From Candidatus Omnitrophota bacterium (lineage in GTDB: Bacteria > Omnitrophota > Gorgyraeia > Duberdicusellales > 4484-171): DNA of 64,000 bases. This document shows positions 1-64,000 of this stretch, piece after piece. The stretch is taken from the NCBI GenBank assembly GCA_021735655.1, contig JAIPGM010000001.1:192001-256000 (forward strand), in the 5' to 3' direction. The notes beneath the pieces were generated by a model that saw nothing but the letters and a program-made list of their open reading frames with translations, ran no database searches and was not told the origin of the DNA. Every line of letters starts with the position of its first letter. Positions within the stretch are counted from its first letter, which is position 1. A program made the translations under genes and the position numbers.

Positions 1-797
1 ATCCAAAAACTAAACAGCCTTATCTTGCCCCGGATAAATTAAAATGGTTTAGTGATGTAAAGTTTAGAAGAGCGGTTGCACACGCTATTGATAAAGAGTC
101 GATAGTTAATATTGTAATGAATGGCCTAGGCGCTCCTCAATATTCGGCGATGAGCCCATCAAGTGGATTTTTCCATAATCCTAATGTAGAAAAGTACGAT
201 TATAGCTTGGCGAAAGCCAAAGAGTTACTTAAAGAAATCGGCATAGTAGACCGCGACGATGATGGTAAAGTTGAAGATTCAAAAGGTAATAAAATCCAGT
301 TCAACCTCTTTACTAATGCCGAGAATACTCAAAGGATAACAATAGCTAATATTATCAAAAAAGATCTTGAGCAGCTTGGCTTTATAATAAATTTTGTACC
401 GCTTAGTTTCAATCAGCTAGCTAGTAAATTTGATTCTACTTACGACTGGGATGCAATAATTTTAGGGTTTACCGGCGGAATCGAACCGCATTTTGGAAGT
501 AATGTTTGGCAGTCAAGTGGGCATCTCCATGCTTGGTATCCAAAACAGAAAAAACCAGCTACAAAGTGGGAAGCTGAAATTGATGATATTTTTAATCAAG
601 GGGTTCAGGAATTAGATCGGGAGAAACGAAAAGTTTTTTATGATCGCTGGCAGGAAATAGTTGCCGAGGAGTTACCGTTGATCTATACAGTACTACCTTC
701 AAGCATATTTGCCGTAAGAAATAAGTTTGGCAATTTAAATCCTACTCCTTATGGAGGAGCTTTTCATAACTTAGAAGAAATCTATATAAAAAAATAA
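1..797 (+). CDS. ABC transporter substrate-binding protein, family 5 (OppA/DppA-like), 5'-partial
   Basis: The open frame runs from nt 3 with no stop and continues into the listed ORF 117..797. The motif FRRAVAHAIDKESIV is typical of SBP_bac_5. It sits immediately upstream of the permease and ATPase genes of an Opp/Dpp-type operon. Confidence 0.75.
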   Translation, partial: PKTKQPYLAPDKLKWFSDVKFRRAVAHAIDKESIVNIVMNGLGAPQYSAMSPSSGFFHNPNVEKYDYSLAKAKELLKEIGIVDRDDDGKVEDSKGNKIQFNLFTNAENTQRITIANIIKKDLEQLGFIINFVPLSFNQLASKFDSTYDWDAIILGFTGGIEPHFGSNVWQSSGHLHAWYPKQKKPATKWEAEIDDIFNQGVQELDREKRKVFYDRWQEIVAEELPLIYTVLPSSIFAVRNKFGNLNPTPYGGAFHNLEEIYIKK

Positions 798-1763
798 ATG
801 ACTGCTTATATTATCCGTCGCCTGCTTCTATTTATCCCATTACTTTTAATAATTACCTTTATCGGCTTTGCTTGTATTAATCTTGCTCCCGGTAATTACT
901 TTGATAGCTTAAAGCAAAATCCCCAAGTATCCGAAGATACAATTAAGCAGTATGAAGCTAAATATCATTTAGACAAGAATGTTTTTATTCAGTATTATTA
1001 TTGGTTAGCTAATGTAGCTCGGCTTGACTTTGGATACTCTTTTACTTATAAGATACCGGTTTTTAAGCTCTTGAAGCTACGGATGTTTAATACAATCATT
1101 TTGTCGCTCTCGGTGCTTATTTTCAGTTGGTTAATTGCTATACCTTTGGGAATTTATTGTGCGGTTAATCAATATAAGTTTAGCGATAAGTTTTTTTCTT
1201 TTCTTTCATTCATCGGTCTTTCAATTCCTAATTTTTTCTTTGCTCTCTTACTTTTATATCTAGCTTCGGTAACTGGAATATTACCTTCAGGCGGAATGCA
1301 TTCCTTGGGTTATGAAAATCTAAGTCGCCTCGGAAAGATTTTTGATGTACTTAAACATTTAATTATTCCAACCTTAGTTATTGGTACGTCAAGTATTGCC
1401 GGACTGCAGCGTCTTATGCGGGGAAATATGCTCGAAGTCCTTAGAGCTCAGTATATTACAACAGCCAGAGCTAAAGGCTTGCCAGAGCGCAGAGTCATCT
1501 ATGTCCATGCAGTAAGAAATGCTATTAATCCGATGGTTACTATGTTTGGCGGAACTTTAGCCGGGCTTTTAAGCGGTGCAGCCTTAACCGAGATAATCTG
1601 CAGCTGGCCGGGGTTGGGTCAGTTGATGCTTGAAGCAGTAAGGAGCCAGGATTTATTTTTATTCGTTGGGGATCTGTTGATGATTAGTTTTCTTTTGATT
1701 ACTGGATATTTAATTGCCGATATATTATTAGCCTGGGTAGATCCGCGAATTCAGTATCAATAG
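798..1763 (+). CDS. Oligopeptide/dipeptide ABC transporter permease (OppB/DppB-like)
   Basis: The N-terminus YIIRRLLLFIPLLLIITFIGF is the classic OppB/DppB start. It is a polytopic membrane protein with a BPD_transp_1-like core. The ATG directly abuts the upstream stop. Confidence 0.85.
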   Translation: MTAYIIRRLLLFIPLLLIITFIGFACINLAPGNYFDSLKQNPQVSEDTIKQYEAKYHLDKNVFIQYYYWLANVARLDFGYSFTYKIPVFKLLKLRMFNTIILSLSVLIFSWLIAIPLGIYCAVNQYKFSDKFFSFLSFIGLSIPNFFFALLLLYLASVTGILPSGGMHSLGYENLSRLGKIFDVLKHLIIPTLVIGTSSIAGLQRLMRGNMLEVLRAQYITTARAKGLPERRVIYVHAVRNAINPMVTMFGGTLAGLLSGAALTEIICSWPGLGQLMLEAVRSQDLFLFVGDLLMISFLLITGYLIADILLAWVDPRIQYQ

Positions 1764-1791
1764 AACGATAAGTTAAGATTGAACAATAAAG

Positions 1792-2886
1792 ATGAAAAAA
1801 GAAAATTCCAGCAATTTAACTAAAGGAATTCGCAAATTAAAAAGACACGGCTTGGCCATGGTTGCCTTTTGGACCATAGTGGCTTTATATCTATCGGCTG
1901 TCTTTGCCGGGTTTATTGCTCCTTATCATTATGATAATGAGGAAAGAACTTTAAGCTATGCTCCGCCGGTAAAAATTCACATTATTGATCAAAGCGGTCG
2001 CTTGCAGAGACCGTTTGTCTATAAAAGAACTTTTGAGTTTGACGAGTTTTATAATCGTGTATATAAGGAAGATAGAGCTAAAATGTATCCGATTAAATTT
2101 TTTACCAAAGGAGATAAATATAGCATTCTTTGGTTAGTTAAGAGCAACCGGCATCTTTTTGGCGTTGAAAATGAGGCGAGAATTTATCTTTGGGGTGCTG
2201 ATTCACGCGGTCGGGATATTTTTTCACGCATATTCTACGGTGGACAAATCTCTCTTTCGATTGGTTTTGTCGGAGTGATCATCGCTTTATTATTGGGTTT
2301 GTTTTTTGGCGGAATTTCCGGTTACTTTAGGGGAAAGACCGATACGATTATCATGCGGGTCTGTGAAGTTATTATGATGATTCCGGGATTTTATTTGATG
2401 CTGTCTTTGCGGAGTATATTTTCCTATTCTTTGACTTCTCTACAGATTTACTTTGCTTTGGTTTGCATAATGTCCTTTATCGGCTGGCCGGGCTTAGCCC
2501 GGGTTATCCGGGGGATGAGTCTTTCTCTGCGTGAGCGGGAGTTTGTTTTGGCGGCTAGGGCTTTGGGAGTTTCTGACTTGAAAATTATTTGGCGCCATAT
2601 TATCCCGCATACCTTTTCTTATTTAGTAGTTGCAGTATCACTCTCAATACCAGGATATATTTTAGGTGAATCAGCGATAAGTTTATTAGGTTTGGGTATT
2701 CAAGATCCTTACGCCAGCTGGGGAAATATGTTAAGTGAGTCAATGGCTATTGCTCAGATTAAATTTCACCCTTGGATATTAATACCGGGTGTATTTATTT
2801 TTATTACCGTAATGGCCTTTAATCTTTTGGGTGATGGTTTGCGTGATGTTTTTGATCCGAAGATGACTATTGGTCGGAAATTTTAG
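1792..2886 (+). CDS. Oligopeptide/dipeptide ABC transporter permease (OppC/DppC-like)
   Basis: It has the OppC-like N-terminal extension and an EAA-like loop region (LAARALGVSDLKIIWRHIIPH). It lies in the operon with OppB/D/F-like genes. Confidence 0.85.
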   Translation: MKKENSSNLTKGIRKLKRHGLAMVAFWTIVALYLSAVFAGFIAPYHYDNEERTLSYAPPVKIHIIDQSGRLQRPFVYKRTFEFDEFYNRVYKEDRAKMYPIKFFTKGDKYSILWLVKSNRHLFGVENEARIYLWGADSRGRDIFSRIFYGGQISLSIGFVGVIIALLLGLFFGGISGYFRGKTDTIIMRVCEVIMMIPGFYLMLSLRSIFSYSLTSLQIYFALVCIMSFIGWPGLARVIRGMSLSLREREFVLAARALGVSDLKIIWRHIIPHTFSYLVVAVSLSIPGYILGESAISLLGLGIQDPYASWGNMLSESMAIAQIKFHPWILIPGVFIFITVMAFNLLGDGLRDVFDPKMTIGRKF

Positions 2887-2901
2887 CTTTTTAATTTTAA
2901 T

Positions 2902-3867
2902 ATGGAAAATATATTAGAGATCAAGAATCTGCACACTTATTTTTACACTGAAGACTCAGTCGTTAAGGCGGTAGAGGGGTTGAACCTTTCGGTGAAGAGG
3001 AACGAGGCTTTGGGCTTGGTCGGTGAATCAGCCTGCGGAAAAAGTGTTACCGCTAGTTCAGTGATGCGCTTGATTCAGCCACCGGGTAAGAGTGTTAACG
3101 GCGAAATTATTTTTGAAGGGAACGATATTCTAAAGCTATTTCAAAATCAGATGCAAAAAATTAGAGGTAAGGATATCGCGATTATCTTTCAAGAGCCGTT
3201 TATGGCATTGAATCCGGTATATCGAATTGGTTTTCAAATTGGCGAGGCTATTGGCTTTCATCAAAAAGGGGTATCAAAGGAGACCAAAGAGAAAAAAGTT
3301 ATTGATCTTTTGAACAAAGTTGGAATTCCTGATCCAAAGTCAAGGCTAAATGATTACCCGCATAATTTAAGTGGCGGCCAAGCTCAAAGAGTAGTAATCG
3401 CAATGAGCCTATCTTGTGAGCCTAAGTTAATTATTGCCGATGAACCAACTACCAGCCTAGATGTAACCATCCAGGCTCAAATAATGGAGCTTTTGCTTAA
3501 GTTAAAAAAAGAGAGTAATTTTACTTTTATTTTAATAACCCACAATCTAGCTCTTTGTTCAGAGGTAGTTGACCGGATAGCAATAATGTATGCTGGCCGG
3601 ATAGTTGAATTGGCTAAAACAGAAGAAATATTTAAAAATCCCTTACATCCTTACACTCAGGCTTTGTTTTCATCTATCCCCAGGGGTGATTGTATTAAAA
3701 AGAAACTAAAAGTTATTGAAGGTTCAGTGGCAGATCCGGCTAGTAAACCTTTAGGCTGTCATTTCAATCCGCGTTGTCCAAAGAAAAAAGATAATTGTCT
3801 AAGCCAGTATCCGGAATATAAAGAGATTAGTCCAGGGCATTGGGTGAGTTGTCACTATGTGAAGTAG
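2902..3867 (+). CDS. ABC transporter ATP-binding protein (OppD/DppD-like)
   Basis: Walker A is GESACGKSVTA, the ABC signature is LSGGQAQRV and Walker B is LIIADEPTTSLD. The Cys-rich OppD-type C-terminal tail (CHFNPRCP) is present. Confidence 0.85.
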   Translation: MENILEIKNLHTYFYTEDSVVKAVEGLNLSVKRNEALGLVGESACGKSVTASSVMRLIQPPGKSVNGEIIFEGNDILKLFQNQMQKIRGKDIAIIFQEPFMALNPVYRIGFQIGEAIGFHQKGVSKETKEKKVIDLLNKVGIPDPKSRLNDYPHNLSGGQAQRVVIAMSLSCEPKLIIADEPTTSLDVTIQAQIMELLLKLKKESNFTFILITHNLALCSEVVDRIAIMYAGRIVELAKTEEIFKNPLHPYTQALFSSIPRGDCIKKKLKVIEGSVADPASKPLGCHFNPRCPKKKDNCLSQYPEYKEISPGHWVSCHYVK

Positions 3868-3873
3868 TAGACT

Positions 3874-4842
3874 ATGAGTGCAATATTAGAAGTTAAAAAT
3901 TTAAAGAAATATTATCCGATCAAAAGAGGTTTGTTTTATAAGACGGTTGGTTGGCTGAAAGCAGTTGATCGGGTGAGTTTTTCTCTTGAGCGGGGGAAAA
4001 CTTTAGCTTTAGTCGGTGAGTCTGGTTGTGGAAAAACCACTCTGGCTAGATCAATAGCTAAGCTAATTGAGCTGGACTCAGGCGAGATTAACTTTCTCGG
4101 TCATCAAATAACTAATATGACCGCAAGCCAGATGAGGCCGTTGCGTCGAGATTTGCAGATTATTTTTCAAGATCCGTTTAACTCTTTAGATCCCCGTTTT
4201 ACGGTAGCTAAAATTATTCAGGAAGGGCTAGCTGCTTTACATAGCGTAAAATCAAAACAGGAGATACTTGATTTATCAAAGAAGATGCTTGATCGGGTGG
4301 GTTTACCAGAGAATTGTTTAACTCTTTATCCGCATGAGTTTAGTGGCGGACAGCGCCAAAGAATTAGTATTGCCCGTTCATTAATTCTTAATCCGCAACT
4401 ACTTATTCTTGATGAACCAGTTTCAAGTTTGGATGTTTCTATCCAGGCCCAGATCATTAATTTATTGCTAGAGTTACAGGAAAGGTTTAAACTTACTTAT
4501 TTATTTATTGCCCATGATTTAAATGTAGTTAGGTGCGTCAGCGATGAGGTATGTGTGATGTATTTAGGAAAAATAGTTGAGCGAGCTCAGTCAAAAGAGT
4601 TGTTTGGGAATCCACTACATCCCTACACTGAGACTTTGCTTGCGGCATCACCGCAGCTAGAGGTTAAGAAAATAAAAAGAGTTCATATTGCTAGTGACAC
4701 TAAGGATCAGCCAAGGTCAAAAGGGTGCTCATTTTATTCTCGTTGCAGTTTTCGTTCTGATGGCTGTCGCAAAAAGCCACCGGAGTTAAGAGAGGTAAGT
4801 AGCGGCCATTGGCTTAGTTGTTTTAGGTCAAGCTTGCCATAA
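3874..4842 (+). CDS. ABC transporter ATP-binding protein (OppF/DppF-like)
   Basis: Walker A is GESGCGKTT, the signature is FSGGQRQRISIAR and Walker B is LLILDEPVSSLD. The C-terminal oligopeptide-ABC tail is CSFYSRC. Confidence 0.85.
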   Translation: MSAILEVKNLKKYYPIKRGLFYKTVGWLKAVDRVSFSLERGKTLALVGESGCGKTTLARSIAKLIELDSGEINFLGHQITNMTASQMRPLRRDLQIIFQDPFNSLDPRFTVAKIIQEGLAALHSVKSKQEILDLSKKMLDRVGLPENCLTLYPHEFSGGQRQRISIARSLILNPQLLILDEPVSSLDVSIQAQIINLLLELQERFKLTYLFIAHDLNVVRCVSDEVCVMYLGKIVERAQSKELFGNPLHPYTETLLAASPQLEVKKIKRVHIASDTKDQPRSKGCSFYSRCSFRSDGCRKKPPELREVSSGHWLSCFRSSLP

Positions 4843-4914
4843 AACCGCGCCTTTTTCAGGACTTTTCTTTTTATTCTATTGATTTTTTTCCTTCGCTATT
4901 GATTTGTAATTTGG

Positions 4915-4942
4915 TTGGAATTCATTGAATTTAATGTATAAT
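4915..4942 (+). promoter_or_regulatory. Candidate sigma70-type promoter (TTGGAA - 16 nt - TATAAT) in the 143-nt gap upstream of the glycan locus
   Basis: TTGGAA at 4915-4920 and a perfect TATAAT at 4937-4942 with 16-nt spacing. This is the only sizeable AT-rich intergenic gap before a >22-kb co-directional gene run. A T-rich run at 4862-4890 may act as a weak terminator for the opp operon. Confidence 0.3.
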
Positions 4943-4985
4943 AATTAAGATAATATCAATAAGGCTTTCTAAAGGGGCCTTTGTC

Positions 4986-6293
4986 TTGAAATTACCAATG
5001 AAAAGAAAGAGAATCCTGATTGTCGGAGGCGGGTTAGCCGGCTTAAGTGCTGCCTATTTTTTGGGTAAGCAGGGCCAAGCGGTATCTGTCTTTGAAAGAG
5101 AGAAAGAATGTGGAGGATTGTGCCGTTCAATAAAAAAGAATGGCTTTACCTTTGATTTTGGAGGTCATCTTCTGCACTTCCGAAGAAAGGATATTTTTCT
5201 GCTGGTCAAGAGACTTCTTAAGGGCAATTTGCTAAAACATAAAAGAAGTGCCTGGGTTGATACTCATCAACGTTTATTGCCTTATCCGTTTCAGGCTAAT
5301 CTTTTCGGTCTGCCTAAAAATATAGCTGCAGAATGCCTTCAAAACTTTATTGAGGTTAATACTAATGGACAAAAAACTGCTAAAACCAATAATTTTCGGG
5401 ATTGGATAGATAGCAATTTTGGTAAAGGGATTGCCAGGCATTTTATGGTTCCTTATAACCTTAAATTTTGGAAAATGCCCTTAGAAAACCTTTCTTATGA
5501 ATGGGCAGAGCGATTCGTAGTTCTTCCTTCGCGTAAAGATGTTGTTGAGGGGGCCATTGGAAGCCGAAGTAATAATTTAGGGTATAATTCCTTTTTTTGG
5601 TACCCTAAGCAAGGCGGAATAGAAGAGTTGATAAAGTCTTTTTCCGGTAGGGTGGATGATATTTTTTTAAATTCCGAAGCAGCAGAAATCGACCTAAAGA
5701 ATAAAGCAGTAAGGTTTAAGAATGGTTCCAAAGAGAAATTTGACATTTTAGTTTCTACCATACCTTTACCCGAGCTTGGCAAAATTATTAAAGGATTGCC
5801 AAAAGATATTTTATCTGAATTTAGAAGATTAAACTGGCTATCTATTTATAATATAAATCTAGGGGTAAAAGGAAATATTAGGCCAGGACAACACTGGATT
5901 TACTTTCCGAGAAAAGATAGTTCCTTTTTTAGAGTCGGATTTTTTAATAACTTTTCATCGCAGCTTGCGCCACGAGGCATGAGCTCTTTATATGCCGAAG
6001 CTTCATATCTCGGTGGTTCTGCGATAAGTAAGTCAAGGCTTGCCACGGCGATAAAAAAAGATTTAGCCAGAGCCGGAATTCTCGGAAAGGATAATTCTAC
6101 TTGTTGCGAATACACGAATGATATAGATTACGCTTATCCGATTTATGATAAGAATTATAGGACAGCCAGGCATAGAATTTTTAAGTTTTTGTCGAAAAAC
6201 AAGGTTGTTTCGGTCGGCCGTTATGGCGGTTGGCAATACCTATCTATGGAGGATGTTATTTTGGAGGCCCAAGCTACGGCTAGGAGTATATAA
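4986..6293 (+). CDS. FAD-dependent oxidoreductase, UDP-galactopyranose mutase (Glf)-like / amine-oxidase fold
   Basis: It has an N-terminal Rossmann dinucleotide motif ILIVGGGLAGLSAAYFL...ERE..GG. FGGHLLHF is comparable to the Glf GxHIFH block. The C-terminus YPIYDKNY...VGRYGGWQYLSMEDVI is comparable to the Glf YP...GRL..YKYYDM block. Confidence 0.5.
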   Translation: MKLPMKRKRILIVGGGLAGLSAAYFLGKQGQAVSVFEREKECGGLCRSIKKNGFTFDFGGHLLHFRRKDIFLLVKRLLKGNLLKHKRSAWVDTHQRLLPYPFQANLFGLPKNIAAECLQNFIEVNTNGQKTAKTNNFRDWIDSNFGKGIARHFMVPYNLKFWKMPLENLSYEWAERFVVLPSRKDVVEGAIGSRSNNLGYNSFFWYPKQGGIEELIKSFSGRVDDIFLNSEAAEIDLKNKAVRFKNGSKEKFDILVSTIPLPELGKIIKGLPKDILSEFRRLNWLSIYNINLGVKGNIRPGQHWIYFPRKDSSFFRVGFFNNFSSQLAPRGMSSLYAEASYLGGSAISKSRLATAIKKDLARAGILGKDNSTCCEYTNDIDYAYPIYDKNYRTARHRIFKFLSKNKVVSVGRYGGWQYLSMEDVILEAQATARSI

Positions 6294-7076
6294 ATGAAGT
6301 TTAGAAAAAGAATAAAAAATGTATTTTTCCATAAATCCATTTTGTGGGAGATGTCGATTAAGCAGCTTAAGGCAAAGTATTCTGGTTCTATGTTGGGTAT
6401 TTGGTGGGCAGTGGCGACCCCTCTTATTCTGGCTGTAAGTATTAATTTTATTTTTACTAATGTATTTAAGGTGGGTATTGAAAATTTTACCTTTTTTGTT
6501 TTATCAGGGATAGTCCCTTGGCTATTGTTCTCTAATGCTATAAACGAAGCCGCCGGGTCTTTTATTGCCAATTTTTCGGTATTAAGGCAGGCCATTTTTC
6601 CTCGAGAGTTTGTTCCAATGACTTCGATTATCTCTAATTTTTTAATTTTTCTGATCGGTTTATTGATTCTGCTTCCTTTTTTTATTGTTTCTAATCCGAG
6701 GGTAATTACGGTTTTGCCGTTTCTGTTGGTAGTTTTATTTTTTTATTTATTTTTTCTTGTCGGGCTTGCTATGATTTTTTCATCTTTAAATGTTTTCTTT
6801 CGTGATGTATCCCATCTTTTAGCTATCGGGTTAATGGTTTGGTTTTGGGTTACGCCTATTTTTTACTCTTTGGATATGTTACCGGCTTCATTTCGCTGGA
6901 TCTGCTTAAGTAATCCAGTTACTTACTATGTAGTTTCTTATAGATTAATTTTGTTTGAAGCGAAGCCGTTATCCCTTCCAATTTTGTTAACTTTATTTTT
7001 TATTTCCTTTACGTCATTCATCGTTGGTTATGCCTTTTTCCTTAAAAATGAAAATAGTTTATTAAAACGAGTATGA
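6294..7076 (+). CDS. ABC-2 type polysaccharide exporter permease (Wzm/TagG-like)
   Basis: ILWEMSIKQLKAKYSGSMLGIWWAVATPLI is the canonical ABC-2 (Wzm) N-terminal motif. It has six predicted TM segments. Its ATGA overlap with the downstream ATPase indicates translational coupling. Confidence 0.8.
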   Translation: MKFRKRIKNVFFHKSILWEMSIKQLKAKYSGSMLGIWWAVATPLILAVSINFIFTNVFKVGIENFTFFVLSGIVPWLLFSNAINEAAGSFIANFSVLRQAIFPREFVPMTSIISNFLIFLIGLLILLPFFIVSNPRVITVLPFLLVVLFFYLFFLVGLAMIFSSLNVFFRDVSHLLAIGLMVWFWVTPIFYSLDMLPASFRWICLSNPVTYYVVSYRLILFEAKPLSLPILLTLFFISFTSFIVGYAFFLKNENSLLKRV

Positions 7077-10000
7077 GGATAATAGAATTTAATAATGTTT
7101 GGGAGAAGTACCGGATTAAATTTGTAAGGGACAGGAAAGTTTCTTGGGAAGAAATTTGGGCTTTAAGCAATATAGACTTTACAGTTAATAAGGGTGAAGT
7201 TATAGGAATAATTGGTGAAAATGGTGCCGGAAAAACTACTTTATTAAAATTAATCGCTGGCATGTTTGCTCCGGATAGAGGAGATATATCTGTTCGAGGA
7301 AAGGTATCGGTATTGATGGAGCTAGGGGCTGGTTTTAATCCTGAGTTTACCGGGAGGGAAAATGTTATTCTTAATGCCCGTATCTACGGGTTAGATACAG
7401 ACATAGTTGAACAGCAAATGGAGAAAATCGTCGAATTTGCTGATATTGGTAAATTTATCGATGCCCCGGTTAAATATTATTCACAGGGCATGTATACCCG
7501 TTTAGCATTTGCTTTGGCTATATTTGTAGAGCCGGATATTCTTTTAATTGATGATATTCTATCGGTAGGCGATGCTGACGCACAAAAGAAATGTATTGAT
7601 AAAGTATTCAAGTTAAAGGAATCGGGAAAGACTATTATTTTAGTAAGTCATGACATGCATATGATAAGTAGGCTGTGCGATCGAGTTATCCTTTTGGATA
7701 AAGGTAAACTTATCGACAGAGGTAATCCCGCTGAGATTATCTATCATTACCTAGAGACTGTTGGGGATAAAAGTGGTATTGCAGTTTTAGAAAAGGATAA
7801 ATTAAGATTAGTATTTAATAATGGGAGAATTACTTTTAGCTACGCAGGAGTGCCCCTTACTAAAGAATTTGGTGGTTATGTGGCTTATTTTGTTTCTTCC
7901 CTTGGTAGTTGGCTTTCTTCTTTTGATTTATTCTGGAAGATAAGCCATTTTTCAGCTAATAAAATTGTTGCTGAGGGAGAATATAAAGGTAGAGGGCCTT
8001 CTCAGGTTTGGGTTTTGGAATTTTCTGAAAGCAGATTATGTTGGCAGGTGAAGATAAAAGACAAAGATGTAAGAGATCCGCATATAGATTTATTGCTTAA
8101 CCCTCAATATAAAAAATGGTTAAATTTAGACCAAGGCGGGGGTTTTCCTTCCTTTATTTCTAAATCTACTTGGCAGAATTTGGGTTTAGCTAATTTTCCC
8201 CAAGCTATGGTCGGTTTAACCGCAGACTTGGAAGTTAAGAGTTGTCCTTCTTTTGTTTTGACCGCAGAGGATAAGGATACTCAGATTAGACTTTTCAATA
8301 CAGGTTATGACCAGGAAGGACGCATTATTCAGTTGGATTTAAAGTTAGCCGGAGACAATCTATTTTTTCTTAAAATATTTCCTGAGAAAAATATATTTGA
8401 AGAGTATATTAAAAAAGAGAAAGATATATTTGAAGAGAGCATTAAAAAAGTAAACCAGCAACTAGCTTTAGAGAAAGAAGCGCAACAGGTCAGATTGCGG
8501 GATTTATCAACTTTTGCTTGGGGCAATTTTAGTCTTTTTGCTGATAAGGAGGAAAAGTCTTTAAAGCTATACTTTAAGAATAAAGAAGTCACCAAAAAAG
8601 AAGGATTCCATATATCTTTTTTGATCAATAATATCTGGTACGATACTACTTCTGCGGATTGGCAGATAACTAAAGAAAAGGAAGTTTTCATAATTAAACT
8701 ATTTTGGAAAGTGTTTGATTTTAAACAAACTTGGAAATTTTCAGTTAAGAATGGGGGGCTTCTTTGGAATTTAAATTCCATCGTAAAGAAAACCTTCAAT
8801 CCAGAGATTATGAAAATCGGTTTACTATTAATAAGTGAGTACAAAACTTTCTTTTGCGGTTATCAGCAGGAAGATTTTCCAGATAAATTCAGCTCTTGGC
8901 AGGATATGTCTCTCAAAGACCCGAAAGCAAGATGTTTTGGTTTAAGAAAACAAACATCGTTACCGGCGATTGCTTTAGATAACAATGAAAGTTTTGATTG
9001 TATTGTACAGAACAGCGATGAAGAAAATTCCTGTCGGGTACTACAGCTAAGCCTTCCCAGGCAAAGTTTTATTCAAAAAAATACATCTTTTGGTGTTCAA
9101 CTTAGCCTGCTTGAAGAGGAAAGTCCCATTGATCATTACCTTAAACAAGAAAGACAGGACCATTTACTTAGGCAACAAGAAGCAAAAAGATTGCTTAGCG
9201 CTAAAAGTACTATATCAAAAGATAATTTTCGTTTTTTTGTTGATAAGGAAGAAAAATCTTTAAGGATATACTTTAAGGACAAAGAGATTACTAAAGGGGC
9301 CGGTCTACATAGTTCATTATGCGTTTTCGGGAAGTGGTTTCATAGGGAGGAAACTAGGTGGCAGACAAAAAAGATTTCCGATGAAGAAGTAGTTTTAATT
9401 TTAAGTTATGACTCACTACCGCTTTTACAAATTTTTTCTCTTAGTTTCAAAAGAAAGGGTATTCTAAGAGTTAAAGTCGAAATGGAAATAAGCGAGCAGA
9501 TTCATTTGTCTGATCATCATCTGAAGCTTGAGCTTCAAGATGACTATAATAATTGGGATACTGGCTATGAGCAAGGCAATTTTTTTATTGATCGATATGT
9601 GGATGAGATCGGTCCGATTAGACTAAAAGATAATAGAATTTCGAATATACTATTGAGATCAAACAATGAAAGTAAAATTCCAAAAATGCTTTTGAAAATT
9701 ATTTCCCAAATTGATAGACGAATTATAAACCTTTATAAGCGAAGAAGTGAAGATGGAGAATGCGTTGGCCTTTGCTCTCCTTTGATTGTATCTAAAAAAG
9801 AAGAACTGGTTAAACCTGGAAAGTATACTTATTTCGAAGGAGAAATCATATTTGGAAAAGAAGCTAAATTAGAAAGAGAAGCTTCTAGGGTAGATATTGT
9901 CGAGCTTAAAAAAGATGATATAAGATTTGTTTTTGATCGTGGCAGAGTTAAAATTTTCTGGAAGGAAGAAGAGTTAACTTCGGAATTAGGAATTTATACC

Positions 10001-10540
10001 TCATTGCGTTCAAAAGGAATCTGGCAGGATTCTTACCAGGCAGCTTGGGAAATAGAGCATAAAGCTAAGGAAAAAATTGTGGCAACTGGAGGTTGGCCTT
10101 ACCTTCCCATTTCTCAAACATGGAAATTAGAGTTGCTCGGCAAGAATTCAATATCTTGGCAAGTTGACATGGAGATTTACGGTGAAGTTAATTTAGAGAT
10201 AGAACAGGCTAGTGTAATGATTTCTTCTAAATACAGGAATTGGGAAATTCCCAGTTTTAACAGCGGTAAATTTCTTGATGTCTATGTTAAGAATCACGAT
10301 ATTCTACCTTTTAGATTTTGGTCTGGGGATGCAAACAAGATAGCTGCTGTTTCAGAATGTTTTCCCTCGATAATTTTTAAAAGCGAAAGACAAGATAAAG
10401 AAATGCAGGCGGTTATAGAAAATACAGGTATTTTATATAGGGCAAGGTTGTTGCAGTATCAAAGTACAAGTAATAATGCAATTTTGCCAGGTAAATATCC
10501 ATACTTTAGGGGGATGATAGAAATTGAGACTAGGAAGTAA
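7073..10540 (+). CDS. ABC-2 exporter ATP-binding protein (Wzt/TagH-like) with ~900-aa C-terminal extension containing four repeats of a ~100-aa module
   Basis: The N-terminal 230 aa form an ABC ATPase (Walker A GENGAGKTT, LSVGD, Walker B ILLIDDILSVGD, H-loop SHD). The remaining sequence contains four related modules beginning near nt 7800, 8540, 9220 and 9900 (for example FADKEEKSLKLYFKNKEV...W...W and FVDKEEKSLRIYFKDKEI...). Confidence 0.8.
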   Translation: MRIIEFNNVWEKYRIKFVRDRKVSWEEIWALSNIDFTVNKGEVIGIIGENGAGKTTLLKLIAGMFAPDRGDISVRGKVSVLMELGAGFNPEFTGRENVILNARIYGLDTDIVEQQMEKIVEFADIGKFIDAPVKYYSQGMYTRLAFALAIFVEPDILLIDDILSVGDADAQKKCIDKVFKLKESGKTIILVSHDMHMISRLCDRVILLDKGKLIDRGNPAEIIYHYLETVGDKSGIAVLEKDKLRLVFNNGRITFSYAGVPLTKEFGGYVAYFVSSLGSWLSSFDLFWKISHFSANKIVAEGEYKGRGPSQVWVLEFSESRLCWQVKIKDKDVRDPHIDLLLNPQYKKWLNLDQGGGFPSFISKSTWQNLGLANFPQAMVGLTADLEVKSCPSFVLTAEDKDTQIRLFNTGYDQEGRIIQLDLKLAGDNLFFLKIFPEKNIFEEYIKKEKDIFEESIKKVNQQLALEKEAQQVRLRDLSTFAWGNFSLFADKEEKSLKLYFKNKEVTKKEGFHISFLINNIWYDTTSADWQITKEKEVFIIKLFWKVFDFKQTWKFSVKNGGLLWNLNSIVKKTFNPEIMKIGLLLISEYKTFFCGYQQEDFPDKFSSWQDMSLKDPKARCFGLRKQTSLPAIALDNNESFDCIVQNSDEENSCRVLQLSLPRQSFIQKNTSFGVQLSLLEEESPIDHYLKQERQDHLLRQQEAKRLLSAKSTISKDNFRFFVDKEEKSLRIYFKDKEITKGAGLHSSLCVFGKWFHREETRWQTKKISDEEVVLILSYDSLPLLQIFSLSFKRKGILRVKVEMEISEQIHLSDHHLKLELQDDYNNWDTGYEQGNFFIDRYVDEIGPIRLKDNRISNILLRSNNESKIPKMLLKIISQIDRRIINLYKRRSEDGECVGLCSPLIVSKKEELVKPGKYTYFEGEIIFGKEAKLEREASRVDIVELKKDDIRFVFDRGRVKIFWKEEELTSELGIYTSLRSKGIWQDSYQAAWEIEHKAKEKIVATGGWPYLPISQTWKLELLGKNSISWQVDMEIYGEVNLEIEQASVMISSKYRNWEIPSFNSGKFLDVYVKNHDILPFRFWSGDANKIAAVSECFPSIIFKSERQDKEMQAVIENTGILYRARLLQYQSTSNNAILPGKYPYFRGMIEIETRK
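7790..10250 (+). repeat. Four tandem in-frame copies of a ~100-120 aa protein module inside the Wzt C-terminal extension
   Basis: Read directly in the translation. Each unit has the shape hxhxF(x)...G-h-x-F/W...W...W-x-h-x-h with conserved Trp spacing. The same module recurs in the B12-rSAM genes at 10524 and 18468. Confidence 0.5.
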
Positions 10541-12890
10541 TTATCAAAAGTTTCGAAATCATCTAAGCGCGGGGGGTTTGATTTATGCTGTCTATAGAGG
10601 TATAAAATATTTTATTTATTTGCCGCAGAGGAGAAATTGTAAGCGTAAACAAAAACAAATAATGCTTATTAACGGCAAGCTAAGAATAGATTATTTGGAT
10701 AAAGGGATTGGCATGTCTTGGAATAATTCCCCAATTACCGAAAATGTACACTTTAATGTCGGGCTTAATACTTTAGGATTATGGACAGATTCTTCAAAGG
10801 CTCATTGGCAAATTATGGATCAAGGAGAAGATTATCTCAAGGTCAAGGTAATTTTCCAGGAGTTACCTTTGAGCCAGAATTGGCTAATAAAGTTAGAGGG
10901 CGACCACCAAATATACTGGAAGATAGATTTAGAAATAGAAGAGCATCTTCATATTGATGAATTCCGGATGGTTTGCGGAGTTAACCGTAAGTATAAAACT
11001 TGGATTAATAGCTTTCAGGAGAAAGTTTTTCCCCGGCTTAATCAATATTGGCAAGATTTATGTCTAGATAATGTTTTTACTTCTTTTGTGGGAGTAAGGT
11101 TTCCTACTGGAAACACTCTCTTGCCTTCATTGGTATTTGAATCTTGCGATGATAGCAGAGTTTTTTCCCCCCTTGTTCAAAATACCCCTTTAGATATTAA
11201 TACCCATATTATAGGATTTAGAAAGATTAATCACGAAGATGAAAGGGATTATCCGCCGGGTTGTTATCAGCTTTTTGCTGGCAGAATAAAATTATACGAA
11301 GACAATTATCTGTTAGATAAGAAAATAGAAGATGTGCGTCAAGATTACTTTAAGTCTACAATGAAACGAGTAAGTGCTATTTCCGAAGCCAAAGAATTAA
11401 AAGTTATGCTAGTAAATCTACCTTGGCAGAATAACGGGGTAGGGGGAGTAAGGGCTGGCTCTCGTTGGCCGCACATGAAAGATTTAAGCGAAGGAAATTA
11501 CTTACCATTTCCTTTTTTTCTTGCTTACGCCACCTCTCTTTTAGAAAAAAACGGTATCAAGGCTGACTTAGTTGATGCTATCGCAGAATGTTTATCCGAA
11601 GATAAGTTTATCGAGCGGCTTTTAGGAGCTAATTGTAATGTTTTAGTTGTTGAGACCTCTGTGCCTTCATTTTACCATGATCTGCAGCTATTAAGGAAGT
11701 TATCAAATTTTGGTTTTACAATAATTTTATGCGGTCCAAATTCTGAAATTTATAAATTTGAATTTTTAAAAGAAAATAGATTCATTAATTATGTTTTATT
11801 CGGAGAATATGAATTTACGCTTTTGGAATTGACGAAGATTATTTCTAAGGGCAAAAAAGATCTTACTTTTGTAAAAGGCCTTATTTGGAGAGATGAAAAA
11901 GGTAATATTATTAAGAATCATCCTCGGGAGCCTTTTGATATAAATTGTTTACCTTGGCCTCACAGGGATAAGCTTCCGATGGAAAAATATTGGGATTTAC
12001 CTGGTGATATTCCTCATCCTTCGGTTCAAATAGTTGCCTCGCGGGGTTGTCCTTTTGGTTGCAGTTTTTGCCTTTGGCCTCAGATTCTTTTTGGCGGAAA
12101 GACCTATAGAGTGAGGGACGTAACTGATTGCATTGATGAAATGGAGTACTTAGTAAGAGAAAAAGGCTTTAAATCAGTCTATTTCGATGATGATACTTTT
12201 AATGTCGGAAAAGCTAGGATGCTTGATTTTTGCAATGAGATTATAAAGAGAAAGCTAGATAATGTCCCCTGGGCAATTATGGCTAAAGCCGACCTTATGG
12301 ATGAGGAGATTTTAGATAAGATGAAGGAGGCTGGGTTACATGCGGTAAAGTATGGAGTAGAGAGTGCTTCGCAAGAGTTAGTGGATAGGTGTGGAAAATG
12401 TCTAGACCTTAAAAAAGCAGAGCAGATGATTAAATATAGCCAACATTTAGGCATAAAGGTTCATTTGACTTTTTCCTTTGGTCTTCCTGGAGAAACTAAG
12501 GAGACAATTAAAAAAACAGTTGATTATGCTTTAAAATTAGATCCACAGTCAGTTCAATTTTCAATTATTACACCTTTTCCAGGCACAACTCTTTTTGAAG
12601 AGCTAGATAAAAAGGAAAAAATTCTTACTAAGAATTGGTCTTTGTATGATGGTCATTATAGTTGTGTTTTCCAGCCGGATAACCTTTCTTTGGGAGATTT
12701 AGAAGAATCAAAACAACATGCTTACAGGTTGTGGCTAGATTATCAAAGGAAAAAAAGAGGATTGCTGGGTGATCTAAAAAGGTTCTATAATTATGCACAA
12801 AAAGATGGTTTAGGCAATGCAGTTAAGAAGACTAAAGATTACTTGAATTATTCTATTTTTCATAGAAAGAAGTTTATCGGTAAGATATGA
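10524..12890 (+). CDS. B12-binding radical SAM (class B) enzyme with N-terminal copy of the Wzt repeat module
   Basis: TTG start at 10524 with AGGGGGA 9 nt upstream. The repeat module spans nt ~10660-10950. The B12-binding-like region is KVMLVNLPWQ...LAYATSLLEKNGIKADLVD. The rSAM CxxxCxxC is ASRGCPFGCSFC at ~12046-12075. Confidence 0.75.
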   Translation: MRLGSNYQKFRNHLSAGGLIYAVYRGIKYFIYLPQRRNCKRKQKQIMLINGKLRIDYLDKGIGMSWNNSPITENVHFNVGLNTLGLWTDSSKAHWQIMDQGEDYLKVKVIFQELPLSQNWLIKLEGDHQIYWKIDLEIEEHLHIDEFRMVCGVNRKYKTWINSFQEKVFPRLNQYWQDLCLDNVFTSFVGVRFPTGNTLLPSLVFESCDDSRVFSPLVQNTPLDINTHIIGFRKINHEDERDYPPGCYQLFAGRIKLYEDNYLLDKKIEDVRQDYFKSTMKRVSAISEAKELKVMLVNLPWQNNGVGGVRAGSRWPHMKDLSEGNYLPFPFFLAYATSLLEKNGIKADLVDAIAECLSEDKFIERLLGANCNVLVVETSVPSFYHDLQLLRKLSNFGFTIILCGPNSEIYKFEFLKENRFINYVLFGEYEFTLLELTKIISKGKKDLTFVKGLIWRDEKGNIIKNHPREPFDINCLPWPHRDKLPMEKYWDLPGDIPHPSVQIVASRGCPFGCSFCLWPQILFGGKTYRVRDVTDCIDEMEYLVREKGFKSVYFDDDTFNVGKARMLDFCNEIIKRKLDNVPWAIMAKADLMDEEILDKMKEAGLHAVKYGVESASQELVDRCGKCLDLKKAEQMIKYSQHLGIKVHLTFSFGLPGETKETIKKTVDYALKLDPQSVQFSIITPFPGTTLFEELDKKEKILTKNWSLYDGHYSCVFQPDNLSLGDLEESKQHAYRLWLDYQRKKRGLLGDLKRFYNYAQKDGLGNAVKKTKDYLNYSIFHRKKFIGKI

Positions 12891-15800
12891 AGAATTATCT
12901 AGTCACCTGGGATAAAATATGTAAGGGTATAACTAAGCAAAAGAAGATATTTTGTGGCCCACACACTGTCCAAATAGATTTAACCGACAAATGCAATAGT
13001 AGCTGCGTTGCTTGTTGGATTCACTCACCTTTAGTTGAGGAAAAAAAATCATTTCCAGAAGGCAAAAAACAACTTTCTTTCGAATTAGTTAAAAGTTTGA
13101 TTAATGATTTGTCTGATTTAGGAACTCAGGAGGTAATTTTATCCGGATCAGGGGAGCCATTTTTATATCCAGAAATAAAAGAGGTTATAAAAAATATAAA
13201 GTCAAAAAATATGTATCTAAATATAATTACCAATGCTTCTCTTATCGATGAGGAAATGGCAGAGCTGTTAGTAAAATGCAAAGTCGATTTAATTACTGCC
13301 AGCATATGGGCCGGTGATGCTGAAACTTACAGCTTAACTCATCCAGGAAAAAGCGAAGCTGATTTCGAAAAAATAAAGAGTAACTTAAAGAAATTGGCTT
13401 TTTATAAGAAGCGGTATGGTTCATTGGAGCCGCATTTAAAATTATATAATGTAATTTGCAGTAAAAATTATAGAAATATTGAGGAAATGGTTGATTTTGC
13501 TAAATCAATGGATGCCGATTCTTTAGAGTTTCAGGTTGTTGATATAATTTCTGGGAAAACAGATCATTTGGCCCTGAAAGATGCCTATAAGAGCGAGATA
13601 GTAAATCAATTGGACAATATAAGAAAGCGAAAAGATTTAATATCTTTTAATACGCCTAAAGAAATGCCGATAGATAGTTTTATTGATGAGGAATTTTTTG
13701 ATTTTGGAAAGATTTGGAAAAATTACAAAAACGGCTTTTGCGTTTCTCAGTGTAGCAGTTCTTTGGTTTGCAAAAAAGATCACGAGATAAAAGATAAGAG
13801 AATTATTGTTTCAGAGTCGACATCAACCAGAGGGACTCGTCCGGTTGCATTTTGGTATAAATTTGAAAATAATATATGTAAAACTTGCGAGGAAAATATT
13901 GAGTGCGTTGACGATGAAAATGCAGTGAGCATAAAATTGTTGAATATGTTGGGTATTGGTTCATTTTTGAGGAGATTATTGCGCTCTGATTTAGAGAGAG
14001 GGATATATGAAAAGCAAATAAATAGCATCCCATGTTATATAGGGTGGTATTATTCTCGTATTTTAGCTAATGGTGATGTTATCCCTTGTTGCAAGGCAGG
14101 TAAGTTATCTTTAGGTAATATTAAGAAAAGAACTTTTTCTAAAATTTGGCATTCCTATCGATATAAAAAGTTTCGGCTTAACGCTAAGAATTTAACTAAG
14201 CATCATAAGTATTTTTCTAACATCAATTGCATCAAGAGTTGCGATAATTGGGGAGTAAATTTAGAAATCGACGGGAGATTGAAGGAATTTGAAAATAAAG
14301 AGAAAAAAAAGGAGCCTTACCTTTTAACTATCAAGAATAGCATTATAAAGGGTAGGGTTGAGGATACGCTTGCAAAAATTACTCGTAATATTAAACCGAA
14401 TAATTTAAAAAAGAGATATTCAGAAATTTTAGGTGTATTTGATGGTGAACATGGTTATAAAGGTCCATTCCACGTTCAGATAGACTTGACTAATGATTGC
14501 AATAACACTTGCATTGCTTGTTGGTGCAATTCACCTCTTTTGAAAGAGAAACGATTATCGGCTGATAAAAAAAATCAATATTTACCTTTAGGAATGGTAA
14601 AGGAATTATTGGATGAGATTACTAATATGGGTGCTACTGAGGTCTATTATTCAGGAAGTGGTGAACCATTTATGCATCCAGCGATTATGGAGATTCTCGA
14701 TTATTCAAAAAAGAAAGGTTTAATCTGTCACGTAAATACTAATTTTACTCTTCTTAATCAAGAAAAGATAGATTGCTTAATCGATATGGAGGTTGACCAT
14801 CTTACGGTGAGTGTTTGGGCGGCTACGGCCGAAACTTATGCAAAAACTCATCCTAATAAAACCGAGGCTGACTTTCAACGGATAAAAGAGAATTTACTAT
14901 ATCTGAACTTACGAAAGAAAAGTAAGCCCTGTATAAAAATTTATAACGTTATTTTTAACATGAATTACCTTGAAGTTGAGAAGATGCTTGATTTTGCCGT
15001 TGAGACTAAATCTGAATCTTTAGAATTTACCCTTGTAGATACTATGCCTGGGGCTACTGATATGCTTGCTTTAAATCAAGGACAGTTGGATGAGCTTAAT
15101 GATTTATGCAGGAAAATAAAATTAAAATTAGATAAAAATTACATAATTAGGAGTAAAAAGGTATTGCTTTTTCAGTTTGAGCAGTTTTTGAGAAGGATTT
15201 CTGTTTCTCAAGATGTCCAGGAGGCAAAATACGATAGAGGTGTTATTGATAGTATGCCTTGTTATATTGGTTGGCTTTTTGCACGAATAATTCCTAACGG
15301 GGAAGTTCATTCTTGTCTTAAGGCGCATAGAATTCCGACCGGTTCTTTGTATAAAGATAGATTTTTCGAAATTTGGAATAGTGCTAAACAGGCACATTTT
15401 CGTAAAAAGACTTTAGTTTGCAGAAAAGATGATCCTTTCTTTAGGTTGATTGGCAACGATCCCAATACAAAGGAGGCCGGTTGTTACAAGAGTTGCGATG
15501 ATATCGGGAGGAACACTTGGATGCATAACAAGATGAATATGTTGACGCCACTGGGAAGGCTGACACTTAAGTACGTAGCTAAAGCCATGAAGCCTCTAAG
15601 GAGGCTTAGGTCCAAAAACGATAATTTTAAGAATTACCACAGTGACCCTTTAATTGCCGGGGTCATCCATGGCCGGAAGGCTTTTTTGGGACCCGAACAA
15701 GTAGTAATTGATCCGACCAATAAGTGTAATTTGCAATGCATTTCTTGTTGGATGTATTCGCCATTATTGAAAAAAAATAAACCAGCTTTGGATTTATTGA

Positions 15801-16741
15801 AACAAGAATTATCTAAAGAGGTACTTATTAAATTAATCGATGATTTAGCTGATTTAGGAACAAAGCGTATTAGGTTCACTGGTGGCGGAGAGCCTTTTAT
15901 GCATAAAGATTTGATGACAGTAATAGAGCATGCCCGAAAAAAGAATATTTTAGTTGCGGTAACTACGAACTTTGGTTTGGTCTCTAGACAGGATATTCTT
16001 AGATTGTGTGATTTGGGATTGGAGGAGTTATGCATAAGCATTTGGGGTTCTTCATCGAGAGTCTACAATTTGGTTCATCCTGGTACCGGTGAGGATTATT
16101 TTAAGAAATTAAAAGAAAATCTTTCTTATTTGAAAGGGCTAAATAAGTATAAACCGCGGACTACCTTTGCTAATGTAATCATGAATAATAATTTCACTGA
16201 TTTTGAAGCAATGTATGATTTTGCTTTAGATCATGGAGCTGATGCAGCCTATTTTACCTTGGTTGATATTATTTCCGGTCAAACCGATAAGTTCTTGTTG
16301 AATAAAGATGAACGAAGCGAATTGCTAAAGAGAGCTCTTATGGTTCAGCAACGAAATAAAGATAACAAGCTGCAGCTTGAATTTTTTGAGAATTTTCTAA
16401 AAAGAGTATCTAGTTTCCAAGGAGACTTTGAAAAAGGAGAATATGATAAATCGAGCATTGATCAATTGCCTTGTTATGCCGGCTGGATTTTTTCAAGAGT
16501 TTTGGCAGACGGAAGCGTTGCGCCCTGCTGCCGGGGGGTTAAAAAAATAATCGGCAACATCAAGACTAAATCTTTTAAAGATATTTGGTTTTCGCCCGAA
16601 TACAATGAGTTTAGAGTTAAAGCAAAGTATTTATCGAAAAGCAACGCTTACTTTAAGGATATAGGCTGTATAAAAGAATGTGATAATTTGATGCATAATC
16701 AGGAGTTTCATAAAAGAATAAATCTAAAAGAAGGAGGTTGA
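12887..16741 (+). CDS. Triple tandem radical SAM/SPASM(twitch)-type fusion protein (three complete rSAM domains in one 1284-aa polypeptide)
   Basis: Three CxxxCxxC motifs are present: DKCNSSCVAC (~12992), NDCNNTCIAC (~14509) and NKCNLQCISC (~15730). Each is followed about 330 aa later by a Cys-rich auxiliary-cluster region of the form PCYIGW...NGDVIPCC...GNI...IW...C..C. The ATGA overlap with the upstream gene indicates coupling. Confidence 0.8.
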   Translation: MKNYLVTWDKICKGITKQKKIFCGPHTVQIDLTDKCNSSCVACWIHSPLVEEKKSFPEGKKQLSFELVKSLINDLSDLGTQEVILSGSGEPFLYPEIKEVIKNIKSKNMYLNIITNASLIDEEMAELLVKCKVDLITASIWAGDAETYSLTHPGKSEADFEKIKSNLKKLAFYKKRYGSLEPHLKLYNVICSKNYRNIEEMVDFAKSMDADSLEFQVVDIISGKTDHLALKDAYKSEIVNQLDNIRKRKDLISFNTPKEMPIDSFIDEEFFDFGKIWKNYKNGFCVSQCSSSLVCKKDHEIKDKRIIVSESTSTRGTRPVAFWYKFENNICKTCEENIECVDDENAVSIKLLNMLGIGSFLRRLLRSDLERGIYEKQINSIPCYIGWYYSRILANGDVIPCCKAGKLSLGNIKKRTFSKIWHSYRYKKFRLNAKNLTKHHKYFSNINCIKSCDNWGVNLEIDGRLKEFENKEKKKEPYLLTIKNSIIKGRVEDTLAKITRNIKPNNLKKRYSEILGVFDGEHGYKGPFHVQIDLTNDCNNTCIACWCNSPLLKEKRLSADKKNQYLPLGMVKELLDEITNMGATEVYYSGSGEPFMHPAIMEILDYSKKKGLICHVNTNFTLLNQEKIDCLIDMEVDHLTVSVWAATAETYAKTHPNKTEADFQRIKENLLYLNLRKKSKPCIKIYNVIFNMNYLEVEKMLDFAVETKSESLEFTLVDTMPGATDMLALNQGQLDELNDLCRKIKLKLDKNYIIRSKKVLLFQFEQFLRRISVSQDVQEAKYDRGVIDSMPCYIGWLFARIIPNGEVHSCLKAHRIPTGSLYKDRFFEIWNSAKQAHFRKKTLVCRKDDPFFRLIGNDPNTKEAGCYKSCDDIGRNTWMHNKMNMLTPLGRLTLKYVAKAMKPLRRLRSKNDNFKNYHSDPLIAGVIHGRKAFLGPEQVVIDPTNKCNLQCISCWMYSPLLKKNKPALDLLKQELSKEVLIKLIDDLADLGTKRIRFTGGGEPFMHKDLMTVIEHARKKNILVAVTTNFGLVSRQDILRLCDLGLEELCISIWGSSSRVYNLVHPGTGEDYFKKLKENLSYLKGLNKYKPRTTFANVIMNNNFTDFEAMYDFALDHGADAAYFTLVDIISGQTDKFLLNKDERSELLKRALMVQQRNKDNKLQLEFFENFLKRVSSFQGDFEKGEYDKSSIDQLPCYAGWIFSRVLADGSVAPCCRGVKKIIGNIKTKSFKDIWFSPEYNEFRVKAKYLSKSNAYFKDIGCIKECDNLMHNQEFHKRINLKEGG

Positions 16742-16747
16742 AGTTAA

Positions 16748-17566
16748 TTGAATATGGCGGGTAAAGTGGGTGCTATCGATTTTCAATTATTTTTAAGAAA
16801 AATCAGCCTTGAGCGTTTTTTTCAAAGTTTTTATTATTTTAAATGGTTGGAATACCCTTTAGTCTACAATAACCTTGAACTAAAAGCAGGTGAACAGTAT
16901 CTCGATATCGGTAGTGGAAAGTCCATTTTTCCTCTATTTGTCGTAGCGAAAAATAACTGTAACGTGCACGTATTTGATGATCAGTCCATTATAAAAGACA
17001 GTATTACTTATTATCAGAGCAATATTAGAAAGATGGGGTTATGCAATATTTCTGGAAAAAATTTCTTGATTCACGAAGCTACAGAGAAAGGACAGCTCGA
17101 TTTTCCTGATAATTACTTTGATAGAGTTTCTTGTATTTCGGTATTAGAGCATATTAAGGGCAATGGTGATAGTGTAATGATGCAGGAAATATCAAGAATT
17201 TTAAAAAAAGGCGGGAGGGCTGTGATAACTTTTCCGTTTAATGGCAAGGATTATATAGAAGAAGATAACCCAGAAGGGGTAGGATATTTCCAGCGGAAGT
17301 ATAGTGTAGCGGCGATTAAAGAGCGGATAATTGATCCAGCCAATTTAAAGGTTAAGAAGGTTATATATTTTGGAGAACGTTATATAAGTTTTGGGGAACA
17401 ATACTTGCAGAATAAATTTAGAAAAATAAATTGGCTCATACCTTTATTCGCGCCTATTTTATGGAGGGTGTGCCATTATTATGAAGGTGAATATCGCAAT
17501 TTTTATGAGCGAGCAATAGATAAAAAAGGTACTGGCGTAGCGTGTATTGTTTTTGATAAGATTTGA
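16748..17566 (+). CDS. Class I SAM-dependent methyltransferase
   Basis: Motif I is YLDIGSGKSIFPL. The post-I acidic residue is VFDDQ and the motif II-like block is RVSCISVLEHI. RBS GAAGGAGG lies at 16732-16739. Confidence 0.7.
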   Translation: MNMAGKVGAIDFQLFLRKISLERFFQSFYYFKWLEYPLVYNNLELKAGEQYLDIGSGKSIFPLFVVAKNNCNVHVFDDQSIIKDSITYYQSNIRKMGLCNISGKNFLIHEATEKGQLDFPDNYFDRVSCISVLEHIKGNGDSVMMQEISRILKKGGRAVITFPFNGKDYIEEDNPEGVGYFQRKYSVAAIKERIIDPANLKVKKVIYFGERYISFGEQYLQNKFRKINWLIPLFAPILWRVCHYYEGEYRNFYERAIDKKGTGVACIVFDKI

Positions 17567-17591
17567 ATAAGCAAAATTGTGAAAATTTAAG

Positions 17592-18464
17592 ATGCTGACT
17601 TTTCCTAAATATCTTTCAATCCAAACTACTTCTCTATGCAATGCTTCTTGTGTATTTTGTCCCTATAAAGATATAAAAGATGTAAGGTTCAAGACAATAA
17701 TGGATAGAGGCCTTTATGAAAAAGTTATTAATGAATGCAGTAACCATAAAGATATTGAATGCATTATAGTTTACATGAATAACGAGCCCTTAACTGATCC
17801 TTGCATAGTTGAGAGAATAAATTATGCCAAAGATAAAGTTCCTTGGGCTAGTGTGCATATCTTGACCAATGGAGCCTTACTTAGCGATGACCTGGCTGAT
17901 AAACTTATTGATTCTCGTCTAGACTGGATCGGGGTAAGCTTTCATGGGATCAGAAAAGAAACTATAGAGCGGGCAATGGGCATTCCTTATGAGATCAGCT
18001 TGAAGAGAATAACCAATTTTATCGAAAAAGCAAAAGCGAAGAAAAATATAAAGAACTATTTTATGCTAACTTTTTTGCGCCATGTATATTTGACTCCTCA
18101 AGAGCGGGAAGAGGCTATTAGTTTTTGGAGAAAACTGGGGATAGAAAGAATAAGCTATTTTGACGGGCCCATATCTCGGGCCAGCAATGTAACTAATTTA
18201 CCAAAAGTCTACCATCAAGGCAAGATCAGTGGATGTAATTCTATCTGGGCTGATGAGATGCTTCATGTGGTAGAGGATGGTAAGGTTATTTTGTGCTGCA
18301 TGGATTGGCGAAGAGAAGTAATTTTAGGCGACCTAAACAAACAAAGCATCCATGAAATATGGAATGGCAAAAGAAGAAAGATTTGGGATATGATTCGTGG
18401 AACAGGAGAGGTTCCTGAAGGATTTTTGTGCCGCAGGTGCGAAGAGGCTAAGCAAGAGATTTAA
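17592..18464 (+). CDS. Radical SAM enzyme with C-terminal SPASM/twitch-like Cys cluster (same family as the triple fusion)
   Basis: The motif is SLCNASCVFC (~17634-17663). The C-terminus SGCNSIWADEM...DGKVILCC...LGDLNKQSIHEIW...CRRCEEA matches the auxiliary-cluster pattern of the 12887 and 39797 proteins. Confidence 0.75.
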   Translation: MLTFPKYLSIQTTSLCNASCVFCPYKDIKDVRFKTIMDRGLYEKVINECSNHKDIECIIVYMNNEPLTDPCIVERINYAKDKVPWASVHILTNGALLSDDLADKLIDSRLDWIGVSFHGIRKETIERAMGIPYEISLKRITNFIEKAKAKKNIKNYFMLTFLRHVYLTPQEREEAISFWRKLGIERISYFDGPISRASNVTNLPKVYHQGKISGCNSIWADEMLHVVEDGKVILCCMDWRREVILGDLNKQSIHEIWNGKRRKIWDMIRGTGEVPEGFLCRRCEEAKQEI

Positions 18465-18467
18465 AGG

Positions 18468-20636
18468 ATGCTCATGAAAAATGAAAATTGCGAATTAATT
18501 TTTGTAATGACTCCGCCTTGGCAGACAAAGATGCCGCCTTTAGGCTTGGCCTATTTAGCCAGTTTTTTGAAGTCAAACAATATTAACGTAGATGTCATAG
18601 ATTTGAATGTGGATCTTTTTAATAATGCTCAAGAATGCCATAAATATTTTTGGGATATAGAAACAATAAGTAATTTTGGTTCGCTTCGGATTGCCCAAGA
18701 TTTTATTAAGGCATTCAATAAAGAACTTGAAAATTTTGTTGATCGAATCTGTAGTCATCCTGCAAAGTTGGTCGGTTTTTCTACTACGGTAGCTAGTATA
18801 AATATCGCCACCTACCTTACTCATCGGATAAAATCAAAAGATCCTTCGAAAATAATTATTTTAGGCGGGCCAGGATGTTTTTTGGATACTTGCAATATAG
18901 ATCCTGAAAGGGTGGTAGATATTTTTGTCATTGGCGACGGAGAGCTGCCTTTATTGGATATAGTTAAAAGATTTAAAGATAAACAGTCTTTGTCTGATTT
19001 GTTGGAGGTTCCTGGGACAATAATTTGTCTAGATAAGAAATATCATGACTTTTCACCGGCGAATCCTGTTAAGCAGATAAACGATATTCCTTTTCCTACT
19101 TTTTCGGAGTTCGAGCTGGATGAATACCATAAAGAACATGTTTACAAACCAATTCCAATTATTACCAGCAGAGGCTGTATAAATAAATGCAGTTTTTGCG
19201 TAGACCATAAGCTCAGTAATCCTTTTAGATTTCGAAATCCGCACAAAATATTTGAAGAGATAAAATACCATGTAGAAAATAATTGTAAAAAAGAGTTTGA
19301 GTATAACGATCTACTATGTAATGGAAATTTAAAGCAATTGGAGCAGCTTTGCGACCTGATCATTGAAAGCGGCCTGTCTATAAAATGGACAAGCTATGCG
19401 GCCATAAGGAAAGGTATGAGTTTAGAGTTATTTCAGAAGATGCAGAAGGCGGGATGCAGATTTTTATGTTATGGTATGGAGTCAGCTTCAGATTTAGTTT
19501 TAGATAAGATGAATAAAAGATATAATTCTCATACGGCAGAGGATGTTATTAGAAAAACCCATTCCTCAGGTATCGAGACAGGAATCAACATTATAGTTGG
19601 CCACCCCGGTGAGTCGAATAAAGAATTTAACCAAACTTATAGATTTATCAAAAGAAACAAAGACTACATTGATCAAATCACAAACCTGTCTACTTGTTTT
19701 TTAATACCGACTTCGGATTTAGCTGAGAATATGAGCAATTTCGGTATTTATTTTTATTCTCCTTTGAAAAGGATGCCAAAATTCTTATTTCGAAATAAAG
19801 AGCTTGAGCCTAATTATGAAAATTTCTGCGCCTATCCTCATAATACTCCTGCGATTAGAGCAAAACGAGCCAGAAAAATTATAACTCTTGCTTCAAAGAT
19901 AGCTATACCGATTACTATTTTGAACTATCAAAAGCAGCACGATATGGGTATGGGGGATTTTCTAGTCCAAACTCAAGAAGCGGAAAAAGTTTTTCGTTGT
20001 AAGAAGTTAAAGATAGACTTTAGTCAAAAAGGAAGCGGTAGGTTATATTATGACAATAAGGCCTTAACTAAAGACGTAGGCCTAAATGCTTCCTTTCATG
20101 CCAATGGGCGATGGTTTGATTCTTCTTCGGCAAAGTGTCGGGTAGCCAGATCCAACAGAGGCTTGGAAATAAGAATGAGTTGGCCGGAGATTTCTTTGTT
20201 TCAATGCTGGACGATAAAAACAGAAGGTGATTCTTCTGTCGAATGGCGGGTAAAAACAGAGTTTAAAAGGTCTTTGGAGCTATCTCAATATAAGATCGGC
20301 ATTATCTTGTCACAGGAATACGATAGTTGCCAAGTTAATGGTGAAGAACACCGATTCTCCGATAATTTTACCGAGAACTGGGAGGAAGCATTGTTTTTGA
20401 AGCTTGATTCGATAAGCATCGGCTCTAAGGGATTTTTACCGATGATGACCCTGAAGGAAGAATCCAAGGGTGGTGTGTTCGTGCAGGTCCATAATACCCC
20501 GCTTCACTTGCATACTCGAATGATTAATTTTTGCCGTTTTGGCGAGAACCTTAAAGATGACCACAGCACTGAATCTTTATTGATCAAAAAAGGTGATGTT
20601 TGGAAAAATAAGCTAAAAATAAAATTAAAGGTTTAA
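18468..20636 (+). CDS. B12-binding radical SAM (class B) enzyme with C-terminal copy of the Wzt repeat module
   Basis: The N-terminal B12-binding-like region is LIFVMTPPWQTKMPPLGLAYLASFLKSNNINVDVIDLN. The rSAM motif is ITSRGCINKCSFC (~19172-19200). The C-terminal segment ~19990-20290 (KKLKIDFSQKGSGRLYY...W...W) matches the Wzt module. Confidence 0.75.
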   Translation: MLMKNENCELIFVMTPPWQTKMPPLGLAYLASFLKSNNINVDVIDLNVDLFNNAQECHKYFWDIETISNFGSLRIAQDFIKAFNKELENFVDRICSHPAKLVGFSTTVASINIATYLTHRIKSKDPSKIIILGGPGCFLDTCNIDPERVVDIFVIGDGELPLLDIVKRFKDKQSLSDLLEVPGTIICLDKKYHDFSPANPVKQINDIPFPTFSEFELDEYHKEHVYKPIPIITSRGCINKCSFCVDHKLSNPFRFRNPHKIFEEIKYHVENNCKKEFEYNDLLCNGNLKQLEQLCDLIIESGLSIKWTSYAAIRKGMSLELFQKMQKAGCRFLCYGMESASDLVLDKMNKRYNSHTAEDVIRKTHSSGIETGINIIVGHPGESNKEFNQTYRFIKRNKDYIDQITNLSTCFLIPTSDLAENMSNFGIYFYSPLKRMPKFLFRNKELEPNYENFCAYPHNTPAIRAKRARKIITLASKIAIPITILNYQKQHDMGMGDFLVQTQEAEKVFRCKKLKIDFSQKGSGRLYYDNKALTKDVGLNASFHANGRWFDSSSAKCRVARSNRGLEIRMSWPEISLFQCWTIKTEGDSSVEWRVKTEFKRSLELSQYKIGIILSQEYDSCQVNGEEHRFSDNFTENWEEALFLKLDSISIGSKGFLPMMTLKEESKGGVFVQVHNTPLHLHTRMINFCRFGENLKDDHSTESLLIKKGDVWKNKLKIKLKV

Positions 20637-20646
20637 AAATTTACAT

Positions 20647-23600
20647 ATGAATCTAACAGATAAAATTTTATTAGTGGGTCTTGCTCCTTGGGGAGTAGAT
20701 ACGCCACCCCTAGCCTTAGCTTGTTTAAGTACCTCTTTGAGGAATGCAAATATTAGCACTGAAGTATTTGATATGAATATTGAGCTTTACAATGCCGTTA
20801 ATGAGCAAAGTAAATATTTGTGGAGTATGAATTATTCTCATTGGTGGCGAGAGCCAGAAAGATATTCTGATATTAGAAAGGAATTAGATGTTTACATAGA
20901 ACCTTTAATAAAGAAAATTTTAAGTTTTAAGCATAAGATAGTTGGCTTTTCACTTTCTACTAATTGCTCTGACCTTTTGTTGGAGGAGATAGTAAAAAGA
21001 ATAAAAACTAGCGATCCCGATAAGGTAATAATTCTAGGTGGTGTTTCAATTTCAATAAATGAGCAGAGAAATGATTTAATTAGGAAGTTAAGGACGCAGA
21101 TAGATTACTGTGTGATTGGAGAAGGAGAAGAGGTACTTGTCGAATTGGTAAAGAAAATAGCTAGCAATAAGCTAGAAGATATAGGTCGATTGCCAGGCAT
21201 AATTAAGAAGGGTGAGTTTGAAGGAGTTAAACAGAGGGCAGAGATCAAAGATTTTAATTCGCTGCCATTTCCTACATTTGAAGAATTCAATTTAAAAAAA
21301 TATAAAGCACCCGTGAGCTTACCTATGGAATTTTCTCGTGGCTGCGTAGGTAGTTGTCCTTTCTGCGATTTTAAAAGCGTTTCTTCTGCCTTTAAGTCAA
21401 AAGCACCTTATTATATTATAAGCCAGATAAAATTCTATAAAGAAAAATACAATATTATTCATATGAGCCTATCTGACCCAGCAGTAAATGGAGATATTAG
21501 GGTTCTTGAGCAAATATGTGATTTATTAATCGAAGCTAACCTTTCTGTAAATATAAATTCTCTGGCAATTCCCCGCAAGGAAATGACCTTAGAACTATTA
21601 GAGAGAATGAAGAAAGCAGGTTTTTATCGTTTGGAGTATGGTCTAGAGAGCGGTTCGAATAAGATTCTCAAAGCAATGAGGAAAATATTTACTGTCGAAA
21701 TTGCCGAGAAAGTTATCCGAGATACTTATCAAGCAGGGATAAAAACATATCTCTATTTAATTGTGGGTTATCCACAGGAGACAGAGGATGATCTCAATCA
21801 GACCAAAGATTTTTTGAATAGAAACCGTCAGTATATTTCCATGATAAAGTCTATCAACCCTCTTTATGTAATGGCCGGTTCAGAGATATTTTGCAATCCC
21901 GATAAATATCAAGTCACATTACCGGCTAAAGATAGTGACAAGAGATGGTTTATTGGTGATAAGAATACATATTCTTTGCGAAAAGCCCGGATATTTGAAC
22001 TTAAAAAAGTAGTTGCTAGTTTAAATATTCCCTTTACCGAAGAGGCGGAATCTTTAGAGTTTACTGGAAACTCTTTAAATAAACAACAAGGAATCGTTGT
22101 AGGTGGAGGCAATCCATACGATAAAGATGAGTCAACTACAGAAAATAAAATTATGTCTAGAGGATATGCAGAACAAAAAACAGATAAATATAGAGATAGT
22201 TTTTTATTAATTAATTTGCCCCCTTGGGGTCAAGAAAATCCTCATATCGGAGTAGGCTATGTGTGTAGCTATCTTCGTCATAAAGGCTTTAAGCCATCGG
22301 TCTTAGACTTGAATAAGAAATTTTATTTGAGTCAGCCAAATTTTCAAATGCTCTGGCATGTAGAAAATAAAAACTTTTGGTCAAATCAAGATTCTTTTCC
22401 TTTGATTTTAAAATTATTTAAGAAGGAAATAGATAAGGCAATAAATGATATTTTGTCTTCAGGTTGCAGCCTATTAGGTTTCTCGGTAGTTGACCCTAAA
22501 GAAAAAATAACTATAGAGTTCATTAGGAGAATAAAACGTAGGGATAAAAGTAAAAAGATAATTTTAGGTGGTCCGGCAACTTCTACTTATGAGCAGAGAA
22601 AGATATTTTTGGATAATGTTGAGGAAGAGATAGATACTTTTGTGATCGGCGAAGGCGAGCAAACTTTGTTTAAGGTAGTAGACCGAATTTTAAAGAAAAA
22701 AGAGCTTAAAGGTATCGAGGGTTGTTGCAGCCGGGATAATGGTAAGTGGGTTTGTCGAGAAAGCGGTGAGATTGTTTCTTTAGATAAGATTCCTTTCCCG
22801 ACCTATGAGGAATTTGATTTGAGTCTATACGGTAAATCTTTCCTTGTTGAATGGTCAAGAGGCTGTAGGAGTAAATGCGCTTTTTGCAAAAATTATCGGC
22901 TTTTTTCTTCTTATCGGTCAAAGTCAGCTGAATCGGTTATGAAGGAATTGAGATATCATAAGCAAAAGTATAATGTAGATGAATTCACTGTAGTCGATAA
23001 TATTTTGAATGGTGATCTAAATACCTTGAATGATATTTGCGACAGGATAATAAAGGAAAATCTTCAAATTAGATGGACTGGGCAAATTGCCCCCCGCAAA
23101 GATATGAATTTTGAATATTTCCAAAAAATGAAGCAGGCCGGATGTTTTAAACTTCAAATTGGCCTTGAGTCTGGTTCGAACAAGGTGTTAAAGTTAATGC
23201 ATAAGAGCTTTACGGCAGAGATTTCTGAAAAAAATATAATTTTTGCTAAGAAAGCAGGCATTGAGACAGAAATTTTTACAATGATTGGTTTTCCCGGGGA
23301 GGCTGAGAAAGATTTTCAAGAAACTTACGATTTTATAAAAAGAAATGCAAAATATCTGGATACCATAAAATCGATAAACACCTTACATCTAATAGCCGGA
23401 ACTGAAATCTATGAGCAGAGAGAGCGTTTTAAAATAAAGCCTTTACCTCAAGAAAACTGGCATTATTTATGGGAAACTTATGAGGGAAATACATACAAGG
23501 TACGGGAAGAAAGAGCTAAGCGTATTCTAGGGTTAGCTTGCGATCTTAAGATTAAAGTTATGGAGACTAATATTATAGAGGGAAAAGAGCAAAAAGTTTT

Positions 23601-23805
23601 GCTTGAAAATCTCGGCTTATTGGAAAAATCCCTGAATTCTTTGCAAGAGTTACCAGAAAAAGAAGAATTTAAGCTAAAAAGAAGAAATATTAATAAATGG
23701 TTAATCCTGATTTTTGTTTCTTTTTACACATTTTTTTATATTATTTATTTTTGGGTATTTATGATTTTTAGAAATAAAGTTCTCTTGGGGGGAAGAAAAA
23801 AGTGA
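20647..23805 (+). CDS. Double B12-binding radical SAM fusion (two complete class-B rSAM units) with C-terminal transmembrane helix
   Basis: Unit 1 has LLVGLAPWGVDTPPLALACL... followed by EFSRGCVGSCPFC (~21331-21369). Unit 2 has LLINLPPWGQENPHIGVGYV... followed by EWSRGCRSKCAFC (~22861-22890). The C-terminus WLILIFVSFYTFFYIIYFWVFMIF is a predicted TM anchor. Confidence 0.75.
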   Translation: MNLTDKILLVGLAPWGVDTPPLALACLSTSLRNANISTEVFDMNIELYNAVNEQSKYLWSMNYSHWWREPERYSDIRKELDVYIEPLIKKILSFKHKIVGFSLSTNCSDLLLEEIVKRIKTSDPDKVIILGGVSISINEQRNDLIRKLRTQIDYCVIGEGEEVLVELVKKIASNKLEDIGRLPGIIKKGEFEGVKQRAEIKDFNSLPFPTFEEFNLKKYKAPVSLPMEFSRGCVGSCPFCDFKSVSSAFKSKAPYYIISQIKFYKEKYNIIHMSLSDPAVNGDIRVLEQICDLLIEANLSVNINSLAIPRKEMTLELLERMKKAGFYRLEYGLESGSNKILKAMRKIFTVEIAEKVIRDTYQAGIKTYLYLIVGYPQETEDDLNQTKDFLNRNRQYISMIKSINPLYVMAGSEIFCNPDKYQVTLPAKDSDKRWFIGDKNTYSLRKARIFELKKVVASLNIPFTEEAESLEFTGNSLNKQQGIVVGGGNPYDKDESTTENKIMSRGYAEQKTDKYRDSFLLINLPPWGQENPHIGVGYVCSYLRHKGFKPSVLDLNKKFYLSQPNFQMLWHVENKNFWSNQDSFPLILKLFKKEIDKAINDILSSGCSLLGFSVVDPKEKITIEFIRRIKRRDKSKKIILGGPATSTYEQRKIFLDNVEEEIDTFVIGEGEQTLFKVVDRILKKKELKGIEGCCSRDNGKWVCRESGEIVSLDKIPFPTYEEFDLSLYGKSFLVEWSRGCRSKCAFCKNYRLFSSYRSKSAESVMKELRYHKQKYNVDEFTVVDNILNGDLNTLNDICDRIIKENLQIRWTGQIAPRKDMNFEYFQKMKQAGCFKLQIGLESGSNKVLKLMHKSFTAEISEKNIIFAKKAGIETEIFTMIGFPGEAEKDFQETYDFIKRNAKYLDTIKSINTLHLIAGTEIYEQRERFKIKPLPQENWHYLWETYEGNTYKVREERAKRILGLACDLKIKVMETNIIEGKEQKVLLENLGLLEKSLNSLQELPEKEEFKLKRRNINKWLILIFVSFYTFFYIIYFWVFMIFRNKVLLGGRKK

Positions 23806-24962
23806 AAATACTAATGGTGCACCCCCATGATTTATTTGATCGGTCTGAACCTTGGACGATAAGAATTAAGAGTATAGCCAGAGAATTTGAGAAAAAGGAT
23901 CACAAGGTTAAATTGTGTTATTTCCCTTTAACTATAAATGAAAAACATTATCCTAAAAATATGGGATCTATAGAACTGATCCCCTTAGATCGAACACCTT
24001 CTCCGAAAGCTTTTATTATAAATATAATTAAACTTATAAAATTGTGTAAATGGGCGAATATCGTCCACTTGCAGAAATGTCATCATTACTCTTCAATCCC
24101 TACGGTAATTGCTGCCTATATTGCCGCTAAGCCTCTTCATTATGACTGGGATGATTGGGAGGAGAAAATTTGGTATGAATCCTGCGGTAGAGGTTTACAT
24201 TCCCGTTTCATCGGTTTTTCATTTAAAGTATTAGAGAGATGGCTTCCGGTTTTAGCTGATTCAACTTCTTGTGCTAGCAAGTGTTTGAGAAACTTAACTT
24301 ATAAGTTTGGAGTAAAAAAAGAATACATATTTGATACTCCGGTAGGAGCTGATCTAGATAAATTTAAGCCTAGCCTAAATGGTCAATGGGTTAAGAAAAA
24401 ATTCAATATTAGTTCAGATTTAGTTTTATATATTGGTCAGTTACACGGAGCCCAATACGTAGATATATTTATAAAAGCGGCCAATATCCTTTCTTCTGAG
24501 CGGCCGGATGTCAAATTTATGATTGTTGGTGAAGGTTTTTCGGAACATTCATTGAAACAGCTTACTTATGATTTAGGCTTAAAAGATAAAGTTATTTTTA
24601 CCGGGAGCATACCTTATGGTGATATTCCCGATTATGTTAATGCTGCATCAGTATGCGTGGCACCCTTTAAAGATACTGAGGTAACTCGTTGCAAGAGTCC
24701 TTTAAAAATTGCAGAGTATTTAGCCAGCGGTAAACCAATAGTGGCAAGTTTAGTAGGTGAAGTAAGAAATATGATCGGCGGCTGTGGAGTTTTAGTCAAG
24801 CCGGGGGATCATCATTCTTTAGCTGAAGGAATTCTGCGCCTAGTTGAAGATAAAGAATTAAGAGGTAAATTATCTAAGCATGCACGTAAGCGGGCTGAGA
24901 GAAAGTATAACTGGACCAACACGGCAGATTCCTTAATTTGCGCCTACAAAAAGATACTGTAA
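23802..24962 (+). CDS. Glycosyltransferase family 4 (GT-B, retaining)
   Basis: The GT4 C-terminal domain has the EX7E-type region EGFSEH...KIAEYLASGKPIVAS. The ATGA overlap with the upstream gene indicates coupling. Confidence 0.8.
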   Translation: MKILMVHPHDLFDRSEPWTIRIKSIAREFEKKDHKVKLCYFPLTINEKHYPKNMGSIELIPLDRTPSPKAFIINIIKLIKLCKWANIVHLQKCHHYSSIPTVIAAYIAAKPLHYDWDDWEEKIWYESCGRGLHSRFIGFSFKVLERWLPVLADSTSCASKCLRNLTYKFGVKKEYIFDTPVGADLDKFKPSLNGQWVKKKFNISSDLVLYIGQLHGAQYVDIFIKAANILSSERPDVKFMIVGEGFSEHSLKQLTYDLGLKDKVIFTGSIPYGDIPDYVNAASVCVAPFKDTEVTRCKSPLKIAEYLASGKPIVASLVGEVRNMIGGCGVLVKPGDHHSLAEGILRLVEDKELRGKLSKHARKRAERKYNWTNTADSLICAYKKIL

Positions 24963-26062
24963 TGAAGTTTGTATTTATAACTCGAGAAGGCCTTGAGAAT
25001 CCGGGAGCCAGAACCCGTTGTTATAGTTTATCGGCTAAACTAAGGCAAAAAGGACTAAGGGCTGATGTTTTTTCTTTTTCCGATAGGTTGGGTGCTAAAT
25101 CAGGAAAAGATGAAATTGATTTTACTTTTTTTGAGAAGTTTAAGCATATTTATAAGGGATTTAAGTTACTCTCAAAAGAAAAAGATAAGCCGATCTTTAT
25201 CGTAAATCGCTTTAATTATCATACAATTCCGGCATGGCTAGTTTCTAAGCTTAAAAAGATACCTTTGGTGTTTGATATGGATGATTGGGAGGCAAGAGAA
25301 GATATAGGGTATTATTTTGGACTATTCCCTAAGTCAAAAGCCGAATACCTTGCTGGTTTATTTGCAAAGAACAGCATGTTTTGTATTGCGGCTAGTAATT
25401 ATTTAAGAGATTATCTTTTGCAGTTTAACAAGAAGGTTTATTATCTGCCCACCGGAGTAGATACTGATAAATTTAAGTCCCTTGGTCGTAAAGACAAGAA
25501 AGATTTTATTTTTTCATGGCATGGTTCGGTGAATAGGATAGAGGTTTTAAAATATATAAAATTTATCATTGATTGCTTTTTGGCTATTCGTAAAAAATAT
25601 CCTTTTATTAAGCTGGTTATTGCCGGAGACGGTATTTTCGGAAATGAATTGCGAAAATTAGTCAAAGCTTCGAGTTCTAACAGTATAATATATGCTGGGT
25701 GGATTAATTATCGGAGTATTCCCAGTCATCTAGATAGTATTGATGTTGGATTGGTACCGCTTTTGGATAAGACCCGGTTTAATTTATCAAAAAGCCCGGT
25801 TAAATTATTTGAATATATGGCTATGGCCAAGCCAACCATCTCTAGTAATATCGGAGAAGCAGCCAGTATTATTGATAATGGCGAGAATGGATTTTTAGCT
25901 GGAACCGAGGAAGAATTTTTAGAAAGGATGGAAGCTCTGATTAAAGATAAAGATTTGGGTAAAAAGATAGGGGATAATGCTCGTAAAACAGTAGAGAAGC
26001 AATACTCTTTAGATGTCGTTAGTGAATCAGCCTATGAAATATTGGCTGGTATCAATGCTTAG
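24962..26062 (+). CDS. Glycosyltransferase family 4
   Basis: TAATG overlap start. The motifs are GDGIFGNELRKL...KLFEYMAMAKPTISS (EX7E-like) and GFLAG. The ORF-track start 24938 would overlap the upstream gene by 25 nt, so the ATG at 24962 is preferred. Confidence 0.8.
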   Translation: MKFVFITREGLENPGARTRCYSLSAKLRQKGLRADVFSFSDRLGAKSGKDEIDFTFFEKFKHIYKGFKLLSKEKDKPIFIVNRFNYHTIPAWLVSKLKKIPLVFDMDDWEAREDIGYYFGLFPKSKAEYLAGLFAKNSMFCIAASNYLRDYLLQFNKKVYYLPTGVDTDKFKSLGRKDKKDFIFSWHGSVNRIEVLKYIKFIIDCFLAIRKKYPFIKLVIAGDGIFGNELRKLVKASSSNSIIYAGWINYRSIPSHLDSIDVGLVPLLDKTRFNLSKSPVKLFEYMAMAKPTISSNIGEAASIIDNGENGFLAGTEEEFLERMEALIKDKDLGKKIGDNARKTVEKQYSLDVVSESAYEILAGINA

Positions 26063-26107
26063 AATTTTCACAGTTGCTATAACTTAAGGAATAAAGGAGA
26101 ATTTGAT

Positions 26108-26785
26108 TTGGGTTATCTTGTTGAGACGCATCAACTAACTAAAATATTTAAGCCACACAAAGGCATTGGTGAGAAGCTTAGAGGCTCAGCAGCTCGAACC
26201 GAGGTAAAGGCTGTAGATAGAGTTAGTTTTTCTTTAGAAGCAGGTTCCACCATGGCTATTATGGGTCCTAATGCTGCCGGAAAAACAACTCTTTTAAAAC
26301 TAATCGCTTCTTTAATTATTCCAACCAGTGGTCGGATTTCGGTTAAAGGTACAATTGGTTTGGTTACCGGGGAAGAGAGGAGTTTTTACTGGCGCTTGAG
26401 CGGTCAGCAGAATTTAGAGTTTTTTGCTGCTTTGTACGGTTTGGGAAAATCCGAAGCCAAGAGGCGAATCCAGCAGTTGGTTGAATTGCTGGGCATCGAG
26501 GATATGAGTGATGTTCTGGTTCAAGAGTATTCCTCGGGATACAAACAGAGGCTGGCTATTGCTAGAGGATTATTGCATGATCCGGATATCTTGCTTTTAG
26601 ATGAACCCACTAAAAATTTGGATTCTTCTCACGCTGAACATTTAAGAATTTTTATAAGAGAAAACTTAGGTAAAGAAAGCAAAAAGACAGTTATTTTTAC
26701 TAGTCATAACTTAGAGGAAGCTTCGTTTTTAGCGAATAAATTAGCAGTAATGGATAAGGGTTGCCTAAGGCAACAGGATAGTTGA
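26108..26785 (+). CDS. ABC transporter ATP-binding protein (ABC-2 exporter type)
   Basis: TTG start with AAGGAG 9 nt upstream. Walker A is GPNAAGKTT, the signature is SSGYKQRLAIARG, Walker B is LLLDEP and the H-loop is TSHN. Confidence 0.8.
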   Translation: MGYLVETHQLTKIFKPHKGIGEKLRGSAARTEVKAVDRVSFSLEAGSTMAIMGPNAAGKTTLLKLIASLIIPTSGRISVKGTIGLVTGEERSFYWRLSGQQNLEFFAALYGLGKSEAKRRIQQLVELLGIEDMSDVLVQEYSSGYKQRLAIARGLLHDPDILLLDEPTKNLDSSHAEHLRIFIRENLGKESKKTVIFTSHNLEEASFLANKLAVMDKGCLRQQDS

Positions 26786-26786
26786 T

Positions 26787-27590
26787 ATGGGAAAAATTAT
26801 AGCATTTATTAAGAAAGATTTTCAAATTTTTTTAAGTTATAAGCTATTTTTCATGTTGCGTTGGGCGGGTATTGTTATACCGGTTGTTACTTTTTATTTT
26901 ATATCTAAGTTTATCGACCAGCAGGGGAATATTGCCTTCAGCGAATATCGAGGAGGGTACTTCCCTTTTGTGGTTATAGGCTTGTCAGTATACGGCTATC
27001 TTCTTGTCTTGTTGCGTTCAGCTTCTGAAGGTATGCGGCAGGAGCAGATGTACGGAACTTTAGAGGTTATTTTTGCTACCCCGGTAAAAAGTAGTATCGT
27101 AGCAATTTCGGCAGGTTTGTGGAATAGTCTTATTGCTTTAGTTGCTATGGTGGTATGTTTGGTAACCGGAATTTTATTGTTTAAGGAGGGCATTGTTGCT
27201 TTGGATTGGTTTGCCTTATTTTTAACTTTAATTATGATTGTCGTTAATTTTTTAAGCATAGGTATATTGGCTGCTGCAGTAATAGTGGTTTGTAAAAGAG
27301 GTGATCCGATTGCTTGGTTTGCTAGTACATTCTTTGCTTTTTTTGGCGGAGTTTATTATCCAGTGAGTGTTTTGCCTAAAGGGTTTCAGAAAATATCTCA
27401 GTTTTTACCGATCACTTATGCTGTCAGGGCTTTGCGTAAAGTTATACTTGCCGGGGCAACATCTGTCGAGATAACTAACGAGTTAGTTGTGTTGTTTATT
27501 TGTGCAGTATGTTTGTTGCCTTTATCTTTAATTATTTTTAGTTATGCTGTGCGGCGAGCTAAGATGAGCGGTAGCTTATCTTATTATTAG
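26787..27590 (+). CDS. ABC-2 family exporter permease
   Basis: It has six predicted TM helices and sits immediately after its ATPase with a 1-nt gap. It has no similarity to importer permeases. Confidence 0.7.
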   Translation: MGKIIAFIKKDFQIFLSYKLFFMLRWAGIVIPVVTFYFISKFIDQQGNIAFSEYRGGYFPFVVIGLSVYGYLLVLLRSASEGMRQEQMYGTLEVIFATPVKSSIVAISAGLWNSLIALVAMVVCLVTGILLFKEGIVALDWFALFLTLIMIVVNFLSIGILAAAVIVVCKRGDPIAWFASTFFAFFGGVYYPVSVLPKGFQKISQFLPITYAVRALRKVILAGATSVEITNELVVLFICAVCLLPLSLIIFSYAVRRAKMSGSLSYY

Positions 27591-27597
27591 GTAATGA

Positions 27598-28944
27598 TTA
27601 TTCACTTAAATTGTTGGTAATATTTTGCTGGGCATAAACTTCATTAACATAAATTCCTAGCCCTTCTGGGGAGAATCGCTTTTTTGGAACAATGCGTATA
27701 CACCCTTTATATTTTTCAATTACATCTTTTCGAATCATTTTTTTAAATGTTTTTAAACTTTTGTTGTAGTCGTGGCTCGGCCAGAAATTGTATTTTTTAT
27801 TTAGGCGGGAGTAATTTAAAAAACGATCCGGGTTAGATATTATTTTTTCCAGATCGCAGTTAAACCGGTCATTGAAATAATCTATATTTATTCCCTCGGG
27901 TAATAGAAGCTGTAGGTAGATAGCACGTAGAAGGCTCCAGTAAAATGGTTTGTCGTTAGAGAGAAGCGCTTTGGTTTGGCTGAGAGGATTTTTGATGTAC
28001 TCTTTGATATTTATTGAATTCATGCCGTCCCAGCCTATGGCTCCGGCGCCAAGGCCCATAAAGGGAACGCAGAAAACAAAGATTAGTTCTGATAGAAACT
28101 CTTTTCCTTTTTTGGCAAAATAAGTATGAAAATAATTAGGATATCCATTGTTAGATAAATAGTCGTAGGCATGGAGGATTAAATCTAAATTGCCCGCTAT
28201 CAAGTTCATTCGGTATGGGTTGAATATTTTTTTTTCGATTATGTTCGTTGATTTATCAAATAAGGGGCCAGGCACCGGGAGTAAGGTGGCATAAGACATG
28301 TGGTCTGGTTCCATGCTAACAGCAATTTTTAAGTCATCTTTGCATTCGGAAAACGTCTGGCCTGGAAAGTTGCATAGCAAGTCAAGGTTTACGTTTTTAA
28401 AACCAACCTTACGTATGCGATCGTAACTAGAATAAATATCCTTTGCTCGGTGGTCGCGGTTTAAGCCTGAGAGGATTTTGTTATTAAAAGTTTGCACCCC
28501 GATACTTATTCGGTTAAACCCTATAGATTTTAAGCCGCGGACTTTTTGGTCAGTTAAAGAATCAGGAGTTGCTTCTATGCTTATTTCTACGATGTCGCTT
28601 CTATTTTGTCCGGAGCAGGAAAGTATTGAAGAAATTATCTTATCCAGTTCTTTTACCGAGAGTAAAGACGGAGTTCCTCCGCCAAAATAAATTGCTTTTA
28701 GCTTTGTTTTTCGGTTTTTTTCGGAACAAAAGCTTTTTACCGCGAGCTCTTTTAAGAGAGCTTTGATGTAAGGGGTTTTTAGTTCTTTTAAGGCTAGAAA
28801 ATCATTATTATACCTGCGGCAGAAACAACAGAAGTGACATTTGTATTTACAAAAAGGGATGTGGACATATACTAGTGATAAGTCATTGGATTGTCGTAAC
28901 TGCGGTATGGTAAGAGTTGCTTTGGATTTTTGTAGATTGCCCAT
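27598..28944 (-). CDS. HemN/HemW-like radical SAM enzyme (class-C rSAM fold; coproporphyrinogen-III-oxidase family)
   Basis: The N-terminus is VYVHIPFCKYKCHFCCF (CxxxCxxC, ~28810-28860 on the - strand). The family-specific YFGGGTPSLL motif is present. Confidence 0.7.
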   Translation of the reverse strand: MGNLQKSKATLTIPQLRQSNDLSLVYVHIPFCKYKCHFCCFCRRYNNDFLALKELKTPYIKALLKELAVKSFCSEKNRKTKLKAIYFGGGTPSLLSVKELDKIISSILSCSGQNRSDIVEISIEATPDSLTDQKVRGLKSIGFNRISIGVQTFNNKILSGLNRDHRAKDIYSSYDRIRKVGFKNVNLDLLCNFPGQTFSECKDDLKIAVSMEPDHMSYATLLPVPGPLFDKSTNIIEKKIFNPYRMNLIAGNLDLILHAYDYLSNNGYPNYFHTYFAKKGKEFLSELIFVFCVPFMGLGAGAIGWDGMNSINIKEYIKNPLSQTKALLSNDKPFYWSLLRAIYLQLLLPEGINIDYFNDRFNCDLEKIISNPDRFLNYSRLNKKYNFWPSHDYNKSLKTFKKMIRKDVIEKYKGCIRIVPKKRFSPEGLGIYVNEVYAQQNITNNLSE

Positions 28945-29064
28945 GATTGGAAGTTATTATATCTCTTGTAACTAAACCGGGCAATGCTTTTCTTGGTGGT
29001 GTTTTACTGATTGGAAGCAAATTCGTGCGATAATTCATGATTTTAGATAATAAACAGCGTATAT

Positions 29065-30204
29065 ATGAGTTGGAAAAAGCTAAATCATAAGACGGTTCCC
29101 GGCAACAAAGACTTAAACCTGACAACATGGAAATTTAGTCCGGTTTCGGGAGACAAACATGGGGTTATTTCTTTGGAGCGAATCAGAGATAAAGCAAGCA
29201 CAAAGGCAAAATCTACTCTTCTTTATTTACCGGGAACCTGGGGAAATTCTACTTTAATTGATTATCGGGAGAACTACGAGTTTCGTATTTATCTTGCTCG
29301 GAACCAGGTAGACATTTTTAGCTTAGATTATCGGACCCACAGTGCTGATATCCAAGACCAAGATAATTTATCGTTTATGGCCGATTGGACTTATGGGGTA
29401 TTTTTGGAAGATATTAAAAAAAGCGTCGATTTTATCAAGAAAATTACCAAAACAGATAAAATATTTATTGCTGGGATGAGCAGAGGTGGGACTCTGGCTT
29501 ATTATTATGCTTGTCGTAATTGGTTTAGCGATCTTGCCGGTTTGATTATCCTCGACGGCTCTCTTTGGTGGGATTATTTTTCCTTTGATCACAAAATTAC
29601 CTTAAAAGAGGCCTTAGATTCTTTTCGTATTCAGGCAGCTTTTCAAGAAGAGACAGCTTCCCGAGAACAATTAATGAATGTTGGACGGTACTCTATTAAT
29701 CTTAATTTTACTAAGCAGCTAATACAGCAAGCGATTGATAACCCCAATGCTCCTAGTCCAGTTGAGGGGCCTAAGAATTTAGCGGAATATATGGCCGAAA
29801 GGATACATAACAGTCGAGGGCCTTGCTGGGGGTCTAAAGGTATAGCTAATCTATTTGAAGGGTATAATAATATTGAAATTTTGCTAGCTTGGCTGCTGTC
29901 TAAGGATCCTTACTGGCCTATTGTTCAGATTGCTGAATCAATATCTTTGCACAGCCAAGGTATAGGGTCTTCTGAGATAACTTATGCAAATCAAATAAAT
30001 GAGGTAGATGTGCCAGTAATTGCTTTTTTCTCTCAATGGTACTATTCTTTAGATGAAAAACTAAAGGCAACAAAATATATAGGCAGTCGCGATGTTACAA
30101 CGCAGATATTAAATAACTGGGGGCATGCTGATATTCTTTTTGGTGAATATGCACATAAAAAAGTCTTTAAGCCAATGTGTAGATGGTTAAAAGAAAAGGT
30201 ATAG
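29065..30204 (+). CDS. Alpha/beta-hydrolase fold protein
   Basis: The nucleophile elbow is IFIAGMSRGGTLA (GxSxG). The C-terminus NWGHADILFG provides an acid/His region. Its function cannot be assigned. Confidence 0.6.
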   Translation: MSWKKLNHKTVPGNKDLNLTTWKFSPVSGDKHGVISLERIRDKASTKAKSTLLYLPGTWGNSTLIDYRENYEFRIYLARNQVDIFSLDYRTHSADIQDQDNLSFMADWTYGVFLEDIKKSVDFIKKITKTDKIFIAGMSRGGTLAYYYACRNWFSDLAGLIILDGSLWWDYFSFDHKITLKEALDSFRIQAAFQEETASREQLMNVGRYSINLNFTKQLIQQAIDNPNAPSPVEGPKNLAEYMAERIHNSRGPCWGSKGIANLFEGYNNIEILLAWLLSKDPYWPIVQIAESISLHSQGIGSSEITYANQINEVDVPVIAFFSQWYYSLDEKLKATKYIGSRDVTTQILNNWGHADILFGEYAHKKVFKPMCRWLKEKV

Positions 30205-30271
30205 ATGTTAAACTGTATTCATGATAAAATAGTTTTCATTTTACTGGAAAGGAAGGGATTAAGGGCAAACA

Positions 30272-31510
30272 ATGAATATATGTATATTAGGTAAATATCC
30301 TCCGATACAAGGAGGGGTTTCAACTTGCAATTATTGGTTGAGCAAGGCTTTAGGGCAACGTGGACATAAGGTTTTTGTTGTAACCAATGCTGAAGAAGCT
30401 GGTTTTGAATATAGAGAGCAGATTTATCCTTCTGATGCCCGTCAGCTTGAGCCAAAAAATGTAAGAGTATTCAGTACGCAGCCTTTGAGTAGGCGTTTTA
30501 TCCCTCAGTATCAGCCGTTTATTGCTAAGCTTGCCAGCATGGCAATAGAAATTGTGAAAAAGAATAAAATAGATGTGCTTTACTCAAATTATCTGCTTCC
30601 TTATGGGGTTGCTGGTCTTTTGGTTAAGCAAGCTACGGGTGTGCCTTGGTTTTTAGATCATGCTGGCAGTGACATTACTAATTTATTTGATGAGCCAGAG
30701 CTTAGGCCTATTTTTCTTGAGCTGTTTAAAAATGCAGATTTGGTAGTTAATTCGCCCCAGGTCAAAAGCCGGTTGGTAGATTCAGGGGTTATCCCTGAAG
30801 ATAAACTATCACCTTCTATTGGAAAGATGTCTTACACTAGGGCTCTAGACGATAGTTTTCACCCTCAAGCAAAACCTTTTGATTTAAGTGATTATTTTGA
30901 TCGGTTTAACAGACGCTTACCAGTTTTTACTTTTCTAGGAAAGATTTCTCCCCTCAAAAAAACTTTTGCCTTTGTTGAAGCTGCAGCTAAATTGCCTAAA
31001 GGTAAGTTTTATCTTTTGTTTGTTACCGAAAAAGGGCGGATGCGGATTCATTTGAGGAATTTAATAAGAGAAAAGGGTTTGTTGCCTTACACTTGCCTGT
31101 TGGATTTTAAGCCGCCTTGGCTGGTACCTTCTATCATTACCGCTTCTACGGCAGTGGTTGCCCCAGAAAGCGAAGAGACTCCTTATTTGCCTGAAGGCAC
31201 TCACGGATCCAAAATAGGTTTAGAGGCAATGCTTTGTGGGCGTTGTGCGGTAATCGGAAAAGGAATGAGTAAGAAAGCTTTTTATTATGGTTGTAAAGAT
31301 AAAGAACACTTTTTGGTGGTTGATCCTCATAATATTAATACTTTTGCTAAAAAACTTAAGCTTATTGTAGATGATCCTGGTTTAGCTTATAAAATTGGAA
31401 AAAAAGCCAGGGCTGTTTGGACTGCCAGACGGAATTTTTTTGAGGCTTCCCTAGACTTGTTTGTTAAAAATTTCAAAATAGCTATCCTAAAGAATTCATG
31501 CCTAAGGTAA
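30272..31510 (+). CDS. Glycosyltransferase, GT4-like (GT-B fold)
   Basis: The N-terminus ICILGKYPPIQGGVSTCNYWLSKALGQRGHKVFVVT resembles the Glyco_transf_4 N-domain. The C-terminal domain is divergent. Confidence 0.55.
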   Translation: MNICILGKYPPIQGGVSTCNYWLSKALGQRGHKVFVVTNAEEAGFEYREQIYPSDARQLEPKNVRVFSTQPLSRRFIPQYQPFIAKLASMAIEIVKKNKIDVLYSNYLLPYGVAGLLVKQATGVPWFLDHAGSDITNLFDEPELRPIFLELFKNADLVVNSPQVKSRLVDSGVIPEDKLSPSIGKMSYTRALDDSFHPQAKPFDLSDYFDRFNRRLPVFTFLGKISPLKKTFAFVEAAAKLPKGKFYLLFVTEKGRMRIHLRNLIREKGLLPYTCLLDFKPPWLVPSIITASTAVVAPESEETPYLPEGTHGSKIGLEAMLCGRCAVIGKGMSKKAFYYGCKDKEHFLVVDPHNINTFAKKLKLIVDDPGLAYKIGKKARAVWTARRNFFEASLDLFVKNFKIAILKNSCLR

Positions 31511-32991
31511 TACTTATAAGTATTGATGGGGCTTGTTGGCCGGCAATGAATCACTTGTTTAAGAAAGGTGATTTACCGGTTTTAAGCCGCTTAGTAGACC
31601 AAGGGGTCAGCGGGACTCTTAATAATATTAATATGCTTGAGGCTGATCTTTGGGAGATTTTTGATATATACCGAGAGTATATCAAGAAGATCCCTCGTTT
31701 AGGGAGCCATTCGGATTTATCGGATTGGTTGACTTCAATGACTGGTTTTTTACCTAAGGTTCATGGAGTTATTTCCTCAACCGAAAAAGATTCACGTGGC
31801 AGAGAAATACCAGCTTCTCGAAGGACCAGGAAACGTCCGGTAGCATGGGAGATCTTGGCAAATAAAGGCAAAACAATAGGGGTAATTGGCTGTATGGGTG
31901 ATTGGCCCCCGATAGCTTTGCCTCATTATAATGTATCTAGATTTTACAATGTTGATGATATTTATTTTCGCAAAGCTAATAAGGATGCTGACAGTGGCTG
32001 GAAGCTAAACTTAGATAATCTGCATTCCCGGTTAACTTACCCGGCTAACTTAGCAAAAGAGCTGCTTAAGTTTAAGCCGGATAGTCAAATAGAGTCATTC
32101 ATTCAGAGAGGTAAGCCTTATATTAGAGGGGCTTTGTCTTATAAATTACGCTACGATAGTTTGTATTGCCAATGGGCTAAATATCTTCTTAAACGTTTTC
32201 CTCAGCCTGATTTTTTTGCCCTTTCTTTGCATGAAATACATTCCTTGTCACATCTTTTCTGGGATTGCCTGCCTCTGGCCAAGAAAAGATTTAAGGGCGC
32301 GGTTCATCGGCGTCGACAAAAAAAGTATGGCGGGATAATTGAGGATTATTATCGTTACATTGATAAAAATATTGGCGAAGTATTGAAACTGAGCGATAGT
32401 GATTCTACGGTTATGATTCTTTCTCACTACGGCATGGTCGATTCACGAATATTTAAGAAGTACATATTTATGGATAAAATTTATCATAAATTAAATTTTT
32501 TCTTTTATGATGACGGTATTGATTGGGATCGAACCAGCGTGTATGATAATGTTAATCCTTGGGGTATATACGCTGTACGAAAGGGTTTTATCCGCGGACG
32601 CAACCCCCAAAAAATATTTTTATCTTTAAGCAGGAAAATGAAAAAGATAATCACCAATAAAGGTGAGCCTTTGTTTTTGGATATATCATTTGAAAAACAA
32701 GATAATTCATTTAAAGTAGTGCCGAATTACAAGGCCATAAACTATTCGACAAAGATATTAATCAAGGGCGAGGAGATACCAGTAAAGGAGTTAGTAGATT
32801 TTAAACCGCATTATTCTATACATAATCCTGAAGGGGTTTTCATTGTCTCAAGTCGCAAGAGACAATCTTTAAAGGTTATCAAGGATAAAGTTGATTTTTT
32901 GGACATTTTGCCTACGATTTTTTCCTTTTATGGGATAAAAAAAGATCCTAAAATGTCCGGTGAGGTATTTGTAGACAGAAAAAGGAGGTAA
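31498..32991 (+). CDS. Alkaline-phosphatase superfamily protein (type I phosphodiesterase/nucleotide pyrophosphatase-like)
   Basis: The N-terminus KVILISIDGACWPAMNHL matches the Phosphodiest (PF01663) start (metal-binding Asp in ISIDG). It has a long C-terminal extension. Confidence 0.6.
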   Translation: MPKVILISIDGACWPAMNHLFKKGDLPVLSRLVDQGVSGTLNNINMLEADLWEIFDIYREYIKKIPRLGSHSDLSDWLTSMTGFLPKVHGVISSTEKDSRGREIPASRRTRKRPVAWEILANKGKTIGVIGCMGDWPPIALPHYNVSRFYNVDDIYFRKANKDADSGWKLNLDNLHSRLTYPANLAKELLKFKPDSQIESFIQRGKPYIRGALSYKLRYDSLYCQWAKYLLKRFPQPDFFALSLHEIHSLSHLFWDCLPLAKKRFKGAVHRRRQKKYGGIIEDYYRYIDKNIGEVLKLSDSDSTVMILSHYGMVDSRIFKKYIFMDKIYHKLNFFFYDDGIDWDRTSVYDNVNPWGIYAVRKGFIRGRNPQKIFLSLSRKMKKIITNKGEPLFLDISFEKQDNSFKVVPNYKAINYSTKILIKGEEIPVKELVDFKPHYSIHNPEGVFIVSSRKRQSLKVIKDKVDFLDILPTIFSFYGIKKDPKMSGEVFVDRKRR

Positions 32992-32994
32992 GTT

Positions 32995-33288
32995 ATGAAA
33001 GCCGACCAGTTAAAGGGCAAGTGCATGACTATTAACGAAGAAATTATTTCTTGGCGAGAGATCGACAAAGAGGTAGTATTTCTTAATAAACAGGAAAAAA
33101 GTTTTTACGAATTAAACAAAACAGCTGAGATCATTTGGCGCCAGTTAGCCAAAGGCGGTAAACTGACTCAGGTAATTTCTCAGGTTCAAAAGAAATATAA
33201 GAAAGTAGGTAAGCAAGACATAGAAAGAGATGTAATTGCTTTTATTGCAGATGGAATTAAGAAAAAAATATTTATTGTTAATAAATAA
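32995..33288 (+). CDS. PqqD-family peptide chaperone / RiPP recognition element (RRE)
   Basis: It is 97 aa. VVFLNKQEKSFYELNKTAEIIWRQLAKGGKLTQVISQV...DVIAFIADGI fits the PqqD/RRE winged-helix consensus (hhLN..t...h.LN.tA..IW..L.G..t...I). RBS AAGGAGG lies at 32982-32988. Its stop overlaps the start of the rSAM/SPASM gene by 1 nt. Confidence 0.7.
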   Translation: MKADQLKGKCMTINEEIISWREIDKEVVFLNKQEKSFYELNKTAEIIWRQLAKGGKLTQVISQVQKKYKKVGKQDIERDVIAFIADGIKKKIFIVNK

Positions 33289-34442
33289 TGGCTAAGAAAA
33301 AACATTTTCTTCAAAATCCATTTTTTATTATCCAATGGCATATAACTGAACGCTGTAATTGGCAGTGTAAGCATTGCTATCAGGACAAGGCGCCGGTGCC
33401 TGAACTGCCTTTTGGCAAGCTAGAAGGGGTTCTTGGCCAATGTATGGAACTGTTTAAGACTCTAAACGTTCCCGCTAAGCAAGCTTACATGCATATAGGG
33501 GGAGGAGAGCCTTTCTTGCGGAAGGATTTTTTTAAATTCTTAAAGTTGCTGAGCGTGCATAATGATTATTTAAGAATTCAGATAATGACTAACGGCTCAT
33601 TACTTACGCAGTCGGTAGTTAAAGAATTAAAAAGAATGAAGGTGAACGCAGTGCAGGTTAGCTTAGAAGGATTTGAGCAAACTAATGATCAAATAAGAGG
33701 TCCGGGAAGTTTTAATAAGGCTTTGCGGGCTATAGAGTTGCTGATAAAGAACAAAATTTCCACCAGAGTTTCGCTTACCTTGACCAGGATGAATTTAAAC
33801 GAAATAGATGATTTAGCTGTGTATCTTAAAAGCCTCGGGGTCAGGTCTTTTGGAATCCGCAGATACTTTCCTGAAGGAGAAGGTGGGCAGCTGAAGGAGT
33901 TCATGCTTTCGCCTTTAGAAATGAAAGAGTATTATCTTAGGCGTGAGGCTTTGAAGAAAAAATTAGATGTACCGGGAAAATTTTGGGTTTCTAAAGTTTG
34001 TGAAGATGCATGCTATCTAAGCAGTCAGGATCAGTCTTGTCCAAGCTGCGGTATTACTAGAGGATGTCATCTAAATATTTTTACCAACGGCGACATTCTC
34101 GCCTGTAGGCGTTGTCCGATAGTAGTTGGTAATGTATTAAAGGATAGGTTGCTTGATGTTTACTTTTCTTCCGATACCTTGTGGGCTTTGCGGAATTTAG
34201 ATAATGTCAATCCAGAATGTAGGAAATGCACCTATTTCGATAGATGCCTCGGTGGTGCTAAGTGCGAGTCTTATTCTTATTTTAATAATCCATTTGCTCC
34301 TGATCCCCAATGTTTTAGGTTATTTACCGATCTCCCGGATCCACAGAGATATAATAGGCAGGCAGAGAAAATGGAAGTACAAAAGGTTAGTGCTTTTAAG
34401 GGAGAAAAAAAGTTTACGGATGAGATTGAAGATGTGATATAA
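33288..34442 (+). CDS. Radical SAM/SPASM-domain enzyme (peptide-modifying maturase type)
   Basis: The motif is ERCNWQCKHC at ~33354-33377. The C-terminal SPASM region has seven or more Cys (CPSCGITRGCHLNIF...CRRCP...CRKCTYFDRCLGGAKC). It is flanked by a PqqD protein and a small Cys-rich ORF. Confidence 0.85.
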   Translation: MAKKKHFLQNPFFIIQWHITERCNWQCKHCYQDKAPVPELPFGKLEGVLGQCMELFKTLNVPAKQAYMHIGGGEPFLRKDFFKFLKLLSVHNDYLRIQIMTNGSLLTQSVVKELKRMKVNAVQVSLEGFEQTNDQIRGPGSFNKALRAIELLIKNKISTRVSLTLTRMNLNEIDDLAVYLKSLGVRSFGIRRYFPEGEGGQLKEFMLSPLEMKEYYLRREALKKKLDVPGKFWVSKVCEDACYLSSQDQSCPSCGITRGCHLNIFTNGDILACRRCPIVVGNVLKDRLLDVYFSSDTLWALRNLDNVNPECRKCTYFDRCLGGAKCESYSYFNNPFAPDPQCFRLFTDLPDPQRYNRQAEKMEVQKVSAFKGEKKFTDEIEDVI

Positions 34443-34479
34443 TTATAGTGATAATATTATAGTAGACAGGAGATTAGCT

Positions 34480-34653
34480 ATGGTTAGCCATTCGAAAAAG
34501 AAAAAAGAGAAAAACCAAGACAAAATTGCCTCTTCAGTTGCTGCGTACGAAAAACCTAAGTTTAAAAAAATTAAACTGCTCGATCCCAAAGAGGCAGGCA
34601 TTGCCGGAACTACGGCTGGCTGCGGCTGCTGCGGTTGTTGCTGTTGTTGGTAA
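34480..34653 (+). CDS. Unannotated 57-aa small ORF, candidate RiPP/cofactor precursor peptide: Lys-rich leader + Cys-rich core GCGCCGCCCCW
   Basis: Absent from the ORF track because it is under 60 aa. ATG at 34480 has AGGAG 6-10 nt upstream (34469-34473). The translation is MVSHSKKKKEKNQDKIASSVAAYEKPKFKKIKLLDPKEAGIAGTTAGCGCCGCCCCW, ending in TAA at 34651-34653. It lies 38 nt after the rSAM/SPASM gene and 16 nt before the kinase gene, on the same strand. Confidence 0.6.
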   Translation: MVSHSKKKKEKNQDKIASSVAAYEKPKFKKIKLLDPKEAGIAGTTAGCGCCGCCCCW

Positions 34654-34668
34654 TTTTCTAACTTTTGT

Positions 34669-35559
34669 ATGAGTAAATACTACAATGTAGGTTACCCTCT
34701 TGCAGGAGATTGTCGTGGAGTTATCCAAATACGTACTAAAAGTAAATACCTGTGGGACCTCTTGTGTGGTAAATATGCTATGCTTTTTGGCCGTAAGGCC
34801 TTAAGTGGAAACAATGCTATCCGACGAGATTTTTTCATAGATTTTAATTTTATCTCTGATTATCAAGGTTTAGCCAAAAAAAACAAATCTAAATCTTTAG
34901 ATTTTTCTTGCCAGTTTGATAAAAAGTCAATAATTTATAACTTGGTTACCCCTAGGGGGTCCTCATTGGAAATAAACTATTTTAAGCGTTACGCCCAAGT
35001 GGGCTTGATTGAAAAAGATCCGATGATAACTTACTTTGTTGACAGGATGATTCTTTTTACCTATTCGTTAGCTAGAATGTTTATGGTCCATGGTGCTTGG
35101 GTAAAAAGAGGTAAATCTTCATTTTTTCTCATTGGTCGCAGTGGGGTAGGTAAAACAACCATAAGTTCTTTGTTAACCAATCAAAGTAAAGATTACAAAC
35201 TTATGGATGATGACAGTCCGTTTATTTTTCAGGCTGATGACACTTTGTTTGCTGCCTCCAGAGATCAGCGGCTAGTTGAATATTCACCAAATTATTTGTT
35301 TTTTATATCGAAGAAACCGCGCTTAAAGAGTGAAGCCTGCCCTTTAAGTTCTAAAGAGTCATTTAAGAGGTTAATTGAACACTCAGACGTAATTTTTAGA
35401 AAAAATGACCCGATGACCGATTATCGTTTGGATGTCTTAAGGAAATTGGCAATGCGTTGTAAATCATATCTATTGATTAACGGCAAAGATTTGATTGGTA
35501 GCAAAGTTTTGGCTTCTACTTTATTTAATGGTATTATCAAAAGGAGAAAAAATGCGTAG
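34669..35559 (+). CDS. HprK-related serine kinase (HPr kinase C-terminal-domain-like P-loop kinase)
   Basis: SSFFLIGRSGVGKTTISSLLTNQSKDYKLMDDDSPFI is comparable to the HprK/P block vLitGdSGvGKSE..LeLi.rGhrLvaDD (P-loop plus the downstream DD). It has no N-terminal HprK domain, so it resembles the stand-alone HprK-related kinases seen in RiPP clusters. Confidence 0.7.
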   Translation: MSKYYNVGYPLAGDCRGVIQIRTKSKYLWDLLCGKYAMLFGRKALSGNNAIRRDFFIDFNFISDYQGLAKKNKSKSLDFSCQFDKKSIIYNLVTPRGSSLEINYFKRYAQVGLIEKDPMITYFVDRMILFTYSLARMFMVHGAWVKRGKSSFFLIGRSGVGKTTISSLLTNQSKDYKLMDDDSPFIFQADDTLFAASRDQRLVEYSPNYLFFISKKPRLKSEACPLSSKESFKRLIEHSDVIFRKNDPMTDYRLDVLRKLAMRCKSYLLINGKDLIGSKVLASTLFNGIIKRRKNA

Positions 35560-36277
35560 TAAAATTATGTTTTATTTAGGGTTAGCGGTATTTAGTATGC
35601 TTGTTAATATAACAGTGTTCGGTGCAGATATTTCATATCAGGATTTGGTTCAGAGTGCTAAAGATAATTTTGCTTACCAGGTTTCAAATATAAAAAGTAT
35701 TGAGTATAAAGTAGTGGTTTCTGATATTGATGCTGAAACTATTTTATATATAGATGTTTGGGCGAAGTCCCCGGGGAGAGTTAAGGTGAAGCGTTTGGAT
35801 GTTCGTCCTGAGGCAAGCGATGATGGTGAATTCATTTTTGATAAAGGCAAAAGTTGGTCTAATTCTTCGATGGTTCCGGTAGAGATGTATATGGGGATGG
35901 TCGAGCAAGCTTTGTCTGGTGACCTAAGAGGTGGGGCGGTTCTAGAAGAGGAGAGCGGCCTAAGAGAAGTTTCTGGTACAACATATGCAGTAGCTACTTT
36001 ATTGTTTTTCGGAAAGTGTAAGGTAAAGGCATATTATAAGATACCTGATTCCCGCCGACCGGATAAATACGAAGTATTTTTGCTTCAGGGAGATAATTGG
36101 AACAAGTTAATGGATCTAAAACCACAGGATTACCAGGAGGTTGAAGGATCAGTATTTCCCCGCAGGACTGTCCAAACTCTTTATGAGCCCGAAGGCCAAG
36201 AGGAAAGGGTTATGGAGTTTTACAAAATAAAGGTTAATCAGGAAATAGATGACAGTATTTTTCAGATTCCTCAATAA
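35552..36277 (+). CDS. Secreted protein of unknown function (Sec signal peptide)
   Basis: The ATG at 35552 has AAGGAG at 35541-35546. The ORF-track start 35495 lies inside the kinase gene. MRSKIMFYLGLAVFSMLVNITVFGADIS has an n-region, h-region and AxA-like cleavage site. Confidence 0.5.
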   Translation: MRSKIMFYLGLAVFSMLVNITVFGADISYQDLVQSAKDNFAYQVSNIKSIEYKVVVSDIDAETILYIDVWAKSPGRVKVKRLDVRPEASDDGEFIFDKGKSWSNSSMVPVEMYMGMVEQALSGDLRGGAVLEEESGLREVSGTTYAVATLLFFGKCKVKAYYKIPDSRRPDKYEVFLLQGDNWNKLMDLKPQDYQEVEGSVFPRRTVQTLYEPEGQEERVMEFYKIKVNQEIDDSIFQIPQ

Positions 36278-36345
36278 ATTTTCTTAACTGCATAGATAGG
36301 ATTTTGTTTATAGCATTATCCTTTTTTTACGTCTTGCCTTTTAAA

Positions 36346-37149
36346 ATGAAGAAAAACTATACAGTATCATTTATCGAAAGCGACAGTATGTGGCCGGTCT
36401 TGAGGCCTTCAGATAAGGTATTGATTAAGGCAGTATCTTCTGCTTCGTTAAGAGTAGGAGATATTATTGTTTATCGGAAAAAAGAATTTTCGGTTGCCCA
36501 CCGGATTGTCCGAGTAGTTAATAATAAGGGGTTTTCCACTTATTGGACCAGAGGTGACTTTAATTATAAGCTCGATCAGGTTTCTACTGAAAATATAATT
36601 GGTAAAATAGCTGGAGTTTATCGTGATGGCCACCTAAAGCCAGTAAGAGGTCCTGGGTGCTGCTGGCTGTTTTTTATTGTGTTTTTAGGGAAAGAGGCTT
36701 CAACCAGGGTTTTGGAAGGAATATATTCTCTTGGGTTTTTTCGTAGTTGGATTAAAAGATTGTTTCCTTTAAAGGTTTCTTATGTCGTGGTGGGGGACAT
36801 AAAAAGCAATGATGATTTTAAAAGCTTTTATCATCGGTCATTTGATTCTTTATGTGAAGGTGGAACTCAGACAGGAATTATGGCTTTGTTTAAGGGTAAG
36901 CCCATAGGTAAACTTTGGATTTTAATTGACAAAGAAGGCAGCTTTTTTTTCTATGGTCCTTATGTAAGGTTGCTTTACCGTGTGAGGGGAGTTGCTGGAG
37001 GATTGATTAAGCAAGCTGTGTGCTATCTTGAAGGCTCTGGTTTAAAAAGGTCTAAAGTGTATGCTTTTACAGGAGGTAGCCGAATCCTGCTCAACTGCTT
37101 TAGCCGAGAGGAAATAGAAGCTAGAGGAGATTTTCCAGATAAACTTTAG
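36346..37149 (+). CDS. ER/SipW-type signal-peptidase-like (S26B) domain fused to a ~150-aa C-terminal domain of unknown function
   Basis: ESDSMWPVLRPSDKVLIK contains the catalytic-Ser box SMxP. GDIIVYRKK...VAHRIVRV is a box-D equivalent with His in place of the bacterial Lys, as in archaeal/ER-type and SipW enzymes. The start is uncertain; a TTG at 36304 is also possible. Confidence 0.5.
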   Translation: MKKNYTVSFIESDSMWPVLRPSDKVLIKAVSSASLRVGDIIVYRKKEFSVAHRIVRVVNNKGFSTYWTRGDFNYKLDQVSTENIIGKIAGVYRDGHLKPVRGPGCCWLFFIVFLGKEASTRVLEGIYSLGFFRSWIKRLFPLKVSYVVVGDIKSNDDFKSFYHRSFDSLCEGGTQTGIMALFKGKPIGKLWILIDKEGSFFFYGPYVRLLYRVRGVAGGLIKQAVCYLEGSGLKRSKVYAFTGGSRILLNCFSREEIEARGDFPDKL

Positions 37150-37160
37150 AAGAATTAAAA

Positions 37161-38594
37161 ATGGAACAATTTGACTGTGTTTTAATCCATCATTCCGGGC
37201 CGGGCCCTAATGCTAAGCATATTGCTCCTAATGTCTCGATGGGTGTATTTGCTTTGGCAGATATTTTGCAGAGAAACGGCTACAGGACTGAAATAATTCA
37301 TTTAGGCATAGAAGAATATCTTGATAATAGTTTTTCTTTGGCCAGATATTTAAGAGTTAAAAAGCCATTATTGGTTGGAGTTACTTTGCATTGGCATTTA
37401 CAATGCTCTAAAACCGTAGGCTTAGTTAGAAGTATAAAAAAAATAGTTCCTGGCGTTAAAGTTATTTTAGGAGGTTATACGGCAAGCTTTTTTGCCGATC
37501 AAATAATGCCTGAAGTTAAGGAAGTTGATTTTATTATTAGAGGTGATGCTGAGAAACCTCTGCTGGAGTTGATGCGACAGTTAAAAGACGGCCATTTTGA
37601 CTTAAGTTCTGTGCCGAATCTTACTTGGCGTAGAGCCAAAAAGGTAATACATAACAAGCAGAGTTATGTAGCAAAAAAGGAGGATCTTGATCAGTTAAAT
37701 TTCTCTAATTTTAAACTTATGAAAAATAGTCAGTTTTATTTAGGTTCATTAGCTAAAATTTACCAGTCAGTGCAGGATACAGAAACATACAATCTTCTTA
37801 AACTGAATCCTTTTTATCTTTCTGTTGGTCGAGGCTGTCGGTTTAATTGTCTGTTTTGCGGTGGATCGGCAATGGCGCAGAAATTAATTAACAACCGAAA
37901 TAATTTAGTTTTTCGTTCTTCCAAAAAAGTCATCTCTACCATTAAAGACGCTTTTCGAGAAGGAGTAGATACTTTTTGTATTTGTTTTGATCCTAATCTT
38001 GACAAATCTTATTATTTTGATTTATTTCAGTCTATCCGCAAAAATAGAATAAAAATTTCAATGATGTTTGATTGTTGGTCTTTGCCATCATTTGAGTTCA
38101 TTGATGCATTTGCTAAGACTTTTCAAGATGGAAAACATAGTAGCTTAGCCTTATCTCCAGAAACCGGTTCTGAGCGCTTACGAAAAAAGTATAAAGGTTC
38201 ATTCCATACTAACCAGGAATACTTTGAGGTATTTCGTTATTTACGGGCAAAAGGCATAAAATGTGTTGTGCAGTTTGGCTATATATTTCCGGGTGAAAGC
38301 ATGGTAGATTTTAAGAAGACTAGTGACTTCATTGAAACCACCAATGAAATTTTTAAAGGACGAGTGCTTGTAATTATAAATAAATGCGTGATTGACCCGG
38401 CTTCTTTGTTTTATATGTTTCCGAAAAAGTATAAAATAACCAGAAAAGCGGTTAGCTTCTCTGATTATTGTAGATTAGATCCCTGGAAGAGCTATTCTTT
38501 TTTTCCCGCCCAGCAAAAGAAAATGAAAGCTGTTTTAAAGATGTGGCAAAAGGTTGAGGCTCTTCAGTTATTGGATATTGCTGATCCGATCTGA
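37161..38594 (+). CDS. B12-binding radical SAM (class B) enzyme
   Basis: The N-terminal B12-binding-like region is CVLIHHSGPGPNAKHIAPNVSMGVFALADILQRNGYRTEIIHLG. The rSAM motif is SVGRGCRFNCLFCGG (~37830-37860). Confidence 0.75.
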   Translation: MEQFDCVLIHHSGPGPNAKHIAPNVSMGVFALADILQRNGYRTEIIHLGIEEYLDNSFSLARYLRVKKPLLVGVTLHWHLQCSKTVGLVRSIKKIVPGVKVILGGYTASFFADQIMPEVKEVDFIIRGDAEKPLLELMRQLKDGHFDLSSVPNLTWRRAKKVIHNKQSYVAKKEDLDQLNFSNFKLMKNSQFYLGSLAKIYQSVQDTETYNLLKLNPFYLSVGRGCRFNCLFCGGSAMAQKLINNRNNLVFRSSKKVISTIKDAFREGVDTFCICFDPNLDKSYYFDLFQSIRKNRIKISMMFDCWSLPSFEFIDAFAKTFQDGKHSSLALSPETGSERLRKKYKGSFHTNQEYFEVFRYLRAKGIKCVVQFGYIFPGESMVDFKKTSDFIETTNEIFKGRVLVIINKCVIDPASLFYMFPKKYKITRKAVSFSDYCRLDPWKSYSFFPAQQKKMKAVLKMWQKVEALQLLDIADPI

Positions 38595-38613
38595 CCGCGT
38601 TTTAAAGGCGCTT

Positions 38614-39774
38614 TTAAAAAATCATCTTGAAAATGTGTTTTATAAGTCTATAGGGTATATAGAAAATTCTTAGGTGGTATTTTCTAGCTGTTGTTACACA
38701 ACGTTGGGGCAGAGAATAATACTTAGCAAATTGTTCCTGTGGTACGGTTAAAATGTATTTTAAGGGGTAGCTTATGGTGTCGTAATAGATAAATTGACAG
38801 AGGGTGTAGATATAAGGTAGATTTTCCATTCTTACTGGGGTGTAGGTAAAGCGCTGCACGATAGAAGATATTAAATATTTTTGCCAACCAGGCACTTTAA
38901 GTTTTTTCAGGAAAAATTTAAGGTCGACATCCAAAACGAATTGCATTTGATATAATAGAAGGTAGAGGCTTGCTTTGGCTTTTTCTTGTTCAGCTGCCTT
39001 TAAGATATATTCCCAGTTAAGATTTTCCTCTTTTAGGATAATCCCCAAGTCACAAATGTATTTTAAATTAAGTATTTTTCCGAACCGTCGCTGATGTAAG
39101 GCAAGGCTTAGAATAGTGTCTTCGGCGCTTAAAGCTCTAAAGGAGTATCCTGGGCCTTGGATTAGGCGCAGGCGATTCCATGCATCAGGCAATACTTTTT
39201 GCTTAAAGCGATTGCAATCTAAAGCCCAGTGCAGTTCGACTAGTGTAGCTTGGCCATTAGTTTCTTTAGTGAAAGAGAGGTGACATTGGTGCTTTCGCCA
39301 GTAAGCTTCGTCAGATCCGAGAAATTCCTTTTTATAGCCCATGGCCAGAAGAAGAAAAGTTGCTTTTTCAAAGTTTTTTTCAGTGGTGAACAGGTCTATG
39401 TCTGATGAAGGACGTATCCCAAAATGCTTGTAGTATTTATCAGGCAAAGAAAAGCCCTTAATCGGAATAATTAGGGTATCGGATTTTTCCGCTTCTTTGA
39501 GTATATTTGATAATTCAATACATAGATTTTCATGGTTAAAAATTTTTAAGCAATAAAACTTTTTATAAAGTTGTTCAAAGCCTTTCGGTATCGGGTATGA
39601 ATTTTCTTTAAGTATAACCTGAAGAAAGTGAGGTAGCTCATGGTAAAAAATAGCATAACCTAGGTTTTTTCCGTGTATGTTTTCTGCTTTGAGGCTTTTT
39701 AGGAGTAGATCACGTTGGTTTCCATAGACTATTTCCTTCGCTAGGTATTTGATTATTTTTTCTTCAGTTTTCAT
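38614..39774 (-). CDS. Nucleotidyltransferase-fold protein (minimal NTase / NTP_transf_5-like)
   Basis: GIRPSSDIDLFTTEKNFEKATFLLLAMGY matches the G[SG]x9-13DhD NTase signature (SDIDL). The ORF track extends to 39882 but would overlap the upstream rSAM gene by 86 nt. The internal start MKTEEK at 39774 is preferred, though it lacks a clear RBS. Confidence 0.5.
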   Translation of the reverse strand: MKTEEKIIKYLAKEIVYGNQRDLLLKSLKAENIHGKNLGYAIFYHELPHFLQVILKENSYPIPKGFEQLYKKFYCLKIFNHENLCIELSNILKEAEKSDTLIIPIKGFSLPDKYYKHFGIRPSSDIDLFTTEKNFEKATFLLLAMGYKKEFLGSDEAYWRKHQCHLSFTKETNGQATLVELHWALDCNRFKQKVLPDAWNRLRLIQGPGYSFRALSAEDTILSLALHQRRFGKILNLKYICDLGIILKEENLNWEYILKAAEQEKAKASLYLLLYQMQFVLDVDLKFFLKKLKVPGWQKYLISSIVQRFTYTPVRMENLPYIYTLCQFIYYDTISYPLKYILTVPQEQFAKYYSLPQRCVTTARKYHLRIFYIPYRLIKHIFKMIF

Positions 39775-39796
39775 CTTGTAGTAATTAAACTTAGTA

Positions 39797-40843
39797 TTAT
39801 AAAAATAAAGGATAAATGGTTTTGCCCGGGCATTCTTCCGGACAGGATTTTCCTTTACGAAAGGTCCGGTATTTTTCTCCATACCATATATCCTTAAAAG
39901 ATAACTTATTTATATTTCCGAGTGATTTTTTTTCGGCATAAACACAACCTAAGACTTCACCTTCTAAAGTTATAACTGATTGAACCCAAGACAGATAGCA
40001 GGGTTTTTGTTTAGTCTGGCTTTGAATTTTCTGAGGTATTTTGTTACCACTGGCAAAATTTAAGAAACTTTTAATATTGTTGGGAATTTTTATCTTACTG
40101 GAAATGCTTGAGATTTTTTCCACGAATTCTTCCTGCTCAGACTCCGGAGGAATAAGTCTTTTATTTAGTTCCGGAGTCATAAGTAGAGGTTTAAACAGCA
40201 GCTTATCTGCCGATAATTTCTGGCTAAGAGCGATCATCTCGGCAGCATTGTGGTAATTAAGATTAGATATTACGTTTACCAGAAACAAGAGAGGGTATCG
40301 TTTTTTGCCTTTTAGGGACTTTATCAGGAAGAGATTGTTTAATAAAGTATTGAAATCTTTTTTGTTTCTGGAGGGCCTGATCCTTTGGAAAGTTTCAGCA
40401 TCCGCGCAATGAAGACTTACCAGAATTTTTTTTACACCCTTTTCTATTAGCTTGGCTATATTAGTTTTATCAAGATAAAAGGCATTGGTCATTAGCTCAA
40501 CATTGATTTTTTGCTCACCGGCTATGCTTATAAGTTTAAACAGATCGGGATGCATTAGTGGTTCACCTTCTCCGGTAAATAAAATAGTGTTTACCTGAAG
40601 GGTTTTTAATTGCTTAACCAGGGCAGAAAATGTATCACAGGAGATATGCTGATCCGGTTTTTTTTTGGATATCGCCCCTGAATGATACCAACACATTTCG
40701 CAAGCCATGTCGCATTTATTGGTTATATCAAGAGTTATCTTAAGCGGTCCGGTAAAAGCTCTGCTTCGGGAAAGTATTCCTAGGAGGCGGAGCATATTGT
40801 GAGAATTTGAAAGATAGTGTAGATTGTTTTTTAACGAAAACAT
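39797..40843 (-). CDS. Radical SAM enzyme with SPASM/twitch-like C-terminal Cys cluster (same family as 12887/17592/62098)
   Basis: The motif is NKCDMACEMC (~40690-40730 on the - strand). The C-terminus is KPCYLSWVQSVITLEGEVLGCVYAEKKSLGNINKLSFKDIW...KSCPEECPG. Confidence 0.8.
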   Translation of the reverse strand: MFSLKNNLHYLSNSHNMLRLLGILSRSRAFTGPLKITLDITNKCDMACEMCWYHSGAISKKKPDQHISCDTFSALVKQLKTLQVNTILFTGEGEPLMHPDLFKLISIAGEQKINVELMTNAFYLDKTNIAKLIEKGVKKILVSLHCADAETFQRIRPSRNKKDFNTLLNNLFLIKSLKGKKRYPLLFLVNVISNLNYHNAAEMIALSQKLSADKLLFKPLLMTPELNKRLIPPESEQEEFVEKISSISSKIKIPNNIKSFLNFASGNKIPQKIQSQTKQKPCYLSWVQSVITLEGEVLGCVYAEKKSLGNINKLSFKDIWYGEKYRTFRKGKSCPEECPGKTIYPLFL

Positions 40844-41059
40844 AAGGTGATGTAATATGAGTACAATTAAAAATTATTATATCATTTTTAGCCCCGTAAA
40901 GACAGGGTTTTGAAGGGGATTTCTAGGCTTAAGACAGGCTATTGTGTTATGGTCATTAAGTATATATAATATATATTCCCAGGTAGATACACTAGTATTT
41001 TTCATAATAGTGCTAATTTTAAAGTTTTTAGTAGAATCTAACAAAGAGCTTGAGTATTT

Positions 41060-41911
41060 ATGAGCAAACCTTTATTATCGGTGATTATCCCAGCTTTTAA
41101 CGCCGAAATTTACATTGAAAAATGTTTGCAACCATTGATTAAGAATCTGTCTGATGGTTTAGAAGTAATTGTTGTCGATAATGGGTCAGTTGATAAAACA
41201 GCAGCTATTGTAACTGAGGGATACCCTCAGGTAACTTTGTTGAAAAATCAGGAAAATCTCGGTGCTTGTAGGGCTAGGAATCAAGCTATCGAAGTCTCAT
41301 CTGGAGAATGGGTTTTGACTCTTGATTGTGATGTGGTTTTGGAAGATGACTTTATTTTAAAAGTATCTCAGTTGATAGATGATCTGCCGTCTGATCGTAT
41401 TGGAATAATCCAGCCAAAAATATTGCAAGCTGACAAAAAAACTATTGATTCCTGTGGAATCCATCTTTCCTGGTTGAGGAGATTCTATGATCTTGGGAAG
41501 GGGAAAACTGACTCCGGCCAATTCAATGAATCTATCTATGTTTTCGGCGCCTGCTCAGCCTGCGCTCTTTATCGGCGGACGATGCTTGAGGATTTAAAAG
41601 AAAGTGGAGAATACTTTGATCAAAAGTTCTTTTTTTTAGTGGAAGATGTGGACTTGGCCTGGCGAGCAAATAATAGGCAGTGGCAATCATTCTTTTTTCC
41701 TTTTATTTCTTGTTGTCATATCGGAAAAAGTTCAGGTTTTCCTAAGAAATTCCGGCAGTATCTTTGTTTTCGCAATCGCTACTACACAATAGCTAAAAAC
41801 GAGGGGTTGGGTAGGTATGCCGGAAAAATTTTACCTGTGATTATATATGATTTTCCTAGGTTGGTTTATTTGGCTTTAACTAATAAATATTTCTGGACTA
41901 GAAAATTGTGA
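41060..41911 (+). CDS. Glycosyltransferase family 2 (GT-A, inverting)
   Basis: The N-terminus LLSVIIPAFNAEIYIEKCL and VVDNGSVDKT are typical of GT2. TLDCDVVL provides a DxD-like motif. Confidence 0.8.
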   Translation: MSKPLLSVIIPAFNAEIYIEKCLQPLIKNLSDGLEVIVVDNGSVDKTAAIVTEGYPQVTLLKNQENLGACRARNQAIEVSSGEWVLTLDCDVVLEDDFILKVSQLIDDLPSDRIGIIQPKILQADKKTIDSCGIHLSWLRRFYDLGKGKTDSGQFNESIYVFGACSACALYRRTMLEDLKESGEYFDQKFFFLVEDVDLAWRANNRQWQSFFFPFISCCHIGKSSGFPKKFRQYLCFRNRYYTIAKNEGLGRYAGKILPVIIYDFPRLVYLALTNKYFWTRKL

Positions 41912-43407
41912 AAACCGAAAACGGAATTACAAACCGGCGTGATTTTTGGATAAAGATTTCTCTGTTCTTTTTTGCTCTTTTTCTGCTTAGGGTATATGGT
42001 CTTAGCCGGCATGAGTTTTGGTATGATGAAATATACTCGGTTGATTTTGCCCGTTCTCCCTTGCTCAGTTGGAACGCCCCTCTTTATTGGATTATTATTC
42101 ATTTTTGGTCAAAGTTATTTGGTTTGTCTGAATTCAGCCTGCGTTTTCCTTCTGCTATTTTTAGTCTGGCTACTTGCGTAGGGACCTATGTTTTGGGAAA
42201 GATGATATTTAGCCGGAGGATCGGGCTTTTGTCAGCTTTGATCATTGGCTTGTCACCTTTCCACCTCTGGTATGCTCAGGAAGCCAGGAATTACAGCCTG
42301 GTAACTTTTTTGGGAATATTTTCTTCTTATTTATTTTTTCGGGCTCTTAATGAGAGAAAAACAATATTTTGGGTTTACTTTGTAGTAATTTCTTTGCTTG
42401 GCGTGTACACAAACTACTTTTATTTGTTTTTGTTGTTTTTTCAAGGGGTCTATTTTGTTTGCTTCCGGGGGGTCAGATTCAAGCTTAAAGAAATATGGCC
42501 TTTTTTAATAGTTCTTGCCGGATTTATGTTTTATTTTCCGGGATTTATCAGTAAGTTTGCTTTTGTAAAATTAGGTTTTTGGGTGCCTAAGCCAGAGCTT
42601 GGGGCACTACTTATTAGTTTTGAGAATTTTCTTTTGGGTTATAGCGGAAACAGATTTTTTTATCTAGTGGCTAGTTTAATAACTTTAGTTTGTATTGGTG
42701 CGTTATTATATAAAGTAATAAAGGATAAGGCTATTTGCCAGGGGGTATTTTTTTGTTTTTGTTTATCGTTTGCTCCGATATTATTGATATTTTTGTTTTC
42801 CAGTATTTTTTTCTCAATTTATTTAGATCGGGGCCTGATGTTGTTCAGTCCTTATTTTTATATTCTTCTTTCTTTGGGATTGTTTTATTTGGTTCGACGC
42901 TGGAGAATCATTGTTTTTATTTCTCTTGTTTTTTTACAGATAGTTGCTATTTTCGGATTTTATCAGGATCGGATGTATCCGCCGCTTAAGCATCATATCG
43001 GAACTTATCTTAAAAAACCGGTTAAACCGGCCATAACTTTTCTTGAGGACAATGTCCGAGAGGGTGATATTGTTGCTTATACTAATCCTTCGGCCATACG
43101 TTCTATGGAATATTATAGCCAGCGGAGATTAGCTGATTTTTATATGTTTTTTGATCCGAGCTTGTCGGAATCATCTTGGCAAAGGCCTATCCAGGAAACA
43201 GCCACTATAGTTCCATATAATAAAATAAGAGGCTTACCTGCTGAACGTATTTGGGTTATTTTTAATGATTGGGGTAGAACCGGTGGCTTGGATGAACATT
43301 CAAAAATAGTAAAGGATTGGATGGATGAAAATCTTACCTTGAAAACTTCCCGGGAATTTGATGGCTTGTGGGTATTGGAGTATACAAAGAAAGTCATTAG
43401 CCCATAG
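41908..43407 (+). CDS. GT-C fold membrane glycosyltransferase, PMT/ArnT-like (GT39/GT83 family)
   Basis: It has more than ten predicted TM helices. The first periplasmic loop carries the family hallmark RHEFWYDEIYSVDFA (DE motif). The ATGA overlap with the upstream gene indicates coupling. Confidence 0.7.
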   Translation: MKTENGITNRRDFWIKISLFFFALFLLRVYGLSRHEFWYDEIYSVDFARSPLLSWNAPLYWIIIHFWSKLFGLSEFSLRFPSAIFSLATCVGTYVLGKMIFSRRIGLLSALIIGLSPFHLWYAQEARNYSLVTFLGIFSSYLFFRALNERKTIFWVYFVVISLLGVYTNYFYLFLLFFQGVYFVCFRGVRFKLKEIWPFLIVLAGFMFYFPGFISKFAFVKLGFWVPKPELGALLISFENFLLGYSGNRFFYLVASLITLVCIGALLYKVIKDKAICQGVFFCFCLSFAPILLIFLFSSIFFSIYLDRGLMLFSPYFYILLSLGLFYLVRRWRIIVFISLVFLQIVAIFGFYQDRMYPPLKHHIGTYLKKPVKPAITFLEDNVREGDIVAYTNPSAIRSMEYYSQRRLADFYMFFDPSLSESSWQRPIQETATIVPYNKIRGLPAERIWVIFNDWGRTGGLDEHSKIVKDWMDENLTLKTSREFDGLWVLEYTKKVISP

Positions 43408-43518
43408 TAGGCCTGTGTTTTGTTGATGATTTAGCTGGGGTTATGATAAAATATGTAGACTAATGAGAATTACTGTATTAAACGAGACTCATTTACAGCA
43501 AAAGCTTAACCGAAAACA

Positions 43519-45081
43519 ATGAAAGCCTTATCTAGCAAGAAGCATTTTATAGTAATTTCATTGATAATGATTTTGTCTTTTCATTTTATAAATAACTTTA
43601 TATGGCTGGCAATTGACGATACTCCGGACGGGGTTGACACTGCTTGGCATTTGATAGAGGCCGCAAAATTCCAGATATTGTTTAGGGGGATATCAGAATC
43701 CAAACAATCGTTATTTAGTAAGATAAAACAAATGTTTTATACGTTTAGAGAAGGGAGCGGCCATATAGCTTGGCCGCCACTTATCTATCTTATTTCTTGG
43801 TTATTGGTCCCTTCTCACTTTTCGCTTTTTTCAATCAGGCTGTATGTAGATTTTTTATTTTTTTCCTTGTTGATAATTTCTGTATATTTTTTAGGGAAGA
43901 AGATTTTTAACAAAAAGACTGGTTTGCTGGCTGCTTTTTTGATAAGTTTTTATCCTTCTGTTTATTTTTCTTCTCGGCAATTTGGACTAGACCTACCGTT
44001 GACAACTTTCACGGCTTTGTGTACTTGTTTTATTTTGTATTCTGAGAGTTTTTCCCGGAGAGGCTACTCTTTGTTGTTTGGCTTAAGTCTGGGCCTCGCG
44101 ACTTGGGCTAAGCTGCAGATAGCTTTTTTCCTGCTGGTGCCATTATGCTGGGAAACTTTTAAAATATTTTCTAAAGCTGTGGAAAAAAAATCCAAATCAT
44201 TGTTTAACTTGATTCTTAGCTTGGCGGTAACATTTATTTTATTTTGGGTATATTGGGGTTCTAAGCTTCAATCAGCCTGGGTAAGCTTTTGTGAGTACGC
44301 TACGTTTCTTTATCCTTCTTTTAAGAACAATTTGTTTATTTTAAGCGAACCGGAAATACCGATATTTAGTATAAGTAATATGTTTTTTTACCCGTCTCAG
44401 ATGCTAAACTACACATCTTGGGTTCTTTTTGCCTTATTCGTAATTGCCTTGATATTATCCTGGCGATACAAAATGAAACGAAGAGGCTTCTTCTTAGCAA
44501 GTTTGATTGTGCCTTATCTTATTTATACTTTTATATCTATGAAATGGGCACGTTACACATTGCCGTTTCTTGTATTCATTGCTTTAATTTCTGCTTGGTC
44601 AATTGATAGTCTTAGGCGTAAATACTTAAAGAAATTTATGTTGAGGGGAATAATTATTTATTGCCTAGGAGTTTTTTTCATAATATCTTGGGTAATTCCT
44701 TACAATAAAACACCTTTTTTCTGCGGAGATTTTTTCGGGTATCATCTTCCTTATTTTCGTCCGCCGGCTTTTGATGCTTACGCTGAAACAGTTAGCGAGA
44801 AAGGAATCATTAACGACATTAAGGGTAAAATCAGCGGTAGCGAGGAAGTAACCATAAGCTATAATAATCACGGAGCCCGCACAGTGCTCGTTTTTTACGA
44901 CATTTTTAGTGACTATATTTTGTCTGGTAAAATAAACTTACGAAGGGACGATGAGCTAAGTTTTTCTGATGCCGACTATATAGTTTTAGGAAATCAGGAT
45001 TGGTTTGAAAAAAAAGATATTCTAAAAAAATATAAGGTTTTGTCTAAGTTGAAAGAAGAAACAGTTTTGTTTAAGGAGTAA
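43519..45081 (+). CDS. GT-C fold membrane glycosyltransferase, PMT/ArnT-like
   Basis: It is a polytopic membrane protein. The first-loop acidic motif is AIDDTPDGVDTAWHL. Its architecture (TM core plus ~130-aa soluble C-terminal domain) matches the neighbouring GT-C paralogs. Confidence 0.6.
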   Translation: MKALSSKKHFIVISLIMILSFHFINNFIWLAIDDTPDGVDTAWHLIEAAKFQILFRGISESKQSLFSKIKQMFYTFREGSGHIAWPPLIYLISWLLVPSHFSLFSIRLYVDFLFFSLLIISVYFLGKKIFNKKTGLLAAFLISFYPSVYFSSRQFGLDLPLTTFTALCTCFILYSESFSRRGYSLLFGLSLGLATWAKLQIAFFLLVPLCWETFKIFSKAVEKKSKSLFNLILSLAVTFILFWVYWGSKLQSAWVSFCEYATFLYPSFKNNLFILSEPEIPIFSISNMFFYPSQMLNYTSWVLFALFVIALILSWRYKMKRRGFFLASLIVPYLIYTFISMKWARYTLPFLVFIALISAWSIDSLRRKYLKKFMLRGIIIYCLGVFFIISWVIPYNKTPFFCGDFFGYHLPYFRPPAFDAYAETVSEKGIINDIKGKISGSEEVTISYNNHGARTVLVFYDIFSDYILSGKINLRRDDELSFSDADYIVLGNQDWFEKKDILKKYKVLSKLKEETVLFKE

Positions 45082-45091
45082 GCAGTAGATT

Positions 45092-46288
45092 ATGTTTTTG
45101 TTTCTTTCGTTGTTGCCTTTAATGGTTGTGTTTTATTGGTTCGGCCTGCCCCGAAAGTGGCGAAGCTTATTTTTATTTGCAATGAGCCTTGTGTTTGCCG
45201 CGTCCATTAGCTTAAGGTATACGTTCTATTTTCTTTTCAATATAGTGATAGTTTATGTCGGCGGAGCCTCAATGCGTAAAACCGACAAAAGAAAAAAAAT
45301 TATTCTTAAATTGTTATTAGTTTGGCTGGTTGGTAATATCTGCTTTTTCAAATACATTGGTCTACTAGCTGTTAGCATGTCGAGGATATCTTGGTTTGCA
45401 TCAATGCCAAAAATACCAATGCCGGGGATAGTTTTACCTTTAGGAATTTCTTATATAATATTCAGGCTCATACATTACATTGTTGAGGTTTATAGAAGGA
45501 ATATGCCCGAGAGTTCCTTTAGTGATTTCGGACTATATATTTTATTCTTTCCGACATTTTTAGCTGGTCCGGTTGAAAGATTTCATAATTTTCATTCCCA
45601 AACTAGAGCCCAGAAAAGTATTTCCGCGGGCACCAGCCTTGGCGATATCAATTACGGATTATTTCGCATTATTTGCGGTATGGTTAAGAAATTCATTATC
45701 GGCGATAGTTTAGCAAGATTGATAATGCCGTTGCTTAATTCACCGCAGAATTATTCGCGTTTGCTGGTGTTGGTGTCTATATACGGTTTAGCTGTACGAA
45801 TCTATATGGATTTCTCAGGTTATACTGACATGGCTATTGGAATAGCTAGATTGTTTGGATACCGGATTGTTGAGAATTTTAAAAAGCCCTTTTTTCAAAA
45901 AAATATAGCTTTATTTTGGAGAAATTGGCATATATCAGTGTATACCTGGATAAGAGATTATTTCTTTTTTCCATTTTTCGGCCATCGGGCTTCCAGTGTA
46001 AAAGTTTATGCTGGCGTGTTTTTTTCTATGCTTGTATTTATGTTATGGCACGGAGGAAACTTTAATTTTTTTATTTTAGGAATTTATCATGGCTTGGGTC
46101 TTTTAACCTGGTATGGGTTTCAGGAGATAAAAAGAAAACATCCTGCGATTCGTCGCTTGACCGTCAAGCCTTATCTGGACCCGTTGGCTATTTTTTTTAC
46201 ATTTAGTTTTGTAAGTTTCGGTTTTATTGTTTTCGCTTTGGACATTAATTGTGCAAAGGCTATTTTACAAAGAGTATTTTTTGTTTAG
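45092..46288 (+). CDS. MBOAT-family membrane O-acyltransferase (DltB/AlgI-like)
   Basis: FWRNWHISVYTWIRDYFFFPF contains the invariant MBOAT His and is comparable to the DltB/AlgI block FWRRWHISLSSWLRDY. A second conserved His lies in LWHGGNFNF. Confidence 0.8.
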   Translation: MFLFLSLLPLMVVFYWFGLPRKWRSLFLFAMSLVFAASISLRYTFYFLFNIVIVYVGGASMRKTDKRKKIILKLLLVWLVGNICFFKYIGLLAVSMSRISWFASMPKIPMPGIVLPLGISYIIFRLIHYIVEVYRRNMPESSFSDFGLYILFFPTFLAGPVERFHNFHSQTRAQKSISAGTSLGDINYGLFRIICGMVKKFIIGDSLARLIMPLLNSPQNYSRLLVLVSIYGLAVRIYMDFSGYTDMAIGIARLFGYRIVENFKKPFFQKNIALFWRNWHISVYTWIRDYFFFPFFGHRASSVKVYAGVFFSMLVFMLWHGGNFNFFILGIYHGLGLLTWYGFQEIKRKHPAIRRLTVKPYLDPLAIFFTFSFVSFGFIVFALDINCAKAILQRVFFV

Positions 46289-46307
46289 CTAAAAAAAGGA
46301 GTCACAA

Positions 46308-46544
46308 TTGAAGGACAAAATAAGAAACTTTATCATTAGCAATTTTATGTTTGATGAGGGTAGTTTAGGAGATGATGATTTACTATTTGAGACAGGGATC
46401 ATAGATTCTATGGGATTTATCAAACTGCTCGCTTTCATTGATAAGACATTTAATCTATCTATGGATATGAGTGAAATAAGCATCGATAATTTTAATACTT
46501 TAAACAATATTGTTAAGAGCTTAGAGCGTAAGATTAATAGGTAA
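46308..46544 (+). CDS. DltC-like acyl/peptidyl carrier protein (78 aa)
   Basis: It is 78 aa. FETGIIDSMGFIKLLAFI is comparable to DltC FEEGIIDSFQTVGLLLEI, which carries the phosphopantetheine-attachment Ser. It lies between the MBOAT and adenylation genes. Confidence 0.7.
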   Translation: MKDKIRNFIISNFMFDEGSLGDDDLLFETGIIDSMGFIKLLAFIDKTFNLSMDMSEISIDNFNTLNNIVKSLERKINR

Positions 46545-46571
46545 TTATTTTATAAAAAGGAGATTCGGAAT

Positions 46572-47717
46572 ATGAATTTTTCCTGGAGTAAAAATCAAGA
46601 AGAACTCAAAAGGGCGGCAACAAAATTTGCGGCGGCCAAACTCAATGATGATATTATTCAAAGGGACAAGAACGGTAAATTTTCCTTAGACGGCTGGAAG
46701 GCCTGCGCTGACTTTGGTCTCCAGGGCATGTTAATGCCCAAAAAGTATGGTGGATTGGGATTTGGGTTACTTGATATAGTAGCTATCTTGGAAGGTATAG
46801 GCTACGGATGTAAAGATAATGGACTTATATTTTCAATCAATGCCCATATTTGGGGGGCAGAGGCGCCGATTTATCATTTTGGTACAGAAACCCAGAAGAA
46901 AAAATTACTTCCCGGTTTTTGTAACGGTAGCTTAATTGGGGCAAATGCAATGACTGAACCCGGTTCAGGTTCGGATGTCTATTCCCTTAGAACTACCGCT
47001 GTTAAAAAGAATAATTATTACACTTTGAACGGAACCAAGATCTTTGTCACCAATGCCCCTTTGGCTGATATATTTATTGTTTACGCTCGTACCGCTAAGT
47101 CTCGAGGATTCTCCGGTTTATCTTGCTTTTTAGTCGAGAAAGGTACCAAGGGATTAGTTATAGGTGAAAATTTCGAAAAAATGGGGCTTAGGACCAGTCC
47201 GATGTCGGAAGTGATTTTTAATAATTGTAAGATACCGAAAAACAATTTAGTCGGTCAAAAAGGTTCAGGAGCCTTGGTTTTTAATGATAGCATGGAATGG
47301 GAAAGGGTTTTTATTTTAGCTAATTGTGTAGGTATTATGGATCGCCAGCTGAAATATTGCATAGAATACGCAAATTCCAGAAAGTTGGATACCAAGCCAA
47401 TCGGTAAATACCAATCCGTAGCCAATAAGATTGTAGATATCCAGTCGAACCTTGAAGTAAGCCGCTTGCTTCTTCATAAGGCCGCTTGGCTTAAGAGCTG
47501 CAAAGAATCGGCATCAATGGCTTCAGCAATGACAAAATTGTATCTTAGCGAAGCTTATATTAAAAGTATTCGCTGTGTCATGGATATCTTTGGTGGATAT
47601 GGATATATGACTGAGTATGAATTGGAGCGCGAATTGAGAGATGCTCTAGCGAGCACTGCCTATTCGGGAACATCGCAGATACAAAAAAATATCATTGCCG
47701 GTCTTAGCGGATTATAA
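46572..47717 (+). CDS. Acyl-CoA dehydrogenase-family flavoenzyme
   Basis: It has the ACAD N-, middle- and C-domain signatures GANAMTEPGSGSDV, GTKIFVTNA and the catalytic-base region DIFGGYGYMTEYELERELRDA. Confidence 0.8.
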   Translation: MNFSWSKNQEELKRAATKFAAAKLNDDIIQRDKNGKFSLDGWKACADFGLQGMLMPKKYGGLGFGLLDIVAILEGIGYGCKDNGLIFSINAHIWGAEAPIYHFGTETQKKKLLPGFCNGSLIGANAMTEPGSGSDVYSLRTTAVKKNNYYTLNGTKIFVTNAPLADIFIVYARTAKSRGFSGLSCFLVEKGTKGLVIGENFEKMGLRTSPMSEVIFNNCKIPKNNLVGQKGSGALVFNDSMEWERVFILANCVGIMDRQLKYCIEYANSRKLDTKPIGKYQSVANKIVDIQSNLEVSRLLLHKAAWLKSCKESASMASAMTKLYLSEAYIKSIRCVMDIFGGYGYMTEYELERELRDALASTAYSGTSQIQKNIIAGLSGL

Positions 47718-47718
47718 T

Positions 47719-49302
47719 ATGGAATACCGATTACCGACATTATTGCGGCAAAGCGCAAAGAGTCAACCTTTTAAAGTTGCCATTAGACAGGGCGAAGAAG
47801 AACTTTCATATGAAGATTTGAATTTGTTGAGTGATAAGTTGGCCTCTTGCTTAGTCGATAAAGGCCTAAAGGTTGGCGACAGAGTAGGAATATATATAGA
47901 TAAATCGATTGATGCTGTTATTGCTATATTTGGTATTTTAAAATCGGGCGGTTGTTATGTTTCTTTGGATCCTTTGGATAATTCCCGGAGGCAGACCTTA
48001 ATTGTTAAGGATTGTTCATTGAAATATTTGATTTCTTCTTCAAAAAAGTTACCATCTCTGGTTAAAATAATACGCGGTATAGATAGTCTAGAGTATATAT
48101 TTGTAGTTGACGCCAACAAAAAAGAAAGTAGCAGGGATTGGTGCGACATTAAGATGGTTTTTAAAAAGGAGATATTTAATTCAGATGTTAGCATTTCCCC
48201 AAGGTCGAGAAGATTAAAAGACAACAACTCGGCATATATACTTTATACTTCTGGTTCAACCGGAAAACCCAGAGGAGTAGAGATTAGTCATCGGGCTTCA
48301 CTTGCTTTCATAAATTGGGCCAATAAGTATTTTAATATTACTAAAGCCGACATTGTGGCGGCTCAGTCTCCGTTTCATTTCGACCTTTCCATTTTTGATA
48401 TTTTCGTCAGCATAAAGGCCGGCGCGACCATTTGTATTGTTCCTCAGTCTTTATCAATTTTTCCTAAATCTTTGGCAGATTTTATCGAGAGCCAGAAAAT
48501 TAGCACTTGGTATTCTACACCTTCGGTTTTAATCAAGCTTCTTTACTACGGTAATCTTCAGAAAAGGAATTTATCAGCCCTAAAAAGAATTATTTTCGCC
48601 GGTGAGGTATTTCCCCCAAAGCATCTGCATAAGCTAATGAAGATATTGCCGGGAGCTAAATACTATAATTTATACGGACCTACCGAAACGAATGTCTGTA
48701 CTTGTTATTTTTTAAAGCGTATTCCTAAGGTAGATAAACCGATCCCGATAGGGTGTCCTTGTCGCGGCCAATATATTTTCATAGTTGATAAGGCTGGCAA
48801 TCTTGTTAAAAACGGTCAATCGGGCGAATTATGTGTTAGCGGACCCACACTTATGCAGGGATACTGGAATAATTCTCAGGCAACCGAGAAAGCTATGATT
48901 AAGCTCAATTTTTTAAATAAAGCCAGTAAGGTATATAGAACTGGTGATTTGGCCAAAATTAGAAAAAACGGAGATATTCTTTATTGTGGCCGTAATGATG
49001 AAATGTTAAAGGTAAGGGGATATCGGGTTGAGCCGGCTGAAATTGAAGCAGTTTTGCATTCATGTCCGGGAATAAAAGAAGCAGCTGTGGTAGGAGTCTC
49101 AGCTGATGCAGCTGGGGACAGAATCAAAGCCGTGATTAGCCTAAAAACTAACTATTCTGTTTCTGAGAGTAAGGTAAAGCTTTTTTGTTCCAGGCAGTTG
49201 CCTTCCTATATGGTTCCTGCGGAAATATTTTTTAAAAAGTCGTTACCTCGGCTTTCTACCGGAAAAATTGATAGGAAGAAATTGAAAACAATTCGAAGAT
49301 GA
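47719..49302 (+). CDS. AMP-dependent adenylation enzyme (DltA-like carrier-protein ligase)
   Basis: Adenylation core motifs are present: YTSGSTGKPRGV (A3), YGPTETN (A5), YRTGDLAKI, GRNDEMLKVRGYRVEPAEIE (A8) and LPRLSTGKIDRKKL (A10). The ATG at 47719 is preferred over the overlapping ORF-track start 47695. Confidence 0.8.
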   Translation: MEYRLPTLLRQSAKSQPFKVAIRQGEEELSYEDLNLLSDKLASCLVDKGLKVGDRVGIYIDKSIDAVIAIFGILKSGGCYVSLDPLDNSRRQTLIVKDCSLKYLISSSKKLPSLVKIIRGIDSLEYIFVVDANKKESSRDWCDIKMVFKKEIFNSDVSISPRSRRLKDNNSAYILYTSGSTGKPRGVEISHRASLAFINWANKYFNITKADIVAAQSPFHFDLSIFDIFVSIKAGATICIVPQSLSIFPKSLADFIESQKISTWYSTPSVLIKLLYYGNLQKRNLSALKRIIFAGEVFPPKHLHKLMKILPGAKYYNLYGPTETNVCTCYFLKRIPKVDKPIPIGCPCRGQYIFIVDKAGNLVKNGQSGELCVSGPTLMQGYWNNSQATEKAMIKLNFLNKASKVYRTGDLAKIRKNGDILYCGRNDEMLKVRGYRVEPAEIEAVLHSCPGIKEAAVVGVSADAAGDRIKAVISLKTNYSVSESKVKLFCSRQLPSYMVPAEIFFKKSLPRLSTGKIDRKKLKTIRR

Positions 49303-49452
49303 AAAAAAACCATAAAACACTCATGGTAACAATTGTTCTCTGTGGTATTATATTTATAATCAGCTATATTTTATATTTTTTTATAAAGCCTCCGCTTGAA
49401 TTTATATATCAACAATTCTAGGATGGCGAATCTTTTTTAAAGGCATGCTATT

Positions 49453-50748
49453 ATGAAGGATTACAATAAGGAGTCTCTTTTTACTGCAGCTGGAAAGTTT
49501 ATTTTTGGCACAGGTATCATCTTTTTACTGCTTTTTTTATTTTATCAGAAGTCATTAATTCTGTCTTTAGATCCTAATCCAAATTTGTCTGAAATTACAG
49601 TTGAGAAAATAAAACTTACCAGGCTTTATTTATTATCGATATCTTTGGTGTTGATTTTCATATCAGGGGCAGCAAAGATGTTGCCGGTTTTTAACCGTTA
49701 TATAAATCGAATAATGGCAATTAAACCAGTGCGGTATTTTTTGTTGATAATGCTGCCGATAGTTATTTTCGAACTATACTTTCAACCTTTAGCTTTGCAA
49801 AAACCGACAATTTTAATGCGGGATGATGATTTAATCTGGAAATTACGGCCAAATAGCGAATCTATATGGGCTGAAGCGATAGTAAAGATAAATTCCAAAG
49901 GCTTAAGGGGTCCCGAGTTAGATTACGCTAAACCGGCTGATACAAAAAGAATCCTTTATTTGGGCGATTCTATAACTTTTGGTTTTAGCTTGAAAAGCTA
50001 CGATCAAACATTTCCCTGTCAGGTTGAGGAAATTTTAGAGGAAGATAATAATAGAAAAGTTGAAACAATAAATGCCGGTGTGGGCGGTTATTCTCCCTGG
50101 CAGGAATATATCTATTTATCAAAAGAAGGTATTAACTATGATCCGGATTTAGTTGTAGTCGCTTTTACCTTAACCGATGTTAGTGAGAAGCTTGGCTTGA
50201 GACGATTCGGCGGCGACAGCGAAGGGGCTCAGCTGGCAGCTTCGGCTATTACGATATTTGATTGGTTAAGTAACAAAAGCCGCATTTTATATTTCATAAA
50301 GGAGGCGGTTACTAACCTAAGATTCAACGGCGATATTGAAAAAATGGTACCGGTTGAAGAAGGGCTTAAAATTACCCAGCTAATAGATGAAGCAAACGAT
50401 CCGGACATTAAAAATGCATGGGAGATTACCTTAAATAATCTTGGTAAAATATTCGATTTTTGTAAAAGTGGAAATGTCCCGGTAATATTAGTTATTTTTC
50501 CGGTAGCGTCTCAATTTGATGATGTTGAGAACATGTCAGGGCCACAACTTTTTGTGAGCAGGTTTGCTAGTAAAAAAAATGTTCTGTCATTGGACTTGCT
50601 GCCTTTGTTATCTCAGAGAGTCAAAAATAAAAAAGTAGACCTAGAAGATTATTTTTTGGGTCCACTTCACTTATCAGCTGAGGGAAATAAGGTAGTTGCT
50701 GAATTAATAGCTGACTTTATTAAGGAAAGTAATATTTTATATTTTTGA
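49453..50748 (+). CDS. SGNH/GDSL-fold hydrolase/acyltransferase with N-terminal membrane anchor (DltD-like role)
   Basis: Two N-terminal TM helices are followed by SGNH block I ILYLGDSITFG, then a GxxG block AGVGG and the C-terminal LGPLHLSAEGN (DxxH-like). Confidence 0.55.
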   Translation: MKDYNKESLFTAAGKFIFGTGIIFLLLFLFYQKSLILSLDPNPNLSEITVEKIKLTRLYLLSISLVLIFISGAAKMLPVFNRYINRIMAIKPVRYFLLIMLPIVIFELYFQPLALQKPTILMRDDDLIWKLRPNSESIWAEAIVKINSKGLRGPELDYAKPADTKRILYLGDSITFGFSLKSYDQTFPCQVEEILEEDNNRKVETINAGVGGYSPWQEYIYLSKEGINYDPDLVVVAFTLTDVSEKLGLRRFGGDSEGAQLAASAITIFDWLSNKSRILYFIKEAVTNLRFNGDIEKMVPVEEGLKITQLIDEANDPDIKNAWEITLNNLGKIFDFCKSGNVPVILVIFPVASQFDDVENMSGPQLFVSRFASKKNVLSLDLLPLLSQRVKNKKVDLEDYFLGPLHLSAEGNKVVAELIADFIKESNILYF

Positions 50749-51620
50749 CTTTTATCAAAATGAGTAAAACCTTAAATATTGAAGATTTGGATAGGGCTGT
50801 ACTTAGGAAATTGGAAACTCTGCAGAGTATTTTTTCTGATATGGGAAGTGCTTTAATAGCCTATTCCGGAGGTGTAGATAGCACGCTTTTAACCAAGGTG
50901 GCCAAGGATGTTCTAAAAAGTAAGGCGGTTGCTGTGACTTCAGAGTCAGAAACTTATCCTTTACGGGAATCAAGGCAGGCTAAGGAATTGGCAAGGCAGC
51001 TGGGAATAAGGCATATTATTATTAATACCCGTGAACTAGATAATGAAGAGTTTTCTAAAAATTCACCTCAAAGATGTTATTTTTGCAAAAAAGAATTGTT
51101 TTCCAGACTTTTGGATTTAGCAAAACAGCATAGTTTAGATTATGTTGTTGAGGGCTCAAATCACGACGATCGGTCTGATTATCGGCCGGGCCTAAAGGCA
51201 ATAGAGGAACTAGGCATAAGAAGTCCTTTAAAAGAAGCCGAGCTAACCAAGAAAGAAATCAGAATACTTTCGAAGATGTTCGGTTTAAGCTCTTGGAATA
51301 AACCGTCTTTTGCCTGCCTATCTTCAAGATTCCCTTACGGAACTAAAATAACCAAAGATGGATTAATAAAGGTTGATCGGGCTGAGGGGGTGTTGCTTAA
51401 ATTTGGCTTTAGCCAGTTAAGAGTAAGAATACATGGGCCAATAGCAAGGATAGAGGTTCCCAAGGAAGATATTTCTTTATTTTTTAAGGCTGGTTTGTCA
51501 GACAGAGTTGTTGAAGAATTTAAAAAAATCGGTTTTTTCTATGTAACTTTAGATTTGGCAGGTTATGAAACTGGCAGTATGAATAAGCTGCTTAAGAGCG
51601 AGGATAAATTTGGATACTAA
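50745..51620 (+). CDS. larE: ATP-dependent sacrificial sulfur transferase LarE (nickel-pincer nucleotide cofactor biosynthesis)
   Basis: The PP-loop is IAYSGGVDSTLL. The C-terminus ...DYRPGLKAIEELGIRSPLKEAELTKKEIRILSKMFGLSSWNKPSFACLSSRFPYG...RVRIHGPIARIEV matches the LarE family consensus, including the sacrificial Cys. Confidence 0.8.
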   Translation: MTFIKMSKTLNIEDLDRAVLRKLETLQSIFSDMGSALIAYSGGVDSTLLTKVAKDVLKSKAVAVTSESETYPLRESRQAKELARQLGIRHIIINTRELDNEEFSKNSPQRCYFCKKELFSRLLDLAKQHSLDYVVEGSNHDDRSDYRPGLKAIEELGIRSPLKEAELTKKEIRILSKMFGLSSWNKPSFACLSSRFPYGTKITKDGLIKVDRAEGVLLKFGFSQLRVRIHGPIARIEVPKEDISLFFKAGLSDRVVEEFKKIGFFYVTLDLAGYETGSMNKLLKSEDKFGY

Positions 51621-52356
51621 AAGACTAAAAAAATTACTTCAGGATATAAAATCGGGCAAAAAAAATGTAGCCTCAGCTATGCGGGCATTAAAGTCTCTAC
51701 CTTTTGAGGATTTAGGTTTTGCTAAGGTGGATACTCATAGAGATTTACGTTGTGGATTCTCAGAAGTCGTATTCTGTCAGGGGAAAACTTTAAACCAAGT
51801 AACAACTATCGTTAAAAAACTTTCCTTGGTTAACTCTTGTGTTTTGGCAACTAAAGCCGATAAAAAGGTTTATAGGGCTATAAAACGAATCAGAAAGAAT
51901 GCTGTTTATTATGAACAGGCAAAAATAGTAGTTATTGGAAAAAATAAAAAGTTAAAGTCAGAAAAAACTATTTTGGTTGTCAGTGCCGGTACTTCGGATA
52001 TTCCAGTAGCCGAAGAAGCCGCGGTTACAGCCATGGTTTTAGGCAATAAAGTTCAAAAGGTATATGATGTGGGGGTCGCCGGTGTACACCGGTTGCTTAA
52101 ACATAAACAAAAACTGTTTAAAGCCAGTGTGATTATAGTTGTTGCCGGAATGGAGGGGGCCTTGGCAAGTATAGTCGGAGGGTTGGTGGATAAGCCGGTT
52201 ATAGCTGTTCCTACCAGTGTGGGTTATGGAGCAAGCTTTAAGGGACTTTCGGCATTACTTACTATGCTTAATTGCTGTGCTCCGGGAATTACAGTGGTAA
52301 ATATAGATAATGGATTTGGGGCAGGGTACGCTGCTAGTATAATAAATCGACAATGA
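51610..52356 (+). CDS. larB: Nickel-pincer cofactor biosynthesis protein LarB (PurE-like carboxylase/hydrolase)
   Basis: It is 248 aa. The N-terminal LarB-specific region contains HRDLRCGFSEVVFCQGKT. The PurE-like core is ILVVSAGTSDIPVAEEA...VAGVHRLL. Confidence 0.75.
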   Translation: MDTKRLKKLLQDIKSGKKNVASAMRALKSLPFEDLGFAKVDTHRDLRCGFSEVVFCQGKTLNQVTTIVKKLSLVNSCVLATKADKKVYRAIKRIRKNAVYYEQAKIVVIGKNKKLKSEKTILVVSAGTSDIPVAEEAAVTAMVLGNKVQKVYDVGVAGVHRLLKHKQKLFKASVIIVVAGMEGALASIVGGLVDKPVIAVPTSVGYGASFKGLSALLTMLNCCAPGITVVNIDNGFGAGYAASIINRQ

Positions 52357-53534
52357 AGATAGCTTATTTTGATTGTTTTTGTGGGATAAGTGGGGATATG
52401 ATTTTGGGGGCATTTTTGGACTGTGGGTTAGATATTGAAGATTTGCGAAAAGAATTGAATAAGTTAAAGTTATCCGATTATCAAATAAAAATTGAGAAAG
52501 TAAAAAAAGGTGTTATCTCAGGTACTAAATTCAGCGTTGACATAAAAAAACAAAAAATCGAGCGTAGCTTAAAAGATATCCTTAAGATTATAGGAGAAAG
52601 TAATTTGGATGCTGATATAAAAAAATCATCCAGAGAGACATTTGAGTTGTTAGCAAAGGTAGAAGCCGAAATACATAATCAAGATATAGAAAAAATACAT
52701 TTTCATGAAGTAGGGGCAGTTGATTCTATAGTAGATATAGTGGGAGCTTTTATAGGAATAAAACTTTTAGGTATTGAATGTATTTATTCGTCAAAGATTC
52801 ATGTCGGGGATGGCTTTGTTAGGTGTCAGCATGGTACTTTGCCTGTTCCTTCGCCGGCCACGATAGCTTTGCTAAAAGGCATTCCGATTTATTCAAAAGG
52901 GATAGACTCTGAATTGGTTACGCCTACTGGAGCTTGCATTATAAGGAAAGTTTCTAAAGGGTTCGGTCTCTTACCAGACATGGAGATAAAAAAAATAGGC
53001 TATGGCGGAGGAAGAAAAGATTTGTCAATTCCTAATCTTTTAAGAATTTTTATAGGGGAAACCGAGGAGGATAATATATACGATAATGATGAAGTAATAC
53101 TTATTGAGACAAACATAGATGATATGAGCCCCGAGGCAGTAGGCTATATTTCAGAAAGATTGCTTAGCCGAGATGCTTTGGATGTTTTCACTACTCCAAT
53201 TTTTATGAAAAAAAACCGGCCGGCAGTAACTTTAAGTATTTTGACCGAACCTAGCAAGCTCGACGACATGCTTTCTTGTTTATTCTCGGAAACAACTACC
53301 TTTGGTATAAGGATGCGTGGTTTTAAGCGGAGAAAACTTTTACGCAAGATTGCTATGATTGATACAAAGTTTGGTCCGATTGCGGTTAAAGTTGGCCGGA
53401 CTAGTGAAGGGATAAAGACTATCGCTCCTGAATATGAATCTTGTAAACAAGTTGCTCAAAAGGAAAATATTCCTTTTAAAAATATATACAGCGAAGTAAA
53501 GAAAATAGCTGATCAAGTTTTAAAAGAAACCTAA
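52353..53534 (+). CDS. larC: Nickel insertion protein LarC (DUF111 family)
   Basis: The N-terminus MKIAYFDCFCGISGDMILGAFLDCG is the LarC/DUF111 signature. At 393 aa it is the right size to contain both the LarC1 and LarC2 parts. Confidence 0.8.
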   Translation: MKIAYFDCFCGISGDMILGAFLDCGLDIEDLRKELNKLKLSDYQIKIEKVKKGVISGTKFSVDIKKQKIERSLKDILKIIGESNLDADIKKSSRETFELLAKVEAEIHNQDIEKIHFHEVGAVDSIVDIVGAFIGIKLLGIECIYSSKIHVGDGFVRCQHGTLPVPSPATIALLKGIPIYSKGIDSELVTPTGACIIRKVSKGFGLLPDMEIKKIGYGGGRKDLSIPNLLRIFIGETEEDNIYDNDEVILIETNIDDMSPEAVGYISERLLSRDALDVFTTPIFMKKNRPAVTLSILTEPSKLDDMLSCLFSETTTFGIRMRGFKRRKLLRKIAMIDTKFGPIAVKVGRTSEGIKTIAPEYESCKQVAQKENIPFKNIYSEVKKIADQVLKET

Positions 53535-53545
53535 AGGCTTAGCTG

Positions 53546-54760
53546 ATGTCGGTGAAACTTAAGCGTCTATTTGGATCATTTGTGAGATTGTGTTCATTTA
53601 TTGTGCTTATCTTTAGGCCTTACGCCGATAACGAGATTCAGGCATCTAGTGAGCCTTTGCCCGGTGAGCATAAAAATATACCGGCACCTTTCTATCCGCC
53701 GAAAAATTCCAAAATTATATCTTTACCACAACAGAAACAAGTGGTTACGACTGAAGTTTCGATAATAAAAGGTTATAATTTATATTCTATTACCAGAGAA
53801 GCTATCGATGCAATCGGTGGTATGAAAAGTATAGTAAAAAAGGGTAATAAAGTATTTATAAAGCCTAACTATGTAAGTGGCGGCCTTAATGGGCATGATC
53901 CAGTTACAACCGGAGAAATTGCTCATCCGGAAGTAGTTGCTTCGGTAGCGGAAGAATGCTTGAAGGCCGGAGCTAAAGAAGTAATAATTGGTGAGTGGGT
54001 CGAGCGTCCTTATAAAATAAACTTTGGTGGCGAGGAAGGAAAAGATGGTGCTCAAGTTAAGCATTTAATCGATTTATTAAATAAAAAATATGGACATAAG
54101 ATTTATTTGATAAATTTAATGGACCATACTACTAATTTTAAATACTTTCCTTCAAGGACTAAATTAGGCTTTTTGGCAATTCCTGACATAGTAGCTGAAG
54201 CAGATGTAATTATCTCGATCCCTTCTCTGAAAACTCATCATAAACCATGCCCGGTAAGTTTAGGTATGAAGAATTTTATGGGTATTATGCCTTCTATTTT
54301 TTATGGCGAGCCGCGGTATAAATTGCATGAAGCTGGAGTTCATCAGGTAATAGTGGACATTAACCAAGCTTTAAAGCCATCTTTAGTTGTTATCGATGGA
54401 AGCTTTGGGATGGAAAAGGGTGGTGCCTCAGTGTTTTTAGGAGGCAAACCAGTAGATGTTAGCAAGCGTATAGGAGGGTTTTTGGTGATTGCCGGGAGAG
54501 ATCCGGTGGCGACAGACGCAACTGCTACTCGGTTGATTACTAAAGATTGGGGGCCGAGACCTGAAGATTCCAATTTGGGTACTCCTTGGTATGTACATCA
54601 TCTTCGGATGGCTAGCGAACAAGGATTGGGGGTTTTGGATGCTTCGCGAATAATTATTAAGGGTGAGAGCTTAAAAAGCGTTGAAATGAATTGGCAGGCT
54701 TCGGATGATGGAGTATATCCTGAAATTAAGAAAGATGAAAATCCTAAAGACAACAATTAA
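53546..54760 (+). CDS. DUF362-family protein, LarA-related (candidate nickel-pincer-nucleotide-dependent enzyme), with N-terminal hydrophobic segment
   Basis: The DUF362 blocks are VFIKPNYVSGG...EVIIGEW and VVIDGSFGMEKGG. IVAEADVIISIPSLKTHHKPCPVSLGMKNFMGIMPS aligns with the LarA catalytic-core segment KVAAEADLLISEGFIESHFFAGFSGGRKSVLPGIAS, with His and Lys preserved. Which LarA catalytic residues these positions correspond to is from memory. Confidence 0.5.
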   Translation: MSVKLKRLFGSFVRLCSFIVLIFRPYADNEIQASSEPLPGEHKNIPAPFYPPKNSKIISLPQQKQVVTTEVSIIKGYNLYSITREAIDAIGGMKSIVKKGNKVFIKPNYVSGGLNGHDPVTTGEIAHPEVVASVAEECLKAGAKEVIIGEWVERPYKINFGGEEGKDGAQVKHLIDLLNKKYGHKIYLINLMDHTTNFKYFPSRTKLGFLAIPDIVAEADVIISIPSLKTHHKPCPVSLGMKNFMGIMPSIFYGEPRYKLHEAGVHQVIVDINQALKPSLVVIDGSFGMEKGGASVFLGGKPVDVSKRIGGFLVIAGRDPVATDATATRLITKDWGPRPEDSNLGTPWYVHHLRMASEQGLGVLDASRIIIKGESLKSVEMNWQASDDGVYPEIKKDENPKDNN

Positions 54761-55676
54761 GTGCATATTTTATTGTTTTCTTTTGATTTATTCTACTGGA
54801 GGAGATGTCCGGTCAGAAACCTCTTTGGTAATCGAAACTAATGATTTACAAGGATATTGGAAACAGGGGGTGGTTGGATCAAGAAAAGTAGTTTTTACCG
54901 ATAAGGCAGATAATTTTTCAGAGATTAGAGCATCTGTGCCTAAAGATGGAAAATATAATTTATTGGTATATCTTCATCATGATTGGAGAAATAGAGAAGC
55001 TTTCCCTGGTATTTATGTTGAAGCGGTTGATTCAAAAGGAATCCAGCATAAAGGGTATCACCTAGTTGAAAATATTTGGTATTTAGATGAAGAAGCCCAA
55101 GGTCGTTGGTTTTTTGTTTCCTTATCAAAAAATCCTTATTGGGTTCTCCCTCAAGGAGAGTTGTATTTAAAATTCTGGGCTGTGGGAAAAACCTTTCCCT
55201 GGGAAGGTCAATCCATTCCTTTAGAAGGTAAGGTTTCGATTAATAGTTTTTTTCTTATGCCGGTATTTAACTCCGATTCTGGTATGTTTTCTTTAGGCAT
55301 AATTAATCCTGAAAGCGGCAAGGGGGATTGGGAGGTTCATAATTATCATCCGTTGCATGCCACCAACTTTATTAAGACCGATAAAAAAAATGCACAATTT
55401 TTGTGTGAAACCGATATTGTGAAGGCAGGGTATTATCAAGCATTCCTTTCAGTTTTTTCGCCTTCAGGTGGTAATTTGGAGTTAAACTTGAAAGGCCAGT
55501 CAGACAATAGGGCAACCGTCATCAGATTAGATTCTAGTAAGGAGTGGTTGTTGATTCCAACCGAAACTATGTATTTAGATAAAGGCTATTATTCGTTGAT
55601 GTTTAAAAATTTAACCTCAAAAGAAGTAATGATTGATTTTGTTTTCTTAGCGCCATCGGAAAAATCTTTTAAATGA
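54735..55676 (+). CDS. Secreted protein of unknown function
   Basis: The ATG at 54735 gives MKILKTTIKCIFYCFLLIYSTGG, a signal peptide. The ORF-track start 54705 would overlap the upstream gene further. The rest of the protein is Trp/Tyr-rich and beta-rich. Confidence 0.4.
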   Translation: MKILKTTIKCIFYCFLLIYSTGGDVRSETSLVIETNDLQGYWKQGVVGSRKVVFTDKADNFSEIRASVPKDGKYNLLVYLHHDWRNREAFPGIYVEAVDSKGIQHKGYHLVENIWYLDEEAQGRWFFVSLSKNPYWVLPQGELYLKFWAVGKTFPWEGQSIPLEGKVSINSFFLMPVFNSDSGMFSLGIINPESGKGDWEVHNYHPLHATNFIKTDKKNAQFLCETDIVKAGYYQAFLSVFSPSGGNLELNLKGQSDNRATVIRLDSSKEWLLIPTETMYLDKGYYSLMFKNLTSKEVMIDFVFLAPSEKSFK

Positions 55677-57244
55677 ATTTAAAAGCAATACCACAAAATA
55701 AAGTTTTAATAATTTTTGCTATTTTAATCGTTGGTTTATTACTGCGTGTATATAAGTTAGATAGTAAGAGTCTTTGGTATGATGAAGCCTGCGCTTTAAG
55801 CTTTACTGAGTATAATTTGAGTGATGTGCCGTCTCACCGTTATATAGCTAAACCGGTATATTTTTTAATTTTAAAACCATGGGTTAGTTTATTTGGATCC
55901 AGTGAATCTGCTGGTCGGTCTTTATCAGTTATTTTTGGGTTAGTTTCAATTTTTTTAATCTATAAACTAGCTAAAATACTTTTTGGCCGGTCAGTAGGAG
56001 CGTGGAGTGCTTTTATCTTGGCTATCTCGCCTTATCATATTTATCATTCCCAGCAGCTAAGAAATTACAGCTTATTTGTTTTGCTGGGTATTTTGTCGAT
56101 GTTTTTATTTGTAAAAAGCCTGGAAAAAACCAAAAATAGTTTATATCTTGTTTTTCATACCTTGATCAATGGCCTTCTTATTTATACGCATCCTTACGGA
56201 ATATTTATAATAATTGCTCAGAGTATAGTTTTATTTGCTCAAAGAAAGAGAGTAAAATTTAAAAGAAGATGGGTTATTTCCCAGATAATAGTTTTATTAT
56301 GCTTTATTTCTTTGGTTTCGGTGATAGTCACAAACCCTAAGACTAATGAAATCGATTATATTCAGAAACCCGATCTTGCTTTGGTGCTTGAAACCTTTGA
56401 GGCTTTCAGCTACGGGGGGCCCAGGCAGGCGCATGGTGGTTTGGGGTTTTGGATTGATTCCCAGCGTTTAGTTGTGCCCAGAATTACTGTTTTTATATTT
56501 TTGATTTTCTGTTTAATGGGATTAATCCCTAAAAAGAAATTCAGGAAAGATTCTGACCTTTCTTCTGATCCCTTAGGCGGAATTATTTTGATTTTGCTCT
56601 GGCTGGTAGTGCCGATTATTTGTGCCTATAGTTTTTCAAAGATTTTTTTTCCGATTTATATAACTAGGTATCTCGTTGCTTCCGCCCCGGCTTTTTATAT
56701 CATTGTTGCTAGGGGAATAAGTCAGATGCCAAGATTAACTCGTCAAACAGTTATTCCAGTAGTTATTATTTTTCTGTCAGTATTTTCTTTAAACATTCTA
56801 TATAATCCGCAGGTAAAAGGCGACTGGCGAGATGGGGCTATTTTCTTAAAAGAACGGATAAAAAAAGAAGATGCTATTGTGTTTGTCCCTTTACAGCAAA
56901 TTGTTCCTTTTTGGTATTACTATAAATACGGCCAAAAGCATGCCTTAAAGAACATAGATAGATTTGGCAGGCTGGTAAACGGAAAGCAGTATCGGGAGTT
57001 TTACGATAAGGCTAATTTTATTACGGGTATAGAATTAGATGCCCGGCAAGAGGATATAGAAAATAACTTTAATAATCTAGCTAAGAACGATGAAGATATC
57101 TGGCTTATTGTTTCTCCGGGGTGGATGTCGCAGAAATCCCTTGAGTTTACGCAGAAGTATCTTGATGAATTTTATGTTTTAAAGAGTAAAAGTTCTTATT
57201 CTTATAATGGTGTGGAAATTTTACAATATAGCGTTAAAAATTAA
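55673..57244 (+). CDS. GT-C fold membrane glycosyltransferase, PMT/ArnT-like (third paralog)
   Basis: The first-loop motif is KSLWYDEACALSFTE. The DE hallmark and TM topology are the same as in the 41908 protein, including the downstream block QQLRNYSL, which is comparable to QEARNYSL. Confidence 0.7.
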   Translation: MNLKAIPQNKVLIIFAILIVGLLLRVYKLDSKSLWYDEACALSFTEYNLSDVPSHRYIAKPVYFLILKPWVSLFGSSESAGRSLSVIFGLVSIFLIYKLAKILFGRSVGAWSAFILAISPYHIYHSQQLRNYSLFVLLGILSMFLFVKSLEKTKNSLYLVFHTLINGLLIYTHPYGIFIIIAQSIVLFAQRKRVKFKRRWVISQIIVLLCFISLVSVIVTNPKTNEIDYIQKPDLALVLETFEAFSYGGPRQAHGGLGFWIDSQRLVVPRITVFIFLIFCLMGLIPKKKFRKDSDLSSDPLGGIILILLWLVVPIICAYSFSKIFFPIYITRYLVASAPAFYIIVARGISQMPRLTRQTVIPVVIIFLSVFSLNILYNPQVKGDWRDGAIFLKERIKKEDAIVFVPLQQIVPFWYYYKYGQKHALKNIDRFGRLVNGKQYREFYDKANFITGIELDARQEDIENNFNNLAKNDEDIWLIVSPGWMSQKSLEFTQKYLDEFYVLKSKSSYSYNGVEILQYSVKN

Positions 57245-57259
57245 AGGTATATATTTAAA

Positions 57260-59194
57260 ATGATTAAGTTTTTATATCAGGAAATGTACCAGCGCAGAAA
57301 TATTATCGCAATTTTAGTCATTATGCTTATTGTCGGAATGTTCTATTTTCCGACGATAAAGGATATCGATTCTACAATTATAAGCGAGGATGACTGGTTT
57401 GGTTTTTATTACTATGCGGGCATATCAAGATTAACAGCCTTGAAATATCATCAGTTGCCGTTGCGTACTCCTTATCTAGGCGGAGGGTACCCTTCGATTG
57501 CTCACCCTTTCGATTATACCCTAAGCCCTTTTTTCTTTTTTATTTTATTGTTTGGGGAAGTAGCAGGATTAAGGTTGATGGTGTACTTTATTTTTATGTT
57601 TGGTTCTTTGGGGATGTTTTACTTTACTAGATATGTTTTGAAATACAATCTCATGGGAGCTATTTTCTCTTGCTTGACTTTTTCTCTCTGCAGTTGGGGG
57701 GCTTTTGAGGTAGTTGACGGAAATATCCCTAAGATATTTTGTTATCTTTTGCCTTGGCTATTTGCTTTTTTGCTGCAATCTAAAAAAGATAAGCGATTCT
57801 TAATCCTTGCTTGTTTAGTTTTGAGTCCGATTCTGACCCTATCTGGTTTATCTTTTATCCCGGTAGTGCTGGCTTTGTTTTTATTAGCCTGCTTTTATGC
57901 CGTCAGTATAAATAAGGGGTTTAAGTTTAAAATCAGAGGATCGTATATAGCTTTTTTTCTGGCCATAATAATCGGAACCTGTCTTTTATTTGCTATTAAA
58001 GTCATTCCGATGTTTGAACTTTATAAAATGCGCACAGAGTATATTCATTTGCCATACGAGAATTCTTATTCTGCGATTTCCCGAGCCACTAAGGCCTTTG
58101 GCGCTTGTTTGGATATGGAATTACTTAAAAAGTCCTTGTTGGATAAGAGCTTTCGTGGATATTCAACAATGTATTTAGGGTATCTTCCACTCGTTTTTAT
58201 GTTTTTATCGATTTTAATCTATGCAAAAAAAAATATGCGCTACATATTGCTTCTGATCGTATTTGCCCTCATTCAGTTTGGATCGAGAAGTCCCCTGGAT
58301 TTATTTAAGATATTTTGGCAGATTCATCCGTCAGTTCATGGGATATGGAGGCTTAATAAATATTTTGGTTTTTTTATTCCCTTTTTTATTTCTATAATTG
58401 CCGGGAGGTTTTTCTTAATTTTTAGACATAAAAAGATAATTAAACCGCTGGTATTTATAATCATCGGGATTAGTGCATATCATATGTATTCGAATAATAG
58501 ATTGATTTTTAGTCCTATGGTTTACGAAAGAAAGCCGTCTTTGGAGGTGTATGATTCGTTTTTTCCGGTTGAGATAGAAAACACTACCATAGAAAGAGCT
58601 TGGCCGGGATTTCATGAGGTTAAAGACATACGGTCCTATCAGCCTTTTTGGTTGCTGTTACGTCAAAATATAGGAGTGGTGAATTTTAATTGGTCGGGGA
58701 ATTTAAACCTTTCTCAATACGCTCAGCCTAAATATATACTTCCTACTGGTAAACAGGTAGGAGAAATTGTCTATGTCCGTGGTTACGAACAGTTATCCCA
58801 AGATATAAATGTACCAATTGATTTAATGACTGTAGCAAGGGACAACCCTCATTATCAAGGAGAAGTATTTTTTTTGAAAAAAAACAACAAGGTGGACTCG
58901 ACATATCTTAGTCCTAATATAGTAAAAGCTGATGTTAGTCTTAGAAGTCCTGATCGGCTTATTATAAATCAGAATTACCACAAGAGTTGGACAGTGGACA
59001 AGGGCAAGCTGATAAATCACAAAGGCTTGCTGGCAGTTGAGCTTGTAGATCAAGGTGTTCATCAGGTGACATTTAGATATGTTCCTCTAGATTTTTATTT
59101 AGGCGCGATTGTAAGTTTTTTTACACTTATAGGTATGTTGGCTTACTTTTGGTTCGTGCCTGGGAAAAAAATTAGTTTCAATAAAGCTAAATAA
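57260..59194 (+). CDS. Polytopic membrane protein with C-terminal soluble domain, GT-C-like architecture (paralog A of a tandem pair)
   Basis: It is 644 aa, with about 12 TM segments over the first ~430 aa. It is clearly paralogous to the next gene over its full length (DWFGFYYYAGISRL...LPLRTPYLGGGYPSIAHPFDY, compared with DWSFYTFYASAYRT...LPIRTHLLAGGYPLIAHPRDW). Confidence 0.45.
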   Translation: MIKFLYQEMYQRRNIIAILVIMLIVGMFYFPTIKDIDSTIISEDDWFGFYYYAGISRLTALKYHQLPLRTPYLGGGYPSIAHPFDYTLSPFFFFILLFGEVAGLRLMVYFIFMFGSLGMFYFTRYVLKYNLMGAIFSCLTFSLCSWGAFEVVDGNIPKIFCYLLPWLFAFLLQSKKDKRFLILACLVLSPILTLSGLSFIPVVLALFLLACFYAVSINKGFKFKIRGSYIAFFLAIIIGTCLLFAIKVIPMFELYKMRTEYIHLPYENSYSAISRATKAFGACLDMELLKKSLLDKSFRGYSTMYLGYLPLVFMFLSILIYAKKNMRYILLLIVFALIQFGSRSPLDLFKIFWQIHPSVHGIWRLNKYFGFFIPFFISIIAGRFFLIFRHKKIIKPLVFIIIGISAYHMYSNNRLIFSPMVYERKPSLEVYDSFFPVEIENTTIERAWPGFHEVKDIRSYQPFWLLLRQNIGVVNFNWSGNLNLSQYAQPKYILPTGKQVGEIVYVRGYEQLSQDINVPIDLMTVARDNPHYQGEVFFLKKNNKVDSTYLSPNIVKADVSLRSPDRLIINQNYHKSWTVDKGKLINHKGLLAVELVDQGVHQVTFRYVPLDFYLGAIVSFFTLIGMLAYFWFVPGKKISFNKAK

Positions 59195-61128
59195 TGAGAG
59201 TAGATAAAAAGTATCTTCTAAGTGTATTACTGATAGTTATTATGGTAGCGATGGCTTATTTTCCTTTATTAAAAAATATAAATTCTATGATCACCAGCGA
59301 CAACGATTGGTCTTTTTATACTTTTTATGCTTCTGCCTATCGCACTAGTGTGCTTGAATATAAACAACTTCCGATACGAACTCATCTCTTAGCCGGAGGT
59401 TATCCTTTGATAGCTCATCCTCGTGATTGGAGCTTGAACCCTTTGGCTTTTTTAATCCTTATATTTGGTGAAATCGCCGGACTAAAGCTAAGCATGTTTA
59501 TTTTATTTCTTTTGGGTGGCCTAGGGATGTTTTATTTGGCTAAGAATGTTTTGGGCTATAACTACCTAGGTGCCTTATTTTCTTCATTTTTATATATATT
59601 TTCTAGTTGGGGAGCTTACCATACTGTTCAGGCAAATTTTAGCGTTCTTTTAAGCTATATGCTCCCTTGGGTGATTGCTTTTTATCTTAAATCTATACAT
59701 AAAAGAAAATTTATTATATACGCTTCATTGGCTTTGGCTATGGTAATTACGCTTGGTTCCCTTCTTGTCATACCGACAATTATTTTCTTTTTCATTTTTT
59801 CCCTTATGAAATCTTTAAGCATTCAGAAGCGGTTGAGGTTGAGGTTTAATTCAGGGTATTTAAAGAATTTTACGATGATAGTTTTATGTGCTGTTTTGTT
59901 GTGTTCGGTTAAAATATTGCCTATGGTTGGATTGTTGAATTCACGAACCGATGTCTATTTTCATGGCGCCGGTGAAGAAACCACTTATGATACGATAGAT
60001 CGAAACCATTTTTTTACTTCCGAAAAACTCATTAAGTCAATTTTTGATAAAGGGTACCAACATCGTTTAAAAATTTACTTTGGCTATATTCCTATAGTTT
60101 TTTTTCTGCTAGCTTTATGTTTTTATGGCAAGAAGATGTTTTCGTTTTTCTTTCCGTTCATATTTTTTACCATAGTTATGTTCGGGCCCTATAGCCATCT
60201 AGATTTATATCGATTATTATGGAATTTACACCCTTTCATTCGAGCGATTGTTGAACAAGATAGGTACTTTTTGCCATTTGTTATTTTTCCGGTTGCCCTT
60301 ATATCGGGTAGCGTTTTTCTTTTACTGAAAAGACTAACGAGATTTCGGCCGTTTTGGGCTATCGCAGTAGGAATACTTATAATCTATAGCTTTTTTGATA
60401 CATTTTTTGTTCAGCAAAATATTATGAAGCGGATAGTATATAAGCCAGTTCCGAATACAGCTTCTTTCATTCGGTCACCAGAATCATTTTTCCAGATTGC
60501 CTTTGATGATCCGATTCAAGATATCGAAGAAGAAAAAGGAGAGTTGTCAGTTTGCAGCTCTTCTAATTCCCCTAAGCCTTGTCGGCCGCAGGACTATGTA
60601 TTAATTAAAGATTATACTAAAATATTTCCCCTGATTCGTCAGAATATCGGCGTGGTAACTTTTTGTGGATATGCTGAAAGCTTAGACATAGCCGAATCAG
60701 CAATTCCTAAATATATCATTAATAAGAATAACTACTATGAGCCATTTAGCAATATACATCAATTTAGGTCTATAGCTGATAAACTTGCCGTTAATCCTAA
60801 TTACCGGGGTGAGGCCTTTGCTTTAGGTAAGGACAATAAAATAGAGATTGTGTCACTGGGGCCGACGCGAATAGAAATAAACGCTAATTTTTTAACGCCT
60901 GATACTCTGATTATAAATCAAAATTACCATAGAAGCTGGAAGTCAAACACAGGATTGATTGCTAATCATCAGGGGCTTTTAGCGGTAGATTTACCCGAAG
61001 GAAGGCATGATATTGTATTGCGATATGTTCCTTTAGATTTTTATTTAGGCGCGGCAATTAGCCTGTTGGCTTTGCTGGGTATTGGTGGTTATATTATTTT
61101 TTTAAAGAATGAGCAGGATGGAGAATAA
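59194..61128 (+). CDS. Polytopic membrane protein, GT-C-like architecture (paralog B of tandem pair)
   Basis: The two paralogs have the same length (644 aa) and collinear similarity, including the C-terminal LIINQNYH[KR]SW...GLLAV[ED]L...RYVPLDFYLGA. TAATG start-stop overlap with paralog A. Confidence 0.45.
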   Translation: MRVDKKYLLSVLLIVIMVAMAYFPLLKNINSMITSDNDWSFYTFYASAYRTSVLEYKQLPIRTHLLAGGYPLIAHPRDWSLNPLAFLILIFGEIAGLKLSMFILFLLGGLGMFYLAKNVLGYNYLGALFSSFLYIFSSWGAYHTVQANFSVLLSYMLPWVIAFYLKSIHKRKFIIYASLALAMVITLGSLLVIPTIIFFFIFSLMKSLSIQKRLRLRFNSGYLKNFTMIVLCAVLLCSVKILPMVGLLNSRTDVYFHGAGEETTYDTIDRNHFFTSEKLIKSIFDKGYQHRLKIYFGYIPIVFFLLALCFYGKKMFSFFFPFIFFTIVMFGPYSHLDLYRLLWNLHPFIRAIVEQDRYFLPFVIFPVALISGSVFLLLKRLTRFRPFWAIAVGILIIYSFFDTFFVQQNIMKRIVYKPVPNTASFIRSPESFFQIAFDDPIQDIEEEKGELSVCSSSNSPKPCRPQDYVLIKDYTKIFPLIRQNIGVVTFCGYAESLDIAESAIPKYIINKNNYYEPFSNIHQFRSIADKLAVNPNYRGEAFALGKDNKIEIVSLGPTRIEINANFLTPDTLIINQNYHRSWKSNTGLIANHQGLLAVDLPEGRHDIVLRYVPLDFYLGAAISLLALLGIGGYIIFLKNEQDGE

Positions 61129-62101
61129 TAAAGGAATTTCGGTGATAGTGCCTTGTTATAACGATCAGGCGACGTTGAAGCTTTGCCTTGATGCAATCGT
61201 TGCTAACCAATATCCCGATTGTGAAATCATTGTGGTAGATGATAACTCTAAAGATTCATCATTAGCAATCGCACGCTCATATGATGCTCAGGTGATCTCA
61301 TCGGGTGAGAATCTTGGCGCAGGCTGGGCAAGGACTCACGGTGCAAGTTTTGCCAGTAAGGACATATTGCTTTTTATCGATGCAGACATAATAATTCCCG
61401 GTGATTTTCTTAGGCGGATAAGCCAAAAGTTTAGCGGGGGAACCTCGGATGTAATTATGGGGGTTATGGATAAGGAACCTTGTAACCGAGGCTTTATGGC
61501 GTCTCTTTTAGCTTTAGAGGCAAATTTTTACCACTCCTGTAAAGATACTGCCATAGATGAGGTGCATACTTTTAGTTTTGCAATAAGAAGGAGCGTGTTC
61601 TCGGCCAGTGGCGGATTTAGTTCTACCTTTAGGGGTGCCGGCGGCGAGGAATACGAATTCGGATATAAACTGACTAATAAAGGTTGCGTTTTAAAAGTAG
61701 ATCCAAAACTTAAGGTCGGGCATTATTTTGATAGTTTTTTTAAAAGAACTGTTAAATTATTCAGAAGGTCTGTTAATTGGTTTTATGTGTTTGCAAAACA
61801 AAGAAGGTTTGGTGTTAAGGGAACAAGTTTAAGGGTAGGGTTAGGTAAAGTATTCGGGTCACTTTTCTTAATAACCCTAGCAATGTCAGCATTAAAGCCG
61901 CAACCGTTTATATATATAAGTTTGATCGTTTTTATAATCGAGCTGTTGTTACTATCGAACTTTTTTTATTTTATTTATAAAGAGAAGGGTACTTGGTTTT
62001 TATTGAGAGCAGTGTTTATTTTACAGTTTTGGTCTTTAGTCGTAGTGGTTGGTGTAATTGTAGGATTTTTACAGATTTTATTTAAGAGTAGGAAATTATG
62101 A
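61109..62101 (+). CDS. Glycosyltransferase family 2 with C-terminal membrane segment
   Basis: GISVIVPCYNDQATLKLCLDAIVANQYPDCEIIVVDDNS is the GT2 N-terminus. The DxD is FIDADI. Three or four C-terminal TM helices are predicted. The ATG at 61118 is an alternative start. Confidence 0.75.
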   Translation: MSRMENNKGISVIVPCYNDQATLKLCLDAIVANQYPDCEIIVVDDNSKDSSLAIARSYDAQVISSGENLGAGWARTHGASFASKDILLFIDADIIIPGDFLRRISQKFSGGTSDVIMGVMDKEPCNRGFMASLLALEANFYHSCKDTAIDEVHTFSFAIRRSVFSASGGFSSTFRGAGGEEYEFGYKLTNKGCVLKVDPKLKVGHYFDSFFKRTVKLFRRSVNWFYVFAKQRRFGVKGTSLRVGLGKVFGSLFLITLAMSALKPQPFIYISLIVFIIELLLLSNFFYFIYKEKGTWFLLRAVFILQFWSLVVVVGVIVGFLQILFKSRKL

Positions 62102-63213
62102 TTGGAAAGTATTTTAAAGCCTTAAAATTTTTATTTTACAATTACCCTACCTATTTAATACTTTTTACTACTGCAAGATGCAATGCTAGATGTCGACACT
62201 GTTTTTACCTTGATTCTATAGATAAGTCTAATGTTGATAGCGAACTTACTTTGGATGAGTATGAAAAAATATCTAAATCTTTGAAACATGTAAAAGCACT
62301 GATTATAACCGGAGGAGAACCTACTCTTAGGGATGATATACCTGAGATTTGCCGTATTTTTTATAAAAATAATGGAGTTCAGTACATAGCAGTACATACT
62401 AACGGTTTTTTTACCGATAAGATAGGGGACATTTCTAAAACGATATTGAATAGCTTACAAGATGCCTATCTGGATGTTAAAATATCCATAGATAATATAG
62501 GCGAAAAACATGATTATATACGTAGCGTAGACGGTATATTTAGTAAAGCGAAAAAGACGATTGGGCTGATAGATAGGATGAGAGAAGATTATCCAAATCT
62601 GGGGTTAGGCGTAGCTACTGTTTTTTCTAGTTATAATTCAAAAGATATACCTGAAGTATTGAATTTTGTAAATGAATTTGAAGTTGATTCTTTTGATTTA
62701 AATTATATGCGCGGCAATGTGGGAATCGAAGCATGCGAAGATATATCGTTAGAGATGTTTGAAAAAGCAATAAATTATGTAAATTTAAATAAAAGGCCTT
62801 CATTGAGGAGCAGCTTGCCGTTGTCGTCTTTTGTCTGGCCAGTGAAAAGCTTGGTATCAAAATATCTCATAGGGGCTTTGCGGAATCGAAAGATGCCTAT
62901 ATCTTGCAGTGTTGCTAAAAAGAAGATGGTTGTTATTTCTGAAGATGGTGAACTGCGGCCTTGTGAGATTTTATCCCAGAGCTACGGTAATTTAAGGAAC
63001 GTTAAGTATGATATATTTAAACTTATCAATTCATCAAAAGCCAAAGAAATTCAGAGGCAGATAGCCAAGGGCGATTGTTATTGTTCTTGGGAGTGCGCTA
63101 TAGTTAACAGCATAGTACACAATTTTAGTACTTACCCTTCAATTTTGAAAGAATGGCTGGCTCAAAGAAAAACTTTTATCAACTTTGTAAAAGAAGAGAC
63201 GAAATTTAAATAA
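62098..63213 (+). CDS. Radical SAM enzyme with SPASM/twitch-like C-terminal Cys cluster
   Basis: The motif is TARCNARCRHC (~62173-62204). The C-terminus is SCSVAKKKMVVISEDGELRPCEI...GNLRNV...GDCYCSWECA. It is in the same family as the 12887, 17592 and 39797 proteins. Confidence 0.8.
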   Translation: MIGKYFKALKFLFYNYPTYLILFTTARCNARCRHCFYLDSIDKSNVDSELTLDEYEKISKSLKHVKALIITGGEPTLRDDIPEICRIFYKNNGVQYIAVHTNGFFTDKIGDISKTILNSLQDAYLDVKISIDNIGEKHDYIRSVDGIFSKAKKTIGLIDRMREDYPNLGLGVATVFSSYNSKDIPEVLNFVNEFEVDSFDLNYMRGNVGIEACEDISLEMFEKAINYVNLNKRPSLRSSLPLSSFVWPVKSLVSKYLIGALRNRKMPISCSVAKKKMVVISEDGELRPCEILSQSYGNLRNVKYDIFKLINSSKAKEIQRQIAKGDCYCSWECAIVNSIVHNFSTYPSILKEWLAQRKTFINFVKEETKFK

Positions 63214-64000
63214 TGAAAATAGCCTTAATACATCCATTGTATCGACATAAAATATTTTCCGAGAATTTACGGGTTGTTGATGAAGAGTTTTGTCAGGCAC
63301 CGCCGATAATTTTGGCTTATGTTGCGTCTATTTTACGCCAAGCTGGTCACAAAGTAATTTTAATAGATGCTTACACCCTTAGGCTTTCAAAAAAGAAGGT
63401 TTTGGGTATTTTGCGTAATTTCAAGCCAGATTTTCTTGGGTTTCGGTTGGAATCTTACCATTTTCATAACACTCTTGACTGGATAAAAACTTTAAAGTCG
63501 GAGTTGGGTATTCCAATCATAGTTGGCGGAATCAATCTAAAATTATATCTTAAAGAGTCACTTTTTTATCAGGAGATAGATTACGGCATCTTGGATGATG
63601 CCCTGGAGAGTTTGCCTAAGCTTCTTCGGGCTTTGGCCGAAAGCAGAGACCTTAGAACTATAGAAGGTCTTGCCTATCGGCATAAGGGAAAACTGATGAT
63701 TAACCCGCCTTCCGATAAAGCCATCGGCTTTGACAATTTTCCTTTTCCGGCCCGGGATTTACTTCCTAACGATAAATATGTTTCTTTTCTTTCAAAGAGA
63801 AAGAATTTTACGATTATGGTTACTAGCCGGGGTTGTCCGTATAATTGTTATTTTTGCGCGATTTCTAACAGCCAGGTTTATGAGGAAAGGTCAGCCCAAA
63901 ACGTCGTTGACGAAATCGAAGAGTGCTACCATAAATATAATATTCGTGAGATAGACTTTTTTGACGCCACATTCTTTTTTAATAAGAAAAGATTTTTCGA
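63213..64000 (+). CDS. B12-binding radical SAM (class B) enzyme, 3'-partial
   Basis: TAATG overlap start at 63213; no stop occurs before the window end. The B12-binding-like N-terminus is IALIHPLYRHK...APPIILAYVASILRQAGHKVILIDAY. The rSAM motif is TSRGCPYNCYFC (~63823-63860). Confidence 0.75.
   Translation, partial: MKIALIHPLYRHKIFSENLRVVDEEFCQAPPIILAYVASILRQAGHKVILIDAYTLRLSKKKVLGILRNFKPDFLGFRLESYHFHNTLDWIKTLKSELGIPIIVGGINLKLYLKESLFYQEIDYGILDDALESLPKLLRALAESRDLRTIEGLAYRHKGKLMINPPSDKAIGFDNFPFPARDLLPNDKYVSFLSKRKNFTIMVTSRGCPYNCYFCAISNSQVYEERSAQNVVDEIEECYHKYNIREIDFFDATFFFNKKRFF

Follow-up and report, generated by a model that had tools for sequence, protein, structure and literature searches.

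What does a protein do that joins two B12-type radical SAM (rSAM) units and ends in a hydrophobic helix, and on which substrate does it act? The question is raised by an ORF at 20647..23805 (+) of the window, meaning the whole stretch of 64,000 nucleotides from a Candidatus Omnitrophota genome (contig JAIPGM010000001.1) analyzed here. A first-pass annotation of the same DNA had proposed a membrane-associated enzyme for the iterative or double C-methylation of a lipid-linked glycan intermediate.

Two class-B-type units and a hydrophobic tail

The ORF runs from ATG to stop exactly at 20647..23805 and encodes 1052 aa, comprising a first unit (U1), a linker, a second unit (U2) and a C-terminal tail; the product is 100% identical to a database protein of a Candidatus Omnitrophica metagenome-assembled genome. 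The Pfam annotation recommended in the first pass was carried out and confirmed two complete class-B-type units in one chain, with two stretches of PF04055 (Radical_SAM, E 4.8e-44, over the curated cutoff) and two of PF02310 (B12-binding, E 6.6e-19, 68.4 bits against a cutoff of 32.1). In the AlphaFold2 (AF2) model, with a mean pLDDT of 86.2, the folded units span aa 5-470 and aa 518-985. Both contain the rSAM core and the N-terminal B12-type domain that delimit the class-B rSAM superfamily group, in the order called the class I arrangement (PMC12931638).

In U1, the Rossmann-like B12-binding-type domain (aa ~5-190; 20659..21216, +; best PF02310 stretch at aa 81-167) shows alternating strands and helices in the AF2 model, with a strand/loop GFSLS (aa ~100-104) and an ILGG motif (aa ~129-132); residues S102, G131 and G132 are invariant in an alignment of 26 sequences. 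It is followed by the rSAM core matched by PF04055 (aa ~220-465; 21304..22041, +), whose CX3CX2C motif C233/C237/C240 (21343-21366, +) lies in EFSRGCVGSCPFC at aa 228-240, the cluster motif already quoted in the first pass. A disordered linker (aa 472-516; 22060..22194, +), with pLDDT below 50 throughout and alignable in only 3 of 25 other sequences, leads to the Rossmann-like B12-binding-type domain of U2 (aa ~518-700; 22198..22746, +), which was delimited by the second PF02310 stretch and the AF2 model and carries the invariant motifs LWHVENKNFW and GFSVVDPKE (alignment columns 569-578 and 611-619). The U2 rSAM core (aa ~728-985; 22828..23601, +; best PF04055 stretch at aa 735-897) has its CX3CX2C motif C740/C744/C747 (22864-22887, +) in EWSRGCRSKCAFC at aa 735-747, likewise quoted before. 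All six cluster cysteines are invariant across the 26 aligned sequences, and both units retain G(L)ESGS and GxPxE, also motifs of the rSAM core.

U1 and U2 share 34% identity and each has its own orthologues in other Omnitrophota, with 42-71% identity. These values indicate the fusion of two old, distinct paralogues and lead us to reject a recent tandem duplication. A third paralogous B12-rSAM unit, in the preceding ORF (18468-20636), is 33% identical to both. Of the 50 closest database relatives, about 40, drawn from many independent metagenomes, show the same multi-unit design with the tail. This rules out an assembly or frameshift artefact, and on sequence grounds the ORF encodes one genuine polypeptide with two different class-B-type rSAM units, both catalytically intact in their cluster motifs. 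Every family member known here comes from a metagenome-assembled genome. The earlier remark that tandem fusions are rare does not apply within this family, where fusions are the rule and up to six rSAM domains occur per chain; what is rare is the family as such, with 66 loci in 185,579 species genomes.

The C-terminal helix (aa 1015-1042; 23689..23772, +), delimited with the AF2 model and the Hessa scale, has the 24-residue hydrophobic, aromatic-rich core WLILIFVSFYTFFYIIYFWVFMIF at aa 1018-1041, flanked by basic residues, and an LLGG plus basic end. The summed Hessa-scale energy of this stretch is -3.4 kcal/mol over 23 residues, which predicts insertion. A topology prediction, also recommended in the first pass, returned aa 1018-1041 as the only membrane segment of the protein, which has no signal peptide, and the hydrophobic helix described there was thus recovered. 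With one predicted C-terminal transmembrane helix and a remainder predicted to be soluble and cytoplasmic, the protein has the arrangement of tail-anchored membrane proteins. As both flanks are basic, with some 4 or 5 positive charges each, a simple N-in/C-out orientation is uncertain. The tail is kept among relatives in two sequence variants and is entirely absent from the archaeal and deltaproteobacterial ones. Signals of the PEP-CTERM, LPXTG or GlyGly-CTERM type were considered and rejected, given the motif order (basic-hydrophobic-basic) and that neither variant matched any sorting-signal or anchor model in NCBIfam. Apart from this helix, no membrane segment is predicted in the rSAM enzymes and GT4 glycosyltransferases of the cluster (6294-27590). 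Farther downstream, the window encodes GT-C/PMT_2 and MBOAT membrane proteins, and an unassigned ORF (35495-36277) has a marginal membrane score.

A polysaccharide-type export locus with eight rSAM domains

The genes of the core cluster (6294-26062) abut, overlap or lie no more than ~25 nt apart. The cluster opens with an ABC-2 (Wzm-type) permease (6294..7076, +; PF01061 and predicted membrane segments) and a 1155-aa Wzt/TagH-like ABC ATPase that continues into four tandem copies of a domain that we call X (7073..10540, +). The best NCBIfam models for this ATPase are TagH and Wzt, both below their equivalog cutoffs. Next come a 788-aa protein with an N-terminal X domain (aa ~47-260) and an HpnJ/BchE-like B12-rSAM core (10524..12890, +; HpnJ 236 bits, 26% identity to U1 and U2), a 1284-aa fusion of three rSAM-SPASM units (12887..16741, +) with BlsE as its sole PDB relative by sequence, a class I SAM-dependent methyltransferase (16748..17566, +), the 290-aa rSAM-SPASM/twitch protein SP290 (17592..18464, +), whose sole solved relative by sequence is BtrN, and a 722-aa protein with the third B12-rSAM unit and a C-terminal X domain (aa ~497-722; 18468..20636, +). 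Directly 3' of the U1-U2 gene are two GT4 glycosyltransferases (23802..26062, +), the first of which overlaps its stop codon at the start by 4 nt, and then a second ABC-2 exporter pair (26108..27590, +; 225-aa ATPase and 267-aa permease).

Eight rSAM domains are therefore found in five cluster proteins (X/HpnJ-like, triple SPASM, BtrN-like, B12 plus X, and U1-U2), none of which reaches the family cutoffs of HpnJ, BtrN, BlsE, AprD4 or calditol synthase. The ABC-2 permease, the Wzt/TagH-type ATPase with its C-terminal extension and the GT4 genes make this a locus of the Wzm/Wzt type. Among the window ORFs taken through Pfam, which extend up to the last three at the 3' end and include several without a family match, neither an initiating phosphoglycosyl transferase nor an O-antigen ligase was seen; such genes may be encoded elsewhere in the genome.

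The X domain has ~200 aa and a galactose-mutarotase-like supersandwich fold. A HMMER profile search recovered 621 representatives; a word-indexed homologue search with the domain alone gave no match. We rejected its assignment to Wzt_C (PF14524), since it matches no Pfam family at E<=10; an archaeal relative of the locus does have a Wzt with the classical PF14524 domain. The ATPase extension of this system consists of 2-5 X-domain copies, four of them in the window's ATPase. As the same domain is found on the exporter ATPase and on two neighboring rSAM enzymes, the three probably recognize the same polymer.

Synteny with Wzm/Wzt-type exporters and GT4/GT2 genes, where neighbor presence was scored by best-probe assignment per region, is kept from Omnitrophota to Nitrososphaeria and Desulfatiglandales, and of the 22 loci with a tail, 16 have a GT4 gene directly 3' of it. 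In relatives, these rSAM types are fused directly to GT4 domains, to the exporter ATPase or to a sugar aminotransferase, and SP290 is in many cases fused N-terminally to U1-U2. The triple SPASM protein is kept beside the B12 units, being split into three separate genes at the archaeal locus. The proposal of a glycan substrate at the membrane is well supported by this synteny, by the GT4 and exporter-ATPase fusions and by the shared X domain, and we infer that U1-U2 acts on a membrane-proximal glycan.

Chemistry and substrate of U1 and U2

The top NCBIfam model for both units is TIGR03975, with PhpK, and Sden_1168 for U1, also among the best. With TIGR03975, the separate scores are 132.6 bits for U1 and 155.5 bits for U2, against a cutoff of 281.85; the 280.1 bits of the whole protein are a sum over both units. 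Scores per unit are 107-147 bits for PhpK (cutoff 600), 85-103 for Sden_1168 (cutoff 575), 85-98 for HpnJ (cutoff 577.6) and 41-55 for HpnR (cutoff 650). As no cutoff of a methyltransferase family, or of any other curated family, is reached by U1 or U2, their chemistry is not assignable by homology. The AF2 model can be superposed on TsrM, OxsB, CysS, MgmA and TokK, while AprD4 has the highest TM-score in Foldseek (0.74), and profile searches match OxsB (E 1e-18) and AprD4 (E 7e-12), so that these two non-methylating enzymes match structurally about as well as the methylating ones. OxsB catalyzes a ring contraction and AprD4 is a diol dehydratase working without cobalamin despite a similar domain; positions W76 and W215 of TokK are a mark of methylating active sites. 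C-methylation is perhaps the likeliest chemistry of U1 and U2, and they may use cobalamin. Of the alternatives left by the first pass, iterative methylation is the less likely and two different reactions are favored, since U1 and U2 form separate orthologous groups with 34% identity.

The rival that survives best, although we consider it unlikely, keeps a glycan or sugar at the membrane and assigns non-methylating radical chemistry to one or both units, e.g., ring contraction to a carbocycle, diol dehydration/deoxygenation as in AprD4, or C-C cyclization, with cobalamin as an electron sink or absent. Ring contraction has a precedent in OxsB and has been proposed for HpnJ and calditol synthase. 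Besides the OxsB and AprD4 matches, this rival draws on the HpnJ and BchE models, which at 85-98 bits per unit score little below the methylase models, on the class I methyltransferase already present in the cluster, and on the several non-methylating reactions of class-B enzymes stressed in a review (PMC12931638). Against it, the best NCBIfam model of each unit and the best PDB match by sequence are methyltransferases, and the cluster already has a separate HpnJ-like protein, only 26% identical to U1 and U2.

Instead of a glycan, U1-U2 could act on a membrane lipid by chain methylation, cyclization or bridging, as do Grs, Hgm, Hbs, HpnP and HpnR, with the ABC-2 system exporting a glycolipid. 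We regard this as improbable. It would suit the predicted membrane tether, weak matches to the ladderane-associated lipid model TIGR04072 (85-101 bits, cutoff 360) and the report that GDGT lipids are modified by B12-rSAM and SPASM enzymes, with Hbs and Mss homologues in Omnitrophota (10.1101/2023.10.20.563219). An amine-oxidase/HpnE-like flavoprotein encoded nearby would also suit it, but this protein scores at least equally well with the UDP-galactopyranose mutase model. The carbohydrate-binding fold of the shared X domain and the fusions to GT4 domains and a sugar aminotransferase speak against a lipid, as do the low HpnR scores, the fact that tail-less relatives are common and the absence of lipid-synthesis genes of the shc, tes, mss or plsA type among the ORFs scanned. 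For the hopanoid context in particular, no squalene-hopene cyclase was seen among the same window ORFs.

Least probable of all is a role as RiPP maturases that C-methylate a ribosomal peptide like PoyB/PoyC, with the rSAM-SPASM neighbors as peptide cross-linkers: the best NCBIfam model is named "RiPP maturation radical SAM C-methyltransferase" (TIGR03975), ApyD scores well too and SPASM enzymes are typical of RiPP pathways, but both units reach only about half the TIGR03975 cutoff, no small ORF or precursor gene lies between the genes of 6294-26062, whose tight spacing leaves no room for one, no fused or neighboring RiPP recognition element is present, and the partners conserved across phyla are glycosyltransferases and Wzm/Wzt. 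A PqqD-like gene (32995-33288) followed by an rSAM-SPASM gene, 9 kb downstream, would fit RiPP maturation; this cassette lies outside the conserved gene order.

A model of glycan tailoring before export, and known systems

We suggest that the adjacent GT4/GT2 enzymes would build the glycan on a lipid carrier, probably at the cytoplasmic face. The C-terminal helix may tether U1-U2 to the cytoplasmic membrane, although its topology is only tentatively predicted, and U1-U2 would be one subunit of a conserved multi-enzyme set of five proteins with eight rSAM domains. This set would modify the glycan, which would then be exported by the Wzm/Wzt-type ABC transporter; within it, U1 and U2 would most likely perform two different cobalamin-dependent methyl transfers to unactivated sugar carbons. 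For the reading as a whole, with a tethered U1-U2, tailoring before export and two C-methylations, we see the chances as evenly balanced.

A broader version is possible but speculative: a membrane-tethered, exporter-coupled machine introducing many radical changes into a polymerized polysaccharide, as a carbohydrate counterpart of proteusin/polytheonamide maturation, in which the enzymes and the Wzt exporter would both recognize the polymer by the new X module that they share. The changes may include C-methylation, oxidation, epimerization or ring chemistry, and the product may be a surface glycan with C-branched or unusual sugars in Omnitrophota, scattered anaerobic bacteria and DPANN/Nitrososphaeria archaea.

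Class-B methylases such as GenK and Fom3 act on sugars or small molecules. By Foldseek and profile matches, TokK and CysS share with U1 and U2 the N-terminal Rossmann-like cobalamin-type domain and the CX3CX2C TIM-barrel core, although solved class-B structures are only 12-20% identical to U1/U2. GenK, Fom3, TokK and CysS belong to antibiotic clusters, whereas here two non-identical units and a membrane helix are found in a Wzm/Wzt-type export locus; in TokK and CysS a single unit methylates repeatedly, whereas this cluster has two or three diverged units. By sequence, the solved structure nearest to U1-U2 is that of MgmA/QCMT (PDB 9ccb), the methyl-coenzyme M reductase glutamine C-methyltransferase, matched at E 3.9e-9 in a single-sequence search and at 8.9e-21 in a profile search, with a TM-score of 0.73 and ~16% identity. 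Unlike U1-U2, it is a soluble single-unit enzyme of 450 aa with a protein substrate. The PoyB/PoyC-type TIGR03975 enzymes are alike in that many rSAM domains tailor one polymer, but theirs is a precursor peptide, whereas the U1-U2 locus has neither precursor nor recognition element and places its rSAM enzymes beside glycosyltransferases and a polysaccharide-type ABC exporter.

Precedents for radical chemistry on sugars are HpnJ and calditol synthase, which act on a lipid-attached hexose, and BtrN, BlsE and AprD4, which act on sugars; the cluster neighbors resemble HpnJ, BtrN and BlsE, but those enzymes act singly. To our knowledge, radical SAM chemistry on carbohydrates comes almost entirely from single enzymes of antibiotic pathways, and we know of no system that combines eight such rSAM domains with an exporter; our literature search found no description of this gene system. 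If the model holds, a conserved locus uniting eight rSAM domains with glycosyltransferases and a polysaccharide exporter would suggest that surface glycans of a new, heavily modified class are made in Omnitrophota and other uncultured anaerobes, whose envelopes are, as far as we know, essentially uncharacterized, and some of which are thought to live attached to hosts. For enzymology, the locus offers naturally fused, diverged class-B units for studies of substrate hand-over.

In E. coli O9a, the C-terminal module of Wzt recognizes the terminal modification of the O-antigen in the WbdD/Wzt system. The Wzm permease, the Wzt ATPase with a non-catalytic C-terminal extension and GT4 enzymes of such systems are present here too, but O9a tailoring is done by a kinase/methyltransferase terminator instead of predicted radical SAM enzymes. 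For glycobiology, the X domain would be a new Wzt recognition module: its copies differ in fold from the O9a Wzt extension, and the domain is also found on rSAM enzymes.

Architecture of the double-unit protein

The ORF at 20647-23805 (+) runs from ATG to stop in the ORF listing of the window and encodes 1052 aa; a database protein of a Candidatus Omnitrophica (Omnitrophota) metagenome-assembled genome (MAG) is 100% identical to it. Pfam annotation returned two stretches each of PF04055 (Radical_SAM, E = 4.8e-44) and PF02310 (B12-binding, E = 6.6e-19, 68.4 bits where the cutoff is 32.1), as the first-pass annotation had read from the sequence alone. We call the two B12-binding plus radical SAM (rSAM) units U1 and U2. 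Their cluster motifs are EFSRGCVGSCPFC (U1, aa 228-240) and EWSRGCRSKCAFC (U2, aa 735-747), the core motifs G-L-E-S-G-S and G-x-P-x-E are retained in both, and none of the six cluster cysteines varies in an alignment of 26 relatives. In the AlphaFold2 model built on this alignment (mean pLDDT 86.2), U1 (aa 5-470) and U2 (aa 518-985) are folded, aa 472-516 between them form a disordered linker, and a long C-terminal helix spans aa 1015-1042.

The tail contains a 24-residue hydrophobic stretch, WLILIFVSFYTFFYIIYFWVFMIF, with 12 aromatic residues, which is the sole predicted membrane-inserting segment of the protein (summed Hessa energy -3.4 kcal/mol, next best segment +8). The exact ORF, Pfam matches, motifs, model and Hessa energy bear out the double-unit architecture and the C-terminal hydrophobic helix far beyond chance, and artefact is a negligible explanation. 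Topology prediction agrees with one inserting C-terminal segment, but its orientation across the membrane is ambiguous, since both flanks are similarly positive (four or five charges on either side). As no other membrane segment is predicted among the rSAM enzymes and GT4s of the cluster, the tail may tether the whole enzyme set to the membrane.

Of the 50 nearest relatives, about 40 have a similar tail, in two variants: KWLILIFVSFYTFFYI(I/V)YFW..M.LRNKVLLGG between basic residues, or LPRKR..KLPYL.LIL.LTL.AE.YLW.LKKLR..IIFPGS. It is always at the extreme C-terminus, behind whichever unit is last, and comes directly after U1 in P0043, P0046 and P0050. Archaeal and deltaproteobacterial relatives are without it, and the tail matched none of the curated sorting-signal models.

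U1 and U2 are 34% identical, and each shares 33% identity with the unit of the upstream 722-aa protein. When each relative was compared with these three units, identity to the matching unit was 42-62% for U1-type and 52-71% for U2-type segments, and the runner-up assignment always scored far lower. The order rSAM-SPASM unit, U1, (extra unit), U2, tail recurs. Given their own orthologue groups and this recurring order, U1 and U2 are old paralogues kept separate within the fusion, which argues for two different reactions or sites and against a single repeated reaction. Of the "iterative or double" C-methylation first proposed, the iterative form is disfavoured by the low identity and the distinct orthologues.

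A conserved cluster with export and glycosyltransferase genes

Database search returned about 60 multi-unit relatives, whose lengths form four main classes. Proteins of 1028-1074 aa have two B12 units and those of 1498-1542 aa have three; the 1306-1338 aa and 1812-1837 aa classes add an rSAM-SPASM to two and three B12 units, respectively, at the N-terminus in the 1306-1338 aa class. Scanning one genome per species, we found 66 loci among 185,579 species, all from MAGs. Most belong to Omnitrophota, part of them labelled Planctomycetia; the others are from Nanoarchaeota, Woesearchaeota, Calescamantes, Desulfatiglandales, other Deltaproteobacteria, Caldisericota, Cloacimonadota and Wallbacteria.

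In the window, the core of the cluster (6294-26062) has all genes on the + strand, abutting, overlapping or separated by gaps of at most about 25 nt. It comprises an ABC-2 permease (6294-7076), a Wzt/TagH-like ATPase of 1155 aa (7073-10540), a 788-aa protein with an HpnJ/BchE-like B12-rSAM core (10524-12890), a triple rSAM-SPASM fusion of 1284 aa (12887-16741), a class I methyltransferase (16748-17566), SP290, a 290-aa rSAM-SPASM with an auxiliary-cluster domain (17592-18464), the 722-aa B12-rSAM (18468-20636), the U1-U2 protein and two GT4 genes (23802-26062). A second ABC-2 exporter pair follows at 26108-27590 (+). The five rSAM proteins hold eight rSAM domains. Among solved structures, the only relative of SP290 by sequence is the aminocyclitol dehydrogenase BtrN (E = 2.8e-8, core and auxiliary-cluster region), and that of the triple fusion is the cytosylglucuronate decarboxylase BlsE.

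Best-probe mapping of 50 fetched loci revealed a recurring order in Omnitrophota: permease, ATPase with a variable number of X domains (see below), X-HpnJ-like protein, the three SPASM units, (methyltransferase), SP290, B12 units with tail, GT4, GT4, GT2. The GT4 gene comes directly after the tail in 16 of the 22 tail-bearing loci. In many relatives, SP290 is joined to the N-terminus of the U1-U2 protein, and in Candidatus Kaelpia such a protein (1311 aa) adjoins a 1917-aa fusion of the HpnJ-like unit and the triple SPASM. A Nitrososphaeria contig carries a 1004-aa double B12-rSAM and three separate rSAM-SPASM genes (396-416 aa) between Wzm, Wzt with a classical Wzt_C domain, GT2 and GT4 genes, sugar epimerase/dehydratases and a PMT_2 GT-C enzyme. 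A Desulfatiglandales locus contains GT4, a GT4-rSAM-SPASM fusion of 816 aa (locus positions 3176-5626), a 2778-aa protein with six rSAM domains (9056-17392), two NAD-dependent sugar epimerase/dehydratases and PMT_2. At another bacterial locus, a 1988-aa protein (three B12 units and a SPASM unit) is found with GT2 and a Wza-like export protein. Single chains also unite B12-rSAM, SPASM and GT4 (P0063), or B12-rSAM with a DegT-type aminotransferase and a hexapeptide transferase (P0066).

X is a previously unannotated domain of about 200 aa present in six copies in the cluster, all on the + strand: four in tandem behind the Wzt-like ATPase domain (within 7073-10540), and single copies at the N-terminus of the HpnJ-like enzyme (10662-11303) and the C-terminus of the 722-aa protein (19956-20633). 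No Pfam model matches it, even at E <= 10; its predicted fold is a galactose-mutarotase-like supersandwich. A profile from the six copies retrieved 621 representatives among 1.84 billion proteins, mostly Wzt-type ATPases. Among the best 150, 85 are ABC ATPases carrying two to five copies, and further fusions occur with SPASM, HpnJ-like or B12 units. P0118 combines an ABC ATPase, five X domains and an rSAM-SPASM in 1856 aa.

Probable chemistry and substrate

With the units run separately against curated models, no class-B family takes in U1 or U2. The best model for both is TIGR03975, a RiPP C-methyltransferase (132.6 and 155.5 bits, cutoff 281.85), then PhpK, Sden_1168 and ApyD, all far below cutoffs, followed by BchE, HpnJ, TIGR04072 and the MCR glutamine methylase model. 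The nearest solved structure by sequence is MgmA/QCMT (9ccb; E = 3.9e-9, or 8.9e-21 with a profile), with OxsB, AprD4, CysS and TokK ranking behind; Foldseek matches are TsrM, OxsB, CysS, AprD4, MgmA and TokK, at 12-20% identity. The arrangement corresponds to "class I" as described in a review (PMC12931638). Methyl transfer is the likeliest chemistry of both units, although homology alone is insufficient to establish it. Class-B enzymes with non-methylating chemistry are on record (PMC12931638), and OxsB and AprD4 match U1 and U2 as well as the methylases do; we consider such a reaction on the same glycan unlikely, though the likeliest of the alternatives to methylation.

The evidence best supports a carbohydrate polymer as the substrate, one that is processed on the cytoplasmic side of the membrane and leaves through the ABC exporter. 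It comprises the cross-domain synteny with Wzm/Wzt/GT genes, the GT4 and aminotransferase fusions, the X domain and the likeness to BtrN and BlsE. This evidence sustains the substrate class of the first-pass annotation, a glycan at the membrane. Tailoring of membrane lipids would be consistent with the tether and known GDGT chemistry, but the putative sugar-binding domain, the fusions to GTs and the lack of lipid genes among the ORFs scanned make it quite improbable. RiPP maturation, suggested by the TIGR03975 name and the SPASM neighbours, is more improbable still, since those scores are about half of the cutoff, no precursor gene is present in the core of the cluster and the conserved partners are glycan genes.

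For a glycan substrate, GT4 and GT2 enzymes would build the chain on a membrane carrier, with the tail holding the rSAM set at the membrane and X domains guiding it to the polymer. U1 and U2 would each methylate a substrate radical made by 5'-deoxyadenosyl, with methylcobalamin as the methyl donor, and their targets would be two distinct positions or two distinct residues. SP290, being BtrN-like, may oxidize a secondary alcohol, and the SPASM and HpnJ-like units may perform further radical steps on sugar residues. The X array of the Wzt protein would then recognise the modified polymer for export, and downstream GT2+PMT_2 pairs and an MBOAT/AMP-ligase/GDSL set could decorate it outside the cytoplasm.

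Our literature search found no paper on this protein family, cluster or X domain; a 2026 Omnitrophota preprint only reports radical SAM and GT1 domains together in long proteins. The U1-U2 protein is a member of the known class-B superfamily, set apart by its multi-unit architecture, conserved tail, polysaccharide-export locus and shared putative sugar-binding module. The cluster as a whole could be more novel than the protein.

Other genes of the window

An amine-oxidase-family flavoprotein (4986-6293, +) adjoins the ABC-2 permease, a pairing shared by at least three further loci; it scores with UDP-galactopyranose mutase and HpnE models under the cutoff for each. At 32995-39882, a separate cassette resembles a peptide-maturation system, with a PqqD-like 97-aa protein, an rSAM-SPASM (GeoRSP/ACGX-like), a weak HprK-related kinase-like ORF, a signal-peptidase-I-like ORF, a B12-rSAM (TIGR04190-like, 477 aa) and an NTP_transf_5 protein on the minus strand. 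Consecutive genes for MBOAT, acyl-CoA dehydrogenase, AMP-binding ligase and a GDSL-like protein (45092-50748, +) form a set similar to those of Dlt- or AlgI-type extracytoplasmic polymer acylation.

LarE, LarB and LarC build the nickel-pincer nucleotide cofactor. LarE-like (PP-loop ATPase), LarB-like (AIR-carboxylase-like) and LarC-like (Ni_insertion, 478 bits) genes, then a DUF362 protein, lie at 50745-54760 (+) within a surface-glycan region; a LarA-type user enzyme was not identified. A pair of neighbouring 644-aa paralogues (57260-61128, +) shares 35% identity, and the first (57260-59194) has no Pfam or NCBIfam match. The GC content of the window is about 36%. Nearly all long ORFs in 1-64000 use the + strand. 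Together with a GC skew that stays positive across all 2-kb bins and a steadily climbing cumulative skew, this places the entire window on a single replichore.

What the first reader, a model, noticed from the sequence alone, without database searches (positions are those of the whole stretch)
32995..40843. RiPP-like or cofactor-like cassette embedded in the glycan locus: PqqD-RRE, rSAM/SPASM, Cys-rich peptide, HprK-like kinase, S26-like peptidase, B12-rSAM, NTase, second rSAM/SPASM
Seen in sequence: a 97-aa PqqD-family protein whose stop overlaps the start of an rSAM/SPASM gene, followed 38 nt later by a 57-aa ORF ending GCGCCGCCCCW and 16 nt later by a P-loop HprK-related kinase. Further downstream are a Sec-secreted protein, an ER-type signal-peptidase-like fusion and a class-B B12-rSAM. 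Convergently transcribed are a nucleotidyltransferase and another rSAM/SPASM. Established knowledge: a PqqD-like protein, an rSAM/SPASM and a small peptide make up the architecture of PQQ (PqqA/D/E) and mycofactocin (MftA/B/C) biogenesis and of sacti/ranthipeptide maturation. HprK-like kinases phosphorylate RiPP precursors in the paeninodin lasso system. Inference: this is a complete peptide-maturation system of a type I cannot match to a described family. The core carries eight Cys in its last 11 residues and a C-terminal Trp, unlike PqqA, MftA, SCIFF or lasso cores. From memory, a bioinformatic-only 'HPr-rel-A' neighbourhood (HprK-related kinase, PqqD-family protein, nucleotidyltransferase) exists in TIGRFAMs. 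This cassette may be an elaborated instance of it in which the substrate peptide is visible.
Basis: partly seen in the sequence, partly recalled or inferred. Interest (0 to 1): 0.92.

Follow-up and report, generated by a model that had tools for sequence, protein, structure and literature searches.

The report
Radical-SAM variant of phosphorylated-peptide (LPP-like) gene cluster
This is a real, conserved gene cluster in an uncultured Omnitrophota bacterium that very likely makes a small, heavily modified cysteine-rich peptide. Its core machinery matches a peptide family first described in 2026 in Bacillota, with radical-SAM enzymes added.

Summary
The tail GCGCCGCCCCW has 7 Cys, not 8. The 'S26-like fusion' is a signal-peptidase domain fused to a GNAT acetyltransferase.

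The 57-aa ORF is a real gene. It has an AGGAG ribosome-binding site. A profile built only from peptides of other genomes ranks it first of 1670 six-frame segments (E 0.0013). A 94%-identical metagenome copy carries only synonymous changes in the core.

The precursor has a Y-x-x-P-x-hydrophobic leader. That is the motif bound by lasso, PQQ and LPP recognition proteins. The window's PqqD protein keeps the residues that LppB uses to bind that Tyr and Pro.

PqqD, the HprK-like kinase, the archaeal-type signal peptidase and the NTP_transf_5 nucleotidyltransferase, all set in a polysaccharide locus, form the core of the 'linear polyphosphorylated peptide' (LPP) family (Popov et al. 2026). That family was reported as restricted to Bacillota and has no radical SAM enzyme. 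Here a radical SAM/SPASM maturase is translationally coupled to the PqqD gene and the core is Cys-rich.

The combination recurs: 15 of 80 genome loci, and 21 of 24 metagenome loci found through the nucleotidyltransferase.

Verdict: an uncharacterised radical-SAM variant of a known kind. The chemistry on cysteine is unknown.

The parts
32995..33288 (+). Discrete PqqD-family RiPP recognition element (RRE), 97 aa. Strong ribosome-binding site (AAAGGAGG). Its stop codon overlaps the rSAM1 start by 1 nt.
   Evidence: PF05402, 43.4 bits. Best NCBIfam hits are lasso PqqD chaperones. PDB: TbiB1 E 1e-4, TfuB1 3e-3, LppB (9x8z_B) 3.6e-3. The alignment keeps LppB N33/Y60/D70/F74 as N41/Y68/D79/F83. Sequence read.
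33288..34442 (+). Radical SAM/SPASM maturase (rSAM1), 384 aa, with no fused N-terminal RRE.
   Evidence: PF04055, E 9e-24. C23-x3-C27-x2-C30 plus invariant C238, C254, C273, C311, C314, C320, C326, C342. Best NCBIfam hit is TIGR04340 rSAM_ACGX, 169 bits (cut-off 400). PDB profile: SkfB 4e-24, CteB 1e-18, anSME 2e-17, PqqE 2e-16. Those chains align from residues 99-137, so they have an N-terminal extension that rSAM1 lacks.
34480..34653 (+). Precursor peptide, 57 aa: a basic leader with Y23-E-K-P26-K-F28 (34546-34563), T44-T45 (34609-34614, the only hydroxyl residues after the motif), and the Cys-rich tail GCGCCGCCCCW (34618-34650).
   Evidence: AGGAG 8 nt upstream. Leave-one-out HMM top hit, E 0.0013. 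Family of 34 unnamed proteins in a 5.8-billion-protein database. Against the 94%-identical copy L081 there are 4 synonymous and 3 non-synonymous changes, and every core change is synonymous.
34669..35559 (+). HprK/PEPCK-superfamily P-loop kinase (LppK-like), 296 aa. P-loop G156-R-S-G-V-G-K-T-T; invariant H141.
   Evidence: Family alignment. NCBIfam on the family: HprK_rel_A 6/7 members (best 1.7e-10), ScmC 5/7, HprK_rel_B 5/7. PDB profile: PEPCK 8.5e-5, HprK/P 6e-3. AF2 model, C-terminal domain pLDDT about 75; Foldseek top hits are all PEPCK or HprK/P, with E only 4e-3 to 0.1.
35552..36277 (+). Secreted LolA-like protein (accessory). Conserved at the same position in the nearest metagenome relative, L082.
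   Evidence: N-terminal hydrophobic segment, residues 4-27. Weak LolA_like hit, E 0.0016. The L082 homolog at 4377-5135 has a lipoprotein-type signal. Absent from the other loci.
36346..37149 (+). Fusion of an archaeal/ER-type signal-peptidase-I-like leader peptidase (LppS-like; Ser14/His52/Asp71 counted from the ATG at 36346) and a C-terminal GNAT N-acetyltransferase domain. No membrane anchor. The ORF may start at the TTG at 36304.
   Evidence: TIGR02228, 67.6 bits against 51.85. Invariant S-M-x-P, H-R and G-D motifs. PDB profile: SEC11A 4e-10 for positions 8-77; protein and N-alpha-acetyltransferases (3f8k 5.6e-8, Naa50, Naa30, RimI) for positions about 150-270. No 19-residue window with Kyte-Doolittle hydropathy >= 1.6.
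37161..38594 (+). Class-B (B12-binding) radical SAM enzyme. A lineage-specific accessory and probable methyltransferase.
   Evidence: PF02310 plus PF04055. TIGR04190-like, 192 bits (cut-off 500). Only distant homologs in related loci.
38614..39774 (-). NTP_transf_5 nucleotidyltransferase (LppN/PsmN-like), transcribed convergently.
   Evidence: PF14907, 105 bits against 31.2. Conserved at 26-49% identity to the window protein in the seven-sequence alignment A6 (L001, L003, L004, L006, L009, L012). Used as an independent anchor for 80 metagenome loci.
39797..40843 (-). Second radical SAM/SPASM enzyme (rSAM2).
   Evidence: PF04055 plus PF13186. Best NCBIfam hit is the tungsten-cofactor oxidoreductase maturase, 124 bits (cut-off 380). 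Homologs in L002 (42%) and L003 (36%), with a partial hit in L001.
30272..32991 (+). GT4 glycosyltransferase (30272-31510) and an alkaline-phosphatase-superfamily phosphodiesterase (31498-32991), lying directly upstream of PqqD on the same strand. It is uncertain whether they belong to the system.
   Evidence: Pfam. The gap to PqqD is 3 nt. GT4 homologs lie next to the cassette in L002, L004 and L005. No homolog of the phosphodiesterase was found in other loci.
41060..43407 (+). GT2 (41060-41911) and PMT_2/GT-C membrane glycosyltransferase (41908-43407). These are conserved neighbours and possible late glycosylation enzymes. It is uncertain whether they belong to the system.
   Evidence: Pfam. 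A PMT_2 homolog lies directly beside the NTase in L001, L009 and L012, and beside rSAM2 in L003. GT2 homologs occur in L001, L004, L005, L006, L012 and L047.

Best explanation
The cassette is a biosynthetic gene cluster for a ribosomally made, post-translationally modified peptide. It combines the core machinery of the LPP (linear polyphosphorylated peptide) family with a radical SAM/SPASM maturase. The proposed order of events follows.

1. The 57-aa precursor is bound through its leader motif Y23-x-x-P26-x-F28 by the discrete PqqD-type recognition protein.
2. That protein presents the peptide to rSAM1, which has no recognition domain of its own and whose gene is translationally coupled to the PqqD gene. 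rSAM1 carries out radical chemistry on the Cys-rich C-terminal core. The most likely reaction is Cys-derived thioether cross-links of the sacti/ranthipeptide type.
3. The HprK-like kinase phosphorylates, possibly more than once, the Thr44/Thr45 pair just before the Cys block.
4. The soluble signal-peptidase-like domain removes the leader with the help of the recognition protein. Its fused GNAT domain acetylates the newly exposed N-terminus.
5. The NTP_transf_5 enzyme extends the phosphate with a nucleotide or a sugar.
6. The B12-rSAM and rSAM2 add lineage-specific modifications.
7. The product leaves the cell, perhaps by the nearby ABC-2 exporter.

Shown here: the gene identities, the conserved gene set, the conservation of the peptide, and the retention of the leader-binding residues.
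Taken from experiments on LPP: kinase to Ser near the start of the core, and leader cleavage by the SpI-like peptidase that depends on the recognition protein.
Inferred only: the rSAM chemistry, the acetylation, the NTase product, the exact cleavage site, and export.
For: - Domain assignments.
- TAATG overlap between PqqD and rSAM1. PqqD-then-rSAM1 adjacency is conserved in L001, L002, L003, L009 and L012, with PqqD about 300-600 bp upstream in L004 and L005.
- rSAM1 lacks the 85-115-residue N-terminal extension of SkfB, CteB and SuiB.
- Peptide family: the Y-x-[KE]-P-x-hydrophobic leader plus Cys/Gly/Ser/Thr-rich tails occurs in 12 of the 15 genome loci that carry the kinase/NTase/PqqD set. 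A thirteenth, L043, has a Cys-tailed peptide with a different, Tat-like leader. The leave-one-out HMM gives E 0.0013. Core substitutions against L081 are all synonymous.
- The window PqqD keeps the LppB residues that hydrogen-bond the leader Tyr (D70 -> D79) and fix the Pro kink (N33 -> N41).
- Popov et al. 2026 showed experimentally that LppK polyphosphorylates Ser3 of the core, that LppS (S29/H68/D93) cleaves the leader only with the RRE, and that these clusters sit in capsule loci.
- In every kinase-bearing relative a Ser or Thr lies 1-6 residues before the first Cys.
- Independent anchor: of 24 metagenome loci found through the NTase that also have PqqD and the kinase, 21 have an rSAM/SPASM within 2.5 kb. 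Peptides had at least 2 Cys in 14 of 14 rSAM-bearing loci and 0 Cys in 2 of 2 rSAM-less loci (Fisher p = 0.008).
- More distant rSAM1 homologs also sit next to proteins with Cys-rich C-terminal tails: a TIGR04222 protein ending GGGCGGGCGGCGGCG, and HxsA3-like leaders followed by S-C-H repeats.
Against: - No family cut-off is reached for rSAM1, rSAM2, the B12-rSAM or the kinase, so the chemistry cannot be read from annotation.
- anSME, which is not a cross-linking enzyme, scores almost as well as CteB.
- Seven Cys with few acceptor residues is an awkward substrate for ordinary sacti/ranthi cross-linking. L001's core has a single Cys.
- LppK did not accept Thr in place of Ser3, and the window core offers only Thr.
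- The LPP leader consensus beyond YxxPx(V/L) is absent, and no MsbA-like exporter is present.
- In the two closest relatives of the peptide gene the upstream neighbour is not rSAM1. L081 has a Toprim-like gene and L082 a methyltransferase-like gene. Both contigs are short.
- The kinase structure model is of low confidence overall (pLDDT 55).
Confidence: 0.72

Rival explanations
1. A plain LPP-type phosphopeptide cluster that merely lies among unrelated radical SAM genes. On this reading rSAM1, rSAM2 and the B12-rSAM modify sugars or lipids of the surrounding envelope-glycan pathway and never touch the peptide.
For: - The window holds at least ten rSAM genes mixed with glycosyltransferases and ABC-2 exporters.
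- rSAM1 homologs in Patescibacteria and DPANN sit in rSAM arrays, or directly before a GT4 homolog, with no PqqD or kinase (L013, L022, L034).
- L082 and L081 show the peptide gene without an adjacent rSAM1.
Against: - The PqqD and rSAM1 genes overlap (TAATG), and this pairing is conserved in at least 7 loci.
- rSAM1 lacks its own RRE.
- 21 of 24 NTase-anchored loci have an rSAM beside the core genes, and Cys in the peptide tracks the presence of an rSAM.
- Even distant rSAM1 homologs neighbour Cys-rich tails.
Confidence: 0.1
2. A peptide-derived redox cofactor pathway of the PQQ or mycofactocin type. PqqD and the rSAM/SPASM would process a small peptide into a cofactor for a partner enzyme.
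For: - A discrete PqqD, an rSAM/SPASM and a small peptide is the PqqA/D/E and MftA/B/C layout.
- The mycofactocin maturase model scores 120 bits and the PqqE model 68 bits.
- The leader motif resembles that of PqqA.
Against: - All cut-offs are missed: 265 for MftC, 381 for PqqE.
- Cores differ completely between related genomes: GCGCCGCCCCW, VSSCY, CTCCTCGCS, SCSSCSTCSSCACGS. One locus carries five different precursors (L047). A cofactor precursor would be invariant.
- The PqqA Glu/Tyr pair and the MftA Val-Tyr end are absent.
- No PqqB/C/F, MftD/E/F or partner dehydrogenase genes are present.
- A kinase, an NTase and a leader peptidase point to a secreted RiPP.
Confidence: 0.04
3. The radical SAM enzyme is not the main cross-linker. 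Either the kinase activates Ser/Thr for elimination and Cys addition, giving lanthionine-like bridges, or the free poly-Cys tail works as a metal or Fe-S binding peptide.
For: - The cores are rich in Ser/Thr and Cys, as lanthipeptide cores are.
- L002's core weakly resembles heterocycloanthracin and thiopeptide precursors.
- rSAM2's best model is a tungsten-cofactor enzyme maturase.
Against: - No lyase, cyclase or YcaO gene was found by Pfam in any of the 48 ORFs of at least 120 aa scanned.
- The window core has only two Thr against seven Cys.
- In LPP the phosphates stay on the product rather than being eliminated.
Confidence: 0.08
4. The 57-aa ORF is a chance ORF, and the cassette acts on something else.
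For: It is short and of low complexity, and it has no Pfam or NCBIfam match.
Against: - Ribosome-binding site present.
- Leave-one-out profile hit.
- Purifying pattern of substitutions.
- Same position and leader motif in many genomes.
- NCBI annotates it as a gene, K9L86_00375.
Confidence: 0.01

Closest known systems
LPP (linear polyphosphorylated peptide) RiPP family, lppA-K-B-S-D-N of Paenibacillus alginolyticus (Popov et al., Nat Commun 2026, PMC13381572)
   Same: - Discrete PqqD RRE with the same Tyr- and Pro-binding residues.
- HprK-like kinase of the TIGR04352/04249/04355 group.
- Archaeal-type signal-peptidase-I-like leader peptidase (TIGR02228) with a Ser/His/Asp triad.
- NTP_transf_5 enzyme.
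- YxxPx-hydrophobic leader motif.
- Location inside a polysaccharide biosynthesis locus.

   Different: - LPP has no radical SAM enzyme, and its product is described as linear.
- LPP was reported as restricted to Bacillota. This cluster is in Omnitrophota, with relatives in MAGs labelled Nitrospirota and Rhodospirillales.
- The rest of the LPP leader consensus (VLxHQxIxFETxxS) is absent.
- There is no MsbA-like pump.
- The peptidase is fused to a GNAT domain.
- The core is a short poly-Cys tail, with Thr rather than Ser at the presumed phosphorylation site.
Sactipeptide/ranthipeptide maturation (SkfB, CteB/SCIFF, PapB)
   Same: rSAM with CxxxCxxC and a full SPASM Cys set. Best solved relatives are SkfB and CteB. 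The core is rich in Cys, Ser, Thr and Gly, as in SCIFF.
   Different: The RRE is a separate protein rather than an N-terminal domain. No family cut-off is met (PapB model 67 bits against 340; StsB 73 against 625). A kinase, an NTase and an SpI-GNAT are present. Thioether formation was not shown.
ACGX system (NCBIfam TIGR04340 rSAM; the ACGX-repeat peptide is recalled from memory), bioinformatic only
   Same: It is the best-scoring family model for rSAM1 (169 bits). Relatives' cores such as SCGACVGCGSCACGSCGCAGCS resemble A-C-G-X repeats.
   Different: The score is far below the 400-bit cut-off. No peptide matched any NCBIfam model. No paper on the system was found in the library.
SynChlorMet cassette (ScmC kinase-like, ScmD PqqD-like, ScmE/ScmF rSAM/SPASM; NCBIfam TIGR04248-04251), bioinformatic only
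   Same: The same logic: a PqqD-like protein, two rSAM/SPASM enzymes and an HprK-related protein. Sub-threshold hits to ScmD, ScmE and ScmF. ScmC is hit by 5 of 7 kinase-family members.
   Different: All scores are well below the cut-offs (21.6 against 100; 105 against 400; 85 against 400). The window kinase itself does not hit ScmC.
Phosphorylated and glycosylated lasso peptides (paeninodin PadeK; pseudomycoidin PsmK/PsmN) and the TIGRFAMs HPr-rel-A neighbourhood
   Same: An HprK-like kinase and an NTP_transf_5 enzyme act as a tailoring pair. The RRE is B1-type (nearest PDB relatives TbiB1 and TfuB1). The leader carries YxxP.
   Different: There is no lasso cyclase and no B2 protease. The only Asn_synthase-like hit is a 291-aa PP-loop protein beside LarB/LarC. 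The lasso kinases act on a C-terminal Ser, and here the C-terminus is Trp.
PQQ (PqqA/D/E) and mycofactocin (MftA/B/C)
   Same: A discrete PqqD-family chaperone with an rSAM/SPASM and a small precursor. The leader motif is PqqA-like.
   Different: The cores are variable and the signature residues are absent. No downstream cofactor genes are present. Model cut-offs are not met.

Membership tests
LPP family (Popov et al. 2026) | Archaeal-type signal peptidase I (TIGR02228, SipW-like) with a catalytic Ser/His/Asp triad | tested here: met
   TIGR02228, 67.6 bits against a cut-off of 51.85. Ser, His and Asp are invariant in 6 homologs. SEC11A E 4e-10.
LPP family (Popov et al. 2026) | Discrete PqqD-type RRE with the Asn and Asp that fix the leader Pro and Tyr | tested here: met
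   PF05402 above cut-off. Alignment to LppB (9x8z_B) maps N33 to N41 and D70 to D79.
LPP family (Popov et al. 2026) | HprK-like kinase (TIGR04249, TIGR04352 or TIGR04355) | tested here: inconclusive
   The window protein scores only 16 bits on TIGR04352 (cut-off 200). Its family hits TIGR04352 in 6 of 7 members (best 1.7e-10) and TIGR04249 in 5 of 7. PDB and Foldseek top hits are PEPCK and HprK/P.
LPP family (Popov et al. 2026) | NTP_transf_5 nucleotidyltransferase | tested here: met
   PF14907, 105 bits against 31.2.
LPP family (Popov et al. 2026) | Precursor leader YxxPxVLxHQxIxFETxxS | tested here: not met
   Only Y-E-K-P-K-F matches. The following residues are KKIKLLDPKEAG.
LPP family (Popov et al. 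2026) | MsbA-like exporter in the core set | tested here: not met
   Pfam on 48 of the 49 listed ORFs of at least 120 aa found only ABC-2-type and Opp-type transporters.
LPP family (Popov et al. 2026) | No primary cross-linking enzyme, so the product stays linear; phosphorylation of a Ser near the start of the core | not testable with these tools
   An rSAM/SPASM is coupled to the RRE, which argues against a purely linear product. Phosphorylation needs mass spectrometry.
Sacti/ranthipeptide maturase systems | rSAM CxxxCxxC plus a SPASM domain with two auxiliary clusters | tested here: met
   Invariant Cys pattern. PF13186 in homologs. SkfB and CteB are the best solved relatives.
Sacti/ranthipeptide maturase systems | Membership of a curated maturase family (PapB, StsB, SkfB and similar) | tested here: not met
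   PapB 67 bits against 340; StsB 73 against 625.
Sacti/ranthipeptide maturase systems | Cys-to-carbon thioether cross-links in the product | not testable with these tools
   Needs MS/MS or NMR.
ACGX system (TIGR04340/04341) | rSAM scoring at least 400 bits on TIGR04340, and an ACGX-repeat peptide | tested here: not met
   169 bits. The peptides have no NCBIfam hit.
SynChlorMet cassette | ScmC, ScmD, ScmE and ScmF above their cut-offs | tested here: not met
   ScmD 21.6 against 100; ScmE 105 against 400; ScmF 85 against 400. The window kinase has no ScmC hit.
HPr-rel-A system (TIGRFAMs) | HprK-related kinase A at 200 bits or more, plus its PqqD partner family | tested here: not met
   16.2 bits. 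The PqqD hits lasso, PQQ and Scm models only.
PQQ / mycofactocin | PqqE or MftC above cut-off, and invariant core residues in the precursor | tested here: not met
   PqqE 68 bits against 381; MftC 120 against 265. The cores are hypervariable.
Lasso peptide | Asn-synthetase-like macrolactam cyclase and transglutaminase-like B2 protease | tested here: not met
   Neither was found in the 48 ORFs scanned. The 291-aa PP-loop protein at 50745 lies with LarB/LarC.

The most novel reading that the evidence does not exclude
The peptide pathway and the surrounding glycan genes are one system. The radical-SAM-modified, phosphorylated poly-Cys peptide would be exported and then glycosylated, or used as a primer or anchor, by the co-conserved GT2/PMT_2 (GT-C) and GT4 enzymes and the NTP_transf_5 enzyme. 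The result would be a phosphoglyco-peptide component of the Omnitrophota cell envelope. It would also give the first clue to what NTP_transf_5 does and why LPP-type clusters sit in polysaccharide loci.
Probability: 0.15. Interest if true: 0.85.

Novelty: new variant of a known kind. Interest (0 to 1): 0.6.

Why it matters
- It extends the LPP-type machinery (RRE, HprK-like kinase, signal-peptidase-like leader peptidase, NTP_transf_5) well beyond Bacillota, the phylum it was reported to be restricted to.
- In environmental genomes this machinery is usually joined to radical SAM/SPASM enzymes and Cys-bearing cores.
- It gives testable substrates for a large clade of SPASM enzymes whose chemistry is unknown. 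That clade's relatives include the bioinformatic-only ACGX, SynChlorMet, TIGR04222 and His-Xaa-Ser neighbourhoods.
- It reveals a leader peptidase fused to an N-acetyltransferase.
- The near-pure poly-Cys core is an unusual substrate and may carry chemistry not yet described.

Tried and rejected
- Exact look-up of the rSAM1 protein found nothing, although a 100%-identical entry exists.
- Literature searches for ACGX, TIGR04340, HPr-rel-A and PF14907, and for 'HPr kinase + radical SAM + PqqD', gave nothing useful.
- A simple regex test for leader motif plus Cys tail gave no enrichment over reversed or shuffled sequence: 20 hits against 17 and a mean of 13.8. The rule also missed the window's own peptide. 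I replaced it with the leave-one-out profile test.
- The kinase alignment was too divergent to seed a metagenome scan, so I used the NTase instead.
- The kinase AF2 model is poor in residues 1-135, and the Foldseek E-values (4e-3 and above) are supportive only.
- The promoter and terminator scan did not exceed shuffled controls.
- The B12 column is invalid because the HMM was not built. I ignored it.
- Considered and rejected: a lasso cluster (no cyclase or B2), a PQQ/mycofactocin-type cofactor (variable cores), and a chance ORF.
- The cleavage site could not be fixed. LPP spacing (Tyr at -16) predicts ...LLDPKE|AGIAG.... The signal-peptidase -3/-1 rule predicts ...GIAG|TTAG....

Full report
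**Observation**

- Pfam confirms PqqD (PF05402, 43.4 bits) and radical SAM in 33288-34442.
- It confirms B12-binding plus radical SAM in 37161-38594.
- It confirms NTP_transf_5 (PF14907, 105 bits) in 38614-39882(-), and radical SAM plus SPASM in 39797-40843(-).
- NCBIfam places the 36304-37149 protein above the cut-off of the archaeal-type signal peptidase I model (TIGR02228, 67.6 against 51.85).

The PqqD stop and the rSAM1 start overlap in TAATG, and PqqD has a strong Shine-Dalgarno sequence. The 57-aa ORF starts 37 nt after rSAM1, with AGGAG 8 nt upstream. The kinase starts 15 nt after it.

- The tail GCGCCGCCCCW has seven Cys, not eight.
- The NTase probably starts at 39774 and the secreted protein at 35552.

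The source is a Candidatus Omnitrophica/Omnitrophota MAG. A 100%-identical rSAM1 lies on a 341-kb contig, and NCBI already annotates the peptide as hypothetical protein K9L86_00375.

**Is the small ORF a gene?**

I fetched 80 genome loci holding rSAM1 homologs. In the closest ones a small ORF with the same design sits beside the PqqD/rSAM/kinase genes. The design is a basic N-terminus, a Y-x-[K/E]-P-x-hydrophobic motif, and then a Cys/Gly/Ser/Thr-rich tail. Examples of tails:
- L001: ...AAGVSSCY
- L002: ...SSCGACVGCGSCACGSCGCAGCS
- L003: ...TTYTCTCS...
- L004/L005: ...SCSSCSTCSSCACGS
- L006: ...QSCALCV
- L009/L012: ...GCTCCTCGCS
- L025: ...AACSSCGVA
- L047: five tandem copies ending in GCGCG-type tails

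A profile of these peptides finds 34 proteins in a 5.8-billion-protein database. None of them is named.

A profile built from 11 peptides of other loci, leaving out the window's own, ranks the window ORF first among all 1670 six-frame segments of the window (E 0.0013; next best 0.61).

A 94%-identical copy on another metagenome contig (L081) differs at 7 codons. The three non-synonymous changes all lie in the N-terminal leader, before the YEKP motif. The three changes in the core are all synonymous.

A cruder regex test was not discriminating, and I discarded it.

**The other proteins**

rSAM1:
- It has C23-x3-C27-x2-C30 and eight invariant C-terminal Cys in a SPASM-like arrangement.
- Its best family model is the bioinformatic-only ACGX-system rSAM (169 bits, cut-off 400). 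Next come SbtM, GeoRSP and the mycofactocin maturase, all sub-threshold.
- Its best solved relatives are SkfB, CteB, anSME, PqqE and SuiB. SkfB, CteB and SuiB align only from residue 99-137 onward, so rSAM1 lacks their fused N-terminal recognition domain. That fits its coupling to a separate PqqD.

Kinase:
- On its own it is only weakly HprK-like.
- An alignment of seven orthologs shows an invariant His and a G-x-S-G-x-G-K-T/S P-loop.
- Its profile hits PEP carboxykinase and HprK/P in the PDB.
- Six of the seven members hit HprK-related kinase A (best E 1.7e-10), and five hit ScmC.
- A low-confidence AlphaFold model returns only PEPCK and HprK/P as top Foldseek matches.

S26 protein:
- It is a two-domain fusion. 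The N-terminal part matches SEC11A-type signal peptidase, with invariant Ser, His and Asp.
- The C-terminal part, about 120 residues, matches GNAT protein and N-alpha-acetyltransferases.
- It has no hydrophobic segment strong enough for a membrane anchor.

**What it corresponds to**

A paper from May 2026 (Popov et al., PMC13381572) defines the 'linear polyphosphorylated peptide' (LPP) RiPP family of Bacillota. Its conserved set is:
- an archaeal-type SpI (TIGR02228);
- a discrete PqqD RRE;
- an HprK-like kinase (TIGR04249, TIGR04352 or TIGR04355);
- an NTP_transf_5 enzyme;
- an MsbA-like pump.

The clusters are embedded in capsular polysaccharide loci, and the precursor carries a YxxPxV/L leader motif.

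Their experiments show three things. The kinase polyphosphorylates Ser3 of the core. The SpI-like peptidase (S29/H68/D93) removes the leader only when the RRE presents it. The NTase product is unknown.

The window contains four of these five proteins, the leader motif and the genomic setting.

The window PqqD aligns to the crystallised LppB (9x8z_B). It keeps the Asn that fixes the Pro kink (N33 -> N41), the Asp that hydrogen-bonds the Tyr (D70 -> D79), and also Y60 and F74.

The paper and its co-occurrence table mention no radical SAM enzyme, and the authors state that LPPs are restricted to Bacillota.

**How general is the radical SAM addition?**

Among the 80 rSAM1-anchored genome loci, 15 carry at least two of PqqD, kinase, NTase and SpI. 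Their MAGs are labelled Omnitrophota, Planctomycetia/Planctomycetales, Nitrospirota and Rhodospirillales. Twelve of the 15 show a YxxP/Cys-tail peptide. One more, L043, has a Cys-tailed peptide (...HGCGCGG) behind a Tat-like leader.

To avoid ascertainment through rSAM1, I repeated the search from the NTase in metagenomes.
- 24 loci hold NTase, PqqD and kinase together. In 21 of them an rSAM/SPASM gene lies within 2.5 kb, usually next to PqqD.
- Where a [Y/W]xxP peptide could be found, it had at least two Cys in 14 of 14 rSAM-bearing loci and none in the 2 rSAM-less loci (Fisher p = 0.008; small sample).

More distant rSAM1 homologs in Patescibacteria and DPANN archaea lack the LPP genes. They still sit next to proteins with Cys-rich C-terminal tails:
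- a TIGR04222 membrane protein ending GGGCGGGCGGCGGCG;
- HxsA3-like leaders followed by S-C-H repeats;
- a Methanosarcinales peptide ending GCGCGCGCGCH.

The common theme of this SPASM clade is therefore Cys-rich tails. The chemistry has not been described for any of them.

**Mechanism proposed**

1. The RRE binds Y23-x-x-P26-x-F28.
2. rSAM1 modifies the Cys-rich tail. Thioether cross-linking is the most likely reaction, given the nearest characterised relatives and the SCIFF-like composition, but this is inference.
3. The kinase phosphorylates Thr44/Thr45. These are the only hydroxyl residues after the motif. In every kinase-bearing relative a Ser or Thr lies 1-6 residues before the first Cys.
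4. The soluble SpI domain removes the leader, and the fused GNAT acetylates the new N-terminus.
5. The NTase extends the phosphate, as proposed for pseudomycoidin.
6. The B12-rSAM and rSAM2 are accessories. rSAM2 is shared with L002 and L003, and the B12-rSAM is specific to this lineage.

Points against or left open:
- Seven Cys leave few acceptor residues.
- anSME scores nearly as well as CteB.
- No MsbA-type pump is present.
- The cleavage site is ambiguous.
- The two closest copies of the peptide gene (L081, L082) do not show rSAM1 immediately upstream, although both contigs are short.

**Rivals**

- Unrelated glycan-pathway rSAMs beside a plain LPP cluster: 0.10.
- A PQQ/mycofactocin-like cofactor: 0.04. 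The hypervariable cores and multiple precursors argue against it.
- Kinase-driven lanthionine-like chemistry, or a metal-binding peptide: 0.08.
- A chance ORF: 0.01.

**Setting and novelty**

The cassette lies on one strand, with gaps of 0-68 nt, from the GT4 gene at 30272 to the B12-rSAM at 38594. It is flanked by GT2 and PMT_2 genes that are also neighbours in related loci. The authors of the LPP paper likewise note the unexplained link to polysaccharide loci. A functional link between peptide and glycan is the most novel reading that is not excluded. I give it about 0.15.

Overall this is a new, uncharacterised variant of a known kind of system. It is neither a categorically new one nor an ordinary annotated one.

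Noticed in passing
window 10524-23805, 27598-28944(-), 62098-63213: The locus is unusually dense in radical SAM genes outside the cassette. These include a 1284-aa protein with three rSAM and three SPASM domains (12887-16741) and a 1052-aa protein with a B12 domain and two rSAM domains (20647-23805). There are also a 788-aa rSAM, a 722-aa B12-rSAM and three smaller ones. They are mixed with GT4/GT2/PMT_2 glycosyltransferases, an MBOAT and two Wzm/Wzt-like ABC-2 exporters. Their substrates are unknown.
   Followed up: partly
L081:1-1574 vs window 34438-34701: Another metagenome carries the same peptide gene and the start of the kinase gene at 94% nucleotide identity. Similarity stops exactly at the rSAM1 stop codon. 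Upstream lie a Toprim-like gene and two small ORFs instead. This could be an insertion, a rearrangement or a chimeric assembly.
   Followed up: partly
L082:3511-7345: The closest NTase relative (49%) has, in order, a peptide (...YEKPKFKKIKF...GCGCCSGCCSACCSGCSSL), the kinase, a LolA-like lipoprotein and SpI-GNAT, the same order as the window. The gene upstream of the peptide, however, is a 312-aa methyltransferase-like protein whose C-terminus looks PqqD-like by eye. The contig ends before any rSAM1.
   Followed up: partly
L017:4012-4176, L019:3387-3551, L031:3960-4151 and P0128, P0133-P0136, P0148-P0153: A peptide subfamily has the same YxxP leader but a hydrophobic stretch ending in a lipobox-like L-A-G-C followed by only T/S-P-A/V-K-S (…NYLAAIFVGTALAGCTPAKS). 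It looks like a lipoprotein signal peptide placed after a RiPP leader.
   Followed up: no
L047:5097-7928: Five tandem precursor genes share the leader LYVEPxVLATYSKEELEETIRPHG and have different Gly/Cys tails. They lie beside PqqD, SpI and NTase genes in an uncultured bacterium.
   Followed up: no
L105:5035-5229 and 8755-8940, L118:12008-12184, L141:10268-10462: A second precursor type, W-x-[KR]-P-K-L-I-I-L-x-R-x-x-P-E-E followed by a Cys-containing core, occurs in NTase/PqqD/kinase/rSAM loci from metagenomes.
   Followed up: no
L036:2428-3330, L040:7644-7865 and 10418-11629, L037:5482-5709, L027:1861-2304, L029:9010-9705, L033:2187-2747: Distant rSAM1 homologs in DPANN archaea, Patescibacteria and Pirellulaceae neighbour proteins with Gly/Cys or Ser-Cys-His repeat tails. 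One is a TIGR04222 membrane protein (96 bits). Several others have an HxsA3-like N-terminus.
   Followed up: partly
L007:3391-3600, L018:7772-7981 and 9135-9356, L020:9121-9339, L033:1938-2126, L035:2000-2203: A conserved protein of about 62-73 aa (…DY[IV]hxYRSxEHYEVLGWh…EEAKxKA…) lies directly beside rSAM1 homologs in Patescibacteria/DPANN loci. It has no Cys-rich tail and no NCBIfam hit.
   Followed up: no
window 50745-54760: LarE-like PP-loop protein, LarB (AIRC), LarC (Ni_insertion, 478 bits) and a DUF362 protein. This is a nickel-pincer cofactor biosynthesis set at the edge of the glycan locus.
   Followed up: no
window 57260-59194 and 59194-61128: Two adjacent 644-aa ORFs with no Pfam match, lying between a PMT_2 gene and a GT2 gene.
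   Followed up: no
window 31498-32991: An alkaline-phosphatase-superfamily 'Phosphodiest' protein ends 3 nt before PqqD. It could act on the phosphorylated peptide, but no homolog was found in any related locus.
   Followed up: partly

Follow-up and report, generated by a model that had tools for sequence, protein, structure and literature searches.

A Cys-rich candidate RiPP precursor gene among LPP-type and radical SAM/SPASM enzymes in an Omnitrophota contig

A poly-cysteine precursor gene and its family

The locus lies in a 64,000-nucleotide stretch of a Candidatus Omnitrophota contig (JAIPGM010000001.1), referred to as the window. A small plus-strand gene at 34480..34653, with its ATG at 34480 and its stop codon at 34651-34653, encodes the 57-residue peptide MVSHSKKKKEKNQDKIASSVAAYEKPKFKKIKLLDPKEAGIAGTTAGCGCCGCCCCW. 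As the sequence-only reading of this DNA had described, the 57-codon ORF is preceded by a Shine-Dalgarno-like AGGAG (34468..34472, + strand), 7 nt upstream of the ATG. The same reading had called the ORF unannotated; GenBank holds the exact sequence as MCF7907322.1, ‘hypothetical protein K9L86_00375’, from a 341-kb contig of a Candidatus Omnitrophica MAG. The next gene begins 15 nt 3' of the stop codon, which places the precursor ORF within a same-strand operon. Three overlapping weak -35/-10 matches were found just 5' of the peptide gene by promoter scanning, a count not above shuffled expectation.

The peptide combines a Lys-rich leader, with 12 Lys in its first 38 residues (a count previously given as 14), and the C-terminus GCGCCGCCCCW, in which seven of the last 10 residues are Cys. 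The Cys codons of the core mix TGC and TGT and are broken up by GGC/GGT. Tandem Repeats Finder detects a weak period-9 repeat in the core DNA (TGCGGTTGT x3.2, score 37); this aside, the earlier view that the core is no simple microsatellite holds, and it looks as if it was built up through short duplications. Such a repeat could be taken as a sign that low-complexity (KGY)n DNA has produced a spurious ORF here and that the rSAM/PqqD pair encoded upstream acts on something else. The remaining frames of the core DNA, which read as poly-Ala/Val, and an antisense 64-aa ORF overlapping the precursor region would fit this view.

Conservation argues otherwise. The ortholog P0128 (locus L161) is 95% identical and differs by four synonymous and three non-synonymous codons. 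All three changes within the Gly/Cys core are synonymous, a pattern consistent with purifying selection on the core, and the non-synonymous ones all fall in the N-terminal leader, ahead of a YEKP motif kept in the same frame behind the ribosome-binding site and ATG. On this near-identical contig, what lies 5' of the peptide gene is DNA other than the rSAM gene, a point against the pathway proposed below. At least 13 related peptides adjoin orthologous PqqD and rSAM/SPASM genes at other metagenomic loci, and in over 12 loci a homologous peptide encoded by quite different DNA lies beside an rSAM ortholog. A lack of such conservation of the ORF or its context had been named beforehand as grounds for abandoning the proposal; the ortholog and the related peptides show that both are conserved.

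A motif scan of 1.48 Mb (the window and related loci) for Y[EQK]xP with the first Cys 14-36 residues later and a Cys within the last 8 residues returned 21 ORFs, compared with none in reversed and 2-4 in shuffled sequences. Of these ORFs, 19 lie on the strand of the rSAM homolog, most of them no more than about 2.5 kb from that homolog. When 1.84 billion cluster representatives were searched with a profile of the precursor family, 214 matched at E≤1e-3. No Pfam or NCBIfam model matches the precursors, the NCBIfam search having covered 11 family peptides at E≤10 with HMMER filters that may drop very weak matches. Because the core changes in the ortholog are exclusively synonymous and at least 13 relatives lie beside PqqD and rSAM/SPASM genes, the comparative sequence evidence identifies the ORF as a genuine RiPP precursor peptide gene, and a spurious reading frame is scarcely credible.

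Members of the family share a Y-x-x-P-x-hydrophobic leader motif and a hypervariable Cys/Gly/Ser/Ala core with 1 to 13 Cys. Alignment of the 13 close members shows the leader Tyr in 12 and the Pro in all 13, with the Cys core starting 20-25 residues after Y-x-x-P. In 12 of the 13, the residues at -1/-3 are small and a Ser/Thr lies at most six residues before the first Cys. In the window peptide, the motif Y23-E-K-P-K-F-K-K-I31 (34546..34572, + strand) fits [Y/W]xxPx[L/V/I/F/A] and is the putative PqqD/RRE binding site. The core region defined by the family alignment, T44-T45-A-G-C-G-C-C-G-C-C-C-C-W57 (34609..34650, + strand), contains T44/T45 as candidate phosphorylation sites, small residues before C48 as a candidate leader-cleavage site, and seven Cys as candidate rSAM targets. 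The phosphorylation and cleavage assignments are modelled on LppA, the precursor of linear polyphosphorylated peptides (LPPs), which is cleaved and then polyphosphorylated on core Ser3 (PMC13381572).

Recognition element, radical SAM enzymes and associated genes

A discrete PqqD-family RiPP recognition element (RRE) of 97 aa is encoded at 32995..33288 (+ strand; PF05402, 43.4 bits, cut-off 23.4); among NCBIfam models, the lasso PqqD chaperone matches it best. Orthologs occur in L001, L081-L086, L099, L117, L120, L125 and L162-L165, and Asn41 and Asp79 are kept in those compared. The adjacent gene (33288..34442, + strand; PF04055) encodes radical SAM/SPASM enzyme 1 (rSAM-1, 384 aa), the presumed core-modifying maturase. 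Its CxxxCxxC motif (C23/C27/C30) and eight C-terminal Cys are all invariant. With the 38-sequence rSAM alignment, generic SPASM patterns saturated the scan of genome contigs, which gave two close loci only; a tighter alignment was used on metagenome contigs. The proposal that the peptide is the substrate of the neighbouring rSAM/SPASM and PqqD proteins is well supported and very likely correct, since many loci, despite varying gene order, combine a homologous precursor with orthologs of both proteins.

The same rSAM clade is paired with Cys-rich tails even where PqqD is missing. L109-L114 carry C[RK]QCSSCHxCR peptides, and signal-anchored proteins with Cys-rich C-termini are found in L090, L092, L094, L096, L098, L108 and L116.

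The reaction of rSAM-1 is less readily assigned. Its best NCBIfam match is TIGR04340 rSAM_ACGX (168.9 bits), below the cut-off of 400, and the enzyme matches no NCBIfam maturase family above its curated cut-off. In a Foldseek comparison of its AF2 model (pLDDT 85) with PDB structures, SkfB, anSME, PqqE, SuiB, CteB and ChlB matched almost equally well. The fold search is therefore uninformative on the reaction, as thioether synthases are inseparable from anSME, PqqE and SuiB.

The second-best NCBIfam match of rSAM-1, at 134 bits, is the thio(seleno)oxazole maturase SbtM. Together with the extreme Cys density of the core and its CxxC/CGC spacings, typical of metal sites, this match would suit a thiol-rich metal- or cluster-binding peptide resembling a metallothionein or chalkophore. 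Its Cys would stay free or become another kind of ligand (a thiooxazole as made by SbtM, or a thiazoline where YcaO is present), and the rSAM enzyme would install something other than a thioether. Both L165 and L085 do have a ThiF/YcaO enzyme beside the cassette, which in L163 and L164 lies directly 3' of Fur, rubrerythrin, NifU and desulfoferrodoxin genes. However, YcaO is missing from the window and most loci, the L163 neighbourhood represents a single organism, and the conserved cassette includes no metal transporter or chaperone. Furthermore, cores with one or two Cys (L162, L083, L084, L099) could form no multi-thiolate site. A metal-binding product is thus judged unlikely. Separately, TOMM-type heterocyclisation was ruled out, YcaO being found in L165 and L085 only.

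Two additional radical SAM enzymes are encoded nearby. The B12-binding enzyme (477 aa; 37161..38594, + strand; PF02310 and PF04055) is TIGR04190-like at 192 bits, below cut-off, and is probably a methyltransferase-type tailoring enzyme. Similar genes occur in L162, L087, L097 and L105; its membership of the peptide cluster is uncertain. Radical SAM/SPASM enzyme 2 (348 aa; 39797..40843, - strand; PF04055 and PF13186) has orthologs with 41% identity in L001 and L083. It lies next to an NTP_transf_5 nucleotidyltransferase (422 aa; 38614..39882, - strand; PF14907, 105 bits), homologs of which are present in L099, L162, L163, L165, L086, L120 and L001. In L165, the two are fused as one 760-aa protein, which indicates a functional link between them.

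The gene 15 nt downstream of the precursor encodes a P-loop kinase of 296 aa (34669..35559, + strand) with the Walker A motif GRSGVGKTT. All eight family members compared match TIGR04352 HprK_rel_A (best E 1.6e-11) and four of the eight match ScmC; the window protein alone matches weakly (E 0.004), and all family scores are below the curated cut-off. A PDB profile search matched HPr kinases at E ~2e-4, and a homologous-protein search with the window protein returned the query itself only. With a pLDDT of 32, a single-sequence AlphaFold model was of no use, and the HprK-like assignment is based on the HMM matches. The gene is kept beside the rSAM gene in at least 10 loci.

The kinase gene is followed by a gene for a secreted LolA-like protein (35552..36277, + strand; weak PF17131 match), which has an N-terminal signal-like sequence and homologs in L082, L162 and L163. 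[quoted passage not shown] The ORF was listed from TTG at 36304, and the ATG at 36346 is the likelier start. The protease carries SDSMWP and AHRIV motifs, and its homologs in L162, L163, L099, L083 and L085 are without an N-terminal membrane anchor. By analogy, it is the presumed leader peptidase. The suggestion that AG/TTAG ahead of the core is a cleavage or kinase site fits both the HprK-like gene immediately downstream and the protease two genes further on, as well as the family pattern of small -1/-3 residues and Ser/Thr before the first Cys.

Upstream, the most conserved gene of the cassette encodes a GT4 glycosyltransferase (412 aa; 30272..31510, + strand; Pfam GT4 and GT1 domains), with 58-69% identity in L001, L082 and L083 and 30-43% in L086, L104, L107, L085, L090, L096 and L098. 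It remains near the rSAM gene across loci although gene order varies. It is followed by a gene for a cytoplasmic phosphodiesterase-like protein of the alkaline phosphatase superfamily (AlkP-like, 497 aa; 31498..32991, + strand; PF01663, E 1.3e-16), with 42-50% identity in L081, L082, L083, L117 and L125. Both genes could belong to the surrounding glycan locus instead of the peptide pathway. A pairing of the AlkP-like protein with an rSAM enzyme as an anaerobic sulfatase and its maturase was ruled out, as the protein matches a phosphodiesterase family and has DGACWPAM in place of C/S-x-P-x-R.

An ABC-2 type transporter, ATPase and permease (26108..27590, + strand; PF00005 and PF01061), is a possible exporter whose cluster membership is uncertain; homologous pairs are found in L001, L163 and L165. 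Two genes were left out of the cluster: a HemW-like rSAM gene at 27598-28944 (- strand), whose product scores at the HemW family cut-off, and an alpha/beta hydrolase gene at 29065-30204, which has no counterpart in related loci. Every locus is set among GT4, GT2, PMT_2, Wzy and ABC-2 genes.

Relation to LPPs and other RiPP systems

The closest parallel is provided by the LPPs, reported in 2026 (Nat Commun) as a Bacillota-restricted system of the genes LppA/B/K/S/N/D, in a text that makes no mention of rSAM enzymes (PMC13381572). The LPP core comprises a signal peptidase I (SpI), an RRE, an HprK-like kinase and an NTP transferase; the supplement equates the ‘putative NTP transferase’ with NTP_transf_5, that is LppN, and TIGR02228 corresponds to the leader peptidase LppS (PMC13381572). 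YxxP is indispensable for RRE binding in LPP as well as lasso systems, SpI cleavage in LPPs depends on the RRE, and the clusters sit in glycosyltransferase-rich loci (PMC13381572). The window cluster shares with LPPs the discrete PqqD-type RRE, the HprK-like kinase, the TIGR02228 peptidase and NTP_transf_5. Also in common are a YxxPx-hydrophobic motif in a conserved leader, a hypervariable C-terminus, a hydroxyl residue soon after the presumed cleavage site, and surroundings rich in glycosyltransferase and polysaccharide genes.

The two systems also differ in several respects. The window cluster is found in Omnitrophota, LPPs in Bacillota. Unlike LPPs as described, it includes two rSAM/SPASM enzymes and a B12-rSAM enzyme, its S26 peptidase is fused to a GNAT-like domain, the GT4 and AlkP-like enzymes are conserved parts of the cassette, and the cores of its family are short and Cys/Gly/Ser/Ala-rich. 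Within the LPP leader consensus YxxPxVLxHQxIxFETxxS, YEKPKF fits the YxxPx[LVIFA] part, whereas the window peptide lacks HQxIxFET. The Thr/Ser lies 21-24 residues after the leader Tyr in the window family and 18 after it in the LPP consensus. The window peptide and that of L082 have Thr ahead of the core where LPPs have Ser; the kinase LppK rejected a Ser3Thr substrate (PMC13381572). For export, the ABC-2 pair contrasts with the MsbA-like pump of LPPs, and a scan of the cluster genes at 23.8-45.1 kb turned up nothing of the MsbA type. The best reading is that the window cluster is an rSAM-containing variant of the LPP system. LPPs are linear peptides with polyphosphorylated Ser, and the presence of rSAM/SPASM enzymes argues against a simply linear product here.

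Lasso clusters of the paeninodin/pseudomycoidin type share the YxxPx-hydrophobic leader, the discrete PqqD (B1) and the kinase/NTase pair with the window cluster. In these clusters, an HPr-kinase homolog and a nucleotidyltransferase phosphorylate and glycosylate a Ser (PMC8498205). Neither a lasso cyclase (Asn-synthase-like) nor a B2 transglutaminase-like peptidase domain was found among the genes at 23.8-45.1 kb; the rSAM enzymes and S26 peptidase stand in their place.

Similarly, sactipeptide and ranthipeptide systems, with SkfB, CteB/SCIFF, PapB and StsB as examples, resemble the window cluster in having an rSAM enzyme with a full SPASM Cys set, an RRE and a Cys-containing core. SkfB and CteB rank high among the matches of rSAM-1 by sequence and fold, and StsB, which forms Cys-to-Gly sactionines, offers a Cys-Gly precedent (PMC10288494). 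In contrast, the RRE of the window is a separate protein and not fused to the rSAM enzyme. The core is up to 70% Cys with no obvious acceptor pattern, and the set of kinase, NTP transferase and SpI peptidase is foreign to these classes. Against curated thioether-synthase HMMs, rSAM-1 scores well below cut-off (PapB 67 against 340, StsB 73 against 625), and SkfB is not among the top matches.

Three bioinformatically predicted, uncharacterised NCBIfam/TIGRFAM systems also show likenesses. Besides rSAM_ACGX being the best HMM of rSAM-1, some cores of the family are literally ACGX-like (L001: CGACVGCGSCACGSCGCAGCS); the ACGX-repeat peptide model gave no match to 11 family peptides at E≤10, with HMMER filters that may drop very weak matches. 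GeoRSP (TIGR04303/TIGR04352) and SynChlorMet (ScmC/D/E/F) resemble the window cluster in their trio of HprK-related kinase, PqqD and rSAM/SPASM enzyme. On window proteins, the GeoRSP models score 130 against 400 (TIGR04303, rSAM) and 16 against 200 (TIGR04352, kinase). A literature search for ACGX, GeoRSP, SynChlorMet, HPr kinase with PqqD and radical SAM, and Cys-rich rSAM RiPPs found nothing relevant.

Comparison with mycofactocin and PQQ raises another possibility, in which the C-terminal aromatic residue is the key site. Here rSAM-1 would act like MftC or PqqE on the terminal Trp, or on the Tyr or Phe of relatives. Oxidative decarboxylation or cross-linking of this residue, perhaps with the Cys beside it, would yield an aminovinyl-type cap or a peptide-derived redox cofactor, and the run of Cys would serve as a spacer or metal ligand. 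MftC is among the better NCBIfam matches of rSAM-1 (120 bits), PqqE is among its top folds, and the PqqA leader likewise has a W-x-K-P-x-F/Y motif. Seven of the 13 close members end in W, Y or F, five of these with a Cys directly before the aromatic residue (CCW, CSCY, SACF, SSCY, TGCF), and the shortest core, ...GVSSCY of L162, has its single Cys beside the terminal Tyr. Yet the other six members end in S, A or V and a large sister family ends in ...CHGCR, unlike MftA with its conserved C-terminal Tyr and PqqA with its Glu/Tyr pair. All mycofactocin/PQQ models are below cut-off (MftC 120 against 265, PqqE 68 against 381, PqqD 27 against 46), the MftC and PqqE scores falling far short and also being below that of the ACGX family; accessory genes of both pathways are absent. 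A Cys number that ranges from 1 to 13 is, furthermore, hard to square with a cofactor, and modification centred on the terminal aromatic residue seems improbable.

A proposed pathway and its significance

The sequence comparisons establish the gene and that it is conserved, together with the set of genes conserved around it and the domains they encode. The locus probably encodes a RiPP pathway in which an LPP-type core of RRE, HprK-like kinase, SpI-like peptidase and NTP_transf_5 is combined with rSAM/SPASM chemistry on a hypervariable Cys-rich core. By analogy with LPPs and lasso peptides, the stand-alone PqqD would bind Y23-E-K-P-K-F28 and hand the peptide to its partner enzymes. The HprK-like kinase would then phosphorylate hydroxyls just before the Cys run, on Thr44/Thr45 here and on Ser in most relatives, and NTP_transf_5, GT4 and the AlkP-like enzyme may decorate the phosphate.

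In a third step, rSAM-1, perhaps with rSAM/SPASM enzyme 2 and the B12-rSAM enzyme, would modify the cysteines. This is the weakest step, suggested by the enzyme class and by the constant pairing of the rSAM clade with Cys-rich tails. The leading guess for its chemistry is the formation of radical S-C thioethers of the sactionine/ranthionine type, for example to the adjacent Gly C-alpha. With nothing but Cys, Gly and a single Trp, the core has few of the usual acceptors for a thioether, which counts against a thioether step.

Again following the LPP and lasso models, the cytoplasmic S26 (SipW-type) peptidase would cleave after small residues ahead of the core, and the GNAT-like domain fused to it may add an acetyl group to the N-terminus so exposed. 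Finally, the ABC-2 transporter would export the product.

More tentatively, the locus may represent a new RiPP class of Omnitrophota and neighbouring uncultivated lineages, in which an LPP-type pathway of phosphorylation, nucleotidyl/glycosyl transfer and SpI cleavage has merged with rSAM chemistry on a hypervariable poly-Cys core. The product would then be a densely S-C-bridged phospho-glycopeptide or carry undescribed Cys modifications. On this reading, the glycan-gene setting of every locus suggests that the peptide could be a primer or anchor of a cell-surface glycoconjugate and no free antibiotic.

LPPs as described are confined to Bacillota (PMC13381572). In the window, an LPP-type core of recognition protein, kinase, peptidase and nucleotidyltransferase turns up in a phylum both distant and uncultivated, where it is coupled to rSAM/SPASM enzymes. 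The precursor family, for which Pfam and NCBIfam have no model, spans cores of one to thirteen Cys. For heterologous expression, some 13 natural variants of the substrate and some 10 orthologous clusters form a ready resource. As a substrate for radical enzymes, a core that is 70% Cys is out of the ordinary, and its characterisation could reveal new Cys chemistry or the purpose of LPP-type machinery.

The precursor gene and its family

The precursor gene (34480-34653, + strand) opens with an ATG at 34480, 7 nt downstream of an AGGAG, and runs for 57 codons to a stop at 34651-34653, as the sequence-only reading had described it. Its translation is MVSHSKKKKEKNQDKIASSVAAYEKPKFKKIKLLDPKEAGIAGTTAGCGCCGCCCCW. 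The gene lies inside a same-strand gene run (29065-38594), and the next gene starts 15 nt past its stop. The tail carries seven Cys and the leader 12 Lys, correcting an earlier count of 14. The ORF had also been called unannotated; an identical protein is already in GenBank (MCF7907322.1, 'hypothetical protein'), encoded on a 341-kb contig of a Candidatus Omnitrophica MAG. In the DNA of the Cys/Gly core (34613-34649), TGCGGTTGT recurs 3.2 times as a weak tandem repeat of period 9, which suggests that the core DNA may have grown by short duplications and fits expansion and contraction of a Cys-Gly-Cys unit as the possible origin of core-length variation in the family.

Conservation of the ORF and its context in relatives, on which the sequence-only reading had staked its interpretation, was found by searching loci that contain homologs of the neighbouring radical SAM gene (rSAM-1, an rSAM/SPASM gene at 33288-34442, + strand). 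Small ORFs there share a Lys-rich N-terminus, a Y-x-x-P-x-hydrophobic motif, ∼20-25 further residues and a C-terminus rich in Cys, Gly, Ser and Ala. The 95%-identical ortholog P0128, from locus L161 of another sample, differs at seven codons: four changes are synonymous, three of these within the Gly/Cys core, and the three non-synonymous changes all fall in the N-terminal leader ahead of the YEKP motif. Core endings at other related loci are SSCGACVGCGSCACGSCGCAGCS (L001), TTGCCGCGCGCGCGGY (L082), ASSGGGGCSCY (L083), SGACSACF (L084), SCSSCASCTSCA (L086 and L120), QSCALCV (L099), GACSSCGTGTA (L104), GVSSCY (L162), ...GCSTGCF and ...CSVCGIPS (two genes in L163) and ...GGACACSSSW (L165). Among the 13 close members aligned, the window peptide included, seven end in W, Y or F; this would suit MftC- or PqqE-like chemistry at a C-terminal aromatic residue, a reading made improbable by the six members that end otherwise.

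A formal scan for the motif plus a Cys tail returned 21 ORFs in 1.48 Mb, against none in reversed and 2-4 in shuffled sequence, and a spurious ORF is effectively excluded. No peptide of the family matched any Pfam or NCBIfam model. A profile searched against 1.84 billion cluster representatives gave 214 matches (50% identity clusters) at E<=1e-3, most of them a sister family of 40-60-aa peptides with the pattern YEKPxIxKxxxMxFP...C[RK]QCSSCHGCR (L109-L114, P0131-P0291), likewise covered by no Pfam or NCBIfam model. Next to the sister-family genes are those for an rSAM/SPASM of 35% identity and for a metallo-beta-lactamase-domain protein of 1121 aa, and no PqqD gene can be seen at L109-L114.

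The surrounding cassette

In the window, genes for a GT4 glycosyltransferase (30272), an AlkP-superfamily phosphodiesterase-like protein (31498), PqqD (32995) and rSAM-1 precede the precursor; an HprK-like P-loop protein (34669), a secreted LolA-like protein (∼35552), an S26 peptidase (36304-37149) and a B12-rSAM (37161) follow, all on the + strand. NTP_transf_5 (38614-39882) and a second rSAM/SPASM, rSAM-2 (39797-40843), lie on the - strand. The S26 peptidase matches TIGR02228 (archaeal-type signal peptidase I) with a score above the curated threshold and has a C-terminal GNAT-like domain, an extension of ∼150 aa that in homologs weakly resembles GNAT (Acetyltransf_1). It is probably cytoplasmic, because its homologs are without an N-terminal membrane anchor. 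Accessory proteins of GeoRSP and SynChlorMet are further matches of the HprK-like family. Upstream, 10524-23805 is dense in radical SAM genes, whose products are an rSAM protein of 788 aa, one of 1284 aa made of three tandem rSAM/SPASM modules (12887-16741), a 290-aa rSAM/SPASM, a 722-aa B12-rSAM and a protein of 1052 aa that combines one B12 domain with two rSAM domains. This stretch also encodes a methyltransferase and an ABC-ATPase protein of 1155 aa; the window holds ∼12 rSAM domains, cluster included.

By tblastn, GT4, AlkP-like, PqqD, rSAM, HprK-like, S26 peptidase, NTP_transf_5, rSAM-2 and ABC-2 transporter genes recur around rSAM orthologs in varying order. In L165 (5364-7646), a single 760-aa protein joins NTP_transf_5, Radical_SAM and SPASM domains, the counterpart of the window's minus-strand pair, which implies that NTP_transf_5 and rSAM-2 would work together. 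Recurrence in differing orders together with this fusion argues for functional linkage over chance adjacency. Comparative genomics supports the main proposal of the sequence-only reading, namely that the adjoining rSAM and PqqD have this peptide as their substrate. In both window and relatives the set sits among GT1, GT2, PMT_2, Wzy-type and ABC-2 genes, and the GT4 and AlkP-like genes may belong to this glycan locus instead.

Some loci vary. In L161 (1-1352, compared with window 34438), agreement with the window begins only at the rSAM stop codon; upstream of that point the contig has a Toprim-like gene and an ORF of 80 aa where the window has rSAM-1, a difference that rearrangement, mobile insertion or chimeric assembly could explain. 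A class I methyltransferase-domain protein of 538 aa, absent from the window, lies between rSAM and precursor in three of the closest loci (L162 9123-10739, L082 6107-7645, L081 1665-2261). A ThiF/YcaO fusion joins the cassette in L165 (11067-13433) and in L085 (2138-4369), where PqqD is also present twice; the fusion suggests that some family members may acquire azolines. Genes for Fur, rubrerythrin, a NifU-like protein and desulfoferrodoxin lie directly upstream of PqqD-rSAM-precursor in L163 (5278-7177; also L164), a possible hint, from one organism only, of a redox or metal link.

Radical SAM chemistry

rSAM-1 carries CxxxCxxC (C23, C27 and C30), and its eight C-terminal Cys are invariant. 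Its NCBIfam scores, for ACGX (uncharacterised; 169 bits), SbtM (134), GeoRSP (130) and MftC (120), all fall far under the curated cut-offs, and in a fold search its confident AF2 model (pLDDT 85) is about equally similar to SkfB, anSME, PqqE, SuiB and CteB. Homology therefore does not reveal the reaction. Resemblance to SbtM, YcaO in two loci and the Fur/rubrerythrin/NifU neighbours of one organism would agree with a free-thiol or heterocycle-based metal binder, which is nonetheless unlikely.

The comparative argument for the cysteines as rSAM targets is that this clade adjoins Cys-rich tails even at loci that lack the genes for PqqD, the kinase and the peptidase. CxxCxxCxxC peptides stand beside the rSAM in L109-L114, and signal-anchored proteins with Cys-rich ends do so in L090/L098 (710-1087), L092/L108, L094 (1804-2253), L096 (177-491, -) and L116 (4677-4934, -). 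The latter have 84-149 aa, carry a signal or membrane anchor at the N-terminus, contain an AxA-like site and have tails of SSCH repeats, CSxNTC repeats (CSTNTC), ...CGCGCGCGCD or ...CGCGCGCF; their genes are often also next to GT4. The rSAM homologs beside the signal-anchored proteins show 40-47% identity, and PqqD was not detected there. Cys-to-Gly sactionines have a precedent in StsB (PMC10288494).

Relation to polyphosphorylated peptides

Linear Polyphosphorylated Peptides (LPP), defined in 2026, have as core genes those for a signal peptidase I of SipW type (TIGR02228), a stand-alone PqqD RRE, an HprK-like kinase, NTP_transf_5 and a pump resembling MsbA, and their clusters sit within polysaccharide loci (PMC13381572). 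Their precursors follow YxxPxVLxHQxIxFET|xxS; RRE binding requires the YxxP motif, peptidase cleavage requires the RRE, and several phosphates are placed on core Ser3 (PMC13381572). Four of these five core domains recur in the window cluster, as does the YxxPx-hydrophobic motif. Asn41 and Asp79 of its PqqD, conserved in the orthologs compared, are spaced by 38, close to the 37 between Asn33 and Asp70 of the LPP RRE LppB, which contact the leader Pro and Tyr (PMC13381572), a correspondence inferred without an alignment. Also present are small residues and a hydroxyl residue directly ahead of the Cys run: Ser or Thr lies within six residues of the first Cys in 12 of the 13 members, as T44/T45 in the window peptide and Ser in most relatives. 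The window system differs in its rSAM enzymes and Cys-rich cores, and the window peptide has Thr in place of Ser; the kinase LppK rejected a Ser3Thr substrate (PMC13381572). An HPr-kinase homolog and a nucleotidyltransferase, a pair also present in the window, phosphorylate and glycosylate Ser in paeninodin-/pseudomycoidin-type lasso clusters (PMC8498205).

What is shown is the gene with its conservation, the make-up of the cassette and the identity of the domains; every chemical step of the route proposed here is inferred. PqqD would bind YEKPKF and present the peptide, the kinase would phosphorylate T44/T45, and rSAM-1 would modify the Cys run, with thioether formation the favoured outcome at somewhat less than an even chance. 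NTP_transf_5, rSAM-2, GT4 and the AlkP-like enzyme may add further decoration; the cytoplasmic S26 peptidase would cut off the leader after the small residues, and the product would be exported. The paper describing LPP confines them to Bacillota and makes no mention of radical SAM enzymes (PMC13381572). The best description of the window system is a variant LPP-type RiPP pathway that contains rSAM enzymes, one lying outside Bacillota and equipped with an unmodelled, hypervariable poly-Cys precursor family.
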